Shown: positions 1-64,000 of the stretch, piece after piece
How positions within the stretch are numbered: the first letter of the stretch is position 1
Layout of the letters: every line of letters begins with the position of its first letter
Assembly (NCBI GenBank): GCA_003599415.1
Contig: QZKB01000148.1
Span: forward strand, 40,181-104,180
Direction: 5' to 3'
Source of the DNA: Ignavibacteriales bacterium
Lineage (GTDB): Bacteria; Bacteroidota; Ignavibacteria; Ignavibacteriales; SURF-24
Length of the DNA: 64,000 nt
Program-made: the position numbers and the translations under genes
Notes under the pieces: generated by a model
Databases searched by the model: none
Seen by the model: only the letters and a program-made list of their open reading frames with translations
Told to the model about the DNA's origin: nothing

Positions 1-1913
1 ACAACATCACCCTGGGTGTTAATTTCCGGCAGAAGATTTCTAAAAAAGAAATACCCGTTTGAAAGAGTTTTCATCTCGCGTTCAATTTTATTTCCCTGCG
101 ATAAAGAAAGGCTCCAGATTCTTACAGTTGCGTCTTTAACCGGTTGAGCCTGGTTATCTGCTCTGTAAACATAACCTGCAACACGCGGATTAACAGGTGT
201 AAGATATTTTGTAACGCTCATATTAAATGGAGTATACTCATTTCTGAATACGGCATAATCATTAAAGCTCTGCGGGAACTGATAACTTGAATAAAGCAAT
301 TGGTAATAATATTTACCGCGTGTTGTATCAGTCTCCATTCTAATCCAGTAGCTGTCGTTAGGGCCAATGTTTTTTACAAGCCGGCGGAATTTAATTTCTC
401 CGTTGTCATCAGTTTCACCTTCTGCTAATATTTCATAGCTGCCAAGATTCTCACGAGGCATCTCTGCAGTTCCTTCATCTACAGGAACACCAACAGGACG
501 GTTAATCCTTAGCAGTTTTACATTTACAAATTTCAATGGCGATGTTGTTAACTGACCCTGAACATTTTGTTCGGGCATAACTTTAACTGTCAGTTGGTAA
601 CTTCTGAACGTTGTAAACAATGTTCCGACTTCTCTTGATTCTCCCGGTTGAATAATTAAACTTGTCGTTGGACTTGTGAAATACGGATTATCAACTATAA
701 TCTTGGCAACAATTTTCAAATCGCCGTAATGATGTGTTCCCATTTCGCCGCCGGTATAGTAATCATAGTTGTTCTTAATTACTCCCATTGTTGTTGTATC
801 AACATAAAAGAAATTAAACTTACCCTGATCATCTGTTACTGCAGTTGCAAGAGTAGATTTAATGTCGCTCCAGCTTGATCCGTACAAAGGACCTATGACA
901 TAATTGCCAACTTCTTTTGCAAGAACCAACCTGATGTTAGTATTTTTAAGCGAGCGGGCAGCACCATCACCTGCCTGACCCGACTGATAAAAAATTTCTC
1001 CGCTAACTGTTGTAATTCCCTGCACAACGTCCCAGATTCCACCAGTTACTTTTACTGAAGCAATATCTACATCATCTGATTTGCGGAAATTTTTATCAAA
1101 TAACGCAGGGCTAGATTTGTATTTAAATGTCCATATTTCACTCTTTCCATTGTTAGAAGAAATCGGTTCGTTAGAATCAAGATCAAAAGCCTGTAGTTGC
1201 CATACATAAGTTTTCCCGGATTCAAGGGGGAATGCATCCGGCGGGTACTGCAAAATATTTGATGAGATAATCTGTGCTTCGTGAATAGGGTTATTTGCAC
1301 TTAAGGCTTTCTGCGGAGTTTGCCCGTAAAGCACTTCGCATAATTTGAATTTATAAACAATAGTTACTTCAGGGGGAACAATTACCGGCGTCCATTGAAA
1401 AGCGGGCAGATTTGTAGTAATTGAATCTCCGTTAGCGGGCGCCAATAACTGCGGGGGATCAGGAAGCAGAATTTTAAAATCAGCACAAGCTTCTGTTAAT
1501 TTTGAATTGCCTTTCATTACGTAGATACAGAAAGTATAATTGCCTTCCGGTAATCTACCTGTTCGCGTTACAAAATCTTTGATCTTCGAATTATATTTAA
1601 CTGAATTCCAGTCAAGATAATCAAGCGAAGTAAAAGTCTGCGTAGCCTGGCCGGTAAAAAAACTGATCGTCCGGCTGTTCGCTTTAAGCATTTCACCGGA
1701 TCTGCTTTCACTTATTCTAAGATCCAATGTAATATCCTGCGATGAAGCTCCGGTATAAGTAATTGTAAGAACCGCAACGTTTGGATCTCTTTCCCATCTG
1801 CTTACAAATGGAGATGGATTAGGATTTACAGTAAGCATTGCATTCCATTGCGCATTCATTTCAGAGAAAGCAAGCAGTATTAGTAGAAATGCAATCGTCT
1901 TCATTTTTGTCAT
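1..1913 (-). CDS. Large secreted TANFOR-like/Ig-repeat protein, 3'-truncated by the window edge; N-terminal paralog of 5743..10002
   Basis: Absent from the ORF track (no stop inside the window). Manual translation from ATG at 1913 gives MTKMKTIAFLLILLAFSEMNAQWNAMLTVNPNPSPFVSRWERDPNVAVLTITYTG...YLDWNSVKYN...TGRLPEGNYTFC...ACADF...YKFKLCEVLYGQTPQKAL...LQYPPDAFPLESGKTYVWQLQA...GKSEIWTF. The frame was spot-checked open near 1020-1080 and at the edge (...NGYFFFRNLLPEINTQGDV). Signal peptide present. Confidence 0.85.
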   Translation of the reverse strand, partial: MTKMKTIAFLLILLAFSEMNAQWNAMLTVNPNPSPFVSRWERDPNVAVLTITYTGASSQDITLDLRISESRSGEMLKANSRTISFFTGQATQTFTSLDYLDWNSVKYNSKIKDFVTRTGRLPEGNYTFCIYVMKGNSKLTEACADFKILLPDPPQLLAPANGDSITTNLPAFQWTPVIVPPEVTIVYKFKLCEVLYGQTPQKALSANNPIHEAQIISSNILQYPPDAFPLESGKTYVWQLQAFDLDSNEPISSNNGKSEIWTFKYKSSPALFDKNFRKSDDVDIASVKVTGGIWDVVQGITTVSGEIFYQSGQAGDGAARSLKNTNIRLVLAKEVGNYVIGPLYGSSWSDIKSTLATAVTDDQGKFNFFYVDTTTMGVIKNNYDYYTGGEMGTHHYGDLKIVAKIIVDNPYFTSPTTSLIIQPGESREVGTLFTTFRSYQLTVKVMPEQNVQGQLTTSPLKFVNVKLLRINRPVGVPVDEGTAEMPRENLGSYEILAEGETDDNGEIKFRRLVKNIGPNDSYWIRMETDTTRGKYYYQLLYSSYQFPQSFNDYAVFRNEYTPFNMSVTKYLTPVNPRVAGYVYRADNQAQPVKDATVRIWSLSLSQGNKIEREMKTLSNGYFFFRNLLPEINTQGDV

Positions 1914-1961
1914 AACCTGCTCCGTTAAAATTTCACAGAAACCCGGCTGTAAATTTTTGTA

Positions 1962-3635
1962 TTAAAATTTGTGTGTATAAGTAAAATTAGCTTTATGTTC
2001 ATTAAAGTCTGATGTATTCTTCAGATTATTAAATGATGATCTTAAGTTAAATGAAACCGCATCTGCCGATGTTAATGCATAAGCGGAAGTAAATCCGATT
2101 ACAGTTGACTGTATGCTTTCTGAATTTGTATATCCCAGGGCAACAGAACTTGATAGTTTATTATTGAACATTTTATTGTTTACACGAAAGTTAAATGTTG
2201 ATGTAGAAGTTGTTCCGGTTCTTTCTATATCCAGTATGTTAAACATAATTGAAGGAGAAACCGACCAGTTCGGAGTTATTGTACTTGTTACAGAGAAGAG
2301 AATATTCTGAACATTAACTCCGTTGCCTTTCCTGAAAATATTGTTGTCTTCAGCATTTTGAGTTGTGTAGCTTAAAACGATTACCTGGCTCTGTTTAAAC
2401 ATAAGAAATTGTGAAGTGGCATTAATCATATATGTCGAATTTATATTATCAACTCTGAATGTATCGCTGGACGCATCGTTTTCCATTGAATTAATCATTG
2501 TTCCGAAAGTCAGATTCAATTCATTAATTGGTCTTCCTGTTATTGTAAAATTTATGTTCGACCTTGTCGTAGTGTAAAGTTTCTGTGAAAGGAGATTATC
2601 TGATTGCGTTTGAAAACTTCCCTGTAATGTTAATTTGTTATCGAGCAGCCGAACTCCTGCACCAAAGTTAATAGTCTTTCTGTCATTTATAATTGAAGTT
2701 AAACCCAAAGATGTATAACCCGGATTTATTAATGAGTAACCAAGTTTTGCATTTACGATATCATAATTGAAATCTAACTGAGTGGAGTAAGCGTAATCCA
2801 GGTTGGTAGAAATATTTATTTTATAAAGACTCTTTACTGTTGAAGGTATTTTATCTGTTTCAAGATCATGGCTAAACATATCCCGTGTAAAAATATCTCC
2901 GGCTGCTTCTCCTGTAAATTTGATCATGTTATCGAACAATTTAATTTCAGTATTCATGCCAAGGACAAGATTTTCCTGTGGAGTTACAAGTTGAGCAAAG
3001 GTTGTAGTATCGTTAAATAAATTTCTCGGGAGAGAAGCAACATTATCTCTTACACGGATTACATTCAAATCAAAAAAAGAGGACTCAGGTTTTCCATATC
3101 CGAGTTTAACACCTGTAAGATATCTTGAAAAGACTGAATTATATGGGCCATCATTTATGGCTTTTTGAATTTGTCCACCGACTATTTGAAGCCGCAAGTT
3201 CCATGGATATAACTCAACGCCAGCACCGCGTATATTTACTCCGCTTAAAGTAAGGGGAGAGAACTCATGAGCAAAATCTCCAAGGTGAGCCTTGCCCCAA
3301 CTCCATTCGGGATGAATAGCAAGTTGATTTATTGACTGCCTTGCAGAACTTCCTTCTGTAGATAAAAGTATATCAAATGAAAGATCAAAATTTTCTAAGA
3401 GTGTTAGTGTTGGTCTGAAGAAAATCATACCTGAAGACGAAGGTCGTCTTCGTTCTCTTCCTGAGATTGAATAGAGTTCACCCGATATTCCCGCTTCACC
3501 GGATAACTGAAAATATTTAACTGAGCCCGATGTGCTGTCGGCAATTGAAGGCGGCGATTCGTTTGTTTGTGAAGCTGAATCAATTTGAAGAGAAAGCAGA
3601 ATAAGAAGGGCAACTATATTAATTCTGAACTTCAT
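1962..3635 (-). CDS. Putative outer-membrane beta-barrel protein of unknown function
   Basis: 557 aa; signal peptide; alternating hydrophobic/polar beta-strand pattern throughout; C-terminal ANFTYTHKF ending in Phe (BAM-type beta-signal). Confidence 0.7.
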   Translation of the reverse strand: MKFRINIVALLILLSLQIDSASQTNESPPSIADSTSGSVKYFQLSGEAGISGELYSISGRERRRPSSSGMIFFRPTLTLLENFDLSFDILLSTEGSSARQSINQLAIHPEWSWGKAHLGDFAHEFSPLTLSGVNIRGAGVELYPWNLRLQIVGGQIQKAINDGPYNSVFSRYLTGVKLGYGKPESSFFDLNVIRVRDNVASLPRNLFNDTTTFAQLVTPQENLVLGMNTEIKLFDNMIKFTGEAAGDIFTRDMFSHDLETDKIPSTVKSLYKINISTNLDYAYSTQLDFNYDIVNAKLGYSLINPGYTSLGLTSIINDRKTINFGAGVRLLDNKLTLQGSFQTQSDNLLSQKLYTTTRSNINFTITGRPINELNLTFGTMINSMENDASSDTFRVDNINSTYMINATSQFLMFKQSQVIVLSYTTQNAEDNNIFRKGNGVNVQNILFSVTSTITPNWSVSPSIMFNILDIERTGTTSTSTFNFRVNNKMFNNKLSSSVALGYTNSESIQSTVIGFTSAYALTSADAVSFNLRSSFNNLKNTSDFNEHKANFTYTHKF

Positions 3636-3712
3636 TTTTTGCCTGCAATATAAAGATTAAAATGAATTAACCGCAATAATTATTAATCAGTCTCCGGTAA
3701 ACCTTTCTTTGA

Positions 3713-5701
3713 TTATTTTACTTCAAGCTTTGCCGATTTACTTTCCGAGATGTTCCCTTTCGTATCAAATGCTTTTACTATGTAATAAAAAGTTTTTCCC
3801 AGCGAAATATCTTTATCAACAAAGGTGTTTTCCTTCTGCAACGGACTAATTGCATTGTCAAAATTATCACTTTCATTTTCTTTTCTGAACACAACATAAC
3901 CAAGAAGATTATCGCCTTTTATCTGGGACCATGATAATGATACTTCATTCTTGTTCTTGCTTAATTTTTGAGTAAATCCTTCAACAGCAGGGAAAGTAGT
4001 ATTTATAAAATATTCTGCAGATAAAATATTTGAGCGGACGGATTTATTACCGGCGCTATCAATCGAAATAACACAATAAAAATATATTCCTCCAGCCATC
4101 ATACTATCTTTGTAAGTATCAGTTTCTTTATTTAACTGTATTTTGTTAAGCTGGTTCCATTTTGATGAATCATCCTTTGCGCTTCTGTAAACAAAGTGAC
4201 CGGCAATATCTTCAACAGTACTGCTAACCCATTGAAGCAAAATATAATTATCTGTTAAATCTGCGTTTACTAATTTAGGCGCCGGCGGGGGAGTTAAATC
4301 TTTTAATTTAACATTAACCACATCTGAGTAAGGACTTAAATTATACTTCTTATCAACAGCCACAATTTTATATTGAAAATAATTTCTTGATTCTTTCTTC
4401 AGTGTATCAACATATGAAACTGCATTTACAGGTTTTGGATTAAGCAGAACAAATTCATCTTCCGTATTTGTAACCGAGCGGTAAATAAAATATCCCAACA
4501 AATCTTTCTCCGTTCCTTTTTTCCAGCTTAGTTTAACTAATCCAACTTCGCCAAGTGCTTTAAGATTAACAGGTTTGGCAGGCGCTTCCCAATCCGGAAT
4601 CTGGGCAATTGTACTCAAACTCTGGCTCTTGTTTGAAGAATTATCCTCTGCAGTAAGATAATAATAATATCTTTCTTCGGGGGATGCTATTTTGTCAACA
4701 TAACTTGTATCGGATTTATCAATTAAAGTTTTGTTAATCTTATTATATGGTCCTTTGAAATCTCTGCTTCTGAAAATATTAAATCCTTTCAGGTCTTTTA
4801 CATAAATTGATTTCCATGTAATCTGTACATCATTTTTAATTGCTGTTGCTCTTACTTTTGTTGGTGCAGGCGGAGGAGTTAAATCCTTTGGTGTAACTGC
4901 AATTGTTGCGCTTCTTTTACTTTCCCTGCCAAGATAATCTGTGCCCGTTAACTCGTAGTAATATGTAACTCCGTTTGTAAGTCCGGTATCACTGTAGAAG
5001 AATTCATTTGTATGATAGTTGCCTGCGGAATCCGGAAATTCAAAAACATGAATTGGAGTGTTATTTATTAATGTCTTCCTGGAATTCTGATTTTCTCCGC
5101 GGTAGATGTTATAAACAAAAAATCTATTTTCATCCCGTTCCCAATTAAAATTTACAATTCCGTCTTTGGCAAAAGCATTAAGTTTGTCCGGCGCAGCAGA
5201 AGCAGAATATTTATCAATTTTTACCGGTTCCGAAACAGCAGACAGATTTTCTTTGCTGTCTTTAATCATTACTACTTTATATTCGTAAGTTTTTCCTTCA
5301 ACAATATTTTCATCGTTATATTGCATTCCGTAAGCAAGCGAGAATTTATCGTCGAGAATTCCTTTGGTTAACAAAATAAGCTCATAGGTTTCTCTGTCTT
5401 CACTGTTATCCGGAATGTTATAAATAATTGAGCTTGCAATAGCTAATGAAGTATCCGCAATATCCGGAGAGACTTTCTCTATCTTTTTAATAGGCTCCTG
5501 CGTAAGCTTTGTCCATTCATTTTGATTTTTTTCTCTGCGGAAGAGAACTACACCTTCATCATTAAATTCTTCCGAAGAGAACCATCTTACTTTTACTTTA
5601 CCGGATTCTGTAAGTCCTGCTACTACTCCAAATTCCTGTCCATAGAAATCCGGAGTTATAAACAGAAATAGTAAAACGATAGCTGATATTATTGTTTTCA
5701 T
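3713..5701 (-). CDS. Secreted/periplasmic fibronectin type III repeat protein (about 6 FN3-like modules)
   Basis: 662 aa; signal peptide; repeated PxxP..L/V..W...GYxxYR...YxD...YYY.V.AxD..GNxS modules; no T9SS CTD. Confidence 0.85.
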   Translation of the reverse strand: MKTIISAIVLLFLFITPDFYGQEFGVVAGLTESGKVKVRWFSSEEFNDEGVVLFRREKNQNEWTKLTQEPIKKIEKVSPDIADTSLAIASSIIYNIPDNSEDRETYELILLTKGILDDKFSLAYGMQYNDENIVEGKTYEYKVVMIKDSKENLSAVSEPVKIDKYSASAAPDKLNAFAKDGIVNFNWERDENRFFVYNIYRGENQNSRKTLINNTPIHVFEFPDSAGNYHTNEFFYSDTGLTNGVTYYYELTGTDYLGRESKRSATIAVTPKDLTPPPAPTKVRATAIKNDVQITWKSIYVKDLKGFNIFRSRDFKGPYNKINKTLIDKSDTSYVDKIASPEERYYYYLTAEDNSSNKSQSLSTIAQIPDWEAPAKPVNLKALGEVGLVKLSWKKGTEKDLLGYFIYRSVTNTEDEFVLLNPKPVNAVSYVDTLKKESRNYFQYKIVAVDKKYNLSPYSDVVNVKLKDLTPPPAPKLVNADLTDNYILLQWVSSTVEDIAGHFVYRSAKDDSSKWNQLNKIQLNKETDTYKDSMMAGGIYFYCVISIDSAGNKSVRSNILSAEYFINTTFPAVEGFTQKLSKNKNEVSLSWSQIKGDNLLGYVVFRKENESDNFDNAISPLQKENTFVDKDISLGKTFYYIVKAFDTKGNISESKSAKLEVK

Positions 5702-5742
5702 AGTTTGATATAAATTATTTTCAGCAAATGCTCTTAATTAGT

Positions 5743-8700
5743 TTAAGATGAACATTCATCTTTTAATGCAAAGGAACCATTCTTATATCTTATTTTGAAT
5801 GATGCGCTCCTGCACAACTTACAACCGATTACACAAACTTTAATGCAGGCTTTAGCATCAACTTTGCCTGCAAAGCAAACAGGATCCGGAAACATTACCT
5901 GCATTACAGCATTCATTTCACCTGAAAGAAGACTAAGATAACCGGTGAAAAATTTAACATCTACATATACACCAATTTCTCCGGATGCTGACATTGATGC
6001 TGTACTTACGAACTGAAGCGGTTTATAATAAATTGTGCTGCTCATTCTAATACTTCCTGCTGCTTTTCCATAAAAGCCAAGACCGGCGCCCCACTTTTGC
6101 GGACCGGTATCAAATGTAAAACCTGCAGCAGTTGTCATATAATTCTGGTCGATTGTAAAGTATCCGTAGAAACCCTGTGCGGTACAGAACATCCTTAATG
6201 TAATCGGTTTTTCAGGTGTACCTATGTGAAGATACCACTCGCTTTCGGAAATGTGCATCTGCATTTCTCCGTCTCCGCAAAGCCCGTCCCAGAAGTTTGC
6301 TTCTATAGTACATTGAGAATCAAAGATTTTTGGATTAGTGGAAATAAAGATTGTAGCCGTACCTTTTATCTTGGCGTCCTCCTTCATAAAGCCGCTTGAG
6401 AGTACATAGATTTCGCCGTATAATGTGCTCTGGAAACCATTACCAACACGGATCTCTAAAGCTACCTTTCCCCAGAATTTGGAACCGTCATCGGAAACGG
6501 ATTGAATTGGACACATTGCGTATACGCCGAAAGTATTATTTTTATCGGGCACATAATCGCTTCCAAGAATACCGTCACCTTTATGTTTCATATGAGAATA
6601 GACTCTGCCTGTAAATCCTCTTATACCAATATCCATTACAGTTGTAATTGCAACCGGAAAGATTGCACCAGCTTCAACAAACCAATAGCTGAACCCATTT
6701 CCGTTATCTGTCTTTCCGATAATTATTTTGCTGAATGCGCTGAATTCAGTCGGGTCATGCATAGTCAAATTAAATGATGCAAGAAATCCTTTACCGTAAA
6801 CAGGGTCATCATTGAAGACAATTAACTGGGCGCCAAAGCTGGTTTCACCATTACCGAAATCAACTCCAATCGGTTCTACTTCAACTTCGCTGTTGGGAAC
6901 TTCTGTTCCGCTTTTGCCCAGACTGTACCGGGCAACAACTATACTTGCATCAAAAGGAGAGCCGTTCTGCGAAGATAAATCCTCTGCAACCACAATTGTC
7001 CCGGCAATTCCAAATGCATAATTCGCATATGTCTTTATCCTGAATTTATCCAGCATAATTGGAAAGCCGTTATATTTGCCTGGTTTGGTAACGCTTAAAT
7101 TTATCCAGCCTTCAGGGTCTGAACCAAAAGCAGAAACAGAACCTGTGCTGTCTATGAAGACATTTGAAACGGGAAGTTTCTCTGTCGTTAATCCATCAGT
7201 TCCGGTGCAATCGAATTTAAAATATCCGTTAAGCCAGAAACAGTTTATACCCGCGAGATAAGAAATAGTAACTATCTGCAATTTTAAAGTGCTTTTATCT
7301 CCCGGTTGACCTCCGCTAATTGCAATCCAGTTTGAAATTCCGTCTAACGAGACAATACCGTTTGAGAAACCATTAGAGGTAATATTATAAGTTATGTCAG
7401 CTTCCTTTTTAATAAACGGAATAAATATTTTGCCCTTAAGGAAATTTCCGGAGTTTCTGAATATGGAATTCTTGAGTATGTTGTTTTCATAATTAAGGCT
7501 GAACCGTTTGATGTTGAAAGCATAACCACGGTATGATCCTTCTAAATTAAGATTGTTTTTATGAATATAGCCGTGCAGCCCGGTAGCGATTATTCTGAAG
7601 TTATCTTTATCGTCCAAAGCGATTGGCGGGTAAGTCATCTTTGCCTGATCAAAAAATATCTCTCCCTGTTTTATGCCGACTAACCCGGCATACAAATCAA
7701 CATTTGCTTCTATAAACCTACACCGCACATCATAGTTACTAACAAGTTTAATGTTGATTAAATCGTTGGTTGCCACATCAAGCAGGAATTTAAAATCATT
7801 CTTATTATAAAACCGTAATGCAATTCTCTGCCCGTTTGAATTTTTTACGCTCACGGGTAAAAGTAATTCGCCCTGAAGTTTTAAAGTAAGCTTGTTGGCA
7901 TTTACAAGAAACTCACTCTGCGTCCTTCCGATATTAAGATTGAAATTAAGTGGAGTAAGCATAAAGAAATTATAATCCGTCTTTGGGTAAGCATGCTGGT
8001 TTTGACCTACAGTAATTTTATGAACGGGATCTACATTAAACCAGATCTCACCGGATTCCATTACGAGATTAGCAGAAGAACCTAAATTTTTAACAAGCAG
8101 GCTTGACTTAAAATTAATTGAGCCGAGTAATGTTGCCCTGTCTGGCTCTAATCTTATAGCAGTAGCTTTTAAAAATGAACTGCCAGGAATAGTTAGTTGT
8201 AATGAAATATTGGTTGGTGTAATGCTCGTCCATATTTCACCTTCGTTTACTTTCCATTCCGGAATTTGTCCGGTGGATATTACCTGTTGAAGCTTTAGTC
8301 CGTGAAAATCAAATTGAATTTTTGGTCCTCCGTGCCATAAAAGAACTTCACCTTTACCGCCAAAATAATTTGCGTTCTTATTTGTAATGGAAAGCAAGTT
8401 TACTTTATATTGCCCGATTATAAAATAATTAATGCTGTCAATCAGCGTAACGCCATTTTTAATCGTAAAACTTTCTGCTTCACTAGAAGCAGTTAAACCA
8501 TTATAAGCTTGTGAATAAGTTGTAACCTGCCAGGCATATCTTTGTTTGTCTTTCAGCTTTCCGGTTTCTTCAGGTAAAATATAAGATGACCAGGATGGAG
8601 GAATTTTATCATTATAAAAAACGTAAGGATTTTCTTTAAGTGCCCGGGCTGGAGTTTGTCCTTCATTTATCTCTGCAATCTTCAAACGAAAATTTGTTAT

Positions 8701-10002
8701 TGATTTTACAAGCTTTGAATTATCCCAACTGAAAAGGTATGTCCTGCTGTGAGACTGGCTATGTAAAGTATCAGCTTCAAAATCCGCATTGTCCACAGGT
8801 GATAATAACGGGATAAATTCAACACTGCTTTGTACGGTAAACTTCCAGATGCTGCTTGAATCAATTAATCCTCCCCACGGTTCCGAATAAAGCCAGACAC
8901 GCCAGGCATATTGTTTTTGATTTATTAAACTTCCTTCTTCTTCGGTTATCCAGTACATCGGTTGTGTAGGCAGGATATCATTCTTAAAAAAAACAGGTGG
9001 ATTATTATTCAATGCAGATTCAGCATTCTGCCCCGGTAAAATTTCTGCAATCTTCAACCAGAAATTTGTTATTGTCTTTTTCAGGTTGATTGTTGTCCAT
9101 GTAAACTTGAATGCTTTTGAGTACTGGCTTACCTGGGTTGCTGATAAGGTTGAATTATCAGCGGGTGAAACAAGTTCAACGGTTTTTTCTTCTTTAAATA
9201 TTTTGAATGACCATACTTCACTTTTACCGTCAGTTTTGAATTGTACTACAGAAGGACTGCCTGAACCGCTTACTGCCTGAACCTGCCATGCATATTGTTT
9301 CCCTTCTTCAAGAGGGAGAGCTTCCGGCGGATATTGTAAAATTGTTTGACTTGTAAGAACAGTTTCATAAACAGGCTGATTGGATTGAACAGCTTTCAGC
9401 GGTGTTTGCCCTGGAAGCATTTCACACAATTTAAATTTGTAATCAACAAGTAAAGGCGGAGGAACTTCAACCTGCCACCACTGTAACACGGGCATCGTTG
9501 TGTTAATTACACTCATATGTGTCGGCAAGGATAAAGCGGGCGATCCGGCGAGTATTATTGCAAAATCTGCACACGACTGCGAAAGCATTGTGTTTACCTG
9601 CTTAACTTCAGCGCAGGTTGTATAATCTCCCTCAGGCAAATTACCGGTTTGGACAATTATATTTTTGAAGCTGGCATTATATTTAATTGAATTCCAGTCA
9701 AGGTAATCCATTGTTTGAAAAACCTGGCTTTCACCGGCAGCAAAAAGTATGGTCTTACTACTCGCACTTAATATTTCACCAACACTTTTCTTTGTCACTT
9801 TAAGAAAGATTACAACTTCTTTACTTTCCGTACCTGTATTAGTAATTGTTAATGTTGCAATACCAGGATTATTTTCCCAGCTGGAAATCGTTGGTACAGG
9901 GTAATATGAAGACATGGTTAAGGATGATATCCATTGCTGCGGAGAGGATGTTGATAATAACAGAGTGAGTAAAACTAAAACTGATCGTTTAACCATAATC
10001 AC
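5743..10002 (-). CDS. Large secreted protein: TANFOR-like N-domain, three Ig-like repeats, long beta-rich C-terminal region, Cys-rich tail
   Basis: 1419 aa; signal peptide; GNLPEGDYTTC motif; three repeats of L.SP.DN...F.W...F.LKIAEI..GQ...AL..NP...YAW.V; ends ...CIKVCVIGCKLCRS...DECSS; no T9SS CTD. Confidence 0.7.
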   Translation of the reverse strand: MIMVKRSVLVLLTLLLSTSSPQQWISSLTMSSYYPVPTISSWENNPGIATLTITNTGTESKEVVIFLKVTKKSVGEILSASSKTILFAAGESQVFQTMDYLDWNSIKYNASFKNIIVQTGNLPEGDYTTCAEVKQVNTMLSQSCADFAIILAGSPALSLPTHMSVINTTMPVLQWWQVEVPPPLLVDYKFKLCEMLPGQTPLKAVQSNQPVYETVLTSQTILQYPPEALPLEEGKQYAWQVQAVSGSGSPSVVQFKTDGKSEVWSFKIFKEEKTVELVSPADNSTLSATQVSQYSKAFKFTWTTINLKKTITNFWLKIAEILPGQNAESALNNNPPVFFKNDILPTQPMYWITEEEGSLINQKQYAWRVWLYSEPWGGLIDSSSIWKFTVQSSVEFIPLLSPVDNADFEADTLHSQSHSRTYLFSWDNSKLVKSITNFRLKIAEINEGQTPARALKENPYVFYNDKIPPSWSSYILPEETGKLKDKQRYAWQVTTYSQAYNGLTASSEAESFTIKNGVTLIDSINYFIIGQYKVNLLSITNKNANYFGGKGEVLLWHGGPKIQFDFHGLKLQQVISTGQIPEWKVNEGEIWTSITPTNISLQLTIPGSSFLKATAIRLEPDRATLLGSINFKSSLLVKNLGSSANLVMESGEIWFNVDPVHKITVGQNQHAYPKTDYNFFMLTPLNFNLNIGRTQSEFLVNANKLTLKLQGELLLPVSVKNSNGQRIALRFYNKNDFKFLLDVATNDLINIKLVSNYDVRCRFIEANVDLYAGLVGIKQGEIFFDQAKMTYPPIALDDKDNFRIIATGLHGYIHKNNLNLEGSYRGYAFNIKRFSLNYENNILKNSIFRNSGNFLKGKIFIPFIKKEADITYNITSNGFSNGIVSLDGISNWIAISGGQPGDKSTLKLQIVTISYLAGINCFWLNGYFKFDCTGTDGLTTEKLPVSNVFIDSTGSVSAFGSDPEGWINLSVTKPGKYNGFPIMLDKFRIKTYANYAFGIAGTIVVAEDLSSQNGSPFDASIVVARYSLGKSGTEVPNSEVEVEPIGVDFGNGETSFGAQLIVFNDDPVYGKGFLASFNLTMHDPTEFSAFSKIIIGKTDNGNGFSYWFVEAGAIFPVAITTVMDIGIRGFTGRVYSHMKHKGDGILGSDYVPDKNNTFGVYAMCPIQSVSDDGSKFWGKVALEIRVGNGFQSTLYGEIYVLSSGFMKEDAKIKGTATIFISTNPKIFDSQCTIEANFWDGLCGDGEMQMHISESEWYLHIGTPEKPITLRMFCTAQGFYGYFTIDQNYMTTAAGFTFDTGPQKWGAGLGFYGKAAGSIRMSSTIYYKPLQFVSTASMSASGEIGVYVDVKFFTGYLSLLSGEMNAVMQVMFPDPVCFAGKVDAKACIKVCVIGCKLCRSASFKIRYKNGSFALKDECSS

Positions 10003-10236
10003 TCCAGATAAAAATGACAGGTCTTAAAACATTATTTAGTTTCGAAAATATCCGGACCGGTCACTCTTCATTTCAATTAAAAATACTAACTAATTTAAAC
10101 CGAGTTATATTTGTTTTAAAAAGAGCAACCATCTGTTAATGGCGTCATTCAAAAAATTCCACACGCATTTTATTAAAAAGGAACGGCCGTGTCAAGTAAA
10201 AACTTGGATATCGATGCTTCAAATCACCAAAAAGTT

Positions 10237-13164
10237 TTACTTAATCAAAATCATTTTCTTTGATGCTATATATGAACCTGCCCGCAAGGTGTAAAAATAA
10301 ATTCCACTTGATAAACTGCTTCCATTAAATTCAACATCATATGTCCCGGCAGATAATTCTTTGTTTATTAAGGTGATTATTTCTTTACCAAGAATATTGT
10401 ATATACGTAGAGACGTCATATATGACGTCTCTACCGCTGGTAACGTAAATTTTATTGTTGTGGTTGGATTAAACGGGTTGGGATAATTCTGCTCAAGATT
10501 GAATGTGAGATTTTTGCTGCTTTCAGATTCAAGTAAGGTTGGATTTCCATTTCCATACGCTTCAACTCCAAACCATAATGTTTTTTCATTGCTCAGATCA
10601 AACTCAACTAAAAAATTATTTGGCAAAACCGGGTGATGCATTCTGAATGTTCCCTTTTCCTTGCCTGTATTATCAAGCGGAATCACTTTTAATGAATCTG
10701 CGGACACATTAAGATTCAACACAATTACGGTTGGTTTAATCTGGGTTGGAGTCCTGCCCCAATTATTGTGGAATGTTGTTGTGCCGTCCCAAACCATACC
10801 TGTATTTTGTGTTACAGTAGAAATTGTAATAAGAGATTTATCAGAAACAAAAATTGAATCATCAGTTAACGAAACCCAAGTTATGGTAGCAAAATCATCC
10901 GCACTCTTTATCTGAAGATTGCCTGCTTTGGAATTTATAAAGTTGTTAAGGAAACCGCTTACACCAATAAATTTCTCTGTTGTAACAGTTATCAGACCAT
11001 TTGTATTCCAGATAATTTCATCAGTATCCGACACATAAGGACTTGCCGGTTCCTGCTGGTAAGCTGAAAAATCTGTTGGCGCTGCACTATTAAAAGATTC
11101 ATTCCTGAATGAATGTATTAAAGATAATTTTTTGTTAAAGAAAGAAGGGCCATACCAATCTCCGGTTTCGTACTTCGGTAAGAGATTAATCATTTCATTA
11201 CTGAAGTTTAGTTTAATTGTTTCTTTAGCCGGGGCAATGAAACCATTCCTGTATGCATAAGCGCAGGAAGGTATCAACGCCATTACAGCGTTATTGCGAT
11301 GAATACTAAAATAGCTGTCAACTCTGTCTGCTATCCATTCTGATCCGCCGTTGTAATCGAAATACATTACAGCATCAGTATTATGAAATGATGAATAGGC
11401 TGTAGTAAAAATTAATCCTTCAGTTTGGTAACGGTTAGGGAAGCAGTAATTTATTTCGCTAACAGTAAAAGGTTTACCTACGGAAGCCACACCGGCAAAA
11501 ACAGATGTTGTTCCCGTTGAAGACGATTTTACCATCGGCTCATTTGAAATTAACCAATCTGTTGATGACCAGGGTTCATTAGGAAACTGAGGATGATCCC
11601 AGTATGTATGATTATCAATGTAATCTAATTTAGATTGCGAAACCAAATCACCAGGACCAACATTCCAGTTGGTACCTACAATCGGCACTTTAACCTTAAG
11701 TGTATTTTTTAAGTAATCTTTCATTTCAGCATAAAAGTCATCCTGCAGCTTAATATAGAATGATGAAATATCTGCAATTCTTGCATCGGTATAAGTTACA
11801 CATTCTGTGTAGTCAATCCTTTTTACATTTCTGCTTTCGATTGATTCTCCTGCGATTAAACCTGTCATACCGGTAATACCAAGTTTAATGATGTCAAACC
11901 AATACGTACCAAGATTATTATTAAATGAAAATGATAATCTTCCGGTGTTTATTGTTTCGCTTGCTTTGAAGCTGAAAGAATAAATTTTCCAGTCTGTTGT
12001 AACACCAAAACTTTTAGAGCCGTAAGTAGTGTAAGGGCTATCATCACGCATTATTGAGACGGAAATGGATTTGTTAGCGTCTGTCCTTGCGGCAAATTCA
12101 ACTGTGTAAAGAGAATCTTTTTTTAATTTTATGTTTACCTGCTTCCATTGAATATGCCAGCTTGTGCCTGTTGTTTTTGTTACAGTGATTTTTGCAGATT
12201 TTAATCCTTCATAAGGATTTACAATATCTTTGCTCTGAGAAGCCGAGGCTGATTCGTGCAGTTCAACAATCCAGTTTGAGATTGTTGTGCCTGTTTCAAA
12301 GTTGCCGTCAACAATTTGATTTACAAAGTTTCCGATGCTAGCGCCTGCATTCCAGGCTGCAGCAATGTTTTGAGTAGAGGTATACTTGTCAGATAAAAAT
12401 TTATTCCAGAGGCTATCCAGCATGTGGTTGTGCCGCCAGATTAATTTTCCTCCGTCACCAAATGTTTTTAAATTTCCGTCCCGCCACATTCTGTATAGTG
12501 AATTTTCATTTACAATTTCTACCATTGCCATTACAGGATCATCTACCAATGGAAGGATTGTGTAAGGATTAATGTGAGTTAAAAGCTGTTCAGCATATTC
12601 TTTCTCAAGTTGAATAAGATAAGGATCAAATATAGTTACGCCTTTTGCGTAATCGGGAATTGAATCCGCATACTGAATTCCGTCTGTTACTTTAAACGGT
12701 CTTGATACATTCAGATTCATATTTATATACACGCCGTTTTTCTTCAACTCTGCAATATTGTTTTCAAGCAAATCAAGGTTGAACGGATTGAGCGATCTTG
12801 TATTTACCGCGTCACTAAATAAACTTTTACTGCTCCATGGGTTATCAAGATGATGGAGCCTCATCAGGTTGAATCCCATTTTTCTTATTCGTCCTGCAAT
12901 CATTGCAGCCTTGTTATAATCAGGAAATGCGCCGTCACCTGCCATGTTCCCACCCCAGAATCTTATTCGCTCTTCACCGGATGCAAAATTTCCGTCAGAG
13001 TTAATTGAAATGAAATTTTTTATTTCTTTAACGGGAAATTGCGGCAGGAATTTCTGGGTGGTTGTATCATTCCATGGTAAATTAAAATTAAACCCGTTTG
13101 AAAAGTTTTGTGATAAAATAAAACTGTTCAGAAAAAATATTACAGTAAAAATTTTTTTAATCAT
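10237..13164 (-). CDS. T9SS-secreted clan GH-A glycoside hydrolase with an internal CBM4-like module (GH148-like beta-glucanase)
   Basis: RFWGGN, RLHHLD, acid/base-like NENSL; central CBM4_9-like insert (DGNFE...W...WHIQWKQ...YTVEFAAR...WKIYSFSF...YWFD); IDNHTYWDHP; nucleophile-like VSEINYCFPNRY; T9SS CTD. Confidence 0.7.
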   Translation of the reverse strand: MIKKIFTVIFFLNSFILSQNFSNGFNFNLPWNDTTTQKFLPQFPVKEIKNFISINSDGNFASGEERIRFWGGNMAGDGAFPDYNKAAMIAGRIRKMGFNLMRLHHLDNPWSSKSLFSDAVNTRSLNPFNLDLLENNIAELKKNGVYINMNLNVSRPFKVTDGIQYADSIPDYAKGVTIFDPYLIQLEKEYAEQLLTHINPYTILPLVDDPVMAMVEIVNENSLYRMWRDGNLKTFGDGGKLIWRHNHMLDSLWNKFLSDKYTSTQNIAAAWNAGASIGNFVNQIVDGNFETGTTISNWIVELHESASASQSKDIVNPYEGLKSAKITVTKTTGTSWHIQWKQVNIKLKKDSLYTVEFAARTDANKSISVSIMRDDSPYTTYGSKSFGVTTDWKIYSFSFKASETINTGRLSFSFNNNLGTYWFDIIKLGITGMTGLIAGESIESRNVKRIDYTECVTYTDARIADISSFYIKLQDDFYAEMKDYLKNTLKVKVPIVGTNWNVGPGDLVSQSKLDYIDNHTYWDHPQFPNEPWSSTDWLISNEPMVKSSSTGTTSVFAGVASVGKPFTVSEINYCFPNRYQTEGLIFTTAYSSFHNTDAVMYFDYNGGSEWIADRVDSYFSIHRNNAVMALIPSCAYAYRNGFIAPAKETIKLNFSNEMINLLPKYETGDWYGPSFFNKKLSLIHSFRNESFNSAAPTDFSAYQQEPASPYVSDTDEIIWNTNGLITVTTEKFIGVSGFLNNFINSKAGNLQIKSADDFATITWVSLTDDSIFVSDKSLITISTVTQNTGMVWDGTTTFHNNWGRTPTQIKPTVIVLNLNVSADSLKVIPLDNTGKEKGTFRMHHPVLPNNFLVEFDLSNEKTLWFGVEAYGNGNPTLLESESSKNLTFNLEQNYPNPFNPTTTIKFTLPAVETSYMTSLRIYNILGKEIITLINKELSAGTYDVEFNGSSLSSGIYFYTLRAGSYIASKKMILIK
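10407..10434. repeat. 28-bp perfect GTAG-type REP-like palindrome inside the CTD coding region
   Basis: GTAGAGACGTCATA|TATGACGTCTCTAC is its own reverse complement; encodes VETSYMTSL in frame. Confidence 0.85.
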
Positions 13165-13248
13165 AAATCAGTCGGTAATGTTTAGTTTTGTTCCTGATGT
13201 AAAATTGAATTCCCTGTTCGGACTTAATTATTCTTGTGGTATTTGTAT

Positions 13249-15807
13249 TTATTTCATCAAAACCATTTTTTTCGATTCTATATATGAACCTGCCCGCAAG
13301 GTGTAAAAATAAATTCCGCTTGAAAGGTTACTACCATCAAAATTAACTTCGTATTCTCCTCCCGGATTTTTTTCATTTAAAAGAACAGCAACCTCATTAC
13401 CAAGTATATCAAAAATCTTTAATGTTACATTTTGTAAAGACGGGGCATGCCCCGTCTCTACATGTGGAATTGTAAATTTTATTGTTGTGGTTGGATTAAA
13501 CGGGTTCGGATAATTCTGTGATAAGAAATATTTTTCCGGCTTGTTATTATCAGTTTCATCAACAGAGGTGCCGGTATCATTTTTTCTTCCCGGTGTACCA
13601 TAATTTAAAGAAGCCATCCAGTTGGTGGCAACCGAATTATCACTAAGCGGATCAATTAATGCAAGCGTAGCTCCTGTCCCGTCCGCTTCAACAGGCCATG
13701 GAGAATTATCATCGAAAGTAAGCGAATCAATTATTCCTAAATTCCAGTCGAACAATCTTATTTTTTCTCCGCCGTTGTTCAACCCGAAATTAAAATCGCC
13801 AAGTTTGTTTTTAACTGACGGAAATGCAAGTGAGAACTTTGCTGTATCTCTGCATACAACCAAATAATCATTCGCTTTTATTATTGTGTTGGCAGGAAAA
13901 GCAAATGTGTGAGCATCATCTTCATCTTTAAATATCCAACCGGAAATATCGGCATCAATTGTATCTGTATTGTATAATTCAAACCAGTCTTCACAATCAA
14001 GTTCCGCTGAAGGATTATAATTGATTTCGTTTATTACAACTTTGTTAGTATAATCGCTGTCTGCTTCAAACACTGCTGTAGCAGAAAAAGCGGTTTCGGT
14101 TGGTAATGTAATAGTTTCCTTGTTGCCTCCTTCAATTCCATTCCACTCCTTAAATTTATAACCCGGTTTAGCTATTGCGGTTAATGTTACGGGATTTCCT
14201 TTATAATAGAATCCGTACCATGGAAATGAATTAAGCTCAAGCGAATTTAATTTTATCTTTCCTGCTGTCGCATCGGAAAGATTCAGGTAAACAAGCAACG
14301 TTGAATTAATCTTAAATTGATCTTTAAAAAATCCGGACAGGTAACCGATTCTCTCATCTGCAAATTTTTCAAGTTTTGCTACATTAGCGTTCCAGTTGTC
14401 AATATCGCCGCCCCATCGTTCAATGTGTTCAGGCATTTCCTTTTCAATACCTGTTTTCAACCTTTTGATAACTTTCTTAACGTTCTCTGCTTTAAATATT
14501 GTATTTGAAAAATCTGCAAACCGATTGATAAAACTTGTTTTAAATTCTTCATTAAGCAATAACCGTCTTAATAAGAGAGTAGACCATGGCGGATTTGGCC
14601 AGCTTGGTCCGTTTGCTTCCAAAGCAAATTTCAGAGTATTGTGTGTGGCTCCCTGATTGAAAAGACCGAACCCGAAATCTGTATCGTATAAAATCCATCG
14701 CCACTTGCCGTCGTCTTTCTGCGGTCTCCAGAATTTAATATTGTTACTCGGCCAGTCTGTATTTCCAAAATATATCTCGGCAATTGTATAATTAATAAAC
14801 TCATCCACATCCATTCTTAATTTTACAAACTCATAGTTAAGTTGCTGGCTCATATCTTTCTTGGAAATAAAATCCAGCAGGGCTTTGTAATGAGAATTAC
14901 TTCCTTGTATTACAGTTGCGTTACCTTCAAGAAGGTCAAGACTATCCGGGTTAACGTTGTGGTGCGATGCAAGGTAATGCTCATTTACTTTTTCGCGGAT
15001 GTTATGGATTCCCCAGTACTTTCCGTTCAGGTAAACAATGGCGGGGCGGTAAGCAAGCATATCAATATCTTTATTCCTTACGAGAGTATGCATTAAACCG
15101 TCTCTGAACAAAGTATAACTCCAGTCGTTCCCTCCATTACGGAGAATAAAGCTCTCGAACTTATCAATCTCAAGATCAGGGAAGATTTGATATTTTATTT
15201 TTCCGGTGCCGTAAGTGTTGCGTGCAAAAACAGCAAGTGACTTTTGCGGCTGTGCCCTGCTCCAACCACCAAATATTTTTACTCCTGCATCAATACTAAA
15301 GGCCTGTGTTCCATCCGGTTCATACATTTCAATATGGATTGGCTTTTCCCAATCCTGCCAGAAGTTTGCGCCGAAGTTTGGGTTTGCTGTTTCTGCACTG
15401 TCACCCAGGACGTAGATTCCAAAATCATTATCCCAGAGATTAGGCGGATTTGTTGTAATCGATACGGTTGGCAGATCCGTTGGATTGTTTATTATATATG
15501 TGTTTGTAATTGTATTGCTTGATGTTGTATCATTTAAAAAAGATTTGGCTCTTACAACGGTTGTTTTATTTAAAGTGATTGGCGAATTGTATTTATATGA
15601 TTTTGTTGTCGGCTCTGAGCCGTCGCTTGTAAGATAAATTTTTTCATCCGGTGAGTTTGATGTGATGGACAAGGAAACCGGGACGTTAAATATTCCGCCA
15701 TTGATAGAAAAAACAGGCGGCTGCAACGTTGTATTATTTTGTCCAATGATATTATAGTTTAAAATAACTGTAAGAAAACAAGTAACCGATATTAGAAAAC
15801 TTTTCAT
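13249..15807 (-). CDS. T9SS-secreted CotH-family kinase with N-terminal Fn3-associated/CHB_HEX-like domain and lamin-tail domain
   Basis: YLTSDGSEPT; YLNGKYWGIHNIREK; NTDWPSNN (catalytic-loop-like); YDTDFGFG; LTD motifs VVINEINYN and DWFELYN; T9SS CTD. Confidence 0.85.
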   Translation of the reverse strand: MKSFLISVTCFLTVILNYNIIGQNNTTLQPPVFSINGGIFNVPVSLSITSNSPDEKIYLTSDGSEPTTKSYKYNSPITLNKTTVVRAKSFLNDTTSSNTITNTYIINNPTDLPTVSITTNPPNLWDNDFGIYVLGDSAETANPNFGANFWQDWEKPIHIEMYEPDGTQAFSIDAGVKIFGGWSRAQPQKSLAVFARNTYGTGKIKYQIFPDLEIDKFESFILRNGGNDWSYTLFRDGLMHTLVRNKDIDMLAYRPAIVYLNGKYWGIHNIREKVNEHYLASHHNVNPDSLDLLEGNATVIQGSNSHYKALLDFISKKDMSQQLNYEFVKLRMDVDEFINYTIAEIYFGNTDWPSNNIKFWRPQKDDGKWRWILYDTDFGFGLFNQGATHNTLKFALEANGPSWPNPPWSTLLLRRLLLNEEFKTSFINRFADFSNTIFKAENVKKVIKRLKTGIEKEMPEHIERWGGDIDNWNANVAKLEKFADERIGYLSGFFKDQFKINSTLLVYLNLSDATAGKIKLNSLELNSFPWYGFYYKGNPVTLTAIAKPGYKFKEWNGIEGGNKETITLPTETAFSATAVFEADSDYTNKVVINEINYNPSAELDCEDWFELYNTDTIDADISGWIFKDEDDAHTFAFPANTIIKANDYLVVCRDTAKFSLAFPSVKNKLGDFNFGLNNGGEKIRLFDWNLGIIDSLTFDDNSPWPVEADGTGATLALIDPLSDNSVATNWMASLNYGTPGRKNDTGTSVDETDNNKPEKYFLSQNYPNPFNPTTTIKFTIPHVETGHAPSLQNVTLKIFDILGNEVAVLLNEKNPGGEYEVNFDGSNLSSGIYFYTLRAGSYIESKKMVLMK
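13434..13461. repeat. 28-bp GTAG-type REP-like palindrome (1 mismatch) inside the CTD coding region
   Basis: GTAAAGACGGGGCATGCCCCGTCTCTAC; encodes VETGHAPSL in frame. Confidence 0.85.
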
Positions 15808-15824
15808 GAATGTACACCAGAATT

Positions 15825-16496
15825 TTAAAAATGTTCTTCGTCAAAAAAGAGATTTATGTGCTCAATGCCGACAATATTTTTTAAGTCTCTTAAAAACTCA
15901 TTGTTTTTATCTTTATTCCGCAATTGGACGTAGTAGGACAATTCCAATCCCTCTTCGCTGCCGAGTGATTTAACGTTGATCAGTTTATAGCTTTTACAAT
16001 ATTTCTTTATCACTTTCTGATACGGAACTTCATTTGAATCATCTGTGTAGTAAAACTGCAGCAGGTATTCTTCACGTGTTGAGGGGAGTGAGTTGAACTT
16101 TGACAGTGCAAGCAGAACGACCCCAATAAAGATTGTTCCGGCAATTGCTATCGACAATAATCCAACGCCTGTTGCCATACCGATTGCGAGCGAGTAAAAA
16201 ATAAAAACTATATCGAGAGTATCCTTAACCGCGGTTCTGAATCTTATAATAGACATTGCTCCGACTAATCCAAATGCGCGGGCAAGATTATTTCCTATTA
16301 CCATAATTACGATTGTGGTTATCAGTGACAAGGTAATCAGGGAAATTACAAAGGAATTTGTGTAGCCGGTGCCCTTGTAAGATGTCTTGTAAAAGAAAGC
16401 AATTATTAACCCGCACAAAAACGAAACAATTAAATTTGCAAAGACATCGCCGAACGAAACTGAGAAATTAACAATACCTTGAAATTCCCGGGACAT
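15825..16496 (-). CDS. DUF4956 membrane protein (about 4 TM helices plus a soluble ACT-like C-terminus)
   Basis: Hallmark IGNNLARAFGLVGAMSIIRFRTAVKD; hydrophobic N-half; starts 2 bp after the VTC gene stop. Confidence 0.85.
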   Translation of the reverse strand: MSREFQGIVNFSVSFGDVFANLIVSFLCGLIIAFFYKTSYKGTGYTNSFVISLITLSLITTIVIMVIGNNLARAFGLVGAMSIIRFRTAVKDTLDIVFIFYSLAIGMATGVGLLSIAIAGTIFIGVVLLALSKFNSLPSTREEYLLQFYYTDDSNEVPYQKVIKKYCKSYKLINVKSLGSEEGLELSYYVQLRNKDKNNEFLRDLKNIVGIEHINLFFDEEHF

Positions 16497-16498
16497 TT

Positions 16499-17290
16499 TC
16501 AGATAGCTTCCTTACGTGAGATTTTATCCTTCCAAACCGGGTTGCCCAGAGCAAGAAATTTTTTATTTGACGTTGGTCTCAGTTCTTTATCGGCATCAAT
16601 GCAAATTGAATATTTTGAAACTGCTAACCGTATTAACTGGAATTTATTAATGATCTTTGAGAAGTGTTCCGGAAAGCCCTGGTAAAACTTCATCTCAAAC
16701 ACGAAATGATTTTTAATTGCAGGCTTCAGAATATTATCTTCATACAAATCGGCAAACAACGGAAGGGAGTAGTACCTTAGATTTTTGTCAAAAGTTATTC
16801 TGATGTTAGTGTCGAACCTGGAAAAGTATGCTTCACGTTCATACACAACAAGAGAGATCGGTTTTAATAATTTTTTGTTAACGTGGAAAAAGAATCTTTG
16901 TGCGTTTTTAATTGAATCCGCATCACTTTGAATTATGTAACTATCAAGATCGCCGGTATAAAAAATATCATCAAGATTTTTATAGTAAATTTTTGAGCGA
17001 TGCTTGTCAATAAAATTTTCTCTTTTCCTTTTTATCTCAAGAAATACAACGCAGTCGTCCATAAATTTATTATAACCGCGGATTCTTAATTTCTTGCGGA
17101 TTTTCAATCCTTCAATCTTTTCATGGTAAAAATCAAGATTGGGTGAATCGTAATAAATACTTCTAACAGTATATTGATTATTCTCGCAGGCCGAAGCAAA
17201 TCTATCTGTTTCCACGAACGGCAACATTTCATTGCGGATATCGTCAAGATATTTATTTGGCACAAGATATTTATATTCCCGGCGCAGCAA
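16499..17290 (-). CDS. VTC-domain (CYTH-like) polyphosphate polymerase domain protein
   Basis: RREYKYLV, YTVRSIYYDS, KLRIRGY, VFLEIKRK, YEREAY, RITFD, FEMKF, SKY motifs; TTG start with an AGGA-like RBS. Confidence 0.85.
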   Translation of the reverse strand: MLRREYKYLVPNKYLDDIRNEMLPFVETDRFASACENNQYTVRSIYYDSPNLDFYHEKIEGLKIRKKLRIRGYNKFMDDCVVFLEIKRKRENFIDKHRSKIYYKNLDDIFYTGDLDSYIIQSDADSIKNAQRFFFHVNKKLLKPISLVVYEREAYFSRFDTNIRITFDKNLRYYSLPLFADLYEDNILKPAIKNHFVFEMKFYQGFPEHFSKIINKFQLIRLAVSKYSICIDADKELRPTSNKKFLALGNPVWKDKISRKEAI

Positions 17291-17477
17291 TATCCTGTTC
17301 CCAAAGAGAAATTAAAATTTGATTCGTAAACCTTTTCATTTTAGCAGCTGTAAATTTTATTTTACAGAAAAATCCTTTCAATTACCTTTTTACAGGTCTA
17401 ATATAACTAAAAATATGTGTTATATATAATTGAAAAAATCACCCCGATCTCTGCCGCAAAGAATATTATCCGAAATA

Positions 17478-19286
17478 CTATTTGAGTACAAGAAGCTTTC
17501 TTGTTAAAGATTTATTGCTACATCGCAAAGTGTAAAAATATATGCCGGAAGAGACTGTTGTATTCGATTCATTTTTTGAATCCCAGGTAATCATATTCTC
17601 TCCCGGGAGAGATAAATCGATATGTTTTGAATAAATTGTCTTCCCGAGTGCATCAAATATATAAAAATCGAGAGGTGTTTCCTTAGCTACATTATATTTT
17701 ATTATTGTTCTTCCGTTAAAAGGATTTGGAAAATTCTGGTGAAGCTGGAATTCATCGGGTACAATATTTCCTGTTTCAATTTCACCGGTTGATAACTGAT
17801 CAATTATAATTCCGTTTAGTAAAGTATTATCAATTTCAGCCGCAAAATATAAATCAAGAATTTCATCGGTTACGTGTATGTTTTCAAACGTAAGTACATA
17901 AGCGTTATTTTTACCGGCAACCTGGAATACATCCAGGTTATCTGCACTTAAAGAATCCTCGATATAAATATCGAATACTCTGCTCCCTGCAGTTGAAAAA
18001 TAATTTTCGCTTAACAGCAGTTGTAACTTATATAAACCATTCGGCACTCTTACTTTGTATGCAACCAGGCCATATTGTTCAGACTGAAAGATAGAATCGT
18101 CCTCTGTGTTATTTATTTGTGTTTCGGCAGGAACTTCCGAAGTCGAACCTTCACAATAACCATATTCTGTTGTTTCATTGAATCTTTGATCGGGCAGAAA
18201 TCCCATTGCTTCCGGACCGCCGATGTTTATTTTAACAGGAAAACTTAACGGCTTAGACATATTAATGCTTACTGCTCTTAAGGTGCTTGTATTTGGGGGA
18301 ACAAAAAGGTCTTTTATGCCAGCGTAAGTTATCAGGTTATATGATTTGTTGAGATCAAGATTTGATGTAAAGAGGAGCATGGTTTTTTTATCATCTTGAA
18401 GACGGACGCTGTCTATTGTTACTCCGCTAACAAGATAAAGATTTTTATTTTCGGCAGAAGTTTTATCAAGTTCTTCAGAATATTTTGCTACAAACCTGCC
18501 GGGTTCCGCTCTAACCCAAAGCAGGTATGGAGGTTTTACATCTGTATACCCGATGTTAGTGTTATTTGTTAAGCAAAGAATTAGCTTGCCGTCACTGAAC
18601 ACGGCATTATCATGAATGAATGAGCAATTGTTACCGTTCCATGTATGTGTTCCTTTCTCCCACTTTGTCTCATCCCAGGAATCCAGGTTATCAGTCCAAA
18701 GATGCGTGAAGTTATTTTGGGAACCATAACTGCCTGTGCCCGGGGTATATGAATAGTAACTTACAAAATCATAATAGGCGAAGGCAGGCAGTGCATTTTC
18801 ATTCCATGTACCTACCCAGTTATCATAAGCCGGGTTCCAGATATTCATCATTATTTTTTGAGGATGAACCAATGTGCTGATATGTTCACCCGTCTGACGA
18901 TAAACTTCTTCACCGTCAATAAACCATGCAACATAATCAGGTGTCCACTCAAAAGCGTAAGTGTGATAATCTAAAGACGGGTTGAAATTAACGGGCTGTG
19001 AACGTACATGATTTTTTTGTCCCGGAGTTATTGTATTGAATTGAATATTGTTCTCATAGCGGCCGAGTATTTCAATATCAATCTCGTTCCAGTTGCTTGT
19101 GCCAACACCATCGTAATAAGTAAAAAAGGAAGCAAGCATTCCATCTCTTTGTGCCGCTTTAATCTTAGCCTCGAACCGGCCGTAGGTATAAGCTTCTTTT
19201 GTCCTGTACTCTGCGCCGTAATAATCCTTTGCATGTAAAAATCCCGTAAGAGACACTAATAAAAATAAAATGATTGCTTTTTTCAT
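17478..19286 (-). CDS. T9SS-secreted GH16 beta-1,3(4)-glucanase with Ig-like and malectin-like domains (copy 1)
   Basis: Catalytic WNEIDIE; YGRFEAKIK; YHTYAFEWTPD; malectin-like KINIGG...ENYFSTAGSRVFDIYIE; CTD. Confidence 0.9.
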   Translation of the reverse strand: MKKAIILFLLVSLTGFLHAKDYYGAEYRTKEAYTYGRFEAKIKAAQRDGMLASFFTYYDGVGTSNWNEIDIEILGRYENNIQFNTITPGQKNHVRSQPVNFNPSLDYHTYAFEWTPDYVAWFIDGEEVYRQTGEHISTLVHPQKIMMNIWNPAYDNWVGTWNENALPAFAYYDFVSYYSYTPGTGSYGSQNNFTHLWTDNLDSWDETKWEKGTHTWNGNNCSFIHDNAVFSDGKLILCLTNNTNIGYTDVKPPYLLWVRAEPGRFVAKYSEELDKTSAENKNLYLVSGVTIDSVRLQDDKKTMLLFTSNLDLNKSYNLITYAGIKDLFVPPNTSTLRAVSINMSKPLSFPVKINIGGPEAMGFLPDQRFNETTEYGYCEGSTSEVPAETQINNTEDDSIFQSEQYGLVAYKVRVPNGLYKLQLLLSENYFSTAGSRVFDIYIEDSLSADNLDVFQVAGKNNAYVLTFENIHVTDEILDLYFAAEIDNTLLNGIIIDQLSTGEIETGNIVPDEFQLHQNFPNPFNGRTIIKYNVAKETPLDFYIFDALGKTIYSKHIDLSLPGENMITWDSKNESNTTVSSGIYFYTLRCSNKSLTRKLLVLK

Positions 19287-19315
19287 AACGGTAAATCCAT
19301 CTGTTATTTATAAAA

Positions 19316-22300
19316 CTATTTCACTAAAATTAATTTTTTTGTAGAGATAAAATTTTCCGCCTTCAACTGGTAATAATAAATTCCGCTTGATAAGCTGCTT
19401 CCGTCGAAATGAATTTCATACCTGCCCGCTTGTTTCTCTTCATTCGTAAGCGTAAGTATTTCTTTTCCCAATATATCGTAAATTTTTAACGATACAAAAC
19501 CTGCTTCAGGAATCTGATAACGGATTGTTGTAGCAGGGTTGAATGGATTCGGAAAATTTTGTTCCAGTTCGTATTTATCGGGCACCCCGGTCAGTTCAAC
19601 TCCGGTGGTAATGTCAAATGCTACATTATCTGAATAAGGAGTCCAGCGAAGATTCTGATCACGATATTTTACTCTGTAATAATAAGTTTTCCCATCTGTA
19701 AATTTTGATTTACTTAAAGTAAGCGTTGATAGATCAATGCCGGCATTTTTGTCAACAGGATTAAAATTACCATCAACTCCGTAAATATTCTGCCAGTTGG
19801 AGATTGAATCAATTACGGTCGATTTGAAGTTCGGATCCTCACTTACCTGGAATCTTGAACTCATCAAAGCATCACTTCCTGTAAAAGCAGAAGCGTTAAA
19901 AACAATGCTGCTCTCGTTTTTAATAGGGTTGTTTGCAACGGGTTTTTCAGGTGCAGGTTGGTTTAATCTTCTGTGCCATCTATCTAACAATTCTGCATTA
20001 AGAGTTTTACTTTCATTGCCAAGGCTGTACATAGATTCTTCGAAAGTTTTATTCTCAATATCAATTTCCATTAAGAGAAAATGGTAATGATCAAACGAAG
20101 TGTGAATCTGCGGGTAATCCTTGTTTATGAATTCACCCCAGTTATCTGTAGCGCCGCCGCCGCCGCCGGCACATACTGTTCTGAAATCCCCATTATCTTT
20201 ATCTGATTCTATTACTCCTCTTTCAAAGGCATGAGTATGACCATAAGTAACCTGCTGTACTTTTGAATATTTTTTTAGAATCGGAAACAGTTCATTTCTT
20301 ACCCAGTTCGGCCCGCCATCAAATGTTAATGCTTCAACCCATAATTCTGTTAGGAAAGGATGATGGAAAATGAAGAATACAAAATCAATATTAGGATTGC
20401 TTTCGAATTCTTTTAATTTCATTTCTACCCACACTTTTTGAAGTGTGCCGGCTGACTTTACAATGTTTGTGTTAAGACTTATTATAGCTGTGTTTCCAAC
20501 TGTGAACGAATAGAATTTTTCATTCTGTGCACTTGGGTAAGGGAATGCAGAAAATTCATCGTAGTGAAAATAATCATAATAGAACTGGGTCTCTCCCTCA
20601 TGATTTCCTGTTGTTGTCATAATTGGGACATACGGAGAAAGGGGAGCGAATGGTGCAAAGTACTGATCAGTAAACTGGTTAATTGCACTTCCGTTTACAA
20701 CCAAATCCCCGGAATGAAGAATAAGGTTAATCTGGTTCTGGATATCAGTACCATATAATTCTTCAACTTTTTGTTTTGCAGCCCTTATAACTTTCATGGC
20801 CATGCTTGTATCGCTGGAATGAGTATCGCTGAACTGCAGAATTCTGATTTTTCCTTTATATGTTGAATCAGGGTAAGTTTTAAATGAATATATTTTTGAT
20901 TCACCGCTTCCGCTTATTGCTTTGTAGAAATAAGTAGTATTGGGCTGCAGGTTTGTTAATTTAACCGTATGCCATCTGAAAGGATCGCTGATAACTTCAT
21001 TTGTACCTGCAACAGATTGACCAAGGGACTCGGTCGTGCCGTATTCAACATTTGTAATAGCTGCGGCAGTATCATGCCAGCATATAAATGTAGAAGTAGG
21101 AGTTGTAGACTGAAGGTAGGGGAGTAGTACTAATTGTTTAATACCGGTCTGGTGTCCGAATCCTCCGAGGTTTTTAACCTCGTCATCGGTTAGGGAGTAA
21201 TTCCATATCTTTAATTCAGAACAATAAATCTCGCTGTCTTCACCATCGTTATCTGCAAAAATTAAAAGTTTATCAGCAAGAGCAAATCTTCCGTCTACAC
21301 TTTGTGCGGTTCCATTATGAATTAATTTTCCGTCAACGAAGTACTTGTACTGTTTTCCGTTCTCAACAGAAATTACAAGGCGGTACCATTCGTTTTTTTC
21401 AATCTGGCTGCTTGAATAGCCGGTTGCTCCAACACCGATATTTCCAGTAGGATTAATAAAACAATCGCCATCATCACCATTCCCGGTGCTGGTCTGAAAA
21501 AATGAATACCAGGGGCCCAAATCAGGAATTTTAAAATCGAATTGCAATGTGTAACTGTTAACAGATAAACCCCCGCCGTTTGCAGAAATTCCGTGTGTCA
21601 TTTTATAATAACTACCTATTCCAATTTTAACGGCGTCATTACCATTGGCTGGTCCGTCAACAATTTCGTGTGTGCCTATTAATTCTAAAGGAAGCCCAAG
21701 ATCCGGTTCTGCCTTTAAAACATCATTCGGGTCATCAAATTTCCAGTTACCAACAAGCTTGGGAGTATTAGCTGTTGTATCGCCTAATACATGTCCGAAT
21801 CCGCCTAATGCCATAATCTCACTTTCGGCTAAAGCTCTGCTCCAGATGGAAGTCTGTGCTATATCCATTACACCGTCTTCTCCATCGTTATCTGCAAAAA
21901 GAAGTAACGTCGCAGGTAATGAAAATCTACTGTCAATATTCTGTTTATTTCCATCCAGCAGAAGCTGCCCGTCTAGATAAGTGCGGAAAAATTCTCCATT
22001 CTTTACTGCAATTATCAGCCTGTACCATTCATTTGGTGAGACGGAGTAAGCCCCGTAACCAGTTGCATTTGTTCCTAATTTTCCTTCAGTATTAATGAAA
22101 AAATCGGCGTCATCTGAATTGGTTTGAGTTGTCTGGAAAAAGGCCTTCCAACTTGTAATATCAGGAACCTTGAAATCGAACTGAAGAGTATATTCATTTA
22201 CTAATGAACCACCGCCATTTGCAGAAATTCCATGTTCTGCCTGGTAGTAGCTTCCAGGGCCGATTCGTACTGCTTTATTATTTTGCGAAGGGCCATCGAC

Positions 22301-23089
22301 CTGCTGGTGGGTACCAACAAGGGTTAAATCTTTTCCAAGGAATCCTTCAGCCAGATTATCACTGTTATCAAATTTCCAGGTGCAAGCTGGTTGAAGGATG
22401 TCTACTGGTAATAAATGTCCATATCCACCAAGGTTTTGAACTTGATATGAAGTTAACGGTTTATCCCAAATTGCTACTTCAGCAACATCAATTTCACCAT
22501 CATCACCATCATTATCTCCGAAAAGTAAAACAATATTTTCAAGACTAAATCTGTCATCAATTACCTGTGCGGTTCCATCTAATAAAAGCTGGCCATCAAG
22601 GTAATACCTGTAATGTGTTCCGTTATTAACTGAGATTACAAGACGATACCATTCCCCTGCAGAAACAGCATAGGAAGAATAGCCGGTTGCCTGTAGACCA
22701 ATATTACCGCTTGTATTTATAAACCCTTCACCGTCATCACTGTTCAAAGGATTGGTTTGTAAAAAGGTATACCAACTTCCAATGCCTGGTACCTTAAAAT
22801 CAAATTGAATAGTATATTCATTAACTAATAATCCGCCGCCATTAGCGGATATGCCATGTGTCATTTTATAATAACTGCCAACACCTATACGTACAGCATT
22901 ATTTCCGGTTGCCGGGCCTTCAACGCTTGATTGGGTACCGACTAATTCAAGGTTAGAACCTACCTCAGATTTTGTAAGGTCAGAAGAATCATCAAACTTC
23001 CATTGACCAACCGGATTAGGAGTTTGTGAAAAAATTATCTGATAGTTTACTAAAAATAAAACGAGTAGAAAACGGAATGAACTTTTCAT
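19316..23089 (-). CDS. T9SS-secreted metallophosphoesterase (purple-acid-phosphatase-like) with three N-terminal LamG/ConA-like repeats
   Basis: Three ~200-aa repeats (WKFD...HGISANGGG..VNxYTxQFDFK...WYRLxI...LxFxDNDGxD); PYLQ..HTVKLTNLQPNTTYFYK FN3-like domain; metal motifs SDTH, GDLV, GNHE, HHP, GHTH; CTD. Confidence 0.85.
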   Translation of the reverse strand: MKSSFRFLLVLFLVNYQIIFSQTPNPVGQWKFDDSSDLTKSEVGSNLELVGTQSSVEGPATGNNAVRIGVGSYYKMTHGISANGGGLLVNEYTIQFDFKVPGIGSWYTFLQTNPLNSDDGEGFINTSGNIGLQATGYSSYAVSAGEWYRLVISVNNGTHYRYYLDGQLLLDGTAQVIDDRFSLENIVLLFGDNDGDDGEIDVAEVAIWDKPLTSYQVQNLGGYGHLLPVDILQPACTWKFDNSDNLAEGFLGKDLTLVGTHQQVDGPSQNNKAVRIGPGSYYQAEHGISANGGGSLVNEYTLQFDFKVPDITSWKAFFQTTQTNSDDADFFINTEGKLGTNATGYGAYSVSPNEWYRLIIAVKNGEFFRTYLDGQLLLDGNKQNIDSRFSLPATLLLFADNDGEDGVMDIAQTSIWSRALAESEIMALGGFGHVLGDTTANTPKLVGNWKFDDPNDVLKAEPDLGLPLELIGTHEIVDGPANGNDAVKIGIGSYYKMTHGISANGGGLSVNSYTLQFDFKIPDLGPWYSFFQTSTGNGDDGDCFINPTGNIGVGATGYSSSQIEKNEWYRLVISVENGKQYKYFVDGKLIHNGTAQSVDGRFALADKLLIFADNDGEDSEIYCSELKIWNYSLTDDEVKNLGGFGHQTGIKQLVLLPYLQSTTPTSTFICWHDTAAAITNVEYGTTESLGQSVAGTNEVISDPFRWHTVKLTNLQPNTTYFYKAISGSGESKIYSFKTYPDSTYKGKIRILQFSDTHSSDTSMAMKVIRAAKQKVEELYGTDIQNQINLILHSGDLVVNGSAINQFTDQYFAPFAPLSPYVPIMTTTGNHEGETQFYYDYFHYDEFSAFPYPSAQNEKFYSFTVGNTAIISLNTNIVKSAGTLQKVWVEMKLKEFESNPNIDFVFFIFHHPFLTELWVEALTFDGGPNWVRNELFPILKKYSKVQQVTYGHTHAFERGVIESDKDNGDFRTVCAGGGGGATDNWGEFINKDYPQIHTSFDHYHFLLMEIDIENKTFEESMYSLGNESKTLNAELLDRWHRRLNQPAPEKPVANNPIKNESSIVFNASAFTGSDALMSSRFQVSEDPNFKSTVIDSISNWQNIYGVDGNFNPVDKNAGIDLSTLTLSKSKFTDGKTYYYRVKYRDQNLRWTPYSDNVAFDITTGVELTGVPDKYELEQNFPNPFNPATTIRYQIPEAGFVSLKIYDILGKEILTLTNEEKQAGRYEIHFDGSSLSSGIYYYQLKAENFISTKKLILVK

Positions 23090-23139
23090 ATTTATCCTGC
23101 ATTTAAAATAGATTTTTTGAAAAGGGAACTACTGGAATG

Positions 23140-23187
23140 CAAAAATAGAAGAGGGAGCATGGAATCACAATCGCATGTTCATGGTAT
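23140..23187 (-). promoter_or_regulatory. Promoter with conserved 18-bp box (candidate NarL-family site) and TAnnTTTG element
   Basis: + strand ATCGCATGTTCATGGTAT at 23170-23187; minus-strand TATTTTTG at 23147-23140, 22 bp downstream; same box upstream of three neighbouring genes. Confidence 0.7.
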
Positions 23188-23242
23188 TATGGTGTTTTAA
23201 AAAAACAGTACTTATAAGGAAATTTTAAGGCAGGTTAATTTG

Positions 23243-23270
23243 AAAAAAAAGGGGAGCTTCTGCTCCCCTT
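23243..23270 (-). terminator. Intrinsic terminator after the GDPD gene
   Basis: Stem GGGGAGC/GCTCCCC with 4-nt loop, followed by U8 on the minus strand. Confidence 0.85.
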
Positions 23271-23297
23271 AAATGTGGAAATTAAGTACGGACAAAT

Positions 23298-26200
23298 TTA
23301 CTTCATTAAGATCATCTTTCTTGTCTGAATGTAATTCCCGGCTTGCATTCTGAAAAAATAAATTCCGCTTGCATATCCGGCTCCGTTGAAGGAGATTTCA
23401 TAAGTACCAGCTTCCTTCTCTTCATTCACCAGGTTAGCTACTTCCCTGCCTAAAGCATCAAAAATTCTTATATTAACTTTTGATGAGACCGGTAATTCAT
23501 AGTTAAATTTTGTTTCAGGATTAAATGGATTCGGGAAATTCTGTGAAAGAGAATATTCTTTCGGAACATTCTTTCCTGATTCAACAATCTGGGAATACCA
23601 TGCAGAACCGTCAAGATCAATCTGTTTCAGGCGGTAATAGTAATTACCAGCTTTAATATTCCTATCAATAAAAGAGTAGCTATGTTTTTCAGTTGATGTT
23701 CCAAATCCCGCAACAAACCCGATTTTTATGAAATCTGTTTTATTGCTGCTCTTTTGTATTTCGAATCCGGCATTATTTGTTTCAGTAGCTGTTGACCATT
23801 TCAAATTAACATTGTTTGCGTTAGTTTCTGCTGTAAATGAAGACAGTTCTACCGGGACATTTATAATTACAGGCATTTTACAATTGCTGTATAGTTGAGA
23901 AATTTCCTCTGTAGAAAGTGCTCTGTCAAATATTGCAACATTATCTAATTGGCCATTAAGGTAAGAAATAGTACCCGTGGTTCCGCTTTTACCAAGCATT
24001 GCAACCTGTCCTGTTAATACTGTACCCGTTAAAGGAAGAGTTCCTTTTAGAACTCCATTCATATAAATCTGTGCATTAGCGCCATCATAAACACCAACAA
24101 CATTAATCCATTTTCCAGTAATCAGGTCAGCCTGAGCAATACCGGGTCTTGCTGCGCCGCCTGTTGTTGCTGCTTTAAATCTTAATTCTTTATTCCCTTT
24201 ATCTGCATAGATTACATATTGGTCTCCCTGAGAATCAAACAAAGGTCCGTAAGACATTGTCATTTCTGTTGGGAGATAATTAAGTTTTGTCCAAACAGAT
24301 ACAGTCACCTTGCCAGATGTAATATCGAACGAAGGTGAAGATGAAAACTGTACATAATTATCAACTCCGTTAAAGCCAAGTGCATTACCTGAGTATCCTG
24401 CCCATGGACTTGAACTCATAATTGTACCGTTATTTTTATTCGGGGAAAAATCGAATAATGTATCCGTACGGGCTTCATCCATTGAGTAATATGCAATTAA
24501 GTTTGGAGGAAAACCAAAATGATGAACGACATATGAACTGTTCTCAGCAATTGTATTTTGAATCGCAGCTCTGTCTTTCAGGTTATTTATCATTAATACA
24601 TATTCTAAATTTGATAAAGGTGTTGTGGTAAGAATAACCGATTTTCCGTCGAGAGCTAATACTGCGGTTTGTACAGAAACACCGTTATCAAAAACATAAT
24701 TGGATTTATTTTCTGCCGTTGACTCATCAAGCATTTCGCTGAATTCAACTATAACCTTAGTTTCCTCTCCGTAAGATGTTATATATACAGGTTGAGGAGG
24801 CTTAGTATCAGTAGTTGTAGTTGCGGTTACTTCATTGCTGTAGTTTTGGCTTAAAAGCGCCTGAGAATTTTTGGCTCTAACCCTGTAATAAAAAGTTTTA
24901 TTTTCAGTATTGGTAGCGTCAAGAAATGATGTTTGATCTCTATCTACTGTAGCAATCAAAGTTGTGGGTGACGGATTAAGATCTCTGTAAATTTCATATC
25001 CGACAATTACACTTTCATAAGTTACTGAAGGCTGCCAGGTTAATTGAACATCTGTTTCAGTCACAGAAGGAATGTCCAGGATAACATCTGAAGGATGAGG
25101 ATCAATGGCAGCAGTGTTAACTGATGAATAAATATCAAATATTTCTTCCGGTGATAGAGCCCTGTTAAATACTTCAACATGATCAATCTTGCCTTTAAAG
25201 TATGAGGGGGTCCCCTGAACGCCGCTCTTTCCAAGCATTGCTACCTGACCGGATTTAACATTTCCGGTAAGAGAATGAGAATCCTTAAGAACACCATTAA
25301 GGTAAATCTTTGCGTTTGATCCATCGTAAACTCCCACTACATGTATCCATTCTCCGGCTATAAGATCAGCGCCCGGTATTCCCGGCCGTTCTGCTGAAAC
25401 GGTTGTTGCGGTTTTAAATCTTAATTCATTATTTCCTTTATCTTCGTACAAAACATATTGGTCGCCGTCGGAATCGAAAAGCGGACCATATGCTCCCGGC
25501 AAATCTGCAGGCACATATGCTAATTTAGTCCACAGCGAAACCGTAACTGCCGGACCATTAATATCAAAGGAAGATGAAGTGGTGAATTGTACAAAGTCAT
25601 TAACTCCGTCAAACTCAAGTGCATTTCCAAGCAAACCCTCTGAAATGAATGCTCCGTTTTTAATTGTTCCATTATTAGCATTAGAGGTACCGTCAAGAAT
25701 CAGCGTATCGGAACCACTTACCTGAACATCATCAAGCTTATAATATGCAATCATATTTGAAGCCATATTATAATGCCTGAAAATAGTTGAACTCGTAACC
25801 ATTTTATTCGCAGTAATTGCTCTGTCTGTTATATTCTTTACGGTAATAGTATAAGTTGTGTCAGTCATACTTGTGGTTGTTAGTGTTACGGTTTTTAAGT
25901 CCAATGCTAATTTTGCGCCAAGTACCTTAACATTTTTGTTTATTGAATAATTTGTTTTTGTTTCTGCTGTTGTTTGTTCAACTCTTTCGCTGAATTGTAC
26001 ATAAACTGTAAAAGTATCACCCTTTGAGGTTACAGATGAAACAGTAGGTTTAGTTGCGTCAGTTAAAGTTGTAGCAGATACATTGTTGCTATAATTGTTA
26101 CTTAGTAAACCCGCAGCGTTTTTAGCTTTAATACGGTAGTGATATGTTTTATTTTCATTATATGTCTCATCAATAAATTCGGTTGTATCTCCAACGGTCG

Positions 26201-27125
26201 TGTATAAAGTTGTTGGGTCGGCATTTATATCGCGGTAAATCTCATATCCGGCTATTCCACTTTCTGGATCTGAAGCCTCTCCCCATTTTAATGTAATTTT
26301 TGTTTCACCAGTTGGGACCGCAGAATCAATCACTACATCAGTTGGGGCCGTAACATCAGAAACAATAACAAGAGTTTGAGGATAATTGGTTGTAATAGCA
26401 TCAATACCCTGTCCAATCAAAGTTAACATCTGGCTTGAACTATTAATTGTCCATGCGTTAAAAAAAATATTTTTAGAGTGGGCATATTCAATTAAAGAAT
26501 TGGTAATTGATCCACCGCTTCCAACCCATTCACCGCCAAGTGATGCTACCTGATCAATCATGGATGTGGTTATTGTTCCAAAAAGCTGGACGTCAATTGA
26601 AGTATCCAGGAATTTTGAAACTGCAAGCTGGGAAGAAGTAAAGCTTGAAAGTATTACCCGACTCTGCATATTCCAGTCCTGAATCATCTTGACGACCTTT
26701 TGTACAATGGTAGCATCAGAAGATTTAATTTCTGCAACGATATCAATATCAGGATTATCTTTTGCCAGTTTTAATGCTTCGGCAAAGGTAGGAATTTTTT
26801 CACCGGTAAAAACAGTGCTAAACCAGGAGCCTGCATCCAACGCGCGAAGCTGTGCATAAGTAAAGGAACTTAAACTTCCGGTTCCATCGGTTGTACGGTC
26901 AAGTGTGTTATCGTGCATTATCATAAGCGAGTCATCACTTGACAATTGAATATCAAGCTCAAAATAGTCCGCTTTAGCTTCAATTGCTTTTACCCAGGCA
27001 GAATAGGTGTTTTCGGGTGCCAGTGAAGAACAACCTCTGTGTGCAATATTAATTACAGTAGCAAAGCTTTGAAAACCGGAAAGCAGGATTATTGCTGTAA
27101 TTAGGAACAGTGTCTTTCTAATCAT
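23298..27125 (-). CDS. T9SS-secreted glycerophosphodiester phosphodiesterase (GDPD) fused to two FN3-Ig-LamG blocks
   Basis: IAHRG, APENT, ELDIQ, MHD, EIK, WTIN, ITTN GDPD motifs; duplicated FN3 (GYEIYRD)-Ig (FSE)-LamG (FDGVNDFV/FNGVDNYV; WIHVVGVYDG/WINVVGVYDG) blocks; VPVELSSF domain; CTD. Confidence 0.88.
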   Translation of the reverse strand: MIRKTLFLITAIILLSGFQSFATVINIAHRGCSSLAPENTYSAWVKAIEAKADYFELDIQLSSDDSLMIMHDNTLDRTTDGTGSLSSFTYAQLRALDAGSWFSTVFTGEKIPTFAEALKLAKDNPDIDIVAEIKSSDATIVQKVVKMIQDWNMQSRVILSSFTSSQLAVSKFLDTSIDVQLFGTITTSMIDQVASLGGEWVGSGGSITNSLIEYAHSKNIFFNAWTINSSSQMLTLIGQGIDAITTNYPQTLVIVSDVTAPTDVVIDSAVPTGETKITLKWGEASDPESGIAGYEIYRDINADPTTLYTTVGDTTEFIDETYNENKTYHYRIKAKNAAGLLSNNYSNNVSATTLTDATKPTVSSVTSKGDTFTVYVQFSERVEQTTAETKTNYSINKNVKVLGAKLALDLKTVTLTTTSMTDTTYTITVKNITDRAITANKMVTSSTIFRHYNMASNMIAYYKLDDVQVSGSDTLILDGTSNANNGTIKNGAFISEGLLGNALEFDGVNDFVQFTTSSSFDINGPAVTVSLWTKLAYVPADLPGAYGPLFDSDGDQYVLYEDKGNNELRFKTATTVSAERPGIPGADLIAGEWIHVVGVYDGSNAKIYLNGVLKDSHSLTGNVKSGQVAMLGKSGVQGTPSYFKGKIDHVEVFNRALSPEEIFDIYSSVNTAAIDPHPSDVILDIPSVTETDVQLTWQPSVTYESVIVGYEIYRDLNPSPTTLIATVDRDQTSFLDATNTENKTFYYRVRAKNSQALLSQNYSNEVTATTTTDTKPPQPVYITSYGEETKVIVEFSEMLDESTAENKSNYVFDNGVSVQTAVLALDGKSVILTTTPLSNLEYVLMINNLKDRAAIQNTIAENSSYVVHHFGFPPNLIAYYSMDEARTDTLFDFSPNKNNGTIMSSSPWAGYSGNALGFNGVDNYVQFSSSPSFDITSGKVTVSVWTKLNYLPTEMTMSYGPLFDSQGDQYVIYADKGNKELRFKAATTGGAARPGIAQADLITGKWINVVGVYDGANAQIYMNGVLKGTLPLTGTVLTGQVAMLGKSGTTGTISYLNGQLDNVAIFDRALSTEEISQLYSNCKMPVIINVPVELSSFTAETNANNVNLKWSTATETNNAGFEIQKSSNKTDFIKIGFVAGFGTSTEKHSYSFIDRNIKAGNYYYRLKQIDLDGSAWYSQIVESGKNVPKEYSLSQNFPNPFNPETKFNYELPVSSKVNIRIFDALGREVANLVNEEKEAGTYEISFNGAGYASGIYFFRMQAGNYIQTRKMILMK

Positions 27126-27237
27126 TTAATACTCCATATTGTTAATTAATAAAGTTTATTCGTGAGAAATATATTTACGAATCAATCATGCTTTTGTTTC
27201 AGTATTGTGAGTAATGGCCTCGGACTTTTGACCGTTG

Positions 27238-27285
27238 TTAAAATAGATTTTTATAAAAGGCATATCAATCGCATGTATGTGGTAT
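27238..27285 (-). promoter_or_regulatory. Promoter with conserved 18-bp box (candidate NarL-family site)
   Basis: + strand ATCGCATGTATGTGGTAT at 27268-27285; minus-strand TATTTTAA 22 bp downstream. Confidence 0.7.
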
Positions 27286-27297
27286 TCTAAGCCGGGA

Positions 27298-28668
27298 TTA
27301 TTTCATTAAAATCATTGGTCTTGTTTCTGCTTTATCAGCGGATATTAAATTATAAAAATATATTCCCGAGGCTAAGTCTGTTGCATTAAATACGGTTGTG
27401 TAATTTCCTGTATTTTTATATTCATTAATTAATGTTTTTATCTCATTACCCATCAAGTCATAAATTGTTAATTTTACTTTACCCGGCTTATCAATATAGA
27501 ATTCAATTGTTGTTGAAGGATTGAACGGATTGGGGTAGTTCTGTTTAAGTTGAAAATGATCCGGTGATTTTGACTCAGAATTATTTTCAATGCCGGTAGT
27601 CCATCCGAGTTTTTCTGTTATGTATGAAGCAAGTTTTTCTCCCATAGCTTTCTGGTGGCGAACCCGCGGGTGTTTTGACCATGCAGGATCAAAGGGGAAG
27701 AAATATGTTCCGATGTTTTGATCATTATCGTTATTGTTTAATGATTCTACTGCACCTTTTATATATCCGGGCCAGGGTGATCCGGTTCTTGTAGCATCCA
27801 TACTGCCTAATGCACAAACAATAAAAGCAGCCTGATGATGACTGCGGATTTTACGTACAAAATTAGCGTAAGTATTTGTTATGGTTGCAGAATCCCTTGA
27901 ACCAAGTAGCCAACTGTCATTCTGCATAATATTGATTACTACAACATCTGGTACAAACAAATCAAAATCCCACTCACTTTCTGCTTTTTCAGGATCAAGC
28001 CGGTAGTAATAATCGGGCATAACCAGATTGAAAAAACTTTTCATAAGCCCAATACCGCTTTTTGCAATGCACATATACTCAGCCTTTAATAACCGTGATG
28101 CCACAGCACCATAGGCGAGAAAATTATTTTCGTATTTCAGATTATCATCGGCATAAGAATCAGGTGCTTCATCACCATACCCGCAGGTAATCGAATCTCC
28201 ATAGAATAATATCTTACGTAAAAGTTCTGCATCCGGTTCAAGAAGGTTTTTTCCTTCATCTATTTCCAATCCAAGGAATTTGGTTGAACCTGTGGATGCT
28301 TCCGTTCTGCGGAAAATTAATAGACTATGAACAGTATCTTTTAATACGGATGAAACCGGATATTTGTTGCTGCCTTTCTTGCAATCAATTAGAAAAGGAT
28401 GATCATAATCCTCATCAATGTAAATATCAAAATAAGACTGACCTGTTGAATCATCCAGGGTTATACTAAGCGAAGTACCTTCAAACTTAGTCTTAATGTA
28501 TGTTCCCGGCCAATAAAGAACAGGGCTATCAGGAACACTATTGTTAATTCTTCCCACATAAAAGAAGTTGGGATTATCTGCTGTAATTGTTGTCCCCGAT
28601 AAATTTGTGATCAATAAAAAAAGAATGAACGGAAGTAAACGTAAAGTATTAAAAGTAACCTTAGCCAT
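27298..28668 (-). CDS. T9SS-secreted SGNH/GDSL carbohydrate esterase, CE2-like
   Basis: CE2 N-domain-like YVGRI/WPGTYI; GDSITCGYG; SGIG; QND; KHP (His without the upstream Asp, as in CE2 dyad enzymes); CTD. Confidence 0.8.
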   Translation of the reverse strand: MAKVTFNTLRLLPFILFLLITNLSGTTITADNPNFFYVGRINNSVPDSPVLYWPGTYIKTKFEGTSLSITLDDSTGQSYFDIYIDEDYDHPFLIDCKKGSNKYPVSSVLKDTVHSLLIFRRTEASTGSTKFLGLEIDEGKNLLEPDAELLRKILFYGDSITCGYGDEAPDSYADDNLKYENNFLAYGAVASRLLKAEYMCIAKSGIGLMKSFFNLVMPDYYYRLDPEKAESEWDFDLFVPDVVVINIMQNDSWLLGSRDSATITNTYANFVRKIRSHHQAAFIVCALGSMDATRTGSPWPGYIKGAVESLNNNDNDQNIGTYFFPFDPAWSKHPRVRHQKAMGEKLASYITEKLGWTTGIENNSESKSPDHFQLKQNYPNPFNPSTTIEFYIDKPGKVKLTIYDLMGNEIKTLINEYKNTGNYTTVFNATDLASGIYFYNLISADKAETRPMILMK

Positions 28669-28757
28669 TTAAAACCTCTCGATTTAGAATCTTGTTATTG
28701 CATAAGTATTTATATCAACAAAGAATTGAATCCAGGTAATTTTCTGAATTGTCAGTA

Positions 28758-28806
28758 AAAAAATAACCTTGACGGAAGCCGTGCATCAATAGCATGTTCG
28801 TGGTAT
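28758..28806 (-). promoter_or_regulatory. Promoter with conserved 18-bp box (candidate NarL-family site)
   Basis: + strand ATAGCATGTTCGTGGTAT at 28789-28806; minus-strand TATTTTTT 23 bp downstream. Confidence 0.7.
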
Positions 28807-28883
28807 AAATATATTTCCTGAGGAGTTTTTTAACAGCAGAGAAACCAGGCGAGGAAATACCTGAAGTAAGTTTGATTGGAAAA

Positions 28884-29564
28884 TTAAGGTAACAGATTCT
28901 CTTTATAAACTTTTGAAATTACTCCGGCGCGCGTATTTACATGGAGTTTTGTATATATATTTTTAACGTGAGTATTTACCGTGTGAAAACTCAGGAATAA
29001 TTTATCTGCAATTTGTTGTTTGGTTAACCCTGAAATAATGAACTGAAGAATTTCTTTTTCCCTGTCTGTCAACCCGTAGTCCTTTTTCTTTGGCTTCAAA
29101 CGGGTAAACATGTCCAGCACCTTATGAGCTATTTTCATATTCATTGGTGCGCCGCCTGCTAAAATTTCTTTTATTGCATCAACAATTTTTTCCGGTGAAG
29201 AATCTTTAAGCATATAACCCGATGCACCGGCGCATAGTGCATCAAAGACGTTATCATTATCATCATAAACAGTTAGTATTAATATCTGTACCAAAGGTGA
29301 TATTGTTTTAAACTTTTCAATGCCTGCAATTCCGCTCATACCCGGCAGCCCAATATCAAGCAGAATTATTTCAGGACCATTTTCGTGTTTAAGCACATCA
29401 ATTGCTTCTTCACACATTGAAAAGGAGTGCGAACATCTCATCCCTTGCGTTCTTTCAATCAGATTAACCAGTGATTTTCTATACCGGAGGTTATCTTCAA
29501 TAATCCATATATCTATTTGATTCGCAGTTGTTTCGGAACTCATTTTTTTTTGTATTATTTTCAT
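28884..29564 (-). CDS. NarL/FixJ-family response regulator (REC + LuxR HTH); true start probably ATG at 29543
   Basis: IIEDN, LLDIGLPGMSG, LTVYD, GASGYMLK, LTDREKEIL...IADKLFLSFHTVNTHVKNIYTKLHV. Confidence 0.95.
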   Translation of the reverse strand: MKIIQKKMSSETTANQIDIWIIEDNLRYRKSLVNLIERTQGMRCSHSFSMCEEAIDVLKHENGPEIILLDIGLPGMSGIAGIEKFKTISPLVQILILTVYDDNDNVFDALCAGASGYMLKDSSPEKIVDAIKEILAGGAPMNMKIAHKVLDMFTRLKPKKKDYGLTDREKEILQFIISGLTKQQIADKLFLSFHTVNTHVKNIYTKLHVNTRAGVISKVYKENLLP

Positions 29565-29566
29565 TT

Positions 29567-29614
29567 AAAAAATAAAGACTATTAAAAAGTGTATCTATAC
29601 CACGTTTGCGTTAT
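29567..29614 (-). promoter_or_regulatory. Autoregulatory-type promoter with the same 18-bp box upstream of the NarL regulator
   Basis: + strand ATACCACGTTTGCGTTAT at 29597-29614, preceded by GTGTATCT (compare GTGCATCA at 28781); minus-strand TATTTTTT 22 bp downstream. Confidence 0.6.
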
Positions 29615-29639
29615 TTTTTAAGAAATATCATTTTGATTT

Positions 29640-32600
29640 TTAAGTGGGAATAATAAGTCTTATCAAAGTGCCCTTTCCTTTATCTGAAGATATAGAAAGC
29701 TGTGCATTCATTTTTTCAGCTCGTTTTTTCATATTGTATAACCCGTTGTTTTCTTTAACACCCATAACATCAAAACCTTTTCCGTTATCCTGAATCTGCA
29801 TAGTAAAATTTTTTGAATCACCCGACAGATCAACAATACACTTTGTAGCATTGGAATGTTTAACTACATTTGTAAGGCACTCTTTATACAACAGAAAAAT
29901 ATTTCTGCGGACTTCCAGGTTGAAGCCTTCCATATTAACTCCGCTTGAAGCATTAAATGTCCACTCAAGGTTTGACAATATTTTTGCTGCTGTTTCTTTC
30001 ATTTTAAAAACAATATCTTCGCTGGCATCATTCCTTGGATTAATAAACCATATGATATCCCGCATAGCATCAACGGTTTCTTTTGCAGTCTTACTTATAT
30101 CAGAAGAAAGTTCATGCTCGTTCCTGTTTAGTGAATTGCTTTGCATAAGCATCTGACTGTTTACACTAATACTGCTAAGGTTGCTTCCAATTTCATCATG
30201 AAGATCACTTGCAATGTTATAACGGAGCCTTTCCATTTTTAATAGTTGTTTAATTCTGTATTGATATAAAGTAAAACCGATTGCAATAATTATAATAAAG
30301 ACTGATATTCTGAACCACCATGTATTCCACCAGGCAGGAAGAATTATGATCTTAAGTAATTTTGGTTTTCCCCATATTCCGTCGGGGTTTGTTGCTTTCA
30401 CAAAAAAACGGTATTTACCTTCCCGAATATCTGTATAATAGGCGGTTGTTCGTGTATCTGCGTTTACCCAATCCGGATCAATACCTTCAAGTTTATATGC
30501 AAAATTATGTTCATTAACAGGTAGTAGATCCAGAGCATTAAAACTTAATGAAAAGAAATTCTGGTTATGTTTTAATGTTATTTCATCGGTGGTTAAGAGT
30601 GATGTAGGCAGTGGAGCTTCAACATCAAAAATTTTAAATGATGTAAGAACAACGGGCGGACCAACAGGATCGATTTTTATTGAATCGGGAATAAATGAAA
30701 TTACACCGCCAATTCCTCCAAAGTACATTACTCCTTCTTTATTCTTAAAGTAAGAATGCCAGTTGAATTGATTATTTATCAGCCCGTCGTTTTCACTATA
30801 AATCCTGAAAGTATTTGTTTTAGGAGTAAACTTAACCAAACCTTTCATAGTACTTATCCATAAGTTACTTTGATTATCCTCAATAATTCCATATATAACA
30901 TCATTGGGAAGACCGTTCAAAGTAGAATAATGTTCAAATTTACCTGTCGATTTGTTGAATTTATTCAGCCCGGCATTAAAAGTACCAATCCATATTAAAC
31001 CGGAATTATCCTGTGCAATACAGGAAATTTTATTCCCGCTAATTGAATTTGATTTAACTTTTTGAGGCAGGTAATGAAATAATTTTTTATTGGTTAAGTC
31101 ATACCTGTAAAGCCCGTCCAGCCAGGTTCCTATCCAAATATTTTTTTCGCGGTCTTCAAACAATGCATTAACTGAAACCGAATCAGGAAATCTAGTGCTT
31201 GCGTCCTGGGTTTGGGGATTAAAGGGAAGGAAAATTTCTTTTTTCCTGTCGAATATCTGCAGTGCATCATTTGAACCGACAAGGAATAAACCTGTACTGG
31301 TTTCTAAAATTTGTTGTATCCAATTTGATCTTAATGAATTTGAGTTTCCATGAACATGCAGGTAATGTTTAAAAGTATTTGTAGCAGGATTAAAAAGATT
31401 TAATCCATTATTACTTGTTCCTATCCAGAGCAGTCCGTTTTTATCTTCATACATAGTAACAATATCATCTGCACTCAGGCTGTTTTTATCCTTAGGATTA
31501 AATCTGAAGTGATCGATTTTGTTTGACTTAAGATCAATCCGGTCAAAGCCTGCCCCGCCAAACCCTATCCAAAGTTTTTTGTTTTTACCTTCAATAATAC
31601 TGCTAACAACTCTTCCCCCCAGCGCAGTGTTTTTTGCAGGCATATATCTGTACTGAACAAATGACTCGTTCATCTTTAATTTATTTAAACCGTCTTCAGT
31701 ACCAATCCAAAGGTTCTTCTGGCGGTCTTCATAAAGATACCGGATTCTGTTACAGACAAGTGAATGACTATTGTTTTCATCATTGATTAGATGTGTTACT
31801 TTTGATGTTCCTGTTAAATCCTGTTCTAAGAGAAAGAGACCGGAGTAATTATAACCGCCAATCCACATCCTGTTTTTATAATCAACAAGAGTCTGTCGTA
31901 TTGAAGTTGATAAAACAGATTGGTATTCAGCCGGAAAATCACCGGGCTGAGTAAAAATGTTTTTATTTATATCGTATAATTTTAAACCGCCATCCGTGCT
32001 TATTAGTAATGAATTATTTCTGTACTTTGTAAGAAACCAGATGTAGTTATCAGGAAACGAACTTGGATGATTATTTTTCGGAAAAATTTGTAACTGCTTA
32101 TTATCTGCTGTTGAAAATTTTATTATTCCTCCTCCCCAGGTTCCTACCCAAAGAATATTATTGTCATCCTCATCTATTACCGTCACATTGTTGTGCGGAA
32201 AGTAATATTCGTTTCTCCGGGAAGTGTTGTACGTTTTAATTTTTAATGTTTCCGGATTAAGTTTATTTAATCCGTTTGTTGTTGTTCCAAACCAGATATT
32301 ATTATTATGATCCTCAAATATATGTTGAATGTAAAGGTTGTTGCCGGGTTTATGTATCTTTGTAAAAGACTCCTGAACCGGATCATATTTGCATAAACCG
32401 CTTCCCCAGGTTCCTACCCATAGGGTTTTATCTCTGCTCTCAAGCAAATTCATAATATAGTTCTCCGGCAAAGAGGTTGGGTCAGCCGGGTTGTTTTTGA
32501 ATACTTTAAAAGACTGTCCGTCATACCTGTTCAATCCGTCTTTAGTAGCTATCCATAAATATCCGTCTGATGTCTGTACGATGCAATTAATAGATGTGTT

Positions 32601-32714
32601 AGAAAGACCATTATTTACATTGAACCTTTCGAACTTCAAATAGCTGAATTGGGAATAAAGAATGACTGGACTGATTAAGAAAATCAGTATGATTATTAAA
32701 GTATTTTTAATCAT
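29640..32714 (-). CDS. Sensor histidine kinase: periplasmic beta-propeller (Reg_prop) + Y_Y_Y domain, TM, HisKA_3, HATPase
   Basis: Many LWIGT/GLN repeats; YKLEGIDPDW...YYTDIREGKYRFFVKATNPDG; PAWWNTWWF TM; IASDLHDEIGSNLS; KECLTNVVKHS; DNGKGF; GLYNMKKRA. Confidence 0.95.
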   Translation of the reverse strand: MIKNTLIIILIFLISPVILYSQFSYLKFERFNVNNGLSNTSINCIVQTSDGYLWIATKDGLNRYDGQSFKVFKNNPADPTSLPENYIMNLLESRDKTLWVGTWGSGLCKYDPVQESFTKIHKPGNNLYIQHIFEDHNNNIWFGTTTNGLNKLNPETLKIKTYNTSRRNEYYFPHNNVTVIDEDDNNILWVGTWGGGIIKFSTADNKQLQIFPKNNHPSSFPDNYIWFLTKYRNNSLLISTDGGLKLYDINKNIFTQPGDFPAEYQSVLSTSIRQTLVDYKNRMWIGGYNYSGLFLLEQDLTGTSKVTHLINDENNSHSLVCNRIRYLYEDRQKNLWIGTEDGLNKLKMNESFVQYRYMPAKNTALGGRVVSSIIEGKNKKLWIGFGGAGFDRIDLKSNKIDHFRFNPKDKNSLSADDIVTMYEDKNGLLWIGTSNNGLNLFNPATNTFKHYLHVHGNSNSLRSNWIQQILETSTGLFLVGSNDALQIFDRKKEIFLPFNPQTQDASTRFPDSVSVNALFEDREKNIWIGTWLDGLYRYDLTNKKLFHYLPQKVKSNSISGNKISCIAQDNSGLIWIGTFNAGLNKFNKSTGKFEHYSTLNGLPNDVIYGIIEDNQSNLWISTMKGLVKFTPKTNTFRIYSENDGLINNQFNWHSYFKNKEGVMYFGGIGGVISFIPDSIKIDPVGPPVVLTSFKIFDVEAPLPTSLLTTDEITLKHNQNFFSLSFNALDLLPVNEHNFAYKLEGIDPDWVNADTRTTAYYTDIREGKYRFFVKATNPDGIWGKPKLLKIIILPAWWNTWWFRISVFIIIIAIGFTLYQYRIKQLLKMERLRYNIASDLHDEIGSNLSSISVNSQMLMQSNSLNRNEHELSSDISKTAKETVDAMRDIIWFINPRNDASEDIVFKMKETAAKILSNLEWTFNASSGVNMEGFNLEVRRNIFLLYKECLTNVVKHSNATKCIVDLSGDSKNFTMQIQDNGKGFDVMGVKENNGLYNMKKRAEKMNAQLSISSDKGKGTLIRLIIPT

Positions 32715-32843
32715 AAGTATGGGAAAATTAAAAAATAAATATTCCTGAAACTATTAAAAATAAAACCTCGTTTCAAAATAATTTTTATGTAATCATTACA
32801 TCAAACTGCAGATAAAAAAACGGACAATTTTATTATGTCAACA

Positions 32844-34646
32844 CTACTTCATTAGCAATAATTTTTTAGTCATTGTGAAATCATTTCCTGCAAGTGTATA
32901 GAAATAGACACCCGAACAAACAGGTAAATTCTTTTCATCATTTGAATTCCACGTTATATAGTTTTCACCGGTTGCAGGATCCTCAATTCTTTTAGAAAAA
33001 ATTTTTCTGCCGAGCGTATCGTAAATGTAAAAATCAAGTGGTTGTTCCTTTGAAACAAAAAACTTAATTATTGTATTTCCATTGAAGGGATTCGGATAGT
33101 TCTGCTCAAGTATAAATTTATCTGGTGTTAAATTGTCCTGTTCGTTCAAACCGGTAGAAACCTGTTCAACAACAATTCCATCAACCAAAGGGTTATTTAT
33201 CTCAGCCGGGAAATAAATGTCTATTACTTCATCTTTAATAATAATATTATCAATTGTTAAATTGTACGCTGCATTTTTCCCTGCAGCTTTGAAAATATCA
33301 ACATTATCTGCCACAAGTGAATCTTCGACAAAAATATCAAAAACGCGTTTGTCGTTCTCAGTAAAATAATTTTCAGACATCATCAGTTTCAGTTTGTATG
33401 CTCCATTCGGTACACGTACTTTGTATGTTACAAGGCTATATCTTTCCGACTTGTAAATATAATCTTCATCTGTGCCGCTGATAAGAGCAGAAGTTTCAGC
33501 TGCAGTCCCGTCAAGATATCCATATTCAACACTTTCATTCCACTCCTGATCTGCTAGGTAACCGGAAGATGCCAGACCGCCGACATTTATTTTAATAGGG
33601 AAACTCAATTGTTTGGGCATATTAATCATTACGGCTTTTGCGCTTGTAATATTGGGTGGATCTGCAAGATCATTAATTCCCGCAAGAGTTATTAGATTAT
33701 AACTTTTAGAAAGATCAAGTTTAGATATAAAGAGATCAACTTTCTTAAGGTTGCCTTGAAGCCGGATGCTGTCTATAACCGTCCCGGCAATCATATATAA
33801 GCTTTTATTTTCTGCAGTAGTTTTATCAAGCTCTTCGGAAAATGTGGCGGTTACTTTTCCACTGGTTGCTCTTGCAGTTAATAGCACCGGAATTTTCTTG
33901 TCTGTAAATCCAAGGTTATCTGGATCAGTAAGACATAGTACAAGTTTGCCATCTCTGAAGACAGCATTTTCCTGAACGAAGTCGCAGTTGTTTCCGTTAA
34001 AAGTATGTGTTGCTTTATCCCATCTTGTTTGGTCCCAGGAATTAAATTCATCTGTCCACAGATGTGTAAAATTATTTCCTGTTCCGTACGTGCCGGTGCC
34101 GGGTGTATATGAGTAATAGCTTACAAAATCATAATATGCAAAGAAGGGAAGAGTGATTTCATTAAAAATACCCGCCCAGTTTTCATAAGCAGGATTCCAG
34201 ATATTCATCATGATTTTCTGTGGACGATTTAAAGTTTTAATATGATCTTCTGTTTGTCTTGCTACTTCCTCTCCATCAATAAACCAGGCAACATAATCGG
34301 GCGTCCATTCAAAAGCATATGTGTGAAAATCTTCTGCGGGATTAAAATTTACATTCTGTGCCCTAACATGGTTGGTTTGTCCCGGTGTTATGGTATTAAA
34401 CTGAACATTGTCATTATATCTTCCCATTATTTCAATATCAATTTCATTCCAGGTGCTTGACCCGTCATGATAAGTAAAGAAAGATGAAAGCATTCCTTCG
34501 CGCTGTGCAGATTTAATTCGTGCTTCAAACCTGCCGTAAGTATAGGCGGCCTTAGTGCGATATTCGGCTCCCTTAAAATTTTTTGCATTTAGAACAAACG
34601 TGCTTCCCATTAAAATGAACAATGTTGTCAGTAATATTTTTTTCAT
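32844..34646 (-). CDS. T9SS-secreted GH16 beta-1,3(4)-glucanase with Ig-like and malectin-like domains (copy 2)
   Basis: WNEIDIE; colinear full-length paralog of 17478..19286; CTD. Confidence 0.9.
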   Translation of the reverse strand: MKKILLTTLFILMGSTFVLNAKNFKGAEYRTKAAYTYGRFEARIKSAQREGMLSSFFTYHDGSSTWNEIDIEIMGRYNDNVQFNTITPGQTNHVRAQNVNFNPAEDFHTYAFEWTPDYVAWFIDGEEVARQTEDHIKTLNRPQKIMMNIWNPAYENWAGIFNEITLPFFAYYDFVSYYSYTPGTGTYGTGNNFTHLWTDEFNSWDQTRWDKATHTFNGNNCDFVQENAVFRDGKLVLCLTDPDNLGFTDKKIPVLLTARATSGKVTATFSEELDKTTAENKSLYMIAGTVIDSIRLQGNLKKVDLFISKLDLSKSYNLITLAGINDLADPPNITSAKAVMINMPKQLSFPIKINVGGLASSGYLADQEWNESVEYGYLDGTAAETSALISGTDEDYIYKSERYSLVTYKVRVPNGAYKLKLMMSENYFTENDKRVFDIFVEDSLVADNVDIFKAAGKNAAYNLTIDNIIIKDEVIDIYFPAEINNPLVDGIVVEQVSTGLNEQDNLTPDKFILEQNYPNPFNGNTIIKFFVSKEQPLDFYIYDTLGRKIFSKRIEDPATGENYITWNSNDEKNLPVCSGVYFYTLAGNDFTMTKKLLLMK

Positions 34647-34699
34647 GATCTCTTCCTTTAATTGAATGAACTCTTCGTTTAAGTATTACTGGTAAAAAA

Positions 34700-36703
34700 T
34701 TATTTCAGCAGAATCATCTTTTTTGATGCTGTGTACGTTCTGCCAATTACCTGGTAGAAATAAATGCCTGTTGCTGGCTCATTCCCGGTATTATCATTTG
34801 TATTCCATGTGTAAAAATTTTCTCCGCTTCTGCAAAAATCCAAATCTTTTGTGTGAACTAAATTTCCAAGAGAATCATAAATATTAATCTTTATATCCTC
34901 TTCTGCCGGCAGATGAAACCGGATAACTGTTGATCCGTTAAAAGGGTTCGGAAAATTTTGTTCAAGCTCTATCCGGGAAGGGATAATCTGTTGGAGTGTT
35001 CCAAGCCCGCTTGGTTTATTTACACCTTTAAAAAAGCCTGTAACAAAAACAAGTGGGGAATTCCAATTTATTGCTACTTCGTTTGATGCGTAACTTTCCA
35101 TTACATCAACATAACATAAAGCAGGCGGGGTCGAGCTGTTAAAACGCGCTTTTAAAACATCATCACTTAAATATTTATTTGGACCACCGGCAAGCAAGCC
35201 TGGTACTGGCGCTGTAATTTTATCTGCTTCGGAAGGACGATGATGCGGGTGCATAACCGAATTTGTTCCGGTTCCTGTAACAAATGAAATATTATGTGCG
35301 TTGCATCCAAGAATATAGTTAAGCTGATCCAAAGCAGTGTTGTAATAATTCATATCGGCAGTAAGCTGGTATTCCGCTATAAGTAATATCGCTTTATTCA
35401 GTACATCTGAATTACAGCCCCAGTTAAATTCGTTTGATATTAAAGTTAGATGAAAACCACTTGAGTTTCTTCTGGATACTAATTTATCGCAATAAGTTTT
35501 AAGCGCTGCTTTCAGCGTATTCTTGATTGAGGAATCTGTATTCGGGTTATTACTTAAAAGATAGGTGAGTAAAGCAAGACTTCTAACATTTCCCCAGCCC
35601 ATTGCGCCTGTAAATATTTCGGCTTCATTATAATGAGATTTGAAATAGTTATGATACGTTTCTTTTCCTGTAGTTAAAAATAATTCACAGGCAGCCCATA
35701 ATCTTTCATCTCTGTCATCGGAATCGCCATATCCACCTGTAAATGTATCGGAAGGATTTTTAAATCCGCCTGTTGGAACAATTGAAGAATGGACTTCAAG
35801 ATAAGACCAGGCAAGTTCTGCAGCAGAAAGACATTTGCTTGAAAAAGAAGAATCGAAGGCAGAATATATTCTTGATGCTTTTGCAAGTACACTTGCAAAG
35901 TCTCCTGTTGCAGTGCTTGATACGGTATAAATATTTCGCATGCCGGAATCGTTATTCGGCATAATAAAACTTTCAAAATTATTTTTTGTAACCTTAAAGA
36001 AAACTCCGCCGTCTGTATTCTGCATTTTCAGGAACCAGTCAATTTCATATTTGTTTTCATCAAGTAAATCAGGAATACAATTTCCGCTTTCGGGAATATT
36101 TAAATCATCATTGTAAAACCGGTCCGGAAATAATTCGTAAGCAAGCAACATTGTACCAACAGTAACTCCGGCATTAACAATATATTTTCCGTAATCACCT
36201 GCATCGTGCCATCCGCCGGTAACTAAGCGGAAGCCGCTTAAACCTGTAGACGTATGATAAAATCCATCTGTTGTATGACAGGCGGTATGGTAATAAACGC
36301 CGGCGTGTGTACCAGGCAGCAAAGAGCCGCATCGCCAGTAATAGAAACCTTTTAATGAAGCTTTATATACATTCTCATAGACGATGTCTGAGATAGTGAA
36401 TTCATATGATTTTTCACCATCTTTAGTGCTGATATAGTAGCGGCCGGTTTCATTGAACGAGGAAAAACTTCCTTTTGATAATGTTAAACCTGTCATCTCA
36501 TCAGAGATAGTCCGGGATGTAAGATCTCCGCGGAATTTTATTTGACCGTTAGCGGCGTCACAAATGTAGAAGCTATCCGCACCCGAAGTGCTGAAGACAA
36601 ATTTTTCTGAGCTTGTTAAATAACCTTCCTGATTAATAAATACTGTACAATAGGCGGTAATATTGAAGGCTAATAATAGAAATAATCGTTGAATTTTTAT
36701 CAT
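34700..36703 (-). CDS. T9SS-secreted GH9 endoglucanase with N-terminal Ig-like (CelD_N) domain
   Basis: NQEGY; GGWHDAGDYGKY; DERLWAA; HPHHR; YASNEVAINWN; CTD. Confidence 0.93.
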   Translation of the reverse strand: MIKIQRLFLLLAFNITAYCTVFINQEGYLTSSEKFVFSTSGADSFYICDAANGQIKFRGDLTSRTISDEMTGLTLSKGSFSSFNETGRYYISTKDGEKSYEFTISDIVYENVYKASLKGFYYWRCGSLLPGTHAGVYYHTACHTTDGFYHTSTGLSGFRLVTGGWHDAGDYGKYIVNAGVTVGTMLLAYELFPDRFYNDDLNIPESGNCIPDLLDENKYEIDWFLKMQNTDGGVFFKVTKNNFESFIMPNNDSGMRNIYTVSSTATGDFASVLAKASRIYSAFDSSFSSKCLSAAELAWSYLEVHSSIVPTGGFKNPSDTFTGGYGDSDDRDERLWAACELFLTTGKETYHNYFKSHYNEAEIFTGAMGWGNVRSLALLTYLLSNNPNTDSSIKNTLKAALKTYCDKLVSRRNSSGFHLTLISNEFNWGCNSDVLNKAILLIAEYQLTADMNYYNTALDQLNYILGCNAHNISFVTGTGTNSVMHPHHRPSEADKITAPVPGLLAGGPNKYLSDDVLKARFNSSTPPALCYVDVMESYASNEVAINWNSPLVFVTGFFKGVNKPSGLGTLQQIIPSRIELEQNFPNPFNGSTVIRFHLPAEEDIKINIYDSLGNLVHTKDLDFCRSGENFYTWNTNDNTGNEPATGIYFYQVIGRTYTASKKMILLK

Positions 36704-36728
36704 AAAAATTTTATTTAAGCATGTTTAT

Positions 36729-36757
36729 AAACAAAGGAACACGCCGAAGCGTGTTCC
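36729..36757 (-). terminator. Intrinsic terminator after the PorV-like gene
   Basis: Minus strand GGAACACGC-TTCG-GCGTGTTCC then TTTGTTT (C-UUCG-G tetraloop). Confidence 0.75.
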
Positions 36758-36787
36758 AGTAAGATAGTTATTATTTAAAGAGCATTG

Positions 36788-37819
36788 TTAAAAAGTTATA
36801 CCCACAGTGAACTTCTGGATATCTTTAAGTCTTCCAAAATCCTGGTAGGCATAATCAAAACGTAAACCTAAGTTACCAAGCACTTCCTGCTTTACACCAA
36901 CTCCAAGCGTCAATCCGCCTTCAGCATCTTTTTGGAAAAGTGAGGAGTAACCACCGCGTAAAGCGATAAGATTCATAAACAGATATTCTCCGCCTATATT
37001 TACGCATTCATAGTTATCGCTTGGATGCATAGCATCAACTGCCACTGTTAATTTATTTTGTTCGTTGAATTCTGCCGTATAGCCTAATCCAACTCTGAAG
37101 TTTAACGGCAGTGACCAGGATTGAGTTTCAAGGTAAGCGGGAATCTGATCATTATTGCCTCCGCTTGTTAAATCAAGATCAACAAGAATAAGGTTAGAGT
37201 TTCCGCTTAACTGCATCTTTGTTCCGAAATTAGTAATTGCTGCCGCAAGTATAATTCCTGCAAACGGAGTTCTGTACTGAACACCGATATCCATTGCGAA
37301 TGCTGTTGCTCCCATTTTCCATAAAGACTGGTAAACAACTTTAGGATTAAAACCGATGCAGAAATTATCCGTAAGGTTAATTGCATAAGCAAGACTGAAT
37401 GAAACATCTCTTGCAGAAAATGTTTCGCCGGTGCCATTTGGTTCTTCAATTGTGGTTACATTCATTTCTCCGTAATTGGATGTTGTAAAGCTCATACCAA
37501 TTACTCCGAGATCACCAAGATTGTAAGATGCTGCAAGGTAGTTATAGCTTACATCTGCAAGCCATTTTGTATGATCGAATATAATTCCGAAACCTGAAGT
37601 CTTTGCAAGACCAGCAGGGTTCCAGAACATTGCGCTCTGGTCATCGGAAACACTTACAAAAGCGCTGCCCATAGCGGTTGCTCTTGCACCCTGTGCAATA
37701 GAAAGAAACGGGGCAGCCGTTGTACCTTTTTTAGAAACATCTGAAACAAAAAGCTGAGCAAATGTAGCAGATGCAGTAAAGAAAATTAAAAGTATTGTGA
37801 TATTAAATTTATTTTTCAT
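36788..37819 (-). CDS. PorV/PorQ-family (FadL-like) outer-membrane beta-barrel
   Basis: Signal peptide; FLSIAQGARATAMGSAF; FWNPAGLA; LPLNFRVG; ALRGGY; FDYAY; C-terminal FTVGITF. Confidence 0.88.
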   Translation of the reverse strand: MKNKFNITILLIFFTASATFAQLFVSDVSKKGTTAAPFLSIAQGARATAMGSAFVSVSDDQSAMFWNPAGLAKTSGFGIIFDHTKWLADVSYNYLAASYNLGDLGVIGMSFTTSNYGEMNVTTIEEPNGTGETFSARDVSFSLAYAINLTDNFCIGFNPKVVYQSLWKMGATAFAMDIGVQYRTPFAGIILAAAITNFGTKMQLSGNSNLILVDLDLTSGGNNDQIPAYLETQSWSLPLNFRVGLGYTAEFNEQNKLTVAVDAMHPSDNYECVNIGGEYLFMNLIALRGGYSSLFQKDAEGGLTLGVGVKQEVLGNLGLRFDYAYQDFGRLKDIQKFTVGITF

Positions 37820-37832
37820 TTTTTCATCTCCT

Positions 37833-40800
37833 TTACTTTATTACCGCAAATTTGCCGATGTGTTCGCCAATACCTTCCGCTTTTACGTGGAATATATATA
37901 CACCGTAAGCTATGTCCATACCATCTTCCGTAACCATGTTCCAGGTAAGGGCACCATCCATTGGCGATGTATCTTTGTAAAGAGTTTTAACAAGTGCACC
38001 GGCCATTGTATAAATTCTTACTTCACATTTTGCAGGAAGGTTTATAAATGAAATCTTGCGTTCGCCTCTGCCTGTAGAATTAAGGTTAATTCTTTCCCAG
38101 GTAGCTGCACCAAGGTATGGATTAGGTACAACAGAAATTTTTGATAATTCCTGGTTAGCTTTATTGTTATCCGTTGCTGAAGGAGAAATAGAGTATGAGA
38201 AGTAATCACCTTCATAGAACGGTTTAGAAATTCTTAATAGGAATTTATCGCCTGCTCCCGGAATATTAGGAGTTGCATTAGGATCTAGTGGTCCATTATA
38301 ACTTATCTTCCATGCAATTCTTGAATTACCGACTGTTTGTGCACCTATGAATTCGAGTATCTGAATTTCATCTCCGATAGTTAAGCTGTTTGAGTTATCA
38401 AGATCTCTTATTGCGAATTTACTTTTAAGACCCGTGAATAAATTTGTTATTTTGAAATTGACAGGCATTTTAACATAGAACTGTGGAAGCGCACTTATAA
38501 AACCTGTATCCTGTGGCGAATCGAAAAATTCTATCTGATAATCATTTGGCCAAGGGACTCCTCTGCTAGTTGCATCTGCAGAAACAGCAAGATCCAAATT
38601 GCTGTCACCGGTTAACCAGTTGGTTTGGTCAACTATCGGCAGAATAGTGGTATCGTTAATTACAGATATTACCATTCCATCAAAAGCAGGAGTTGGTCTG
38701 TTGGCACCAATGTTAGAAGTGTCAAGATCTGAAATTAATGTAGAATCTTTTCCGTTAAGAATACGGTGAACACTGAATTTACTTGTTTCGTAGTTTGGCA
38801 TTGTTCCGGTAGAATTAAATACTACACGGTATTCAGCACCCAAAACAATCTGTGAAGGATCAAGAATCTCAAAAGATAATTTTCCTGTGCCCAAACCGGA
38901 AGTAACTTTATTGGGGTCTCCAACGAAACTAGGTGGAATGTACCCGGCAGAAGGTGCATTTGGTGTAATAACAGCACAGTTGATATCTACAAATTGTAGA
39001 TTACCGGCAAAGTCTTCTGTGATTATTTTTGTACACTCAGTAGGCTGCAAACCTTTGGTTCCATATTGCGGGTCACCCATATCATATGAGACTACTGCAT
39101 AATAGTATCGTTGCCCGTTATTAACGGTAGTATCTTTATAGCTGTGTTGTAAACCCGTTTCATTTCCACGCCAGAAATGTGCACCGTTTATACCAACCGG
39201 ATCAGGTCCTTTAAGGCTATCAATAATATCAAACTGGGCTAAAGGTTTCCAGTATTTCGGATTTCCTTTGGAATCGGTAATAATTTTTACATCGTTAAAG
39301 GCAGCCTCGGTACTTCTGTAAACCATGTATCCTTCAAAGTCTTTCTTATAACCTTTGGTAGGGTCATTATCTTCGTACCCAAGAAATTTGTCAATTGATT
39401 CTTCAGCCTTATTATCCCAGAATAAATAAACTGCACCATCACCCGGAACGGCTGTTAATTTTGGCTTGTTAGGCGGCTTGGAAAAATTATAGTTGGCATT
39501 ATAAATTTCCTGGATAGTTTCTTTATTAAAGATAAGGTCTTCTATATTATTGCCGAACATAAATGCCATTGAGAATCTTTCTCTTTTGCTCTTTTGTAGA
39601 GGGAAAGGTCCGGATGCAAAAACAATACTGATATTGGAATTCTGGAGAGAAGTATCGAATGTACCTGCAACCATTTTCATCCACATTGGTTCGTCATCTT
39701 TTGGCCAGCCACCTCCAACACCACCGTCTCCAAGTCTGTAAATTGAAACCGCAGTTAATCCAATCTGATCAGATTCATCTTTATCTGTCTTATCAACATT
39801 AGGTTCACCCGGGAATTCAGTTGCAATGGGGTAAGCGCCGCTTGTAGGTATTCCGTCACCTTCACCCTGGTCTGGTCCTGTATAACCATCATCCAAAGGA
39901 CCAACGCCGTCTAAACCAAGGTCATCATTCAATGGTTCATTTAGATCGCCATCCCACTTTCCGTTGCTATTAATATCTGAAAATCCGAGCCAGTCATTAT
40001 CATTATCAATACCATCATCTCTTGTTTCATTTAAAAGACCGTCTTCGTCGTTATCGGTATTATCCAAAGCATTGCCCGGGCTTTCAAGGTAAGCATAACC
40101 GTACAGGCCGGTAATCCACTGGTCGGGCACGCCTTTCCCGTTTCCATCGTATGCGTAAACAATATCAAGCCTTGTATCAAATGAAGCGCAATCGTCACCG
40201 GAATCATTTGTGCCGCCAACACCGGGGTCAGTATAGAATCCGAATGCTGCATCGCTATAGTCATTATCAGAAATATTAACAATATCAAAATGTTGAAAGA
40301 GTATATTTTCAGCAAGTACGTGAGACCATTGAAAACCTCTTGTTTCTACACGAACTCCCAAGCCGCCGCGTAAAGTATCGGATGCGATTGGATTATACAT
40401 ATAAGGTTTTCTCTGGAATTCTTTGTCTTTGGAATCATCCATAACGAAGAATGTTTCAAAATCCGAGTTTGTAATTCCTTTACCAAAATAACCGCTCCAT
40501 TTACCTGCCCATCCCGGATCGTTTAAGTCGGTCATTTTATCGGGCCAGTAATCGGGCCAGGATTGTTTATCTGTGTTAATTGCTGGTTTGGTATAAGTCG
40601 CATTAAAATAGCCGGGGACTGGAGTTAACGTCCAGAGCTGACCTGTTACAGGATCTTTATCAACCCATTCCCTGTAATAAGTTTCCAGAGGATGAATTTT
40701 CTGGCCTGTTCCCGGTGCAGTAACTTCCGCTGCAATAAGAACGCAAATACCATCTTCGTAAGAATGCCCGGAGTATTTTGGCCACTCTCCGGATGGCTGA

Positions 40801-41006
40801 TTTGGCCAATGACCAATCTGCGCAGTATTGTCAAATAAAGTTCTTATCTGGTTACCATCCATAACTGTTTCTCTTCTGTAGGAGATATCGCCTTTAGGTT
40901 CATTGCGGTAAAACTGTGTCAGGTTATCTACCTGAGAATAGAAAGCAGGTGGGACAATAAGAAATAAAAATAGAATTAAATATTTTTTTGTCATTTTTTT
41001 CTCCAA
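37833..41006 (-). CDS. Large secreted protein of unknown function with Asp-rich Ca-binding-like repeats, an FN3 domain and a variant (VVPNPY) T9SS CTD; partner of the TonB receptor
   Basis: 1057 aa; signal peptide; GEWPKYSG; DNDEDG/DGIDNDND/DLGLDGV repeats; PPNKPKLTAVPGDGAVYLFWD; DFEGYMVYRS; C-terminal ISVVPNPY...FINLP...IYTMAG...AYGVYIFHV...KFAVIK. Confidence 0.75.
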   Translation of the reverse strand: MEKKMTKKYLILFLFLIVPPAFYSQVDNLTQFYRNEPKGDISYRRETVMDGNQIRTLFDNTAQIGHWPNQPSGEWPKYSGHSYEDGICVLIAAEVTAPGTGQKIHPLETYYREWVDKDPVTGQLWTLTPVPGYFNATYTKPAINTDKQSWPDYWPDKMTDLNDPGWAGKWSGYFGKGITNSDFETFFVMDDSKDKEFQRKPYMYNPIASDTLRGGLGVRVETRGFQWSHVLAENILFQHFDIVNISDNDYSDAAFGFYTDPGVGGTNDSGDDCASFDTRLDIVYAYDGNGKGVPDQWITGLYGYAYLESPGNALDNTDNDEDGLLNETRDDGIDNDNDWLGFSDINSNGKWDGDLNEPLNDDLGLDGVGPLDDGYTGPDQGEGDGIPTSGAYPIATEFPGEPNVDKTDKDESDQIGLTAVSIYRLGDGGVGGGWPKDDEPMWMKMVAGTFDTSLQNSNISIVFASGPFPLQKSKRERFSMAFMFGNNIEDLIFNKETIQEIYNANYNFSKPPNKPKLTAVPGDGAVYLFWDNKAEESIDKFLGYEDNDPTKGYKKDFEGYMVYRSTEAAFNDVKIITDSKGNPKYWKPLAQFDIIDSLKGPDPVGINGAHFWRGNETGLQHSYKDTTVNNGQRYYYAVVSYDMGDPQYGTKGLQPTECTKIITEDFAGNLQFVDINCAVITPNAPSAGYIPPSFVGDPNKVTSGLGTGKLSFEILDPSQIVLGAEYRVVFNSTGTMPNYETSKFSVHRILNGKDSTLISDLDTSNIGANRPTPAFDGMVISVINDTTILPIVDQTNWLTGDSNLDLAVSADATSRGVPWPNDYQIEFFDSPQDTGFISALPQFYVKMPVNFKITNLFTGLKSKFAIRDLDNSNSLTIGDEIQILEFIGAQTVGNSRIAWKISYNGPLDPNATPNIPGAGDKFLLRISKPFYEGDYFSYSISPSATDNNKANQELSKISVVPNPYLGAATWERINLNSTGRGERKISFINLPAKCEVRIYTMAGALVKTLYKDTSPMDGALTWNMVTEDGMDIAYGVYIFHVKAEGIGEHIGKFAVIK

Positions 41007-41017
41007 ATCAATAGTAT

Positions 41018-43738
41018 TTAGAATCCAAATCCAAAACCGATACGGATTTCTCTTGGTGTAGAATACATACTTGGATCCTTTACGTATTGTTCAATTGTAT
41101 TTAAACCGATTACTTCTACCGGACTGAATCTGTAACCCAAATCTGTAGTAGCTCTGCCGGTTGTACTGTAAACGCCGAATTCATTCTTTATATCGAGTAC
41201 GTTATATACAAGCAGGAATGTATTGATATTTATTCCAAGAACATTAAATGTTTTATCGGCACGAAGATCAAGGTTGTAGAATTCGGGTCTTACACCACCG
41301 TTTTCAAACCTAACGCCTTTGGAAACACGTGTGTCTTCTGTGTATGGTGTTCCGCTTCCGTATTGAAAAATTAATCCGATTGTCCAGTCTCCGGGTTCGC
41401 CGACTGTAACAGAAGCATTAAATGTATTTCTCTGATCCCAGTTCAAAGGAACTACAACTTTAGTATCTTCTACAGGAGGATCTGTTTGGTTATTGTTAAA
41501 TACAGTATTCGGATCTGAAGAATTTCCTTCGGCAATCTGGAAAGTATAATCTAACTTGAATCCGAAATAATCTGAAAATCTTTTGTCAACCGTTATAATA
41601 AAACCTCTTACATTTCCGTAATCCCTATTGATATATCTTGCGAATCTTACTGCATCATAAGTTTTAAGTATTTCCATACCAAGCAGGTTTCTAATGTCTC
41701 TGTAATATGCAGTTACATCAAGAGCAAGGTTCGCGAACAAAACCTGTTGTAAACCTATTTCGTATTGTACTGTCTTCTGAGGTTTAAGATCAGGATTACC
41801 AATAATAGAGTTTAACTGGTCCTGTCCTTGCGGAACATAATAATCCGGATTTGTATAAAGATTTTCGAAACTTGGTATCTGGAAGAAATGACCGTATGAG
41901 AACCTGATAATTCCCTGATCTGTAATTGGGAATGATGCACCGAGACGAGGGCTGACCTGGAATTTTTTGGAAGCGTCTTTCAGTATAAAATTTCCGTTAG
42001 CGTCAACACCGGGAAAGTTAATGTTTTTATCCACGTTCTTTAAATCAACAGGTATTTTTGAATTGGGATCAAAATAATCAAAACGGATACCGGCATTAAT
42101 AATCATAATATCGTATTCCATCTTATCCTGAATATAAGCTGCAAACTCCATTGGTTTACGTACATAAAGTATGTTACTGCCAATATCTGTAATTACATTC
42201 AGATTCGGATAACCGGGTACAAATGGAATGTAGCCGGTGCTATCTGCAATACCGACACTTATTAAATCATTGCTGTGGTTATATATCTTATGGAATCTTC
42301 CTTCTGCTCCAATACCAATCTTATGTTCCTTTGATATTTGAGAAGATAACGACCACTGTGCTATATAAGTCTGTGTGTTTCTTTCGTACCTGTTTCCTTC
42401 ATTTCCACCTGACCTGAAAGTATATCCGCTTAATGCGAGTCCCTGCCGTGGATCTACGTAACGTGGATCGAAAGGATCTTCGTACCTGTTCCCCCAGTAT
42501 TTATAAATAGCGGATGAGAATTTTAAAGTTTGGAATGTACTCTGAGAAGGATAATGTGAAATCTGCAGATTATGGATCATATCTGTTCTGTGATGAGCCA
42601 TCTTACCATCGGGTGTCCAGGAATAATAATGATCATAATATTTATTGTAGTTGTCATCCCAGAATAAGCTATAGCTGAATTTTAATGTTGGCAGAACATA
42701 AGTTAATTTTCCGTTAAAGGAGTATTTTCTTGAGGGATCCATCGCAACATATTCACCATCACCGGTTGCAATAGGAATAAATTCTCCGTCAGGAAGCTGA
42801 ATTGGAGCAATATCTGTTATATTGTAAACTCTTTTTCCATACATATGTCCGTCTTCCTGGTAGTAACGGCCGGTAACAAAAAAGAAAAGATTATCAATTG
42901 GTTTTGCCGGTCCGCTGAAACTAAACTGTAAATTTTTTGTGGGTATGCGAAAAACTTTACCGAGATTCTGAAATAAATCCTTATGTGCTGTTACAAAATT
43001 ACCGACGTACCCACTAACTGTTCCTTCAAATTTATGCGAACCGTCTTGTGTTACAATGTTTACAATTCCTGACATTGCCTGGCCGTACTCTGCATTGAAT
43101 GTACCGCTTATAACTTCCATCTGACGGATAGAAGTATTCTCTACCTGCAACACAAAGCTATTATTAAAAGCGTCTGTAACAGAGACTCCATCAACAAGAT
43201 AAGAAACCTCATTACTACGACCTCCCCTAAAGTGACCGTCCATAACACCGGCCTGCAGATTGACAAGCTGTCCAACGCTTTCAACAGGCATCATTTTAAT
43301 TTCACCGGCAGAAATTGTTGCGGATGTAGATGTTAAATCTTTTTGAACCAGCGGGCGCTCTGCCTGAACAACAACTTCCTTTGTTTGTAAGGCAGTTGAG
43401 TTCAAATTAACATCAAGCTTTGTTGTTAAATCAATTTTAATTTCTACGTTTTCCACAATGGTTTTCTGGTATCCTATTGCGGTTATAATAACACGGTACT
43501 CGCCGGGCGGAATATTATTAATATAATAGTAACCCTCCACATCTGCGGCAGCACCCAGGTATGTTCCTTCAATAACAATGTTGGCACCAACAACAGGTTC
43601 TTTGTTTTCATCATAAATCTTACCTGAAAGTTTTCCTGTTGTTCCTGCCTTAAGGATAATTGTTAAAGAAAGAAAGATAAAAAGTAAATATTTAGTCAAT
43701 TGTTGAATTCGTACAGAGGATTTCAACTTTACCTCCAA
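41018..43738 (-). CDS. TonB-dependent receptor with N-terminal CarboxypepD_reg-like domain (non-SusC type)
   Basis: GTTGKLSGKI...GANIVIEGT; EVVVQAER; plug HFRGGRSNEVSYLVDGV and SGTFNAEYG; SPRLG; GNPDLKPQKT; C-terminal PREIRIGFGFGF. Confidence 0.93.
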   Translation of the reverse strand: MEVKLKSSVRIQQLTKYLLFIFLSLTIILKAGTTGKLSGKIYDENKEPVVGANIVIEGTYLGAAADVEGYYYINNIPPGEYRVIITAIGYQKTIVENVEIKIDLTTKLDVNLNSTALQTKEVVVQAERPLVQKDLTSTSATISAGEIKMMPVESVGQLVNLQAGVMDGHFRGGRSNEVSYLVDGVSVTDAFNNSFVLQVENTSIRQMEVISGTFNAEYGQAMSGIVNIVTQDGSHKFEGTVSGYVGNFVTAHKDLFQNLGKVFRIPTKNLQFSFSGPAKPIDNLFFFVTGRYYQEDGHMYGKRVYNITDIAPIQLPDGEFIPIATGDGEYVAMDPSRKYSFNGKLTYVLPTLKFSYSLFWDDNYNKYYDHYYSWTPDGKMAHHRTDMIHNLQISHYPSQSTFQTLKFSSAIYKYWGNRYEDPFDPRYVDPRQGLALSGYTFRSGGNEGNRYERNTQTYIAQWSLSSQISKEHKIGIGAEGRFHKIYNHSNDLISVGIADSTGYIPFVPGYPNLNVITDIGSNILYVRKPMEFAAYIQDKMEYDIMIINAGIRFDYFDPNSKIPVDLKNVDKNINFPGVDANGNFILKDASKKFQVSPRLGASFPITDQGIIRFSYGHFFQIPSFENLYTNPDYYVPQGQDQLNSIIGNPDLKPQKTVQYEIGLQQVLFANLALDVTAYYRDIRNLLGMEILKTYDAVRFARYINRDYGNVRGFIITVDKRFSDYFGFKLDYTFQIAEGNSSDPNTVFNNNQTDPPVEDTKVVVPLNWDQRNTFNASVTVGEPGDWTIGLIFQYGSGTPYTEDTRVSKGVRFENGGVRPEFYNLDLRADKTFNVLGININTFLLVYNVLDIKNEFGVYSTTGRATTDLGYRFSPVEVIGLNTIEQYVKDPSMYSTPREIRIGFGFGF

Positions 43739-43929
43739 ATTTTATTTACACCAAAATCACTAATTAAAATCTATATTCTGGGCAAAGCCCAACTTGTTTT
43801 CAAAATTAAATCAAAGAAAAATATCCATAAGGATAAAACTTTTAAATGACGTACAAAATTATCATTCCTCTCCCATATTTATATTCAGCTCTCACTACAT
43901 TCCTATATGATTGAAAAGAACATTAAAAT

Positions 43930-43965
43930 AAAAAGAGAAGAGACAATCTTTACGATTGCCTCTTC
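43930..43965 (-). terminator. Probable intrinsic terminator/attenuator between the 891-aa gene and the TonB receptor
   Basis: + strand GAAGAGACAATC-TTTAC-GATTGCCTCTTC (43937-43965), followed by TCTTTTT on the minus strand. Confidence 0.6.
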
Positions 43966-43984
43966 AGGAAAGGAGGAGTTCAAA

Positions 43985-46660
43985 TTATTTAATAAGCATC
44001 ATTTTTTTTGAGCTCTGGAAGCCTTCAGTGTTAATCTGGTACATGTAAATACCGCTTGATAAGCCTGAAGCATCAAAGTTTACATTATAAACACCTGAGT
44101 TTTGATTAGCATTTACTAATTCTTTTACTTGTCTTCCAAGTACATCATAAATCTTCAATGTAACAAAGCCAGGTTTCTCAAGTGTGTACCTAATCTGTGT
44201 TGTCGGGTTAAACGGATTAGGATAGTTCTGTGATAATTCGTAAGACAACCTTTTAACGTCTTTATCGTTAACACCTACTGTCCATTGGTCGCCAATCCAG
44301 GTATACGTCCAGCGAGCGGTCGTACTCCATGAATTATCGTCGTTTAACGGAGAATAACAAAGGATTCCTTCTCTATCATTAGGACCCTGAGGGCTGTCAT
44401 TATCGTTAATTGAAAAGTCGATTGGTATTCTCATTCCTCTCTGAGGAACAAACACGTCATCCATAGTTGTTGCACCGGCATTACGTTTTGTAGCAATATC
44501 CTGCCAGGAAACTCTTGCTTCTACAGTATAACCTGTTGGGAATTTTTCACCCCAGAAGTAGTCAGCCGTACCAGGTAATAATAAAGAATCGCTGCTTTGA
44601 CCATCAAAGAATCCTCTATTCTTAGAGAAGCGGAAATGATAATCAGGGGTAGCACCTCTTCTGTAAACACCGTGCGGTTCGCCATGCCAATCATATAAAC
44701 CGATGAAAAGATCCGGGCAATCGCTAAGGTAAGAAGCAATTTCACTTTCCGGTCTAACTGCAATAACATCATCTTCAATATCAAAAGCAACATAGAGGTA
44801 TTGTTGATCTGCTGCTAAATAAGCAATTACCTTTAAGTCAGCATCGCCGTCAATAGCTGTGTTAGGAGCAATAAAACCTGAGCCGTCAGTAACAGACATA
44901 ACAATAGGAGTAATATTAGCCCATTCGGTTAATACGCCATCTGCAACAAATGTAGTTGTCGGAGCATGATCAATATCAATTACAGGAACACCTTTTGCTG
45001 TATTGGTAATAGGTGTTGAAAGAGAAACCGGTAAACCAACATTTCCTACTCTATCTGTAGCATTAACAGCATAATAATAAGAAACAGGCTGATCTGTTAA
45101 AGGTGCTCTTAAAATATGTTCTGCAAGCTGAGTGTTTTCCGGAACGTTTAAGGCAGCAACTTCAACGTCTGCCGCAGTAAGATCTGTGATTGGATTAAAG
45201 CTATAATAAACATCATAAGTTTCTTCTGATTCACTTGGTACATCACTCCAGGTTACTAAGTTTGAATAAGTACCTGCAACTCCAAGTAATCCTTCTGGTG
45301 GATTTGGAGCAGTAACATCGGTTTCTCTATAACCAACAGGTGACATTAAATCAAGTAAAATAGAGCCAGAACAAATTTCACCCTGAACATAAGGAGCATC
45401 TGCTGAACCTGAGAATTCAATTTTCCAGGCGGCAATTTTATCTAGGTTTAATACACCATCACCATAGTTTCCGGAGTTCCATGAAGGTACGGTGAATCCT
45501 TTTGTACTTAGTGTACCAAGGCCAACACCAAGATCTTTCAAAGGAATTTTAATCATCTGCCATTCTGTATTTGCAGTATATAGATCGATTGGAACAGTCA
45601 TCTGCCAGGGTTCGCTAGTTCCGGAACTTTCATCATATAAGAAGAATCTGAAAGTAACACGGTTTGCAGCTCCTGTTGTTGGAGTAACAACTTTATAATA
45701 TAAAAGAAGGTCGGTGTTTGAAGTCAAATCCTGCATGAAAGTACCATCTGCAAAATCATGCTGAATGTTGACATAACCTCCCCAGCTTTGGCTGTTGTTT
45801 ACGGTGAAGTCATATTTCAAAGAGGAATAACCTTCGAATGGGTGGTCTGTAACATCAGTTAAAGTAATTGCTCCTTTTCCTGCATCACCAGCCCATTCCA
45901 TTTGATCAATTGCATTAAAATATCCATTGGTAGCAGTAGAGTCGAAAGTTGTGATTGCGGGATATGCAGTACCAAGAAACTCTAATTTATCAAAAATAAC
46001 GGTACCGGTTGCCTGGCCGTTATCCGCGATACCTGGAGTTTCAAATTCAAAAACGTAACCGACAATTTTATCGAGATCTAATGTACCATTGTTAGTTGTG
46101 CCTGCCCATCCGGGTAATGAAAAACCTTCATTATTAGGACTGCCAGCACCCCTGTCTACAAGAGGAATTATAAGATAATTCCAACCAGGGGCAGCATCAT
46201 AAACTATTGTACCGGCATTAAAATACCAGCTTTCATGGTCTGCATTACTTGCCCAGTAATTTGCGCTTCCACCGGCGTCAAATATTTGCATTCTTAATTC
46301 AACCTGACCCGGTTTACTTGACGGGGTTACGTTATAATACCATAACCTTAAAGCGGCAGCTCCGCTCCAGTCAATATAGGTTGAATCTTCCTGTGGCACA
46401 GTATAATTCATAAAAGAATAACCGCCCCAACTTTCAGTTGAGTGTACAAGCCAGTCAATTTTCAAGGCTCCGGGGCCGTCATAAACGGGATCAGTAATAT
46501 CCGTAAAAATCAGCGAGCCATCACCAGTCTGTGCTCCATCAGCCGGAGCATGAACAAAGAAAGAATCCGCTGTAACGGTATCAAATCCATTTACTATCCA
46601 CTGGGCTTGAACCATTGTTGCGAAGGACAATAGGAAAAGAACTATAGAAAGTTTTTTCAT
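43985..46660 (-). CDS. T9SS-secreted non-catalytic glycan-binding protein (two CBM11/CIA30-like repeats, FN3, CBM9/DOMON-like domain)
   Basis: Two repeats (SWGGY...IPL.D.G...GF..P.W...G.L.LDKI); FN3; ADGVLTEW...YLYVAFDIEDD...GYTVEARVSW...DFSINDND; CTD; strong AGGAG RBS. Confidence 0.7.
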   Translation of the reverse strand: MKKLSIVLFLLSFATMVQAQWIVNGFDTVTADSFFVHAPADGAQTGDGSLIFTDITDPVYDGPGALKIDWLVHSTESWGGYSFMNYTVPQEDSTYIDWSGAAALRLWYYNVTPSSKPGQVELRMQIFDAGGSANYWASNADHESWYFNAGTIVYDAAPGWNYLIIPLVDRGAGSPNNEGFSLPGWAGTTNNGTLDLDKIVGYVFEFETPGIADNGQATGTVIFDKLEFLGTAYPAITTFDSTATNGYFNAIDQMEWAGDAGKGAITLTDVTDHPFEGYSSLKYDFTVNNSQSWGGYVNIQHDFADGTFMQDLTSNTDLLLYYKVVTPTTGAANRVTFRFFLYDESSGTSEPWQMTVPIDLYTANTEWQMIKIPLKDLGVGLGTLSTKGFTVPSWNSGNYGDGVLNLDKIAAWKIEFSGSADAPYVQGEICSGSILLDLMSPVGYRETDVTAPNPPEGLLGVAGTYSNLVTWSDVPSESEETYDVYYSFNPITDLTAADVEVAALNVPENTQLAEHILRAPLTDQPVSYYYAVNATDRVGNVGLPVSLSTPITNTAKGVPVIDIDHAPTTTFVADGVLTEWANITPIVMSVTDGSGFIAPNTAIDGDADLKVIAYLAADQQYLYVAFDIEDDVIAVRPESEIASYLSDCPDLFIGLYDWHGEPHGVYRRGATPDYHFRFSKNRGFFDGQSSDSLLLPGTADYFWGEKFPTGYTVEARVSWQDIATKRNAGATTMDDVFVPQRGMRIPIDFSINDNDSPQGPNDREGILCYSPLNDDNSWSTTARWTYTWIGDQWTVGVNDKDVKRLSYELSQNYPNPFNPTTQIRYTLEKPGFVTLKIYDVLGRQVKELVNANQNSGVYNVNFDASGLSSGIYMYQINTEGFQSSKKMMLIK

Positions 46661-46709
46661 AACTTTTCTCTCCTTTTTTGTTTTGTTTGGTTTTTATTAG
46701 TTAAAGATC

Positions 46710-48335
46710 TTACCATAAACTCCATAGACCGAAAATAACGATAAGAATAAAAACTGAAATTATAATGTTTGTTCTGTATCCGCCTAAAGCACCGGAGTGA
46801 TTAAAATTATAACTGAATTCTCTAATGCTCTCCGGGAATAAATAAGTAATTTTTGTGACTTTCTGTTCTTCCTCGGTTTTTGTTAGTTTGCTTAATGCTA
46901 AAATCAGAACTGATGACAGAACAAAAAGTATTATTGCAAAGTGCAAAAAGTTAATTTCTTTTATTGAGATTAAAATCGGGTTGGTTATCCACTCCATATT
47001 TACAAGCATTTCAAGTATAAATCTTGATACACCAATTACTTCACCTATGATTAAAGTCCAGAAAGCAGCTTTGGCTGTTATTCTCTTGTTTAGCAGACCA
47101 AATAGAAAGACTGCTGTAATTGGCGGGCTAATAAATCCCTGAAGACTCTGCAGGTATATATATACCTGTGATGTAATAAGCTTTACAAGAGGGACGCATA
47201 AAATGGCAACCACAACAATAATTGTTGTAGATAATCTTCCAACAAGAACCAATTCTCTTTCTGATGCACCGGGATGTTTTGGTTTATAAATATCGTTAGT
47301 ATATAAAGCGGCAGTACTGTTAAAAACGCTTGCAAGTGAAGACATTATTGCCGCCAATAATCCTGCAACAACAAACCCTTTTATTCCAACCGGAAGCAGG
47401 TTACTTGCAAGCAGCATCGGGTAAGCATCATCACCACTGATCTCAGGATATAACGACACCGCAATTAAACCTGGTAAAACTAAAATAAATATCGGGAGAA
47501 TTTTTAATGAAGCTGCAAGGAGGGAGCCGCGGCGTGCATCGTTAATACTTTTTGCGTTAAGCATTCTCTGCACAATGTATTGATCGGTACACCAATACCA
47601 GAATGCTATTATCGGTGCTCCAAAAATAATTCCTGTCCATGGGTAATCAGGGTCTGATGCTGCTTTGAACATATTAAAGAAATGATCCGGCAGCTTTTCT
47701 TTTAATCCTGCTATTCCTCCAACTTCATTTAAACCGAATATTGTAAGTATGATTCCGCCTGCAATCATTAATATTGCCTGAACAGTATGTGTTCTAATAA
47801 CAGCGGAGGCGCCGCCGATTACTGAATATAAACCGGTAATCAGAATTAAAATGATAGCTGAAGTGTATATGTTGAATCCAAAAATCTTGTAGAATAATAT
47901 TCCGCCGGCAAATAATGTAACGGATATTTTAGTAAACAGGTAAATAACAATTGATGTGTAAGTAAAGAATTTTCTGCTTCTTGCATCAAATCTTTTCTCT
48001 AAAAATTCAGGCATTGTTATAACACCCGATTTAAAATAAATAGGTGCAAGGAACCAACCAAGAAGAATTAAAATAAAGATTGCCATTAATTCTATTTGGC
48101 CGGCAGCTAATCCTCTTGATGCACCTTCACCGGCAAGACCAATAAAATGTTCACTGGAAATATTTGTGGCAAAAATTGAAAAACCAACCGCAATCCAGCC
48201 CGCATTTCTGCCTGCTAAAAAGAAATCAGTTGAATTCCTGTCCCTCTTACGGGAATAGTTAAATCCGATGCTTAATATTACTATTAAGTAAACGAAGAGT
48301 ATAAGACTGTCTAAAAGAGTAAATCCGTTGAACAC
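46710..48335 (-). CDS. Sodium:solute (SGLT-like) sugar symporter
   Basis: FFLAGR; SIFATNISSEHFIGLAG; TMPEFLEKRF; YWCTDQYIVQR; AAIMSSLASVFNS; GTG start. Confidence 0.93.
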   Translation of the reverse strand: MFNGFTLLDSLILFVYLIVILSIGFNYSRKRDRNSTDFFLAGRNAGWIAVGFSIFATNISSEHFIGLAGEGASRGLAAGQIELMAIFILILLGWFLAPIYFKSGVITMPEFLEKRFDARSRKFFTYTSIVIYLFTKISVTLFAGGILFYKIFGFNIYTSAIILILITGLYSVIGGASAVIRTHTVQAILMIAGGIILTIFGLNEVGGIAGLKEKLPDHFFNMFKAASDPDYPWTGIIFGAPIIAFWYWCTDQYIVQRMLNAKSINDARRGSLLAASLKILPIFILVLPGLIAVSLYPEISGDDAYPMLLASNLLPVGIKGFVVAGLLAAIMSSLASVFNSTAALYTNDIYKPKHPGASERELVLVGRLSTTIIVVVAILCVPLVKLITSQVYIYLQSLQGFISPPITAVFLFGLLNKRITAKAAFWTLIIGEVIGVSRFILEMLVNMEWITNPILISIKEINFLHFAIILFVLSSVLILALSKLTKTEEEQKVTKITYLFPESIREFSYNFNHSGALGGYRTNIIISVFILIVIFGLWSLW

Positions 48336-48367
48336 GCTATTTGGTTATTTTTTTGCGCAATCTAAAC

Positions 48368-48383
48368 TACACAAAAAGTGCCA
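48368..48383 (-). promoter_or_regulatory. Candidate sigma-54 -24/-12 promoter for the SSS-TonB operon
   Basis: Minus strand TGGCACTTTTTGTGTA (GG-N10-GT); about 70 bp from the palindrome pair at 48454. Confidence 0.6.
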
Positions 48384-48453
48384 GCAGAATTACCAACTTA
48401 ATTCTTTATTAGTTCACTGTTTTCAAGGGATAGTTTATTGGAAATGAATTTTA

Positions 48454-48493
48454 CTTATTAAATTGATAAGTAAGTGCTTATTATTTTAATAAG
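48454..48493. promoter_or_regulatory. Tandem 17-bp palindromes, candidate NtrC-type enhancer
   Basis: CTTATTAAATTGATAAG (48454-48470) and CTTATTATTTTAATAAG (48477-48493), 23-bp period. Confidence 0.8.
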
Positions 48494-48548
48494 TGAAAAA
48501 ATAGTGATAATACTATTCTGTTTAATTGCATAAAGGAAGGATATAAAT

Positions 48549-48598
48549 GTAGAACCTTCAGGGTTTCTTGTTGAAATGCGTTGTGTACCCTGAAGGTT
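48549..48598. repeat. GTAG-preceded inverted repeat (REP-like/terminator) downstream of GH2
   Basis: GTAG + AACCTTCAGGGT (48553-48564) ... ACCCTGAAGGTT (48587-48598). Confidence 0.6.
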
Positions 48599-48604
48599 TA
48601 AGAA

Positions 48605-50977
48605 TTACTTTATTAAAATCATTTTTTTAGTCTGATTAAATTCCCCTGCTTCCATCTTATAGAAATAAATTCCCGATGACAGATGTTTAGCATTTCCGCC
48701 AGAGGTGGACCCACCTTCGGCGGAAAACTCAACTTCGTAATTACCTGCCGGTTTTTCTTCATTTACAAGTGTTGCAACTTCATTCCCAAGAATGTCATAA
48801 ATCTTTAACGTTACATTTTGTAGAGACGGGGTATACCCCGTCTCAACGTGTGGAACTGCATATTTTATGGTTGTAACCGGGTTAAAAGGATTAGGATAGT
48901 TCTGTTCTAATTTAAATTCAGTTGGAATAACTTTGCTTTTGTCATTTTCTTCAACATCCGTAATTACACCGCCCATGTTAAAATATGGTGTATAAGATTC
49001 AATTAATTTTCTGCCAACGGGTTTTATTTTGTTCCTGTCCATACTGTAAAGGCCCATGCTTTGATAACCTTTCGGATGTCCATGTGAATACCAGTCAAAT
49101 ATACACCACCAGGTAACACCCATTAAGAACCCGCTTGGGTTATAATTGCCCCCACTGTTTATAGGAGCATAAATCTGGAAAGCCTTAAATGTTTCAGAAA
49201 AAACCGTAACTTGTTTGTTAGTATCAGAGTTTGTTTCGGTTGACCAGTAACCAAACTCTGTATCCAATACCGGTTTACCGGGTTGATTCACTTTAGCTCT
49301 TATTAAAAAATTATTTGTACCGGCATAGTAAGTGCTACCATGAAAAACGCCGAAATACATTGTCCATCCTGCAACATCGCAGGCTTTCTGAGAATCATCT
49401 TCAGGACCAGGTCTGTCTGCAGCAGCAGATTGTGTTATCAATCGCCCATCCTTGATTTTTCCGTTTAATTCATTCCACATCTTCTCAATAAAAATTTTTC
49501 TGTTCGGAACATCAAGACACTCGTTACACAGGCTCCACATAATTATGGAAGGTCTGTTCATATCTCTGTAAACCATTTCCTTAAACATCTGTTCGTGTAT
49601 ATGCCTGTCGTTATTTTGTATTTGCCATGCAGTTTCTTCATCAAACCACCACACAGGAATTTCTTCAACAATTGCTATCCCCAACCTGTCTGCTAAAAGA
49701 TAAGTATAAGGATGATTTGGATAATGGGCCGTTCTAAGCATGTTTGCTTTTGTAGCTTTTACAAGTTCAAGATCAGAAAGTATTACTTCTTTAGGAATAC
49801 TTCTTCCGTAAACAGGATGATCTTCATGTCTTGCCACTCCGGTAAAGAAAACAACTTTATTGTTAAGGAGAACTTTATCCCCAGAGCGTTTTATTATGCG
49901 AATTCCGAATTGTGTGTAAAATTCATCGGTTGTGTTTCCATCAACTGAAAGAGTAACTTTCATTATATAAAGATTTGGATCCTGCGGGGACCATAATTCC
50001 GGATTCTCAACTTTTATATTTGTCCGCCATACATTGAATGAATCACTTTCTACTGAAATACTTGTTTGTGTTGGGCCTGTGGTTTGTGCGGCATTACCAA
50101 TTAAATCGTAACCTTTTTCTGCATCAAGATTGAGCGAATCAATATTGGCTTTGAAAATATTAATTGTTACATCAACATTTTTACTTGTGCTGTTTTTATT
50201 CAGAACTGTTATTGTTGTTTCAAGATTACCGGTTTCATCTTTTGTAATTACATCTGCTCTAACAACGGAAACAGGTTCGGCAATTTCAAGATAAACATCA
50301 TGAATAATTCCCGCATAATTAAACCAGTCAACTTCATAGTAGGGAACAATATCTTTCCGTTTTCCCCATTCGGGATTATCAACTCTAACCGCTAAAATAT
50401 TTTGTCCGTCTGATTTTAATATGCCGGAAACATCAAAAGCAAAAGGAGTATAACCACCTTCATGATAGCCTAAATACTGGTCGTTCAGCCACACATCAGC
50501 AACATAGTTAACAGAATAGAAAATCAGTTTGATGAATTTATCGTTAACGGAACTGCCAATATTAAATTTATATCTGTACCAAATACCATCCTCATAATAT
50601 TCTGGTACTTTTGGAAAGGCATACATTGTATTTTCAACACCGGGAATATTTTTATCTTCCCAGCCGCTGTCATTAAAATCAGACTTGTACCTGTTCTGCG
50701 CTTCCGCCAGCAATCCGTTCATTATATTTGAATCTCTTTTGGATAATGAAAGACTGTCGTTAGCATTAAACCTTTGCTTTTTCCATGTTCCCCTTAAAGA
50801 AATTGTAGTTCTGTTTTGTTTTTCAAAAGATGGAACAGGCATGCCATTCTGAAAAGGGATATAAATTCCATTACCTGAATTTAAACCAAATGTTGCTTCC
50901 AAATCAGCAACCTGGGAGCGGATGTTACCTAAAGCGATTAAAATAAAAACAACAATAAGTAAACCTCTTATTCTCAT
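48605..50977 (-). CDS. T9SS-secreted GH2 glycosidase (beta-galactosidase/glucuronidase-like)
   Basis: HEGGYTPF; DWFNYAGI; LWSPQDPNLY; FGIR; GVARHED; RTAHYP; WSLCNE (acid/base); DTEFG (nucleophile); CTD with two peptide insertions. Confidence 0.92.
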   Translation of the reverse strand: MRIRGLLIVVFILIALGNIRSQVADLEATFGLNSGNGIYIPFQNGMPVPSFEKQNRTTISLRGTWKKQRFNANDSLSLSKRDSNIMNGLLAEAQNRYKSDFNDSGWEDKNIPGVENTMYAFPKVPEYYEDGIWYRYKFNIGSSVNDKFIKLIFYSVNYVADVWLNDQYLGYHEGGYTPFAFDVSGILKSDGQNILAVRVDNPEWGKRKDIVPYYEVDWFNYAGIIHDVYLEIAEPVSVVRADVITKDETGNLETTITVLNKNSTSKNVDVTINIFKANIDSLNLDAEKGYDLIGNAAQTTGPTQTSISVESDSFNVWRTNIKVENPELWSPQDPNLYIMKVTLSVDGNTTDEFYTQFGIRIIKRSGDKVLLNNKVVFFTGVARHEDHPVYGRSIPKEVILSDLELVKATKANMLRTAHYPNHPYTYLLADRLGIAIVEEIPVWWFDEETAWQIQNNDRHIHEQMFKEMVYRDMNRPSIIMWSLCNECLDVPNRKIFIEKMWNELNGKIKDGRLITQSAAADRPGPEDDSQKACDVAGWTMYFGVFHGSTYYAGTNNFLIRAKVNQPGKPVLDTEFGYWSTETNSDTNKQVTVFSETFKAFQIYAPINSGGNYNPSGFLMGVTWWCIFDWYSHGHPKGYQSMGLYSMDRNKIKPVGRKLIESYTPYFNMGGVITDVEENDKSKVIPTEFKLEQNYPNPFNPVTTIKYAVPHVETGYTPSLQNVTLKIYDILGNEVATLVNEEKPAGNYEVEFSAEGGSTSGGNAKHLSSGIYFYKMEAGEFNQTKKMILIK
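48693..48726. repeat. Second palindromic element in frame in the GH2 CTD
   Basis: TTTCCGCC-AGAGGTGG-AC-CCACCTTC-GGCGGAAA; encodes the insert SAEGGSTSGG that other CTDs lack. Confidence 0.75.
48820..48847. repeat. 28-bp GTAG-type REP-like palindrome (1 mismatch) in the GH2 CTD
   Basis: GTAGAGACGGGGTATACCCCGTCTCAAC; encodes VETGYTPSL in frame. Confidence 0.85.
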
Positions 50978-51015
50978 AAACCCTCTAAGTTTATTAATGG
51001 CAAATAGAAATTAAC

Positions 51016-51031
51016 GACAATAATAATACCA
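51016..51031 (-). promoter_or_regulatory. Candidate sigma-54 -24/-12 promoter for GH2
   Basis: Minus strand TGGTATTATTATTGTC (GG-N10-GT); about 69 bp from the palindrome pair at 51100. Confidence 0.6.
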
Positions 51032-51099
51032 GAAGAGATACTCTAAAAATCAAGTTTTCCAATCCGGTTAAGTTTTAAAAGGTATAAAGTGAAGGCTCA

Positions 51100-51139
51100 A
51101 TTATTAAACTGATAAGCAAATACTTATTAAAATAATAAG
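51100..51139. promoter_or_regulatory. Tandem 17-bp palindromes, candidate NtrC-type enhancer
   Basis: ATTATTAAACTGATAAG (51100-51116) and CTTATTAAAATAATAAG (51123-51139), 23-bp period. Confidence 0.8.
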
Positions 51140-51236
51140 TAAGCAATATCATCGCTCCACTTGAAGTAAAAACATTTCCGGTTTAAGGAAAATTCCAAAG
51201 AAGAGTAAAAATAAAGTGGAATAGATTCCCTATTGT

Positions 51237-52697
51237 TTATTTTAAGCCAAGTTCTTTCGCCATGCGATAATAGTTTGGGGGTGCAAGACCAAGTTTTTTA
51301 GCAGCTTCAGTATCGGAGGATGAATTCTTCCTTACAAACAAGAAGTACTTTTCGCGTATCATCTTTTCCATTTGCTTTAACGGAAGTATTTCTCCGTTAT
51401 CAGTAAATCTTATTCCGGGAAAGTTATAATCATCAATTGGGTCTGAGTTCGTTAGACCAAGCGTTCTGCTTACAATTTGCGCTGTAATAATTTTTTCATC
51501 GTTGAATAAAAATCTCTGAACAACATTTATAAGTTCTCTTATATTTCCGGGCCAGTTATAGCTTAACAATATTTCCATTGCTCCAACATCTATCTGCGGC
51601 TTTTCACGCCCCATGTCAATGCTCAGTTCATTAAGATAAAAGTTTACAAGTATTGGTATATCGGATTGTCTTTGTTTTAATGAAGGGACGGTTATTGGAA
51701 CAACATTTAACCGGTAGTAAAGGTCTTCCCGGAATCTTTTAGCTTTCACTTCTTCTTCGATGTTCCTGTTTGTAGCCGCTATGATTCTTACATCTACCTT
51801 AATTTTTTCAGTCCGGCCGATTTTTTCTATCTCACCATCCTGAATAACGCGTAACAGTTTTACCTGTGCAGATAAGGGTAGCTCAGTAATTTCATCTAAG
51901 AAAATTGTGCCGTTGTTTGCAATTTCAAATAGTCCCGGCTTTCTTTTATCTGCTCCGGTAAATGCTCCTTTCTCGTAACCGAATAATTCGCTTTCAACCA
52001 ATTCATTCGGCAGGCTTCCGCAGTTTATCGGGATAAAGTTTTCAAATTTCCTGTTACTGTTATAATGAATATTATATGCAACCAGTTCTTTGCCTGTGCC
52101 CGACTCACCGTTAATAAGGATAACAACATTTGACTGGGAATATTTCTTAATATCTTCTCTTAACCTTACAATAACCTGGGATTCACCAACTATTTTGCGT
52201 TGCTGCAAGACATCATGAATGTTTTTTAATAGCTTTTGGTTGGATTTGTTTCTTTCGCGTTCAAGTTTTCCTTTTTCGTAAGCGTTAAAAATGCTAATTA
52301 TAAAATCTGTTGGCTGGTAAATAAACTCTTCAATATCCCCGGGATATTTTGTGCAATACCAAAAGGCGCCGGCTTTAAGAAGTTTATTTGCAAAATTAAA
52401 ATCAGTGATATTTATAGTCATTTTTGTAATAACTATTATTTGAATTGAAGGTCTTATTTCTTTAATCCTTTGGATAAGTTCTTCACCCATAAGACCACCG
52501 GCAATCTGAAAATCCATAATCACTATGTCAAACAGATTATCATCATTATTCAGCAGCTCAATTGCATCTTTTCCATTGGATACAATTCTTGAAATTCCTA
52601 TTATTTCGTTAAATGGAGCAAGCGTATTCCGGACACGTCTTACATCAAATTCTTCATCTTCTATTAATAAAATTTTAATAATTCCGGACTGATACAT
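51237..52697 (-). CDS. Sigma-54-dependent response regulator (REC-AAA+-Fis HTH)
   Basis: LLIEDE; IVIMDFQ; GESGTGKELVA; ESELFGYEKGAFTGA; FLDEI; RIIAATNR; FREDLYYRLNV; WPGNIREL; EAAKKLGL. Confidence 0.95.
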   Translation of the reverse strand: MYQSGIIKILLIEDEEFDVRRVRNTLAPFNEIIGISRIVSNGKDAIELLNNDDNLFDIVIMDFQIAGGLMGEELIQRIKEIRPSIQIIVITKMTINITDFNFANKLLKAGAFWYCTKYPGDIEEFIYQPTDFIISIFNAYEKGKLERERNKSNQKLLKNIHDVLQQRKIVGESQVIVRLREDIKKYSQSNVVILINGESGTGKELVAYNIHYNSNRKFENFIPINCGSLPNELVESELFGYEKGAFTGADKRKPGLFEIANNGTIFLDEITELPLSAQVKLLRVIQDGEIEKIGRTEKIKVDVRIIAATNRNIEEEVKAKRFREDLYYRLNVVPITVPSLKQRQSDIPILVNFYLNELSIDMGREKPQIDVGAMEILLSYNWPGNIRELINVVQRFLFNDEKIITAQIVSRTLGLTNSDPIDDYNFPGIRFTDNGEILPLKQMEKMIREKYFLFVRKNSSSDTEAAKKLGLAPPNYYRMAKELGLK

Positions 52698-52711
52698 CAG
52701 CTTTAATCCTA

Positions 52712-54187
52712 CTAGTTCTTAATTTTGATTGTAAATGTACAACCTTTTTCCTCCATATTCCTAACACTTAATTCCCACCCGCAGCGTTTACTTATTTCGT
52801 ATGCAATGTAGCAGCCGTAGCCTGTATTCTGATTTTCAGACTTTTTACTTGTTATATGTTCATAAAACAATTTTGGTAAGCCATCACTATCTTTTTCAAG
52901 CAGCGCCGGTAAAATACCTTTCCCGTTATCATTTATTTCTATTGTAGATATTTTTTCTTCGGGGAAAAACCTGGTCCGGATTAATATAGTAAGAAAGTTT
53001 TCACCGCCGTGTTCAATGCTGTTTTGAATAAGCGGCTCCATTATTTCCCATATTACAAATTCGTTTACCGGAACAATCGGTATTGATTCATCAAGGTCTA
53101 ATTTTATTTCAAAAGCGTTGGACTTGCGTGATATTCTTAAGAATATATGGTCAACAATAAACTTAATTACTTCATTCAGGTTTGTTTTGAATAATGGATT
53201 CCGTATTGTCTGTATCGGCGGGTCAAACCATTTCATATCATATATAACCCTTGAAATAAAATTGGAGTACTTTGTTACCCGTTCTTTAATTTCCTTTGTG
53301 TTTTCCGGTGTAAGAGTTCGTAAATCTTCTTTTATAAATCCCATCACCTTTTCAGCCTTGTGATGAGTATGATAAATCCGTTTTGTAAAAATTAATTCTT
53401 TTTCGTAATTGAACTGCTTCTTAAGGTTTGTCTCATGTTCTTCGAATAACTGCCTCTGTGCTTCATCCCGCTCCTTTACAGTGTAAGATGAAATGAAATA
53501 CATTGCGAGAAGTCCGAATAAAATAAGCGAAAGATATATTACCGAAGTTTCGTCAAAACTTGAACTGATCTGGTTAGTGATAAAAGAAAAATCGGGAGTG
53601 TTCTTCATATAAATAGCACCGCGGAATTCACCGCGCAGCACAAACGGAACGAAAGTATGGAAAGTTGCTTTCTCGGTTACGCTTGCAATATGCTCTTTGG
53701 AAATTAATTCTTCTCTTAATTTTTTATAGATTGTCATAGCGTTTTTGTGCTGCGATTCTGTCTGAGGTGGGTTGTAGTTGCTGTCAAACAGAAACGAGTA
53801 AAGTACTTTGCCGTCATCAATAGAATATATTTCTTTTCCCCTCTGTACGATAACGCAGATTTCTTCTATGTTATGCTGAAGTACCTGCTGGCTGAATATT
53901 ATGTCGAATGACTGAATGATCCTGTTCGCTTCAGCTTCATCTATCTCTTCCTTAGGATTTATTGTTTCAACAAGAAGTTCCAGCGATGTTGTTGTTAAGT
54001 TTGCAAGACGTTCGGCGGAATCTCTCTGGTACCATTCCTGCGTTTTGCCAAGGAATCCGTTTATTGAAGATTTGTTTATAAATGACAGAACAAGTTGAAA
54101 CGAGAACAGTACTATAAACAAGAGCGTCAGATGCTTGAATTCGAAATGATATTCTCTGAATTTTTCAAGGAATCTTTTTTTTAACAT
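52712..54187 (-). CDS. Membrane sensor histidine kinase with atypical H-box
   Basis: Two TM segments around a periplasmic domain; RIYHTHHKAEK at the H-box position; EPLIQNSIEHG (N), DNGKGI (G1), NTGYGCYIA (G2). Confidence 0.8.
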   Translation of the reverse strand: MLKKRFLEKFREYHFEFKHLTLLFIVLFSFQLVLSFINKSSINGFLGKTQEWYQRDSAERLANLTTTSLELLVETINPKEEIDEAEANRIIQSFDIIFSQQVLQHNIEEICVIVQRGKEIYSIDDGKVLYSFLFDSNYNPPQTESQHKNAMTIYKKLREELISKEHIASVTEKATFHTFVPFVLRGEFRGAIYMKNTPDFSFITNQISSSFDETSVIYLSLILFGLLAMYFISSYTVKERDEAQRQLFEEHETNLKKQFNYEKELIFTKRIYHTHHKAEKVMGFIKEDLRTLTPENTKEIKERVTKYSNFISRVIYDMKWFDPPIQTIRNPLFKTNLNEVIKFIVDHIFLRISRKSNAFEIKLDLDESIPIVPVNEFVIWEIMEPLIQNSIEHGGENFLTILIRTRFFPEEKISTIEINDNGKGILPALLEKDSDGLPKLFYEHITSKKSENQNTGYGCYIAYEISKRCGWELSVRNMEEKGCTFTIKIKN

Positions 54188-54198
54188 ATGGATATCAA

Positions 54199-55503
54199 TT
54201 ATTTAATGGTAATTCGTTCAGCTTCTATTTTGCTGTTTGCTTTTATTAAGGCTTCTTTAACGGGCATTTTTTGTCTGAGTGCGAGATTAAGATAATATGA
54301 AAGTATATCAGAGATGGTTGTGTAGTTTTCAAGGAAAGGTCTGTGATAACCAAGCGTGAACATTTGTTTGAAATATTTCAATTCAGTATGCTTGCCTGTA
54401 AAAACAGAATCATCATAAAGCAGGTTATTAATAGGAAGGAAATTTCCTTCTTCATACAGAATTTTCTGTACATCCTTCTGCATAATGAAATTTAGGAAAG
54501 TAATTGCCTCCGGTACCTTTGTTGAATATTTTGAAATCATCAGGTTCCAGCCGCCAAACACAGACACCTTTTTTCCATCTTTAAAATGAGGCGGAGGTAC
54601 CTTTCCGATTAAGTTTTTATCAATCAGTCTGTTCTTGTCTGGAATCTTATCAAAACTTGACCAATCACGTAAAAAGATACCGTTCTTCTCTACATAATAA
54701 TTGTTTGCAGAACTTTCTCTGAAGCGGACTACATCTTTTGGTGCCATACCATATTCGTTCACCATTGCAACAAGCAGTTTCAAACACTTTTCAGCTTCAG
54801 GAGAATCAATATAAAGTTTATCTTTCTCCGCTATAGGCTTACCAAGACTTGCCATCATTTCCGCAAACAGGCAGATAAAGCCTTCGTAATCATCTCCCGG
54901 AAAAGTGTAGAAAGGATTCTGGGAATTCCCGGATTCTTTATGCAGTTTAATAAAGTCTTCCCAGGTAATAGATTCGTTTAACTTCTTTTGAATAATATTG
55001 TGATTGGGAAGAGTGGCTAATATATCGCTGCGATAGTATAACATAGAAATATCTATATATAACGGGATAGCGACAAGAGAACCATTATAAATGCAGGATT
55101 GTAAGGCGTAACTTAATAAATTTCTTCTGTTAACAGAATCTATAAACTTATCTAATGGAACACTCCACTTAGCAAAACGCGGTACCCAAATCTGGTCAAC
55201 GGCAAAAATATCAATGCGGTCGCTGTTACTCCGCAAATATCTGGCAATCAATTCCTTCCTTTCATTAGTGCTGAACTTGTCAAACGGAGTGTTAATTGCT
55301 TCAACTTCAATTTGCCCGGCGTATTTTTTATTGAACAGGTCAATTATTTTCTGGTGAGCGCTCGAAATATTATCGACAAAATAAAGTTTTTTTACCGATG
55401 AGTTTTGCCTGTTGCTTAGCGGAGAGGAAACATATCCGATAAGTATAAATGCCGTAATGATAACTGTACTTATTATTACATAAAATATTTTTTCAAATTT
55501 CAT
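54199..55503 (-). CDS. Sugar-type extracellular solute-binding protein (family 1/8-like), orphan, membrane-anchored
   Basis: N-terminal hydrophobic anchor; IDIFAVDQIWVPRFA; LVAIPLYIDISMLYYRSDIL; TWEDF; GGWNLMISKYS; no ABC permease or ATPase nearby. Confidence 0.85.
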   Translation of the reverse strand: MKFEKIFYVIISTVIITAFILIGYVSSPLSNRQNSSVKKLYFVDNISSAHQKIIDLFNKKYAGQIEVEAINTPFDKFSTNERKELIARYLRSNSDRIDIFAVDQIWVPRFAKWSVPLDKFIDSVNRRNLLSYALQSCIYNGSLVAIPLYIDISMLYYRSDILATLPNHNIIQKKLNESITWEDFIKLHKESGNSQNPFYTFPGDDYEGFICLFAEMMASLGKPIAEKDKLYIDSPEAEKCLKLLVAMVNEYGMAPKDVVRFRESSANNYYVEKNGIFLRDWSSFDKIPDKNRLIDKNLIGKVPPPHFKDGKKVSVFGGWNLMISKYSTKVPEAITFLNFIMQKDVQKILYEEGNFLPINNLLYDDSVFTGKHTELKYFKQMFTLGYHRPFLENYTTISDILSYYLNLALRQKMPVKEALIKANSKIEAERITIK

Positions 55504-55707
55504 ATGAACAATTTTTTAATTGCAATTTAAAATTACCGGGCTGAATTATTCATATCAGATGCAAATTCTTTTTTTCCCGATGCCGATAATATAGAAAAAT
55601 TTTCTAATTGTCAGTTTAAAAAATTGAGACAGGCATTAAGATCTCCAAAATGTCTGGAAAAGGAAGAAGAAGATTAACTCCATAAATACTTTGATCAAAA
55701 AAAATTA

Positions 55708-55746
55708 CTTATCAATTTAATAAGCATTGCTTATTAAAATAATAAT
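55708..55746. promoter_or_regulatory. Tandem 17-bp palindromes, candidate NtrC-type enhancer
   Basis: CTTATCAATTTAATAAG (55708-55724) and CTTATTAAAATAATAAT (55730-55746), 22-bp period. Confidence 0.8.
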
Positions 55747-55800
55747 TGATGTAAAGATGTAAATTATTTTATATTTTTTTTCTTTAAAAAATTAACTTAC

Positions 55801-55816
55801 TGGTTACTTACTTGCG
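55801..55816 (+). promoter_or_regulatory. Candidate sigma-54 -24/-12 promoter for the GH125-MFS-ROK-GH3 operon
   Basis: TGGTTACTTACTTGCG (GG-N10-GC, TTGC at -12). Confidence 0.65.
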
Positions 55817-55862
55817 GGCATAATATTTGAGTTTTATCCCGCTTAGTTCACAATGGATAATA

Positions 55863-57296
55863 ATGCCCAATAGAAGAGATTTTATCAAGACTTCAGCCCT
55901 TTTGTTTGCCGGTTTAAATTCCTTCGGATTCAGGATGCCCTCCTTTATTTCAATTAATCTTTTTGATAGTAAAAGACCGGGTATTACCGAACGAAATTTT
56001 ATTAGTGATGCAATTGAGGCAAAAATTTCTTCTGTGAAAAATGATATTGCCGATGAAGAATTGGCCTGGATGTTTGAAAATTGTTTTCCAAATACTTTGG
56101 ATACTACAGTTAAGTACCAGGTACTGAATGGAAAACCGGATACTTTTGTTATTACCGGCGATATAAATGCAATGTGGCTAAGAGACTCTTCCGCTCAGGT
56201 TTGGCCTTACCTGCGCCTTATTAATGAAGATAAAAAGCTGAAAGATTTAATTGCGGGTGTAATAAATCGTCAGGCTAAATGTATTTTGATTGATCCATAT
56301 GCAAATGCGTTTAATTTTAGCAACGAAGGCAGCGGCTGGGAAACTGATATAACTAAGATGAAACCGGAACTGCACGAACGTAAATGGGAAATCGATTCTC
56401 TTTGCTACCCGGTTCGTCTGGCACATGGTTACTGGAAACATACTTCCGATGCATCTTGCTTTGATTCCAACTGGCAAAACGCGATGAAGTTAGTTGTTAA
56501 AACCTTCAGGGAGCAGCAAAGAATAAATGATAACGGTCCTTATTCATTTATGAGGAATACAACAGTAGCTTATGATACTGTTCCTCTTCATGGATTTGGA
56601 AATTCAACAAAGAAGATCGGTTTGATTCATTCAATGTTCAGACCATCAGATGATGCGTGCATTTATCCGTATCTTATTCCTTCCAATTTTTTGGCGGCTG
56701 AATCTCTGAAACAACTTGCTGAAATATTCGCTAACGAAAATCTTGATAAAGAATTTGCTGAGGAATGCAGGGAGTTTTCCCAGAAGCTGCATGAGCTTAT
56801 TAATAAATATGCTGTTGATGAACATTTATTTTACGGAAAGATATATGCGTTTGAGATAGATGGCTTCGGAAATAAACTGTTTATGGATGATGCGAACGTT
56901 CCAAATTTACTTTCACTCCCTTACCTTGGAGTAATATCATCTGAAGATGAAATTTATAAGAACACAAGAACTTTTGTTTTAAGCGATGATAATCCTTATT
57001 TCTATAAAGGTAAAGCTGCAGAAGGAATCGGGGGCCCGCACATTGGCCCGGATATGATATGGCCGCTGGGAATTATAATGCGTGCCTTAACAAGTAAAGA
57101 TGATAAAGAAATTCTTTCATGCTTAAAAACATTAAAAGCTACTCATGCCGGAACAGGGTTTATGCATGAGTCGTTTCATAAAGATAATCCTGAAAAGTTT
57201 ACAAGAAAATGGTTTGTATGGGCAAACACTTTATTCGGTGAATTGATTATTAAAATTCATGATGAAAAACCTAATCTGCTTAAAAACAGATTTTAA
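55863..57296 (+). CDS. GH125 exo-alpha-1,6-mannosidase-like protein with Tat signal
   Basis: MPNRRDFIK twin-arginine leader (ATG 55863 preferred over the track's TTG 55827); CFPNTLDTT; TGDINAMWLRDS; ERKWEIDSLC; FRPSDD; MDDANVP; GFMHESF; FTRKWF. Confidence 0.9.
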   Translation: MPNRRDFIKTSALLFAGLNSFGFRMPSFISINLFDSKRPGITERNFISDAIEAKISSVKNDIADEELAWMFENCFPNTLDTTVKYQVLNGKPDTFVITGDINAMWLRDSSAQVWPYLRLINEDKKLKDLIAGVINRQAKCILIDPYANAFNFSNEGSGWETDITKMKPELHERKWEIDSLCYPVRLAHGYWKHTSDASCFDSNWQNAMKLVVKTFREQQRINDNGPYSFMRNTTVAYDTVPLHGFGNSTKKIGLIHSMFRPSDDACIYPYLIPSNFLAAESLKQLAEIFANENLDKEFAEECREFSQKLHELINKYAVDEHLFYGKIYAFEIDGFGNKLFMDDANVPNLLSLPYLGVISSEDEIYKNTRTFVLSDDNPYFYKGKAAEGIGGPHIGPDMIWPLGIIMRALTSKDDKEILSCLKTLKATHAGTGFMHESFHKDNPEKFTRKWFVWANTLFGELIIKIHDEKPNLLKNRF

Positions 57297-57362
57297 ATTT
57301 TGAAGCCCATAAAGTAAAGGGCTGTATTTAGAAAAAATTAAAATATTAATTCGGAGAACTTA

Positions 57363-58850
57363 ATGGCAGTAACAAGCAGCGGAACCGTTTCAGTAAATGG
57401 TTCTAAAAATGGAAACGGTGTTAACTACTCAAATGCGTTTATTGTAGTTACATCATTATTCTTTATGTGGGGATTTATCACCTGCTTAAATGATATCCTT
57501 ATTCCTCATCTTAAAGCAGTATTCGACCTGAATTATACGCAGGTAATGTTAATTCAGTTTACCTTTTTTACTGCCTATGCAATTATATCATTACCATCAG
57601 GAATGCTGGTTGAGAAGATAGGTTATAAAAGTGGAATTATTATCGGGCTTCTTGTTGCTGGTTTGGGATGCGTCCTGTTTTACCCGGCTGCAGGTTCTCG
57701 TTCATATGCAATATTTTTACTTGCTCTTTTTGTGCTTGCTTCAGGCATTACATTGCTTCAGGTTGCCGCCAATCCTTACGTTGCCATCCTCGGTAAACCG
57801 GAAACAGCATCAAGCCGTTTGAATCTATCGCAGGCATTTAATTCACTTGGAACAACTATCGCTCCAATTTTTGGTTCAATTTTAATTTTAGGAGTTGCAG
57901 TAAAAGGTGCGGACGAATTAGCAAAGATGAGCATGACAGAAGTTGAAGCATACAAATTAGCTGAAGCAAGTTCTGTCCAGGTACCATATCTCGGATTAGC
58001 GGCAGCGTTGGTTTTGATTGCTATTATTTTTGCTTTGTTTAAACTTCCTAAAATTGAAGCGGCATCTGTTCCGGCTAGCAACAGCGCCGGCGACAGCTAT
58101 GATAATTTACATAAAAGCGCATGGGGATATAGACATCTTGTACTGGGCGCCGTAGCAATTTTTGTTTATGTCGGTGGCGAAGTTTCTATCGGAAGTTTCC
58201 TTGTAAATTATTTTAAGGAATTACTTGGAATGCCTGAAGTTGAAGCCGGCAAGTACGTTGCCCTTTACTGGGGTGGTGCTATGATTGGAAGATTCTTCGG
58301 CTCTATAACTTTATCTGATATGACTGATATCAAAAAGAAAAATATTTATGTGGCGCTTGTATTTGTACTCGCTCTTGCACTTGCTTTATATGTAACAAAA
58401 GAATACCAGACCGGCGGATTCACAAGCACATTAACTTTCCTTGTAATGGTTGTGATTAATTATATCGCATTCAACATTGGCAAAAGACAACCCGGAAGAA
58501 CACTTGCAATTCTGGCAGTTGTTGCGGCAATACTTGTAATTGTTTCAATGTTAACTTACGGTCATGTAGCTATGTACTCAATTCTTGCGGTTGGATTATT
58601 TAACTCAATTATGTTTCCAACAATATTTACCCTTGCTATTGATGGACTTGGAAAACATACAGGTCAGGGTTCAGGAATTCTTTGTACCGCTATTGTTGGT
58701 GGTGCTATAATTCCGGTTGCACAGGGATTCTTTGCAGATAACATCGGAATTCACCATGCATTCTTCCTCCCGGTACTGTGCTATGCATACATAGCTTATT
58801 ACGGCGTTAAGGGACATATTCCTTCATTCTTAAAACCATCTAAGGCATAA
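57363..58850 (+). CDS. MFS glucose/galactose transporter (GluP/FucP family)
   Basis: [20 protein letters not shown]; [10 protein letters not shown]; [14 protein letters not shown]; YVGGEV; NSIMFPTIF. Confidence 0.93.
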
Positions 58851-58855
58851 GCATT

Positions 58856-59821
58856 ATGAAGGAAGTAACTCTTGGTATTGATATCGGCGGTACTAATACC
58901 GTCTTCGGTTTTGTTGATAAGGAAGGTAACTGTATCTCAGATTCTTCAATTCCTACTAATGCACATGAAGAAGCTGAATTATTGTTCTCAAGATTATTCG
59001 CTAAGGTTAAGGATATGCTTGCAGGATTATCCGGAGAATATAAAATGATTGGTATTGGTGTTGGCGCACCAAATGCAAATTATTATCACGGAACAGTTGA
59101 ACAGCCGCCCAACCTAAGCTGGGATATTGTTAATGTTCTGGATATAATAAAAAAATATTATGACGTTCCTTCTGCAATTACAAATGATGCTAACGCGGCT
59201 GCAATTGGTGAAATGCAGTTCGGTGCTGCAAAAGGAATGAAAGACTTTATTGTAATTACTCTTGGTACGGGATTAGGAAGCGGTATTGTTGTAAATGGTG
59301 AATTGGTTTATGGGCACGATGGCTTTGCAGGTGAAATCGGGCATACAATTGTCGATCCTGCAGGCAGGCAGTGCGGCTGCGGCAGAAAGGGATGCCTTGA
59401 AACTTATGCTTCAGCATCAGGCATTAGGAGAACGGTTTATGAACTACTTTGTAATTCAATGGAACCAAGTTTATTAAGAAAAATTCCTTTTGAAGATCTT
59501 ACTTCCAAAATGATTTACGATGCAGCCGTTGAAGGTGATAAATTGGCGCTTGAAGCTTTTGATTATACTGCTAAAGTTCTTGCACTAAAACTTGTTGATG
59601 CTGTTGCCCATACAAGTCCTGAAGCAATTATTCTTTTTGGAGGATTGGCTGCAGCGGGCGACCTTATCTTTGTGCCGACAAAAAAATATATGGAAGAGTT
59701 TATGCTCAATATTTTTAAGAACAAGGTTAAACTTATTCCTTCTGCTTTAACAAAAGGAAATACTGCTGTTCTTGGTGCAAGCGCACTTATCTGGAACGAA
59801 CTTGAAAAGTTGAAAAAGTAA
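58856..59821 (+). CDS. ROK-family sugar kinase (glucokinase-like)
   Basis: GIDIGGT; NDANAAAIGE; TLGTGLGSG; GEIGH; CGCGRKGCLETY. Confidence 0.93.
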   Translation: MKEVTLGIDIGGTNTVFGFVDKEGNCISDSSIPTNAHEEAELLFSRLFAKVKDMLAGLSGEYKMIGIGVGAPNANYYHGTVEQPPNLSWDIVNVLDIIKKYYDVPSAITNDANAAAIGEMQFGAAKGMKDFIVITLGTGLGSGIVVNGELVYGHDGFAGEIGHTIVDPAGRQCGCGRKGCLETYASASGIRRTVYELLCNSMEPSLLRKIPFEDLTSKMIYDAAVEGDKLALEAFDYTAKVLALKLVDAVAHTSPEAIILFGGLAAAGDLIFVPTKKYMEEFMLNIFKNKVKLIPSALTKGNTAVLGASALIWNELEKLKK

Positions 59822-59892
59822 AGCGATTAATTATCTTTATAAAATATTAACTAAAGAATAACAGAATTTTAAATAACAATTAAGAGTTCAAT

Positions 59893-61722
59893 ATGACAAG
59901 AAAATTTTATTTCACCATTCTGCTAAGTGCAATCCTTTTGATGGGATTTGCCGGAGAAACAAGCATGGAAAAGAAAAGTGATGACAAAGCTATAAATAAA
60001 AAAGTTAAAGAGCTTATTTCTAAAATGTCGCTTGATGAAAAGGTTGGTCAAATGACACAGGTTGATTACAGTGCCATAAAAGAGAATCTTGACGACATTA
60101 GGAAATATTATATCGGCTCAATCCTTTGGGGTGGTGATACTGAGATTGATGATCTTTCACCTGCAGGCTGGGCTAAAGTTGCAGAGCAGCTTCAGTCTTA
60201 TGCATTACAAACTCCATTAAAAATTCCTTTGCTTACAGGTATTGATGCTGTGCACGGGCATAACAATGTTAACGGCGCTGTAATCTTTCCGCATAACATT
60301 GGATTAGGCTGCACACGTAATGCAAAACTTGTGGAAAAAGCCGCGGCAGTTACAGCCGAAGAAGTTGCGGGAACAGGAATTAACTGGACCTTTGCACCCT
60401 GTGTTGCAGTAGTTCGCGATGAAAGATGGGGAAGAACTTATGAGGGTTTTGGTGAAACACCTGAACTTGCAAAGATGATGGGCGCTGCTTATGTAAAAGG
60501 TTTGCAGGGCAAATCTCTTGCTGCCAATACTTCAATTCTTTCCTGTACAAAACATTATATGGGTGACGGTGGTACAACAGGTGGAAAAGACCAGGGCAAT
60601 ACTGAAATTGATGAAAAAACATTACGTAAGCTTCACCTTGCAGGTTATATTGATGCAATAAAAGCCGGTACAGGATCAATCATGGCGTCTTACAACAGCT
60701 GGAACGGTGAACAACTCCATGGTCACAAGTATCTTCTTACTGATGTGTTAAAAAAAGAACTTGGCTTTAAAGGATTTATAGTTTCCGATTATGCTGCTAT
60801 AGATAAATTACCCGGCACCGGTTACAAGGAACAAATAGAAAAATCAATTAATGCCGGAATGGATATGGCAATGATTCCTAACGGACATGGAAAGAAAAAC
60901 AGCTACCTCGACTATATTACCTTCCTTAAAGAGCTTGTTAATGAGGGTAAAGTTCCTATGACAAGAATTGATGATGCGGTAGCAAGAATTCTTAAAGTTA
61001 AACTTCAGATGGATTTATTCAATAAAAAAACCGTTGATAATAACTTACTTGCAAAAGTCGGAAGTGAAGAGCACAGAAAAGTTGCAAGAGAATGCGTAAG
61101 ACAATCGCTGGTTCTGTTAAAGAATGATAACAAAACTCTACCGCTGAAAAAAAATCTTAATAAAATTTTTGTTGCAGGCAGCAGTGCAGATGATCTTGGT
61201 AACCAGTGCGGTGGTTGGACAATAACCTGGCAGGGTAAAAGCGGAAAAGTTATGGATGGCGGAACTACTGTTCTTGATGCAATTAAAAATTCAGTTCCTG
61301 AAAAAACTATTGTTACTTATTCAAAAGACGGTACCGGTGCAGAGGGATATGATGTTGCTGTTGTTGTAATTGGTGAAAAACCTTATGCTGAAATGTTCGG
61401 CGATAAACAGAATTTGGCACTTTCAGAGGAAGATATAAAAACTATTAAGAATGCTAAAACTGCAGGTATACCTGTGGTTGCTGTTTTATTTTCAGGCAGG
61501 CCAATGTTAATTGATGAAGTTCTGAAAGATTGCAACGCCTTTGTAGCTGCCTGGTTACCGGGAACTGAAGGCCAGGGTATAACGGATGTTCTATTTGGAG
61601 ACTTTAAACCTGTAGGCAAACTTTCGCATACCTGGGCAAAAAACATGGATCAGATTCCTTTAAATAAAGGAGATAAAAATATTAAACCGTTATTCCCATA
61701 TGGATACGGATTAAGTTATTAA
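59893..61722 (+). CDS. Periplasmic GH3 beta-glucosidase / exo-beta-1,3(4)-glucanase (two-domain, ExoI-like)
   Basis: DAVHGHNN; FPHNIGLG; RDERWGRTYEG; KHYMGDGGT; MASYNSWNG; VSDY; QCGGWTITWQG; GEKPYAE; AWLPGTEG; PLFPYGYGLSY. Confidence 0.93.
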   Translation: MTRKFYFTILLSAILLMGFAGETSMEKKSDDKAINKKVKELISKMSLDEKVGQMTQVDYSAIKENLDDIRKYYIGSILWGGDTEIDDLSPAGWAKVAEQLQSYALQTPLKIPLLTGIDAVHGHNNVNGAVIFPHNIGLGCTRNAKLVEKAAAVTAEEVAGTGINWTFAPCVAVVRDERWGRTYEGFGETPELAKMMGAAYVKGLQGKSLAANTSILSCTKHYMGDGGTTGGKDQGNTEIDEKTLRKLHLAGYIDAIKAGTGSIMASYNSWNGEQLHGHKYLLTDVLKKELGFKGFIVSDYAAIDKLPGTGYKEQIEKSINAGMDMAMIPNGHGKKNSYLDYITFLKELVNEGKVPMTRIDDAVARILKVKLQMDLFNKKTVDNNLLAKVGSEEHRKVARECVRQSLVLLKNDNKTLPLKKNLNKIFVAGSSADDLGNQCGGWTITWQGKSGKVMDGGTTVLDAIKNSVPEKTIVTYSKDGTGAEGYDVAVVVIGEKPYAEMFGDKQNLALSEEDIKTIKNAKTAGIPVVAVLFSGRPMLIDEVLKDCNAFVAAWLPGTEGQGITDVLFGDFKPVGKLSHTWAKNMDQIPLNKGDKNIKPLFPYGYGLSY

Positions 61723-61734
61723 TAAAGTTTTAGG

Positions 61735-61771
61735 TGTTCTCTTTCCTTCTTTAATGTAAGGAAAGAGAACA
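61735..61771 (+). terminator. 14-bp stem hairpin directly after the GH3 stop
   Basis: TGTTCTCTTTCCTT ... AAGGAAAGAGAACA. Confidence 0.6.
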
Positions 61772-61796
61772 TAATAATAAGAGCCTCTCCTCCTCC

Positions 61797-61863
61797 TAAA
61801 ACCACCTCTTAATCCTTCCCCTAAGAATGAATGGCAATATACAAGAGGTGGTTTTACTTTTTT
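61797..61863 (+). terminator. Second 14-bp inverted repeat followed by a T-run
   Basis: TAAAACCACCTCTT (61797-61810) / AAGAGGTGGTTTTA (61843-61856), then CTTTTTT. Confidence 0.55.
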
Positions 61864-61897
61864 CTTAAGCAGGTAACCTGCTTAGTTATTAAGGAGA

Positions 61898-62017
61898 GAT
61901 TAAGATTGAATTAAGAGTAAGATTAAAAGCAAGAGTAAGTGTAAGATTATGAGTAAGAAAGAAAAATAATTTATAATTCCTGTTCTTACTCTTACTCTTA
62001 CTCCTGCTCTTACTCTT
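61898..62017. repeat. Degenerate GAGTAA/GATTAA hexamer tandem array followed by its inverted (TTACTC)n counterpart
   Basis: About 10 units at 61898-61956 and 5 inverted units at 61986-62015. Confidence 0.8.
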
Positions 62018-62076
62018 TTTTATATTCTAACTTGTAAATTAATTATTGACAACTCACAGTTTAAGTCGAGGTTAAA

Positions 62077-64000
62077 ATGAACATAAGGCCAAACAATATT
62101 CTTTCGGTTCTTCTGTTATTAATGCTTCTGTCTCTTCAATCATTTGCACAACAAAAGTCCTTTGAAGCAAGAGTTGATTCAATTCTTTCGCTAATGACCC
62201 TGGAAGAAAAAGCCGGGCAGTTAAACCAGCTTTCAAGCGGGCTTGGTATGGGACCTGTAATAGGTCAGGATGATCTTGCCGCTCAGAAAAAATTAGTAAG
62301 AGAAGGAAAAGTCGGCTCACTGTTTAATGCAATTGGCGCCGGGCTTACAGGAGAATTACAAAAAGTTGCGGTTGAAGAATCAAGATTAAAAATTCCTCTT
62401 ATCTTTGGACAGGATGTTATTCATGGATTCAAAACAATTTTTCCAATTCCACTTGCAGAAGCAAGTTCATGGGACCTGAAGGCGGTTGAGTTATCTGCAA
62501 AGATAGCTGCTAAGGAAGCATCTGCATCCGGTTTGCACTGGACGTTTGCACCAATGGTTGATATTGCCCGCGACCCGCGCTGGGGAAGAATTGCTGAAGG
62601 ATCCGGTGAAGATACCTACCTGGGTTCTTTAATGGCTGCCGCAAGAGTAAAAGGTTTTCAGGGCGATTTGAAAAACACAAGTAATATTCTTGCCTGTACG
62701 AAACATTATGCGGCTTACGGTGGTGCGGAAGCCGGAAGAGATTACAACACAGTTGATATGACGGAAAGAACTTTAAGAGGAGTATATCTTCCTCCTTATA
62801 AAGCAACGGTAGATGCAGGTGTAAGAAGTTTTATGTGTAGCTTTAATGAACTTGACGGCATTCCGTCTTCAGCAAACAAATGGCTCTTAGATGATGTGCT
62901 GCGGAACGAGTGGAAGTTTGATGGTATGATTGTAAGCGATTGGAATTCTGTTGGTGAACTTGTTACACATGGAGTTGCATCTGATTTAAGTGAAGCCGCT
63001 GTGTTGGCTTTAAATGCAGGTGTTGATATGGACATGGAATCCCGCGCTTATATTGGAAATATCGTTCAACTTGTTAAAGACGGAAAGCTTTCTGTTGCTG
63101 TTGTTGATGAAGCCGTAAAGAGAATTTTAAGAATGAAATTTGAATATGGCTTGTTTGATGATCCTTACAGAAACTGTGACAAGAATCGCGAGAAGACTGA
63201 TGTCCTTTCGAAAGAAAATAAAGATGCCGCGCTTGATGTTGCCCGTAAATCTGTTGTCCTTCTGAAAAATGAAAATCATCTTTTGCCTTTGAAAAAAGAT
63301 CTGAAGAAAATTGCGCTTATAGGTCCTTTGGCAAATAATTATACTGATATGCTTGGTTCCTGGACTTGCATGGGAGATTCATCCAATGTTGTTCCTTTAC
63401 TGGAAGGAATTAAAAATAAAGTAAATGCATCAACTGAAATTATTTATACAAAGGGCTGCGAGATAAAAGGAACTGACAAAGAGGGTTTTAAAGAAGCAAT
63501 TGATGTTGCAAACAAATCTGATGTTGTTATTCTTGCACTTGGTGAAAGTGGCTGGATGAGCGGTGAAGCTGAAAGCAGGTCGTCTTTAGATTTACCGGGT
63601 GTGCAGGAAGATCTTGCAAAAGAAATATTTAAAACAGGCAAACCCGTAGTTGTTGTATTAATGAATGGAAGACCATTATCAATAGGCTGGATTGCAGAAA
63701 ATATTCCTGCAGTAGTTGAAGGATGGTTCCTTGGTATTCAGGCAGGTAATGCCCTAGCTGATGTTTTATTTGGAGATTATAATCCGGGCGGAAAATTACC
63801 GGCAACATTTCCAAGAACAGTAGGACAGGTTCCTATTCATTATAATCATAAGAATACAGGCAGACCGGCAAACGATCTTGTTAAATGGAATTCCAAATAC
63901 AACGATTTACCTATTGGTCCGTTATATCCTTTTGGCTATGGATTAAGTTATACAACTTTTGAATACAGCAAACCTGTCTTAAGTTCAGGTAAAATTAAGG
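62077..64000 (+). CDS. bglX: Periplasmic GH3 beta-glucosidase BglX-like, 3'-truncated by the window edge
   Basis: Absent from the ORF track (no stop). Manual translation MNIRPNNILSVLLLLMLLSLQSFAQQKSFEARVDSILSLMTLEEKAGQLNQ...QDVIHGFKTIFPIPL...FAPMVDIARDPRWGRIAEGSGED...KHYAAYGGAEAGRDYN...VSDW...PLYPFGYGLSYTTFEYS. Confidence 0.88.
   Translation, partial: MNIRPNNILSVLLLLMLLSLQSFAQQKSFEARVDSILSLMTLEEKAGQLNQLSSGLGMGPVIGQDDLAAQKKLVREGKVGSLFNAIGAGLTGELQKVAVEESRLKIPLIFGQDVIHGFKTIFPIPLAEASSWDLKAVELSAKIAAKEASASGLHWTFAPMVDIARDPRWGRIAEGSGEDTYLGSLMAAARVKGFQGDLKNTSNILACTKHYAAYGGAEAGRDYNTVDMTERTLRGVYLPPYKATVDAGVRSFMCSFNELDGIPSSANKWLLDDVLRNEWKFDGMIVSDWNSVGELVTHGVASDLSEAAVLALNAGVDMDMESRAYIGNIVQLVKDGKLSVAVVDEAVKRILRMKFEYGLFDDPYRNCDKNREKTDVLSKENKDAALDVARKSVVLLKNENHLLPLKKDLKKIALIGPLANNYTDMLGSWTCMGDSSNVVPLLEGIKNKVNASTEIIYTKGCEIKGTDKEGFKEAIDVANKSDVVILALGESGWMSGEAESRSSLDLPGVQEDLAKEIFKTGKPVVVVLMNGRPLSIGWIAENIPAVVEGWFLGIQAGNALADVLFGDYNPGGKLPATFPRTVGQVPIHYNHKNTGRPANDLVKWNSKYNDLPIGPLYPFGYGLSYTTFEYSKPVLSSGKIK

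Follow-up and report, generated by a model that had tools for sequence, protein, structure and literature searches.

Two-partner secretion and CDI systems (TpsA-TpsB, CdiA-CdiB) combine a dedicated barrel with an N-terminal targeting domain and polymorphic C-ends, including toxins. TpsB is an Omp85-type 16-strand barrel with POTRA, and TpsA carries an N-terminal TPS (haemagglutination activity) domain. [quoted passage not shown] As described in PMC7073777, they are large and have a Sec signal, a conserved N-terminal domain and variable C-terminal regions, and many of those with toxin domains have cognate immunity genes. Fn3 (COG3401) proteins are enriched beside TANFOR genes, T9SS cargo is enriched near them, and the T9SS is present in >95% of TANFOR genomes; export of TANFOR proteins by the T9SS was only hypothesised (PMC7073777).

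A cluster of five genes on the minus strand, in the order giant1, FN3 chain a, barrel, giant2 and FN3 chain b, was identified at the left edge of a window of 64,000 nucleotides (the whole stretch of DNA analysed). It is like the TANFOR toxins in its large Sec-signal proteins with an N-terminal domain and variable C-ends, in the adjacent Fn3 proteins and in the nearby T9SS cargo. It differs from that class in that the giants have no detectable toxin domain and no immunity gene, and in the barrel partner, of which PMC7073777, with no occurrence of the words barrel or porin, makes no mention. The original prediction knew of no characterised function for this architecture; this has to be amended for the class of the N-terminal domain, TANFOR proteins having been described as polymorphic toxins. 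With slightly better than even confidence, we read the cluster as a dedicated system of the plug-in-barrel type, which exports or displays giants of the TANFOR class that carry interchangeable passengers. Its features are:

10167..10195, minus strand: best sigma-70-like promoter match (TTGACA-17-TAAAAT, 11/12), within the 235 bp that precede giant1
5743..10002, minus strand: giant1, 1419 aa with the GTG start, 1417 aa with the ATG start at 9996
9196..9945, minus strand: N-module of giant1, residues 20-269 (profile A2 alignment)
8443..9192, minus strand: two extra FN3-like second-half copies, giant1 residues ~271-520 (BLASTP, profile matches)
5746..8442, minus strand: passenger region of giant1, residues 521-1419
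3713..5701, minus strand: FN3 chain a, 662 aa (Pfam fn3 match)
1962..3635, minus strand: predicted outer-membrane beta-barrel, 557 aa (AF2 model)
1..1913, minus strand: giant2, first 637 of 1809 aa in the window; the gene runs on to G000:C1:36664
1110..1856, minus strand: N-module of giant2, residues 20-268 (BLASTP, profile A2)
G000:C1:34600-36615, beyond the window: FN3 chain b, 671 aa, 48 bp after giant2

The original prediction was of four co-oriented genes with gaps of 41-77 bp. The common orientation was found as described, with intergenic gaps of 41, 77 and 48 bp (from the ORF coordinates 5743-10002, 3713-5701, 1962-3635 and 3-1913), but the cluster has five genes, the fifth being the second FN3 chain. 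Giant2 extends 3.5 kb past the left edge of the window. The probable start codon of giant1 is the ATG at 9996, and its database copy is 1417 aa long. Each of the five proteins opens with charged and then hydrophobic residues, a pattern characteristic of Sec signals that agrees with the signal peptides first noted (read from the sequence alone). A canonical lipobox was absent from all five on sequence inspection. The promoter match is to the consensus only, with sites as numerous as in shuffles, and Bacteroidota-type promoters lie outside the consensus used. No minus-strand terminator-like sites were found in positions 1-10400.

The module common to both giants is ~265 aa long. The N-termini were identical at 117 of 263 positions (44%, E 5e-72, BLASTP), which bears out the paralogous ~270-aa N-terminus proposed earlier, and all five motifs quoted for it fall within the alignment. 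Past residue ~270 the giants diverge, also as proposed, and align only through an internal repeat (E 1e-4, BLASTP); the full-length proteins gave no further BLAST match within the cluster comparison. The first half of the N-module is TANFOR-like and the second half FN3/DUF928-like; an invariant G..PEG.Y motif lies within the module, as does a pair of conserved Cys residues (giant1, alignment A2). In giant1, the Sec-type leader and the module are followed by the two extra second-half copies (G000:C1:49073-49387 and 48686-48925, matching profile positions 128-228) and a 900-aa beta-rich passenger, with six Cys within the last 80 residues of the protein. Giant1 showed no significant Pfam or NCBIfam family, and no recognisable toxin or adhesin domain was found in giant1 or giant2. 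The 22 relatives of giant1 at E 1e-141 or better (33-100% identity, 1017-1426 aa) are all unnamed or 'hypothetical', and only one has a Pfam domain (PF06051).

Searches with DUF928 and DUF6603 had been suggested. DUF928 (PF06051) matched the second half of the module below its gathering score of 26 bits, at 14.4 and 13.6 bits (E 0.03-0.06), and DUF6603 (PF20248) gave no Pfam match at E<=0.1 in the cluster proteins; an Atlas feature search returned a DUF6603 cluster at 0.82, under the tool's reliable level. The N-module profile matched 3497 cluster representatives at E<=1e-3. The best 150 of these range from 239 to 5070 aa, and the module is N-terminal in nearly all of them. This supports the module as a family-wide N-terminal signature on very different downstream regions, and with it the idea of interchangeable passengers.

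FN3 chain a has a Sec-type leader followed by ~6-7 FN3-like repeats (estimated from length and linkers); the Pfam fn3 match has an E of 2e-7, and one NCBIfam match contains five FN3 stretches. FN3 chain b is a full-length paralogue of chain a (23% identity, E 4e-16).

Sequence comparison relates the N-module remotely to the TANFOR domain. The earlier description of the giants as 'TANFOR-like' stands as far as remote homology goes, with a pairwise E of 5e-17 between the module and a Pedobacter protein named 'TANFOR domain-containing', whereas the curated cut-off of TIGR02542 (T_forsyth_147) was not reached: giant2 scored 12.6 bits (E 0.096) against 67 bits, and giant1 gave no match. The cut-off was reached in none of the 401 genomes of the phylum, and the TANFOR-named Pedobacter proteins themselves score 27-28 bits. 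Giant2, a large protein with a Sec signal, is homologous to those proteins along the N-module at its N-terminus and along the last ~900 aa (E 1e-10 to 3.5e-10, database of 5.8 billion). At least six of 11 sub-threshold TIGR02542 matches fall on the first half of a listed A2 module match.

Toxin ends were identified among relatives with the same module, namely a colicin/pyocin DNase (L105, E 3.9e-41) and a deaminase (L107, E 3.5e-8). In giant1 and giant2, Pfam found no toxin family at E<=0.1, and no immunity gene lies downstream, where the FN3 chains occupy those places. No toxin domain was present in the last 600 aa of ten sampled barrel-linked giants (0/10). The short toxin-tipped relatives L106 and L107, both from one genome, were not accompanied by a barrel within the retrieved stretch.

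Directly upstream of the cluster are five genes (10237-15807, 17478-27125), all with Por_Secre_tail, which served as a positive control for the T9SS tail search. Neither Por_Secre_tail nor CHU_C was found on the five cluster proteins (Pfam, E<=0.1), in line with the T9SS CTD reported as missing, and 0/55 giant C-termini had a T9SS tail. T9SS cargo genes directly upstream, as around the TANFOR genes of PMC7073777, make a link to the T9SS possible. The giants could then be non-canonical T9SS substrates, as hypothesised in that paper, with the barrel only an attachment or shuttle site after the T9SS, and the frequency of T9SS cargo and of the T9SS itself reported there would fit. However, the missing CTD, a module that is N-terminal where the T9SS signal is C-terminal, and a gene-by-gene linkage to the barrel but not to any T9SS component make this quite unlikely.

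The 557-aa gene had been taken for a barrel with a terminal Phe; the protein ends in ...THKF and modelled confidently as an all-beta barrel (AF2 pLDDT 85.8), with a predicted fold of 26 strands and no Cys. In the model the strands begin right after the leader, and there is no plug of its own and no periplasmic domain. No Pfam, NCBIfam or PDB sequence relative was found, and every one of the 201 homologues is hypothetical. The top fold match was MtrB (Z 21.6, 457 residues aligned, rmsd 5.0), followed by a match at Z 16.6. MtrAB and LptDE have a 26-strand barrel around a separate protein, as is predicted here; the enclosed partner in the present case would instead be the end of a giant multidomain protein. 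An MtrB/PioB porin-cytochrome was rejected, with no Pfam or PDB sequence match and no CxxCH haem motif in the five proteins, as was LptD, with no OstA/LptD match (Pfam, NCBIfam) and a barrel that starts straight after the leader. Chaperone-usher pili (FimD, PapC) are alike in a large barrel handling Ig-like domains, and the natural fusions described below are reminiscent of ushers, which contain a plug of their own. FimD ranked second in Foldseek. Ushers have 24 strands, there was no usher or PapD-like Pfam match, and the fold Z of 13-15 (VIA-align) was below that of MtrB; in contrast to polymerised subunits, the giants are single polypeptides.

The likeness to two-partner secretion (T5bSS) would be one of logic only. 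Pfam found no TPS, POTRA or Omp85 at E<=0.1, the barrel has 26 predicted strands against 16, and there is no periplasmic domain in the model; FhaC and CdiB were not among its best 50 fold matches, a point that decides little by itself. Unlike the T5bSS, the module is predicted to remain in the lumen, and there is an extra FN3-chain partner, joined in the ~4000-aa class of giants by a TPR partner. Judging from sequence, no part of the cluster is homologous to two-partner secretion, MtrAB or LptDE.

SusC-like and TonB-dependent barrels and porins were also among the fold matches, at Z 12-16. They would accord with a solute or polymer channel gated by the module, in which giants and FN3 chains bind substrate at the surface for SusCD-like uptake. 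So would the CarboxypepD_reg-type beta-sandwiches of the giants, which are frequent in SusCD-like loci, and the neighbouring genes, which code for glycan- and phosphate-active enzymes. We regard this channel as very improbable, as Pfam finds no TonB box, plug or SusD-like partner, relatives carry toxin domains among their passengers, and no conserved catabolic genes accompany the trio of barrel, giant and FN3 chain across the loci compared.

Tight genomic linkage of the N-module to the barrel family is supported. The 401 genomes of the phylum contain 85 barrel matches at E<=1e-30. For 77 of these, an N-module lies no more than 17 kb away on the same strand of the same contig, and for 57 the distance is 2 kb or less; eight had no listed N-module nearby. 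The module was present in 63 of the 64 genomes with a strong barrel match. All ten fetched loci were ordered barrel, N-module giant, FN3 chain, and the neighbourhood conservation proposed as a check was found. Across 80 barrel loci, an FN3-chain homologue was located near the giants in 64 and an N-module giant in 39; by coordinates, the N-module begins the same 3876-4305-aa giant in three of five loci where the giant reaches past the flank. The trio was also found in Zixibacteria, Gemmatimonadota and Calditrichota, an extension beyond the Bacteroidetes TANFOR toxins. Natural fusions occur in three genomes, as barrel ORFs of 949-1044 aa (one of the three read) with N-module-like domains N-terminal to the barrel.

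Modelling of barrel and N-module together placed the module inside the barrel lumen in three runs (ipSAE, the model's confidence in the complex, 0.85, 0.85 and 0.80), compared with 0.00 for each of three control pairs. In calibration the tool's mark was reached by 58/80 solved complexes and 2/110 mismatched pairs, figures that hold only roughly here as user-made alignments were supplied. The runs share at least 90% of contacts, with partner pLDDT of at least 84, and neither protein has a PDB sequence relative. On the barrel side, the predicted interface includes alternate lumen-facing residues of many strands and loops L1-L3 and L5-L10. The error is lowest for pairs of barrel residues 304-306 and 349-353 with module residues 96-106, which contain the invariant G..PEG motif. 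Conserved barrel positions were enriched at the interface (19 versus 11.2 expected, p 0.008), and conserved module positions were not (11 versus 10.6 expected). The suggestion that the module is a tag recognised by the barrel is partly supported, by the linkage and the lumen placement.

The same model could be consistent with a periplasm-facing complex, in which the module plugs the barrel from the periplasm, in the manner of LptE, MtrA or the plug of a TonB-dependent transporter, and giants and FN3 chains stay as structural or gating parts with no export. The fusions order the module before the barrel, like plug then barrel in TonB-dependent transporters; an MtrB-like fold is a sheath around a periplasmic partner; and a canonical T. 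forsythia TANFOR protein is predicted to be periplasmic in a vesicle proteome table (PMC10682907). In the fused form, the C-terminus of the module must return to the periplasmic side, where the barrel starts, which fits this arrangement and export alike. Against it, the predicted contacts are on the upper strand halves and extracellular loops, with none on periplasmic turns, and relatives sharing the module have a nuclease or deaminase toxin domain at the end; such toxins must exit the cell to act, and many in the TANFOR class have cognate immunity genes (PMC7073777). We consider it unlikely.

In the favoured export or display system, the giants would reach the periplasm by Sec, and the ~250-aa N-module (a TANFOR-like and an FN3-like domain) would dock in the lumen of the co-encoded barrel. 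Docking would anchor the giant at the outer membrane, begin translocation, or both, with the variable remainder as passenger. Each FN3 chain may be a dedicated accessory of its own giant, such as an escort in the periplasm or a stalk displayed together with it, and one barrel would serve two paralogous giant and FN3 pairs in this genome. Giant proteins and toxins of the TANFOR class, for which a route has been missing, may be exported or anchored by docking in the barrel. A wider reading, which we hold more tentatively and at somewhat less than even chance, is an unrecognised, T9SS-independent outer-membrane export pathway across the FCB superphylum. The barrel lumen would take the N-module, nuclease and deaminase toxins of the TANFOR class and giant adhesin-like proteins alike would be exported or displayed, and the FN3 chains, plus the TPR protein in the long class, would act as dedicated accessories.

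The question of TANFOR export thereby gains a concrete, testable candidate, a conserved barrel of no known family adjoining giants in many genomes. If the reading is correct, this would be a novel type of machine that handles proteins at the outer membrane. In Ignavibacteria, Bacteroidota, Gemmatimonadota and Zixibacteria, it would account for the arrival or attachment at the surface of proteins that are among the largest they have, and would provide these phyla with a transferable N-terminal tag for surface display. Homologues are present in culturable genera, the giants of Pedobacter being relatives of giant2 over the full length. An explicit predicted interface is available, between barrel loops L7 and L8 and the G..PEG motif of the module.

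The original prediction placed a four-gene operon at the left end of the window. The four co-oriented ORFs and their short gaps of 41-77 bp stood, whereas the gene count did not: the contig shows a 671-aa ORF beyond giant2, which makes this a five-gene cluster.

5743-10002, minus strand: giant1, ORF call of 1419 aa from a GTG start
3713-5701, minus strand: FN3 chain a, ORF call of 662 aa
1962-3635, minus strand: barrel, ORF call of 557 aa
3-1913 in the window, minus strand: giant2, ORF open at the window edge, 1809 aa in the contig
beyond the window, 48 bp after giant2, minus strand: FN3 chain b, 671 aa

The spacing between the four window ORFs is 41, 77 and 48 bp, and a 158-bp gap after FN3 chain b is followed by unrelated metabolic genes. 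The database copy of giant1 has 1417 aa and starts at an ATG two codons after the GTG. The source is a draft assembly with 88.5% completeness and 7.3% contamination. The predicted signal peptides were seen by eye in all five proteins, as a charged and then hydrophobic N-terminal stretch typical of Sec leaders; no canonical lipobox was identified by the same reading in any of the five. The top promoter-like match lay in the 235-bp gap 5' of giant1, in a scan that was overall no better than shuffles (equal site counts) and found no minus-strand terminator-like site within the cluster. The FN3 chains match fn3 (Pfam) and are paralogues over their full length (23% identity, E 4e-16), so that the locus looks like two pairs of giant and FN3 chain around one barrel.

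The two giants share residues ~5-267, with 117 of 263 identities (44%, E 5e-72), and every motif originally quoted for this N-module was found. Complete divergence beyond it had been claimed; no other alignment was obtained, except that an internal repeat of the second half of the module still aligns. Giant1 has no significant Pfam or NCBIfam family, and a single CarboxypepD_reg domain was found in giant2 (E 6e-14). [quoted passage not shown]

An exhaustive HMMER search with residues 1-269 of giant1 returned 3497 cluster representatives at E ≤ 1e-3 (1285 at 1e-10 and 157 at 1e-30). Among the best 150 of these 3497, nearly all have the match at the N-terminal end, the proteins ranging from 239 to 5070 aa. 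In the PDB, only chance-level matches were obtained with the N-module profile and with giant1. On TIGR02542, the NCBIfam TANFOR family, giant2 scored 12.6 bits (E 0.096) against a cut-off of 67; DUF928 gave 14 bits against a cut-off of 26, and DUF6603 was not matched in the family search of the cluster proteins. The relatives of giant2 include ~2430-aa Pedobacter proteins with the source name 'TANFOR domain-containing', which score 27-28 bits on TIGR02542 and align with giant2 in two stretches, the module (E 5e-17) and the final ~900 residues with their Cys-rich end (E 1e-49). The TIGR02542 cut-off was reached in none of 401 genomes drawn evenly from the window's phylum, and at least 6 of the 11 sub-threshold matches in these genomes coincide with the first half of a module match among those listed. 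By the Pedobacter homology and these overlaps, the module consists of a remote relative of the TANFOR domain and, behind it, an FN3/DUF928-like domain.

TANFOR proteins are already known as a cargo class from one paper. In its text, Jana, Salomon and Bosis (2020; PMC7073777) described 339 such proteins, of which ~87% have a Sec signal and many a toxin domain at the C-terminus together with an immunity gene; Fn3 (COG3401) and T9SS cargo were enriched near the TANFOR genes, and export by the T9SS was a hypothesis. The window repeats this neighbourhood, with T9SS cargo and Fn3 proteins beside the giants. Dependence of the giants on the T9SS would agree with that hypothesis and with the cargo genes nearby, but it has to be set against the missing C-terminal domain, and we consider it improbable. 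The neighbourhood test in the text of PMC7073777 used known domains only, of which the barrel has none, and neither 'barrel' nor 'porin' occurs in that text. No paper linking TANFOR to a barrel was found in the literature searched; the supplements of PMC7073777 list neighbouring proteins and might already include the barrel without a name.

No Pfam or NCBIfam family matches the barrel significantly. Among 5.8 billion proteins searched, 201 homologues were found, all lacking a Pfam domain; the source name, where one of the few exists, is 'hypothetical protein', and the named homologues come from Ignavibacteria, Chlorobi/Chlorobiota, Kryptoniota, Zixibacteria and Bacteroidota MAGs. AlphaFold2, run with an alignment of 32 of the 201, bore out the expectation that the 557-aa protein would model as a barrel, predicting 26 strands that begin at residue 42 and run to the ...HKF C-terminus (pLDDT 85.8), long loops alternating with short turns, and no additional domain. 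The top Foldseek match was MtrB (6r2q_B, E 6.7e-9, TM 0.43), followed by FimD ushers, and MtrB was also clearly top in an all-against-representatives alignment (Z 21.6, 457 residues, rmsd 5.0; next Z 16.6). The barrel family profile found no PDB sequences, and the 30 nearest clusters in the Protein Atlas were all unnamed, the nearest named one being DUF6029 at 0.93.

Weak barrel-profile matches (E 1e-9 to 1e-20) fall on parts of 800-950-aa ORFs in many genomes (fetched loci L090-L092 and L094), for example:

L091:1915-4653, minus strand: weak match to the barrel profile

One family within the window's phylum has barrel matches, whatever their strength, in 55 of 61 genomes. The 800-950-aa ORFs were suspected to be LptD, which is not supported; the five fetched have no Pfam or NCBIfam family. 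Judged by profile similarity, they may form a wider unnamed barrel superfamily with the barrel.

The expected conservation of the neighbourhood was confirmed. The barrel alignment was scanned against one genome per species, yielding 80 loci (flanks of 10 kb) in Ignavibacteria, Melioribacteraceae, Bacteroidota, Kryptoniota, Zixibacteria, Calditrichota, Gemmatimonadota and Balneolaceae. An FN3-chain homologue accompanies the barrel in 64 of the 80 and an N-module giant in 39 (BLAST and iterated HMM), the common orders being giant, FN3, barrel and barrel, giant, FN3. In many of the other loci the flank limit truncates a giant ORF, and the module was present in all five such genomes when searched whole. 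Its coordinates in L002, L010 and L032 are the start of the same cut giant (3876, 4305 and 3954 aa); placement relative to the locus was obtained for these three of the five, the others being L006, whose contig ends inside the giant, and L038.

The 401-genome sample gave 85 barrel matches at the threshold of E ≤ 1e-30. For 77 of the 85, an N-module lies no more than 17 kb away on the same contig and strand (for 57, within 2 kb), downstream of the barrel in 56 of these linked cases and upstream in 21, and the module is present in 63 of the 64 genomes with a barrel at this threshold. A second match to the same gene in genome G123 and barrel rows weaker than 1e-30 were left out of the counts. The order barrel, N-module giant (1821-4141 aa), FN3 chain was found in all ten sample loci fetched. 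Six of them, with ~4000-aa giants, have an extra conserved ~690-aa protein with a Sec-type leader, which is homologous to the extra gene of L002-type loci and shows TPR-like repeats by eye. A fourth gene of this kind (~680-700 aa, alpha-helical), going with the ~4000-aa class of giants, was noted in L095-L098, L101, L102, L002, L003, L005, L009 and L013; no counterpart adjoins the window's cluster, and elsewhere in the genome there were only generic weak matches.

Complex prediction with the barrel and module family alignments gave scores of 0.85, 0.85 and 0.80, compared with 0.00 for three controls, on a scale whose mark was reached by 58 of 80 solved complexes and 2 of 110 mismatched pairs, a calibration that is rough when own alignments are supplied. 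As neither chain has a solved relative by sequence, it is unlikely that the predictor was reproducing a solved complex. The predicted complex has ~200 contacts, all with low expected error; the runs agree on at least 90% of them, and the partner pLDDT is at least 84. The module is predicted to sit inside the barrel lumen beneath the extracellular loops, with a barrel interface made up of every second residue in the outer halves of many strands together with barrel loops L1-L3 and L5-L10. The tightest predicted pairs join barrel residues 304-306 and 349-353 (conserved P-G-Y and N..QK) to module residues 96-106 (invariant G..PEG). Conserved barrel positions are enriched at this interface (19 against 11.2 expected, p 0.008), whereas those of the module show no enrichment (11 against 10.6).

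In three genomes the barrel ORF is 949-1044 aa long and has module-like domains N-terminal to the barrel; one of these was read:

L093:1925-4789, minus strand: module-barrel fusion (also on contigs G326:C31 and G402:C53)

These natural fusions lend independent support to module-barrel contact. They fit export and a module that plugs the barrel from the periplasmic side equally well, and for this reason the periplasm-facing arrangement, although unlikely, keeps an appreciable chance. The linker of the fusion that was read contains two copies of a ~15-residue piece matching EF-Tu models (E 5e-9).

The reading with most support is that of a dedicated outer-membrane apparatus: a private 26-strand barrel would take the N-module of TANFOR-class giants into its lumen. 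An uptake channel is a further rival, which we regard as very improbable. All of the evidence is computational; gene anatomy, paralogy and genomic linkage are established by it, whereas the barrel fold and the position of the module in the lumen are predictions. We infer export or display of the giants and, likewise, which side the passenger is on; the roles of the FN3 and TPR proteins would be putative. The apparatus would share the logic of two-partner secretion, although the cluster is built from unrelated parts, and the geometry proposed for the module in the barrel is like that of MtrAB and LptDE. In membership tests, the cluster lacked the defining features of the known systems compared, apart from its homology to proteins named TANFOR. 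The literature searched contained neither the barrel partner, the conserved operon of barrel, giant and FN3 chain (and TPR protein), the predicted plug-in-barrel complex, nor the spread of the barrel-giant-FN3 operon beyond Bacteroidota.

The last 900 residues of giant1 define a small family of ~1260-1426-aa proteins without annotation. The last 850 aa of giant2 gave an all-beta model (AF2 pLDDT 80.8, pTM 0.52), for which the Foldseek hits (LptD, Rhs/Tc shells) were too poor to use, with a TM of only ~0.1. Only residues 565-850 of the model matched in VIA-align; these last ~285 residues matched many outer-membrane barrels, including porins and autotransporter translocators, tied at Z 9-13. The long strands are amphipathic, which fits a membrane barrel or a soluble beta-domain alike, and the terminal domain may be barrel-like, a lead from the model. 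The Protein Atlas returned nothing reliable for this tail. Both giants end in Cys-rich stretches (6 Cys in giant1 and 9 in giant2 within the last 80 residues), a tail found in many relatives, though not all. BLAST and iterated HMMs detected no link between their last 400 aa; hhalign of the last 350 aa gave a probability of 42% (E 2.7e-4) for a putative homology of the two C-terminal domains.

Among the relatives found with the module profile, one of 1726 aa has a colicin/pyocin DNase domain at its C-terminus (E 3.9e-41; L105:8925-15707) and one of 1057 aa a deaminase domain (E 3.5e-8). The DNase protein is followed after ~590 bp, a gap that may hold a small immunity gene, by a 336-aa ORF matching the barrel profile only in part. 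No toxin family was found in the last 600 residues of ten barrel-adjacent giants, or in the window's giants. Since the module stands at the front of toxins and of giants whatever their size, it acts as a domain for trafficking or anchoring would, with passengers that can be exchanged.

Seven further minus-strand genes form a run at 10237-27125, five of them T9SS cargo, in agreement with the enrichment near TANFOR genes reported in the text of PMC7073777.

10237-27125, minus strand: T9SS cargo; CBM4_9 protein, CotH kinase with lamin-tail domain, GH16 with malectin
10237-27125, minus strand: T9SS cargo; metallophosphatase with laminin-G, GDPD with laminin-G
15825-17290, minus strand: VTC-domain and DUF4956 pair, amid the T9SS cargo genes

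Within ~54000-64000, the GC skew changes sign at ~56 kb, from negative to a clear positive (+0.10 to +0.17), which could be a gene orientation switch or a replication landmark. Downstream of the cluster, at L001:7671-10441 (G000:C1:31671-34441 in the window's genome), ORFs resembling RbsD and a ribokinase-type sugar kinase were seen by eye, with a cobalamin-binding-domain-like protein beside a Cys-rich partner; these ORFs look unrelated to the cluster.

Follow-up and report, generated by a model that had tools for sequence, protein, structure and literature searches.

Genes at the locus

The window (the whole stretch of DNA that was analysed, 64,000 nucleotides from a Melioribacter-like bacterium) is a long array of genes for T9SS cargo proteins, at least 12 of which carry the T9SS tail according to Pfam. 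Three minus-strand open reading frames coding for VTC, DUF4956 and CotH proteins lie precisely where an initial annotation, made from the sequence alone, had placed them. The ORF listing also bears out its description of three tightly coupled genes, with gaps of 2 bp (16497-16498) between VTC and DUF4956 and 17 bp (15808-15824) between DUF4956 and CotH. The gene identities and localisations that it proposed likewise hold when judged by Pfam matches and N-termini.

16499..17290, minus strand: VTC-domain protein, 263 aa, TTG start (ORF listing and Pfam)
15825..16496, minus strand: DUF4956, predicted MgtC-like inner-membrane protein, 223 aa (ORF listing and Pfam)
13249..15807, minus strand: CotH-family kinase, secreted, 852 aa (ORF listing and Pfam)
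17478..19286, minus strand: upstream neighbour, GH16 + malectin + T9SS-tail protein, 602 aa (Pfam)
10237..13164, minus strand: T9SS cargo protein with CBM4_9 module, 975 aa, directly 3' of the CotH gene (Pfam)
17291..17477, minus strand: intergenic region upstream of the VTC gene, 187 bp (sequence read)

The triad is thus flanked by a GH16 gene upstream and a CBM4 gene downstream. For the downstream product (10237-13164), which the initial annotation called GH148-like, the Pfam evidence extends no further than a CBM4_9 module and a T9SS tail; the CBM most resembles CBM4 of T. maritima Lam16A, which binds laminarin (1gui, E 2.7e-10), and the gene is kept at the same position in a congeneric assembly (L061, 95% identity). 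Two genes for secreted phosphoesterases that the initial annotation did not mention lie just upstream, one of the purple-acid-phosphatase type (19316-23089) and one coding for a GDPD protein (23298-27125). The intergenic region holds one sigma-70-like site at 17381..17354, and the number of such sites in this region does not exceed that in shuffled sequence (25 found versus a mean of 24.4).

A putative Vtc4-type enzyme and its membrane partner

The VTC protein (Pfam PF09359, E 9.5e-39) begins straight with its domain, has no signal peptide, SPX domain or transmembrane domain, and is predicted from its sequence to be soluble and to belong to the triphosphate-tunnel enzymes, as a polyphosphate polymerase of the Vtc4 type. 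A profile of 34 VTC homologues matches the catalytic domain of yeast Vtc4 end to end (3g3q, E 1.9e-25) and gives poorer matches to the inactive Vtc2 and Vtc3. Residues K7, R65, K67, R69, R71, E85, K87, K96, R152, R164 and K226 are invariant in the alignment of these 34 homologues, and E199, K201 and S225 are nearly so. The soluble protein has all the tunnel residues found in Vtc4, the active subunit in yeast, and the expected catalytic residues are all present across the triad. Because the genome already holds two PPK1 and two PPX genes, we regard VTC as an extra, specialised enzyme.

The neighbouring protein (Pfam PF16316, E 1.1e-14) is predicted to be an MgtC-like inner-membrane protein with five transmembrane helices and a C-terminal ACT-like domain. 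Its AlphaFold model (pLDDT 84) places the helices at residues 15-39, 47-67, 71-89, 93-110 and 114-134, followed by a beta-alpha-beta-beta-alpha-beta domain at 144-218. A helical membrane domain joined to an ACT-like domain is also the architecture of the MgtC/SapB family, to which DUF4956 has a weak, full-length similarity far below both curated cut-offs (20.1 bits against Pfam MgtC and 34.6 bits against NCBIfam MgtC/SapB). Foldseek returned no match at E <= 0.001 for the model, only weak ACT/ferredoxin-like matches to the C-terminal domain, and found no known channel fold for the membrane part. Among 41 DUF4956 sequences, invariance is confined to the R85 and R87 columns; the R85-F-R87 motif sits where helix 3 ends and, by the positive-inside rule, is predicted to face the cytoplasm together with the ACT-like domain. 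This motif and the strict pairing with VTC set DUF4956 apart from MgtC/SapB.

The pairing was followed in a phylum sample of 201 genomes and in a second set of 77 loci from the 80 nearest relatives. In 73 of the 77 loci, the gene directly downstream of VTC is DUF4956; in the phylum sample, judged by eye, a DUF4956 match is found directly beside the VTC match in 35 of 38 cases and within 3.5 kb in 37 of 38. Both also match in the same three of 14 control genomes. The two genes form a near-obligate pair, referred to below as the module. One family (f27) has DUF4956 and CotH together in the same 26 of its 33 genomes and VTC in only two of those 26, and three sampled loci from it contain DUF4956, an adaptor gene and a possible TolC-like gene without VTC; DUF4956 is therefore not always dependent on VTC.

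Adaptor and outer-membrane genes in relatives

Among the nearest relatives, 68 of 77 loci have a gene for a membrane-fusion-protein adaptor of about 356 aa as the next gene upstream of VTC, and such a gene flanks the module in 20 of the 21 loci of our first locus set; adaptor and module form one operon. The adaptor profile matches MacA, AcrA and EmrA, and the model (pLDDT 86), with an N-terminal transmembrane helix and long alpha-hairpins, has its best Foldseek matches in MacA of MacAB-TolC (1.5e-14) and EmrA of EmrAB-TolC. Candidate outer-membrane genes appear at some loci. The order is CotH, DUF4956, HlyD adaptor, OEP/TolC-like and VTC in L031, and VTC, DUF4956, a weak Porin_O_P-like gene (E 1e-4; phosphate-porin-like) and CotH in L023. 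DUF2490 directly follows DUF4956 in L033, L038, L044 and L048 and lies one gene further away in L040 (label by jackhmmer in this analysis), and the same succession appears in B. thetaiotaomicron as BT3498/BT3499 in the gene listing of PMC10434189. The adaptor and the occasional TolC-like, porin-like or DUF2490 gene fit export across both membranes. Chloroflexota are monoderm, and in the three evaluable Anaerolineae loci (L105, L107, L120) the pair is present and the adaptor absent, which fits an adaptor role in crossing the outer membrane.

In the window, no adaptor or outer-membrane gene lies beside the module, and the position matching that of the adaptor in most relatives is taken by the 187-bp intergenic region. 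Neither an orthologue of the relatives' adaptor (best tblastn match 26% identical) nor DUF2490 was found in the assembled genome. The split VTC-like export machine envisaged in the initial annotation is consequently favoured by the adaptor operon and some outer-membrane genes of relatives, and disfavoured by the missing adaptor in the window itself.

If there were no export, an MgtC-like regulatory DUF4956 could tether VTC as a cytoplasmic triphosphate/polyphosphate enzyme and tune ATP/phosphate homeostasis, with the adaptor gene serving a different kind of transport. Some members of the TTM superfamily are plain triphosphatases, the copy in the window manages with no adaptor gene next to it, and the architecture and weak full-length similarity shared with MgtC point the same way. 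Still, no gene accompanies the pair more constantly than the adaptor, other transporter genes are absent from those operons, DUF4956, adaptor and OEP gene stand in a row in L031, and the VTC profile is closer to active Vtc4 than to its inactive paralogues, all of which make this explanation quite improbable. As regards MgtC itself, the relevant part of a 2025 mBio paper describes it as a regulator that acts on ATP synthase and PhoR and not as a transporter (PMC12345266), a resemblance that counts against the export reading.

Secreted CotH kinases accompany the module

The CotH protein (Pfam PF08757, E 2.3e-53) starts with a hydrophobic, signal-like segment and is composed of a signal peptide, a CHB_HEX_C/Fn3_assoc domain (36-104), the CotH domain (176-490), Flg_new_2 (534-583), LTD (587-698) and the T9SS C-terminal sorting domain Por_Secre_tail (766-849). 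A CotH profile covers the whole domain of B. cereus CotH (5jd9, E 8.4e-40), and D351 and D375, invariant in ten of ten aligned CotH domains, align with the Asp pair equivalent to D228 and D251 of B. subtilis. Ten CotH paralogues are encoded in the genome, nine with a T9SS tail and eight with the CHB_HEX_C/Fn3_assoc domain, which amylases near the module of relatives also possess. The Bacillus spore-coat kinase shares the kinase domain and both catalytic Asp residues, but it is a protein of about 360 aa that works with ATP inside the mother cell, whereas the protein described here is multidomain and secreted. According to PMC7821199 the B. subtilis enzyme uses ATP in vitro, a point against a polyphosphate donor. 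Nothing that we found shows use of polyphosphate by B. subtilis CotH, and neither VTC nor DUF4956 was found in the B. subtilis control genome.

In the 201-genome sample, CotH is present in 34 of 34 genomes with VTC, and in 62 of 65 with DUF4956 compared to 20 of 136 without it (counts uncorrected for phylogeny). On average a genome has 4.6 CotH matches if it carries the pair, 3.4 if it carries DUF4956 alone and 1.8 if it carries neither; among the 14 control genomes, CotH matches occur in the three carriers of VTC and DUF4956 and in B. subtilis. Of the 77 loci, only 26 have CotH directly beside the module. Moreover, 20 of the 82 CotH genomes have neither VTC nor DUF4956, and 11 of 13 CotH proteins examined from 12 such genomes carry a T9SS tail; the module is therefore not strictly needed by secreted CotH.

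The triad has been published as an accessory group (cotH/poly-phosphate polymerase/DUF4956/DUF4832) that accompanies pel operons of Gram-positives (Whitfield 2020, PMC7112168). The same three families stand side by side in the NELoc-2 locus of C. perfringens, as described in PMC2879425. In S. intermedius (SIR_1592-1594), mutation of the DUF4956-like gene or of the CotH gene lowers Pel and aggregation (PMC12345266). The authors leave the function of this group open in the sections that discuss it (PMC7112168, PMC12345266), and so the earlier remark that the triad recurs without a demonstrated function agrees with both our comparative genomics and these accounts. The Gram-positive hosts are monoderm and the adaptor gene is unmentioned in the pertinent sections, whereas diderm relatives of the window have it; their modules adjoin genes for polysaccharide synthesis rather than degradative T9SS cargo, and their CotH carries FN3 in place of LTD and a T9SS tail.

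These Gram-positive genes, which adjoin Pel synthase genes, bring up an explanation in which polyphosphate is the end product, secreted not as a donor but as an extracellular polyanion that could pair with cationic polymers such as Pel in the matrix, store cations or phosphate, or coat the surface. CotH would then act on or anchor polyphosphate, or the kinases would merely be co-regulated surface proteins with another donor. All the export evidence fits equally well, the existence of CotH without the module is explained, and secreted phosphoesterases recur near the module, including the purple acid phosphatase and GDPD genes of the window, a purple acid phosphatase in L049 (after DUF4956 and a 341-aa gene), and three Metallophos and four phytase-like/SdiA-regulated proteins among 82 flanking proteins. 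What it leaves unexplained, and why we consider it unlikely, is the company of CotH in every VTC genome and nearly every DUF4956 genome, and the rise of CotH paralogue number with the module.

Glycan genes beside the module

GH16 orthologues lie upstream of the module in L066, L071, L077, L080, L090, L098 and L025 (54-60% identity) and in L061 (84%). GH3 and adaptor genes sit between GH16 and module in the first seven of these, with GH3 (440 aa) and adaptor (two pieces) fragmentary in L080. The order GH16+malectin, GH3, adaptor, VTC, DUF4956, CotH is found in L025 and six further Ignavibacteriales species (54-70% protein identity), and the window and L061 have a shortened form of it. Elsewhere, two GH13 amylases with starch-binding CBM26 precede the module in three closely related genomes, and a Cthe_2159 carbohydrate-binding protein flanks it in 3 loci. 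Across 22 loci, neighbours are mostly housekeeping genes, and phosphoesterase-type genes are about as frequent as glycan enzymes. Only three families recur across lineages among the 82 flanking proteins, namely the T9SS tail (14), phytase-like/SdiA-regulated (4) and Metallophos (3); GH16 occurs twice, and all six CBM26 matches come from the three related genomes. A link between the triad and glycan genes is thus confined to some lineages, mainly as GH16-GH3 synteny in Ignavibacteriales, which speaks against the initial annotation.

The initial annotation had offered, as one possibility, phosphorylation of the glucan itself with an exported donor, loosely analogous to starch breakdown. Spelled out, beta-glucan would be modified much as glucan water dikinase modifies starch, so that the flanking glucanases can reach it. 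CotH-fold relatives include the sugar kinases Fam20B and POMK, and this proposal can also draw on the conserved Ignavibacteriales gene order, the CBM26 amylases and Cthe_2159 proteins, the presence of CotH proteins in cellulosomes (PMC12484212), and the CHB_HEX_C/Fn3_assoc domain common to most CotH paralogues and amylases. We nevertheless judge it very unlikely. We know of no CotH that phosphorylates a glycan, glycan enzymes accompany the module in particular lineages only, the module of G004, a genome from the same family, has neither GH16 nor CotH next to it, and adjacency to glucanases is cheap here because the window is a long array of T9SS cargo genes. Glucan phosphorylation as then put forward is pure analogy. 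Cellulosomal CotH proteins of anaerobic fungi and bacteria are extracellular and travel with plant-polysaccharide-degrading enzymes, as here, but are dockerin-anchored rather than T9SS-exported, and the part of PMC12484212 that treats them reports no link to VTC or DUF4956.

A model for polyphosphate export

Our preferred reading, to which we assign a probability of roughly 45%, is that the locus is a bacterial split VTC-type polyphosphate synthase-translocase functionally tied to secreted CotH kinases. The earlier interpretation, which shares this core, is thereby supported in part. VTC would polymerise phosphate at the membrane from cytoplasmic ATP, the growing chain would pass to a DUF4956 oligomer, and it would leave the cell via the adaptor and an outer-membrane conduit, a route akin to synthase-dependent polymer secretion with an inorganic polymer as cargo. 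The secreted CotH kinases may then draw on the exported polyphosphate, in the simplest case as their phosphoryl donor in a place without ATP. In the weakest step, beta-glucan or proteins of the surface apparatus that degrades it may be among their targets, because the module travels with GH16 and GH3 in this lineage; donor and glucan target both remain inference. Having no adaptor, the window's copy might deliver no further than the periplasm, which T9SS cargo crosses, or might depend on another module that does include the adaptor, such as a congeneric genome has. Our literature searches found no biochemical datum for any bacterial VTC, DUF4956 or secreted CotH.

Yeast VTC couples polyphosphate synthesis from ATP to membrane passage. 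Its complex (Vtc4 with Vtc1/2/3; PDB 3g3q, 7ytj, 8i6v) has the same catalytic tunnel domain with conserved basic and acidic residues, and the proposed logic is alike, with ATP-driven synthesis on one side of the membrane coupled to passage through it. In contrast to the yeast proteins, which have SPX and a fused DUF202-type transmembrane domain, the window's VTC lacks both; the bacterial membrane partner is a separate, unrelated MgtC-like protein, diderm relatives add a periplasmic adaptor, and the proposed destination is the cell exterior instead of the vacuole. With MacAB-TolC, EmrAB-TolC and synthase-dependent exopolysaccharide secretion, the relatives' loci share a MacA/EmrA-fold adaptor that adjoins an inner-membrane protein and a cytoplasmic polymerase, and at one locus a TolC-like OEP. 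Unlike tripartite pumps, they have no ABC, RND or MFS pump, so that DUF4956 would be the inner-membrane partner; the proposed inorganic cargo and the window's lack of an adaptor are further differences.

In this Melioribacter-like bacterium the triad has the look of a device for making polyphosphate in the cell and driving it to the outside, apparently in the service of secreted kinases, and its genes recur widely.

The gene trio and its surroundings

The trio lies on the minus strand at 13249-17290, its genes 2 and 17 bp apart; the ORF listing agrees exactly with the initial annotation on this point. Genes around it are on the same strand and mostly encode T9SS cargo.

Genes of the trio and their neighbors in the window
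16499-17290, minus: first gene of the trio, VTC-domain protein, 263 aa; sole Pfam family VTC (PF09359, E 9.5e-39)
15825-16496, minus: second gene of the trio, DUF4956 protein, 223 aa; PF16316, 54.9 bits against a cut-off of 30.6
13249-15807, minus: third gene of the trio, CotH kinase, 852 aa; PF08757, 182 bits
Directly upstream of the trio, minus: GH16 plus malectin protein, part of the T9SS cargo array
Upstream of the trio, minus: purple-acid-phosphatase-type protein and GDPD phosphodiesterase, both with LamG domains
Downstream of the trio, minus: 975-aa protein with a laminarin-type CBM4
Other neighbors, minus: CE2 esterase; two-component pair; second GH16; GH9; PorV-like gene

The downstream 975-aa protein had been called GH148-like, but Pfam, NCBIfam and PDB sequence searches support only its CBM4 module and a T9SS tail. 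Upstream of the VTC gene, neither promoter-like sites (25, against 24.4 in shuffled sequence) nor terminator-like sites (3, against 4.4) exceed the shuffled background. Two large ORFs have no Pfam family: that at 5743-10002 (1419 aa), which also lacks an NCBIfam family, and that at 37833-41006 (1057 aa), which sits between the PorV-like gene and a TonB-dependent receptor gene. At about 55.8 kb gene orientation changes from minus to plus, and there too (window positions ~55500-56000) the GC skew, negative before, becomes positive.

A putative polyphosphate polymerase

The VTC protein matches PF09359 with 133.8 bits (cut-off 23) over profile positions 2-231 of 235, and its N-terminus carries no signal peptide. 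A profile built from 34 homologues aligns with the yeast Vtc4 catalytic domain over its full length (E 1.9e-25), and it scores Vtc4 (93 bits) above Vtc2 (59 bits) and Vtc3 (43 bits), which are inactive subunits. Invariant or nearly so among the 34 sequences are K7, R65, K67, R69, R71, E85, K87, K96, R152, R164, E199, K201, S225 and K226; K7, R69, R71, K87 and K226 are strictly so, and E199 and S225 nearly. In the printed alignment the tunnel residues fall on the KYW, RLRWY, ERK, LEVK and SKF stretches of Vtc4, where the yeast counterparts are presumably K200, R264, R266, K281, E426 and S457/K458. Eukaryotic VTC subunits have an N-terminal SPX domain and a C-terminal DUF202-type membrane domain, whereas Pfam finds neither in the window protein or in the two adjoining genes.

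The protein is a putative Vtc4-type polyphosphate polymerase with the catalytic tunnel residues of the active subunit kept, and it may synthesize polyphosphate chains from ATP. It would not be the only polyphosphate route of the organism, because the genome also carries two PPK1 and two PPX genes (no PPK2 was found there). One PPK1 gene, at C1:121967-122524 on the contig that holds the window, lies ~17.8 kb past the window end and ~7 kb from a further CotH gene (C1:129239-133687).

The DUF4956 partner

The VTC gene is consistently paired with a DUF4956 gene. In a sample of 201 genomes, a DUF4956 match sits directly beside 35 of 38 VTC matches. Among the 80 nearest loci from species-representative genomes, in 77 of which the VTC gene was recovered by ORF calling, DUF4956 is directly downstream in 73. 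Just two proteins, P0004 (461 aa) and P0005 (481 aa), join the two domains in one chain, each being a single sequence from a single contig. These may be true fusions or artefacts of read-through in sequencing or gene calling, and we give them little weight because a 2-bp gap between the genes permits read-through. A 1:1 co-fold of the VTC and DUF4956 proteins, each with its own alignment, scored 0.01, which counts neither for nor against their interaction.

A structural model of the DUF4956 protein (pLDDT 84) consists of five helices followed by a C-terminal beta-alpha-beta-beta-alpha-beta domain. With Foldseek, the C-terminal domain is weakly similar to ACT and ferredoxin-like folds and to ribosomal protein S6, none at E <= 0.001, and the membrane part has no match in the PDB. 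R85 and R87 are the sole invariant columns across 41 DUF4956 sequences. When the positive-inside rule is applied to the model, this RFR motif and the ACT-like domain are predicted to face the cytoplasm.

The same layout, a helical membrane domain and then a cytoplasmic ACT-like domain, characterizes the MgtC/SapB family, and it bears on a reading in which VTC and DUF4956 would form an MgtC-like regulatory pair that exports nothing. Similarity to MgtC spans the full length of the protein, at 20.1 bits where Pfam requires 31.4, and NCBIfam PRK09977 gives 34.6 bits where the cut-off is 214, so that both curated thresholds for membership are missed. We consider such a regulatory pair improbable, and the genes that surround the pair in related genomes also bear on the choice.

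Adaptor and outer-membrane genes beside the pair in relatives

Immediately upstream of VTC, 68 of the 77 loci carry a gene of ~356 aa, and in a first set of loci this gene flanks the VTC-DUF4956 pair in 20 of 21. Its product is a membrane fusion protein (Pfam HlyD_3, with profile matches to MacA, AcrA and EmrA) whose model (pLDDT 86) shows an N-terminal anchor and long helical hairpins. Structurally, this model comes closest to MacA of MacAB-TolC and EmrA of EmrAB-TolC. In Anaerolineae the pair stands without this adaptor in all three evaluable loci.

Candidate outer-membrane genes adjoin the module in a few relatives, several through weak similarities, and none is beside the window trio. One locus (L031) reads CotH, DUF4956, adaptor, OEP/TolC-like, VTC and is the sole locus with an OEP gene by Pfam; in another (L023) the order is VTC, DUF4956, a gene with weak similarity to phosphate porins, CotH. 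A second DUF4956 subgroup has a DUF2490 gene directly after DUF4956 (L033, L038, L044 and L048) or one gene further away (L040), and these DUF2490 genes show weak porin-like similarities. A published table shows the same DUF4956-DUF2490 arrangement for BT3498/BT3499 of B. thetaiotaomicron (PMC10434189).

Three loci of family f27 (L045-L047, from genomes G028, G176 and G152) hold an operon of YceI, DUF6580, DUF4956, an HlyD-like adaptor, a 412-aa protein and a short-chain dehydrogenase, with no VTC gene within them. The 412-aa protein carries a signal peptide and is weakly similar to the OEP gene of L031 (BLASTP 2e-5).

Tripartite export systems combine an inner-membrane component, a membrane fusion protein and an outer-membrane factor. 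The window operon has neither of the last two, in contrast to most relatives, which have the adaptor: the GH16 gene is 187 bp from VTC with no adaptor gene beside the trio, and the best match to the adaptor in the organism's own assembly reaches only 26% identity and is no orthologue. A congeneric locus (L061) is likewise adaptor-less, with phosphatase, GH16, VTC, DUF4956, CotH and the CBM4 protein in ~90% DNA identity to window 10241-22962. The match then skips from window 22962 to 27298, and the GDPD gene with LamG domain and T9SS tail (23298-27125) is missing from the otherwise collinear L061, a recent indel among secreted phosphoesterase genes.

The same congeneric assembly holds a second module, with adaptor, on another contig (L060). 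Our genome matches L060 over its initial 866 bases only, where contig C70 ends, and because the match stops there a second, adaptor-bearing module may lie in an assembly gap. Given this match, the existence of L060 and a genome that is 88.5% complete, absence of the adaptor can be stated for the window copy and the assembly, not for the organism as a whole.

L025 and six further Ignavibacteriales species share the order GH16 plus malectin, GH3, adaptor, VTC, DUF4956, CotH, another T9SS protein, CotH, with orthologue identities of 54-60% for GH16 and 66-70% for GH3; one of them, L080, has GH3 and the adaptor in fragmentary form. The window arrangement looks like this order minus GH3 and the adaptor.

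A secreted kinase family on which the module appears to depend one way

The third gene of the trio encodes a protein ordered as a signal-like N-terminus, CHB_HEX_C/Fn3_assoc, CotH, Flg_new_2, LTD and a T9SS sorting domain. Its profile aligns over the whole domain with B. cereus CotH (5jd9, E 8.4e-40). All 10 aligned CotH sequences share D351 and D375, which correspond to D228 and D251 of B. subtilis, residues whose mutation abolishes Bacillus CotH kinase activity (PMC7821199). The protein is therefore a CotH family member, with the domain and both catalytic aspartates present, and its kinase active site is intact. The hydrophobic N-terminus, Por_Secre_tail (E 1e-10) and TIGR04183 are features of T9SS cargo, and the window itself contains a T9SS component, the PorV-like gene at 36788-37819.

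The genome (5.03 Mb in 173 contigs, 88.5% complete) has one VTC, one DUF4956 and ten CotH matches. Nine of the ten CotH proteins bear a T9SS-type tail, all nine with a hydrophobic start, and eight share a CHB_HEX_C/Fn3_assoc-CotH core, mostly with Flg_new_2 and LTD. The usual layout of the nine paralogues beyond the window is [LTD]-CHB_HEX_C/Fn3_assoc-CotH-Flg_new_2-LTD-tail, and eight of them have the tail.

CotH paralogues beyond the window (contig:positions)
C50:6800-8512
C29:14417-16786
C3:43956-46478
C70:7474-10521
C5:65213-68803
C12:57265-60354
C10:5493-6794 (430 aa, tail-less)
C1:129239-133687
C7:26836-29820

Across 201 genomes sampled evenly from the phylum, and in raw counts that ignore kinship, VTC occurs in 34, DUF4956 in 65 and CotH in 82. 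All 34 VTC genomes have both DUF4956 and CotH, and 62 of the 65 DUF4956 genomes have CotH; 20 of the 82 CotH genomes have neither VTC nor DUF4956. The pattern recurs inside three families where the genes are patchy, with VTC in 4 of 13, 1 of 4 and 1 of 10 genomes (f2, f4 and f5) against CotH in 10, 2 and 2, respectively. In family f27, DUF4956 and CotH occupy the same 26 of 33 genomes and VTC occurs in two; VTC is absent anywhere in the genome from 24 of the 26 DUF4956-bearing members, all 26 of which have CotH. Among 14 control genomes, VTC and DUF4956 always occur together, in three (B. thetaiotaomicron, C. glutamicum and M. acetivorans), and CotH occurs in those three and in B. subtilis, whose CotH works within the mother cell (PMC7821199). 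Genomes with VTC and DUF4956 average 4.6 CotH matches, those with DUF4956 but no VTC 3.4, and those lacking both 1.8.

A T9SS tail is present on 11 of 13 CotH proteins from 12 module-less genomes, which counts against strict dependence of such kinases on the module. Since in these data the module never occurs without CotH and CotH also occurs without the module, we conclude that the module serves CotH-related biology and is not needed by every CotH. The idea that module-linked CotH proteins form a separate clade missing from module-less genomes was borne out only in part. In a quick tree, whose rows from module-less genomes were chosen with a bias to high-scoring matches, the clade of the window's CotH (34 rows) includes one of the 13 proteins just mentioned, and the other two clades hold module-adjacent members too.

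At the level of single loci, a CotH gene adjoins the module in 26 of 77 and is present anywhere in the stretch examined in 31, counts taken from loci of which many end early at contig ends. In another reading of the module, polyphosphate would itself be the secreted end product. We regard this as unlikely.

Glycan genes are lineage-limited neighbors

The initial annotation also linked the trio to glycan genes and proposed the glucan itself as a possible target of phosphorylation. The link stands as conserved synteny in some lineages and does not extend to modules in general, as the flank tallies and the order in one genome of the same family (G004) indicate. We scanned 82 flanking proteins from 22 loci, two genes per side: T9SS tails occur on 14, phytase-like/SdiA-regulated domains in four, Metallophos in three, CBM26 in six and alpha-amylase in three (all of these last two in three related genomes), GH16 in two, malectin in two and Cthe_2159 in one, the remainder being housekeeping families. 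In the larger first set, three loci have a Cthe_2159 protein next to the module, and G004 reads Cthe_2159, adaptor, VTC, DUF4956, with neither CotH nor GH16 adjoining. Phosphoesterase-type neighbors are about as common as glycan genes in these tallies, which are raw counts uncorrected for genomic background. Jackhmmer labels 'pap' and 'gh16' for flanking genes were discarded because they were contaminated by the shared T9SS tail.

Within the window, one TonB-dependent receptor (41018-43738) was found, and no SusD family member among 25 scanned of the 30 ORFs of at least 150 aa, the other five being plus-strand ORFs past 55.8 kb; the SusC/SusD pair of Bacteroidota polysaccharide utilization loci was thus not seen among the scanned ORFs. 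Glucan phosphorylation by CotH would be a special case of the export hypothesis. It accords with the GH16 synteny of some Ignavibacteriales and sits poorly with flanks that mostly lack glycan genes, and we give it little credence.

Two further gene orders involve phosphoesterase-type proteins. In four loci (L011, L012, L017 and L022) a ~260-aa SdiA-regulated/phytase-like beta-propeller protein directly follows DUF4956. In L049 (G111:C15, ~9763-12871) the genes after DUF4956 encode a 341-aa protein without a Pfam family and then a purple-acid-phosphatase-type protein, an arrangement reminiscent of the window, where a phosphatase gene lies two genes upstream from the module.

A candidate source of phosphoryl groups outside the cell

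The mechanism that we consider most likely, tentatively and with a probability of about 0.45, is that VTC makes polyphosphate, DUF4956 translocates it and CotH kinases depend on it. On the inner side of the membrane, VTC would polymerize ATP-derived phosphate into polyphosphate, and DUF4956, with its cytoplasmic RFR motif and ACT-like domain, would receive and translocate the chain. In typical diderm carriers the MacA-like adaptor and an outer-membrane protein would take polyphosphate outward, where secreted CotH kinases would rely on it, in the simplest case as a phosphoryl donor. The data establish the identities of the genes, their intact active sites, the VTC-DUF4956 pairing, the association with adaptor and outer-membrane genes and the co-occurrence across genomes. 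Polymerase activity, translocation, the role as donor and any glucan target go beyond gene content and are inferred, and the hypothesis is both attractive and testable.

A bolder form of this hypothesis is a long shot in our judgment. It holds that Vtc4-like polymerase, DUF4956 translocon, MacA-like adaptor and outer-membrane channel would together extrude polyphosphate across the whole envelope, a synthase-dependent secretion of an inorganic polymer that would act as extracellular energy and phosphoryl currency for secreted CotH families. In glycan degraders, this organism among them, CotH would then phosphorylate insoluble polysaccharide (beta-glucan or starch) or the enzymes acting on it.

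The gene trio is already known, and the window is a further instance in an Ignavibacteria-type (Melioribacter-like) genome. That the triad recurs without a demonstrated function, as had been proposed from the sequence, agrees with two papers, which treat it as a set of accessory genes at pel loci of Gram-positive bacteria and leave its role open (PMC7112168; PMC12345266). In the second, S. intermedius mutants in the DUF4956-like gene and in the CotH gene produce less Pel and aggregate less (PMC12345266). Two further sources place the triad in C. perfringens NELoc-2 (PMC2879425) and CotH proteins, with an unclear role, in cellulosomes (PMC12484212). No account of the adaptor link, of export or of the donor of secreted CotH was found in the searchable literature, which excludes subscription papers and supplements. 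Relative to those papers, three aspects appear new: the linkage of bacterial VTC-DUF4956 with an adaptor of the tripartite-pump type and with outer-membrane genes, a dependence on CotH that runs one way, and a single module accompanied by an expanded set of T9SS-secreted CotH paralogues.

For secreted bacterial kinases, the phosphoryl donor outside the cell is an unsolved problem, and a polymerase tied to a membrane protein, an adaptor and, at the genome level, CotH offers a concrete, testable answer. If the preferred mechanism is true, bacterial VTC, DUF4956 and non-sporulating CotH, all of them large families, would each acquire a function. The VTC principle, in which synthesis is coupled to translocation, would then apply to bacterial envelopes as well as to eukaryotic vacuoles, and a type of cargo new to tripartite pumps would be added to their architecture. 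Because the same genes occur at streptococcal Pel biofilm loci and at a disease-associated locus of C. perfringens, the relevance of this module would reach beyond environmental Ignavibacteria.

What the first reader, a model, noticed from the sequence alone, without database searches (positions are those of the whole stretch)
36788..43738. SusD-less uptake module: TonB receptor + 1057-aa T9SS protein + private PorV-like barrel
Seen: three genes with 11- and 13-bp gaps, bounded by hairpins at about 43950 and 36745, at the centre of a glycan locus with no SusD-like lipoprotein. The middle protein has no recognisable catalytic motif, carries Asp-rich repeats, and has a CTD unlike the other ten. 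Established: Bacteroidota PULs use SusC with a lipoprotein SusD lid, and PorV binds CTDs at the cell surface. Inference: here a T9SS-exported protein is held by its own PorV paralog through an uncleaved variant CTD and caps the receptor. This would be an alternative 'utilisome' architecture for non-Bacteroidia FCB lineages that, to my knowledge, has not been characterised experimentally.
Basis: partly seen in the sequence, partly recalled or inferred. Interest (0 to 1): 0.85.

Follow-up and report, generated by a model that had tools for sequence, protein, structure and literature searches.

The report
TonB receptor with barrel-anchored surface partner
Three co-transcribed genes in an Ignavibacteria-type genome encode an outer-membrane importer, a secreted sugar-binding-type surface protein and a small barrel predicted to hold that protein by its tail; this module is repeated about 25 times in the genome, is conserved across several related phyla, and looks like an undescribed counterpart of the SusC/SusD nutrient-uptake pair.

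Summary
Three same-strand ORFs, bounded by two terminator-like hairpins, encode a TonB-dependent receptor, a 1057-aa protein with no Pfam family, and a PorV/PorQ-family barrel. They sit in a beta-glucan locus.

The module is not private to this locus. The genome holds 29 proteins with this special C-terminal domain (CTD), against about 236 with the ordinary type A CTD. Of the 29, 25 cluster with both a receptor and a PorV-family barrel. Housekeeping PorU, PorV, PorQ and PorZ are encoded elsewhere. No SusD was found.

In 80 related loci (Ignavibacteriota, Kryptoniota, Calditrichota, Rhodothermales and others), the barrel follows in 71 of 74 loci with room and the receptor precedes in 63 of 68.

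The middle protein models as a galactose-mutarotase-like supersandwich head (Z 20), an Asp-rich insert, Ig/FN3 domains and a PorZ-like CTD. A second, sequence-unrelated class has the same head fold. A complex prediction docks the CTD on the barrel (0.93, best control 0.00).

Best reading: a T9SS-exported, barrel-anchored ligand-binding partner of the receptor, analogous to SusD or a surface glycan-binding protein. Contact with the receptor and CTD retention are untested. I found no published description.

The parts
43937..43965 (-). Terminator-like hairpin that ends the preceding gene (a CBM9 protein with a type A CTD). It marks the upstream boundary of the unit.
   Evidence: 12-bp stem, T-rich tail; sequence
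41018..43738 (-). TonB-dependent receptor, 906 aa as the maximal ORF; the probable start is TTG 43726 after a GGAGG. It has an N-terminal carboxypeptidase-regulatory-like domain, a plug and a barrel. It is not in the SusC/RagA family.
   Evidence: (TIGR04056 67.3 bits against cut-off 368.25)
37833..41006 (-). 1057-aa secreted surface protein; the probable start is ATG 40994. It has a signal peptide without a lipobox Cys and belongs to no Pfam family.
39477..40907 (-). Head domain, residues about 34-510: galactose-mutarotase-like beta-supersandwich fold.
   Evidence: Z 20.0 to 9ju0, rmsd 3.1, 267 aligned; Z 18.4 to 1lf6; Z 18.3 to 6ggy; model pLDDT 85.6
39762..40079 (-). Asp-rich insert in the head, residues about 310-415, probably calcium-binding. 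It contains DxDxDG-like repeats with invariant acidic residues.
   Evidence: mostly coil with pLDDT 43-78. The calcium-binding reading is an inference from motif resemblance that I recall, not from a call.
38187..39464 (-). Stalk of Ig/FN3-like beta-sandwich domains, residues about 515-940.
   Evidence: fibronectin and Ig arrays; weak Fn3-like hit, E 0.039
37836..38144 (-). Variant, PorZ-like C-terminal domain, residues about 955-1057. Predicted docking element.
36788..37819 (-). 343-aa PorV/PorQ-family outer-membrane barrel. It is a paralogue distinct from the housekeeping PorV and PorQ and is the predicted anchor for the CTD.
36736..36757 (-). Terminator-like hairpin that closes the unit.
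   Evidence: 9-bp stem, 6 GC, T tail; sequence

Best explanation
The three genes form one copy of a multi-copy outer-membrane nutrient-capture module.

Proposed mechanism:
1. [quoted passage not shown]
2. It is not handed to housekeeping PorV for cleavage by PorU. Instead its PorZ-like CTD docks on the extracellular face of its own PorV/PorQ-family barrel. The protein therefore stays non-covalently anchored at the cell surface, as PorZ stays on PorQ.
3. Its supersandwich head, with the Asp-rich (probably Ca-binding) insert, sits on an Ig/FN3 stalk. It binds the substrate of the locus, here probably beta-glucan oligosaccharides made by the neighbouring secreted GH16 and GH9 enzymes.
4. It delivers that substrate to the co-transcribed TonB-dependent receptor, which imports it.

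Functionally the protein replaces SusD or the SusE/F-type surface glycan-binding proteins, in a lineage where those are absent or rare.

Shown: gene anatomy, family memberships, folds, paralogy and synteny conservation. Predicted only: CTD-barrel docking. Inferred: CTD retention, sugar binding and cooperation with the receptor.
For: 1. Unit structure. The genes are separated by short gaps and lie between two hairpins.

2. Own genome.
- 29 proteins carry this CTD class, scoring 85-151 bits on its profile and at most 36 on a type A profile. About 236 proteins are type A.
- 24 of the 29 have a PorV-family gene directly adjacent. One search found 22; C30 and C38 were missed by my overlap filter and are placed by the coordinates.
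- 24 of the 29 have a TonB receptor within 1.3 kb.
- 25 of the 29 have all three genes in one cluster.

3. The housekeeping set is encoded elsewhere: PorU and PorV on C40 (988.8 bits; 263.6 against cut-off 250), PorQ on C52 (247.4 against 220) and PorZ on C34 (358.7 against 260). The module barrels reach neither equivalog cut-off.

4. Synteny in 80 loci from other genomes. The barrel lies directly downstream in 71 of 74 loci with at least 1 kb of room. The receptor lies directly upstream in 63 of 68 loci with at least 2.5 kb of room.

5. The three genes diversified together. Mantel r is 0.85 (receptor vs barrel), 0.82 (receptor vs CTD) and 0.75 (CTD vs barrel); 0 of 2000 permutations reached these values, across 22 modules.

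6. Fold. The head is a supersandwich, as in the N-domains of GH15, GH94, GH65 and GH116 enzymes. A second module class (721 aa) shares only the CTD by profile comparison yet has the same head fold (Z 19.1 to 7w2t).

7. CTD.
- Its closest solved structure is the PorZ CTD.
- The genome's own PorZ CTD scores on the module profile but not on the type A profile.
- It is about 100 residues long. The passages I read in PMC11285876 give 96 and 108 residues for the uncleaved PorZ and PorU CTDs, against 67-88 for cleaved ones.

8. Complex prediction, barrel plus CTD: ipSAE 0.93, 0.93 and 0.92, with a best control of 0.00. The mark was reached by 58 of 80 solved complexes and 2 of 110 mismatched pairs. 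The runs agree in at least 86% of contacts, and partner pLDDT is 77.

9. Context. This module and others of its class sit beside GH16/GH9, GH53, GH26, a PF10091 glucoamylase-like protein and CBM9 proteins.

10. No SusD was found in this genome.
Against: - No result bears on contact between the middle protein and the receptor.
- Co-diversification of adjacent genes is expected from duplication of whole units and does not show binding.
- PorV complexes are in the PDB (6h3i and 8gl6-8gln). The high complex score may therefore reflect likeness to solved structures rather than specificity of this pair.
- Structural likeness to the PorZ CTD does not prove retention. The passages read in PMC11285876 state that a cleaved CTD (mirolase) is also closest to the PorZ and PorU CTDs.
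- The supersandwich fold is itself catalytic in aldose 1-epimerases (Z about 13). The GH174 fucanase entry, which may or may not use this domain catalytically, also matches (Z 14.3). An enzymatic role is therefore open.
- SusD and the family show no complementary distribution. SusD hits occur in 10 of 34 genomes with the family and in 9 of 27 without.
- Only 4-5 of the 11 other same-class modules sampled have an obvious glycoside hydrolase or CBM within two genes.
- The genome is a draft with 7.31% contamination and near-duplicate contigs (C6/C161 at 92% identity; C109/C130). The count of 29 is probably inflated by 2-3.
Confidence: 0.55

Rival explanations
1. Anchored enzyme. The anchoring is the same (CTD on its own barrel), but the supersandwich head is catalytic: a new glycanase, lyase or epimerase that trims the polymer at the mouth of the receptor.
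For: The fold is the catalytic domain of aldose 1-epimerases (Z about 13). The GH174 endo-fucanase entry 9k1g also matches (Z 14.3 and 13.0); whether its catalysis uses this domain I did not check. Invariant polar and aromatic residues lie in the head: W150, W170, R223 and Q226.
Against: No match to any Pfam or NCBIfam enzyme family. The top structural matches are the non-catalytic N-domains of multi-domain enzymes whose catalytic (alpha/alpha)6 part is missing here. The locus already encodes several secreted glycoside hydrolases.
Confidence: 0.15
2. Dedicated secretion shuttle. The barrel acts like PorV for one cargo: it collects the cargo at the translocon and hands it on. The protein is then released or LPS-linked, and its linkage to the receptor reflects only co-regulation within a substrate locus.
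For: The barrel's only solved relative by sequence is the shuttle PorV (E 4e-20). The predicted interface uses the extracellular loops. A PorV-like binding mode is my reading of those positions, not a superposition.
Against: A single housekeeping PorV serves about 236 type A cargoes, so a private shuttle for each of about 25 cargoes needs a reason. The CTD class is nearer to the retained PorZ CTD than to type A. The strict receptor-protein-barrel order is kept in 63 of 68 and 71 of 74 distant loci, which argues for more than co-regulation.
Confidence: 0.15
3. The module is not a nutrient importer. It is instead a surface adhesin or coat unit, or a signalling receptor pair, and the receptor works in sensing or in export.
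For: Half of the sampled neighbours are not carbohydrate-active: an arylsulfotransferase-like protein, PPIases, an ABC-2 transporter and phosphoglucomutase. The 721-aa class is unusually conserved, at about 55% identity across phyla.
Against: The receptor has a standard plug and TonB-receptor barrel. This copy lies inside a regulated glycan locus together with an inner-membrane symporter. I noticed no anti-sigma or other signalling domain among the Pfam hits, but I did not test for one.
Confidence: 0.07

Closest known systems
SusC/SusD (RagA/RagB) pairs and the 'utilisome' of Bacteroidia polysaccharide utilisation loci
   Same: A TonB-dependent importer gene is followed directly by a gene for a surface-exposed, non-catalytic partner. 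The pair is multi-copy per genome, sits in regulated glycan loci, and the copies have diversified together.
   Different: The receptor is not in the SusC/RagA family (67.3 bits against cut-off 368.25). The partner is not a lipoprotein and does not have the helical SusD fold; it is a beta-supersandwich on an Ig stalk. It is exported by a T9SS-type CTD and needs a third gene, a PorV-family barrel. A lid function has not been tested.
PorZ-PorQ of the Porphyromonas gingivalis T9SS attachment complex
   Same: A T9SS-secreted protein whose CTD is retained and bound to a dedicated PorV-like barrel (review passages). Here the CTD is closest to the PorZ CTD and is predicted to dock on a PorV/PorQ-family barrel.
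   Different: These genes are not orthologues. PorZ and PorQ proper are encoded elsewhere in this genome. The module protein lacks the PorZ beta-propellers, matching only the C-terminus (18.5 bits against cut-off 260). It is linked to a TonB receptor and is present in about 25 copies.
Type B CTD proteins with cognate PorP/SprF barrels (e.g. SprB/SprF, PG1035/PorP)
   Same: A cargo gene is clustered with its own PorV-like barrel gene. The barrel is proposed to anchor the cargo, and the CTD is probably not cleaved (review passages).
   Different: The CTD is not type B: no PF13585 hit for this protein at E<=0.01. The barrel matches PorV (PF19572) and NF033709, and PorP_SprF is not among its hits. 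The cargoes there are adhesins, not receptor partners.
BamG-BamH in the Bacteroidota BAM complex
   Same: A 14-stranded FadL/PorV-like barrel packs against another barrel and holds a surface protein by its extracellular loops (passage read in PMC12578637). This is a precedent for a PorV-like barrel acting as a fixed anchor beside a large barrel.
   Different: The partner barrel (BamA) and the function are different. The barrel here matches the BamG model only weakly (22 bits against cut-off 250).
N-terminal supersandwich domains of GH15, GH65, GH94 and GH116 enzymes and aldose 1-epimerases
   Same: The fold of the head domain (Z 17-20, 235-278 aligned residues).
   Different: No detectable sequence relation and no attached catalytic domain. 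The head carries a large Asp-rich insert and is displayed on the cell surface.

Membership tests
TonB-dependent receptor | Plug domain plus a 22-strand receptor barrel, above Pfam cut-offs | tested here: met
   PF07715 29.9 bits (cut-off 23.9); PF00593 99.4 bits (cut-off 27)
SusC/RagA (TIGR04056) | Full-length match above the curated cut-off | tested here: not met
   67.3 bits against 368.25, covering only residues 36-160. No SusC-type chain among the PDB sequence hits.
SusD/RagB | Match to a SusD Pfam family | tested here: not met
   0 Pfam families for the middle protein. PF07980, PF14322 and PF12771 gave 0 hits in the genome.
SusD/RagB | Lipoprotein signal peptide with Cys | tested here: not met
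   The N-terminal 25 residues contain no Cys.
SusD/RagB | Sits as a lid on its receptor | not testable with these tools
PorV/PorQ family (NF033709) | Match above the subfamily cut-off | tested here: met
   235.8 bits against 90; PF19572 43.3 bits against 27; PDB PorV 6h3i at E 4e-20
PorV proper (NF033710) and PorQ proper (NF033711) | Equivalog cut-off reached | tested here: not met
   95.5 bits against 250 and 114.6 against 220. The genome's true PorV and PorQ score 263.6 and 247.4.
PorP/SprF | Match to the family model | tested here: not met
   Not among the barrel's Pfam or NCBIfam hits at E<=0.01
T9SS type A CTD (PF18962 / TIGR04183) | Match to the curated models | tested here: not met
   No hit at E<=0.01. 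The own-genome type A profile gives 20.3 bits against 144.2 on the module-CTD profile. The fold is still the CTD beta-sandwich.
T9SS type B CTD (PF13585) | Match to the curated model | tested here: not met
   No hit for this protein at E<=0.01. Two paralogues give sub-threshold hits of 18-19 bits.
PorZ (NF052228) | Full-length equivalog match | tested here: not met
   18.5 bits against 260, covering residues 949-1056 only. The true PorZ is on C34.
Retained (uncleaved) CTD class | The CTD is present on the mature surface protein | not testable with these tools
   Only indirect support: likeness to the PorZ CTD and a length of about 100 residues
Galactose-mutarotase-like supersandwich fold | Structural match covering the domain | tested here: met
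   Z 20.0, rmsd 3.1, 267 aligned residues (9ju0); 15 further chains at Z 15 or more. The model is predicted, not solved.

The most novel reading that the evidence does not exclude
The triad is a general, T9SS-dependent alternative to the SusCD utilisome. In many non-Bacteroidia members of the FCB group, each TonB-dependent importer has a supersandwich 'lid' protein. That lid is exported by the T9SS and held over the receptor by a dedicated PorV-like barrel packed against the receptor barrel. Lipoprotein export and the SusD fold would thus be replaced by secretion plus barrel anchoring. This would be a third use of PorV-like barrels, as fixed subunits of uptake machines.
Probability: 0.3. Interest if true: 0.85.

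Novelty: new variant of a known kind. Interest (0 to 1): 0.74.

Why it matters
SusCD pairs are the textbook explanation for how Bacteroidota capture glycans. How their sister lineages (Ignavibacteria, Kryptonia, Calditrichota, Rhodothermales, KSB1, WOR-3 and others) feed their many TonB receptors is largely unannotated.

This module is large and entirely 'hypothetical' in the databases. The search gave 4566 homologues among its 8000 scored candidates. One search gave 595 cluster representatives at E<=1e-30.

If the reading is right, three things follow:
- Locus prediction for these phyla gains a marker equivalent to the susCD tandem.
- The role of PorV-like barrels extends from secretion to nutrient uptake.
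- The T9SS becomes a prerequisite for import, not only for enzyme export.

Cultured relatives carry the genes. The Ignavibacterium album orthologue is 65% identical, and a Melioribacter roseus locus is L087. The idea can therefore be tested directly.

Tried and rejected
- Full-length Foldseek against the PDB was dominated by generic Ig/FN3 arrays with TM-scores of 0.06-0.18. Apart from the PorZ top hit it was uninformative. The per-domain picture came from VIA-align.
- I looked for a complementary distribution of SusD and the family across 61 genomes of the class. I found none: 10 of 34 against 9 of 27.
- PorV-family match counts per genome are 7-29 where the family is present and 2-7 where it was not found. 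Matches are not copy numbers and the genomes are related, so I use this only as description.
- The look-up of sequencing runs listed no RNA holder. Co-transcription could not be examined and read laying was not used.
- A receptor-plus-head complex prediction was not possible because of the size limit and the single job. Structure prediction takes only one chain.
- Pfam scans of 10 other middle proteins gave no family above its cut-off.
- The protein atlas returned only unnamed clusters.
- The PDB profile search gave only weak CTD hits: PorU at E 0.033 and PorZ at E 0.14.
- The C-terminal part of the PorZ model also picks up ordinary type A tails in this genome. I do not count that search as evidence for PorZ-likeness.
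- Literature searches found no description of a receptor / CTD-protein / PorV-like triad: PorV with TonB-dependent and Ignavibacteria (0 papers). These searches cover only the held open-access library. Supplements were not seen. The M. roseus genome paper (passages) describes a true SusCDE operon, not this module. The C. abyssi paper (passages) mentions only vitamin receptors. PULDB (passage) reports susCD tandems in some Ignavibacteriae.

Full report
**1. Observation**

The window carries three ORFs on the minus strand: 41018-43738 (906 aa), 37833-41006 (1057 aa) and 36788-37819 (343 aa).
- The gaps between the maximal ORFs are 11 and 13 bp.
- The likely true starts are slightly inside these ORFs. 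The receptor probably starts at TTG 43726, after a GGAGG. The middle gene probably starts at ATG 40994, because a public record begins at residue 5.
- Two terminator-like hairpins lie at 43965-43937 and 36757-36736 on the same strand. They are the longest stems found and they bracket the three genes.

Family assignments:
- The first protein is a TonB-dependent receptor with a carboxypeptidase-regulatory-like N-domain, a plug and a barrel. It is not in the SusC/RagA family (67.3 bits against cut-off 368.25).
- The second protein matches no Pfam family.
- The third protein is in the PorV/PorQ family (235.8 bits against cut-off 90). It reaches neither the PorV nor the PorQ equivalog cut-off.

The surroundings form a regulated glycan locus: two GH16, GH9, GH2, GH3, GH125, CE2, CBM9, CBM4_9, an SSS symporter and a sensor kinase with its regulator. 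Ten of these proteins carry type A CTDs.

**2. The module is repeated in this genome**

One search places the window in a 5.03-Mb draft of 173 contigs (88.5% complete, 7.31% contaminated).

Searching it with the middle protein and with the PorV-family model gave many hits lying side by side. I then called ORFs in the laid genome and built two C-terminal-domain profiles, which separated two classes:
- 29 proteins score 85-151 bits on the module-CTD profile and at most 36 on a type A profile.
- About 236 proteins are type A.

Gene neighbourhoods of the 29 module-CTD proteins:
- 24 have a PorV-family gene directly adjacent. One search found 22. Two more, on C30 and C38, were hidden by my overlap filter and are placed by the coordinates.
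- 24 have a TonB receptor within 1.3 kb.
- 22 show the canonical order receptor-protein-barrel.
- Three are rearranged (C8, C60 and the second C2 copy).
- One is cut by a contig end (C83).
- One is dispersed over 7 kb (C4).
- Two stand alone (C98, C105).

Near-duplicate contigs (C6/C161 at 92% identity; C109/C130) mean that 2-3 of these copies may come from a second strain.

The housekeeping T9SS surface set is separate:
- PorU, followed by PorV, on C40.
- PorQ on C52.
- PorZ on C34.

No SusD family member was found with three Pfam models.

**3. Conservation elsewhere**

Size of the family:
- The middle protein has 4566 homologues at E<=0.001 among the 8000 candidates that search scored. All named ones are 'hypothetical', including Ignavibacterium album proteins at 65% identity.
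- It has 4062 cluster representatives at E<=0.001, of which 595 are at E<=1e-30.

Synteny in 80 loci from species genomes. These are labelled Ignavibacteriaceae, Melioribacteraceae, Kryptoniota, Calditrichota, Rhodothermales, Neomarinimicrobiota, Stahlbacteria and others. Some MAG labels may be unreliable.
- A PorV-like gene lies directly downstream in 71 of 74 loci with room.
- A TonB receptor lies directly upstream in 63 of 68 loci with room.

Sample of 61 genomes of the same class:
- The family was found in 34.
- SusD was found in 19.
- Both were found in 10, so the two systems are not mutually exclusive.

Within this genome, the pairwise distances of receptors, CTDs and barrels from 22 modules are strongly correlated (r 0.75-0.85; 0 of 2000 permutations reached these values). 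The three genes have therefore been duplicated and diverged as a unit. This is what a functional module predicts, but it is also what plain tandem inheritance predicts.

**4. Anatomy of the middle protein**

An AlphaFold2 model built on 50 homologues has pLDDT 85.6 and pTM 0.77.
- **Head (residues about 34-510).** A galactose-mutarotase-like supersandwich. The best matches are the N-terminal domains of a dextran dextrinase (Z 20.0, rmsd 3.1, 267 aligned residues), glucoamylase (Z 18.4) and laminaribiose and cellodextrin phosphorylases (Z 18.3 and 18.2).
- **Asp-rich insert (residues about 310-415).** It lies within the head, is mostly coil and holds ten invariant acidic residues in DxDxDG-like spacing. 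I read this as calcium-binding by resemblance; that recollection is not a test.
- **Stalk (residues about 515-940).** Ig/FN3-like sandwiches.
- **C-terminal domain (last ~100 residues).** A CTD-type sandwich whose best solved match is the PorZ CTD (Z 12.6, rmsd 1.9, 94 residues, 29% identity).

A second module class (721 aa, about 55% identical across Ignavibacteria, KSB1 and Rhodothermales) shares only the CTD with the first class by profile-profile comparison. Its model (pLDDT 85.7) nevertheless shows the same supersandwich head (Z 19.1 to the GH116 N-domain), followed by an FN3 domain and the CTD. Head plus stalk plus special CTD is thus the common design of the module's middle gene.

**5. 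The tail and the barrel**

- The module CTD is about 20 residues longer than the window's type A tails.
- The genome's own PorZ CTD scores 28.3 bits on the module profile and 0 on the type A profile. The PorU CTD scores 57.3 on type A and 30.9 on the module profile.
- In the passages I read, a T9SS review states that the PorZ CTD is retained and binds PorQ. It proposes that cognate PorV-like barrels protect CTDs from cleavage, as also suggested for type B CTDs with PorP/SprF.
- A structural paper gives 96 and 108 residues for the uncleaved PorZ and PorU CTDs, against 67-88 for cleaved ones. It also notes that one cleaved CTD is structurally closest to PorZ and PorU. Likeness is therefore suggestive, not proof.
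- A complex prediction of the barrel with residues 935-1057 scored 0.93, 0.93 and 0.92, with a best control of 0.00. The mark was reached by 58 of 80 solved complexes and 2 of 110 mismatched pairs. At least 86% of contacts were shared between runs, and partner pLDDT was 77.
- The contacts involve the barrel's N-terminal segment and all extracellular loops, and conserved CTD strands.
- Because PorV structures are in the PDB, this pass shows that the pair looks like a PorV-CTD complex. It does not show that this pair binds.

**6. Mechanism**

The best-supported reading has three parts:
- The middle protein is exported by the T9SS.
- It is kept at the surface by its CTD sitting on its own barrel, in the manner of PorZ on PorQ.
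- It uses its supersandwich head to bind the locus substrate for the adjacent TonB receptor, in the manner of SusD or SusE/F.

The glycan context supports a carbohydrate ligand for this class:
- This copy sits among secreted GH16 and GH9 enzymes.
- Other copies sit beside GH53, GH26, a PF10091 glucoamylase-like protein and CBM9 proteins.
- Only 4-5 of the 11 other modules sampled show such neighbours within two genes.

A precedent for a PorV-like barrel acting as a fixed subunit beside a larger barrel is BamG, which holds BamH on BamA (passage).

Three things remain open:
- Whether the CTD is truly retained.
- Whether the head is catalytic.

**7. Novelty**

All three components belong to known superfamilies, and cognate barrel anchoring is known for PorZ/PorQ and for type B CTDs with PorP.

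What I could not find described in nine searches of the held library is the conserved, multi-copy coupling of such a cargo-barrel pair to a TonB receptor. That coupling would be a SusCD-like module. I therefore rate this as a new variant of a known kind.

It has high practical value for annotating the non-Bacteroidia FCB lineages, and it can be tested directly in cultured Ignavibacterium or Melioribacter.

Noticed in passing
G000 contigs C41:26279-27934, C57:10950-12743, C30:30742-32457, C8:12430-13845 (loci L140, L142, L148, L154): A 470-600-aa protein with a PPIC-type PPIase (SurA/PpiD-like) domain is encoded directly beside four other modules of the same class. It may be a periplasmic chaperone acting as an optional fourth component. 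The window's copy has none.
   Followed up: partly
window 43985-46660 (-); also L145 (C38) and L153 (C8): A CBM9 protein with a type A CTD lies immediately upstream of the receptor gene in the window and in two other modules. This neighbour recurs and may be a secreted glycan-binding or glycan-degrading accessory.
   Followed up: partly
G000 C6:67648-73336: A tandem run of five weak PorV-family ORFs (64-85 bits each), unlike the module barrels and not next to module-CTD proteins.
   Followed up: no
G000 C111:5940-11633 and C120:380-5698: Two very large proteins (1897 and 1772 aa) match the N-terminal two thirds of the PorU sortase model at 261 and 232 bits, below the cut-off. They carry CTDs that score intermediate between type A and module type. 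They may be PorU paralogues.
   Followed up: no
window 13249-17290 (-): A CotH kinase-like protein with a type A CTD sits next to a VTC-domain protein and a DUF4956 membrane protein. This cluster is unrelated to the glycan genes around it.
   Followed up: no
window 5743-10002 (-) and 1962-3635 (-): ORFs of 1419 aa and 557 aa with no Pfam family at E<=0.001.
   Followed up: no
G000 C6/C161 and C109/C130: Near-duplicate module copies lie on different contigs (92% protein identity for C6 vs C161). This fits the 7.31% contamination estimate or strain heterogeneity, so copy counts are slightly inflated.
   Followed up: partly
control genomes: The PorV/PorQ family model matches Bacteroides thetaiotaomicron above its cut-off. 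A passage read in PMC11285876 says Bacteroides spp. are the notable exception lacking T9SS core genes. The match may be the BamG-type barrel described; that link is my guess.
   Followed up: no
L079-L158 region: G000 C86:6899-9781 (L139): The closest paralogous module (54% identity) is flanked by an arylsulfotransferase-like beta-propeller protein with a type A CTD, not by a glycoside hydrolase.
   Followed up: no
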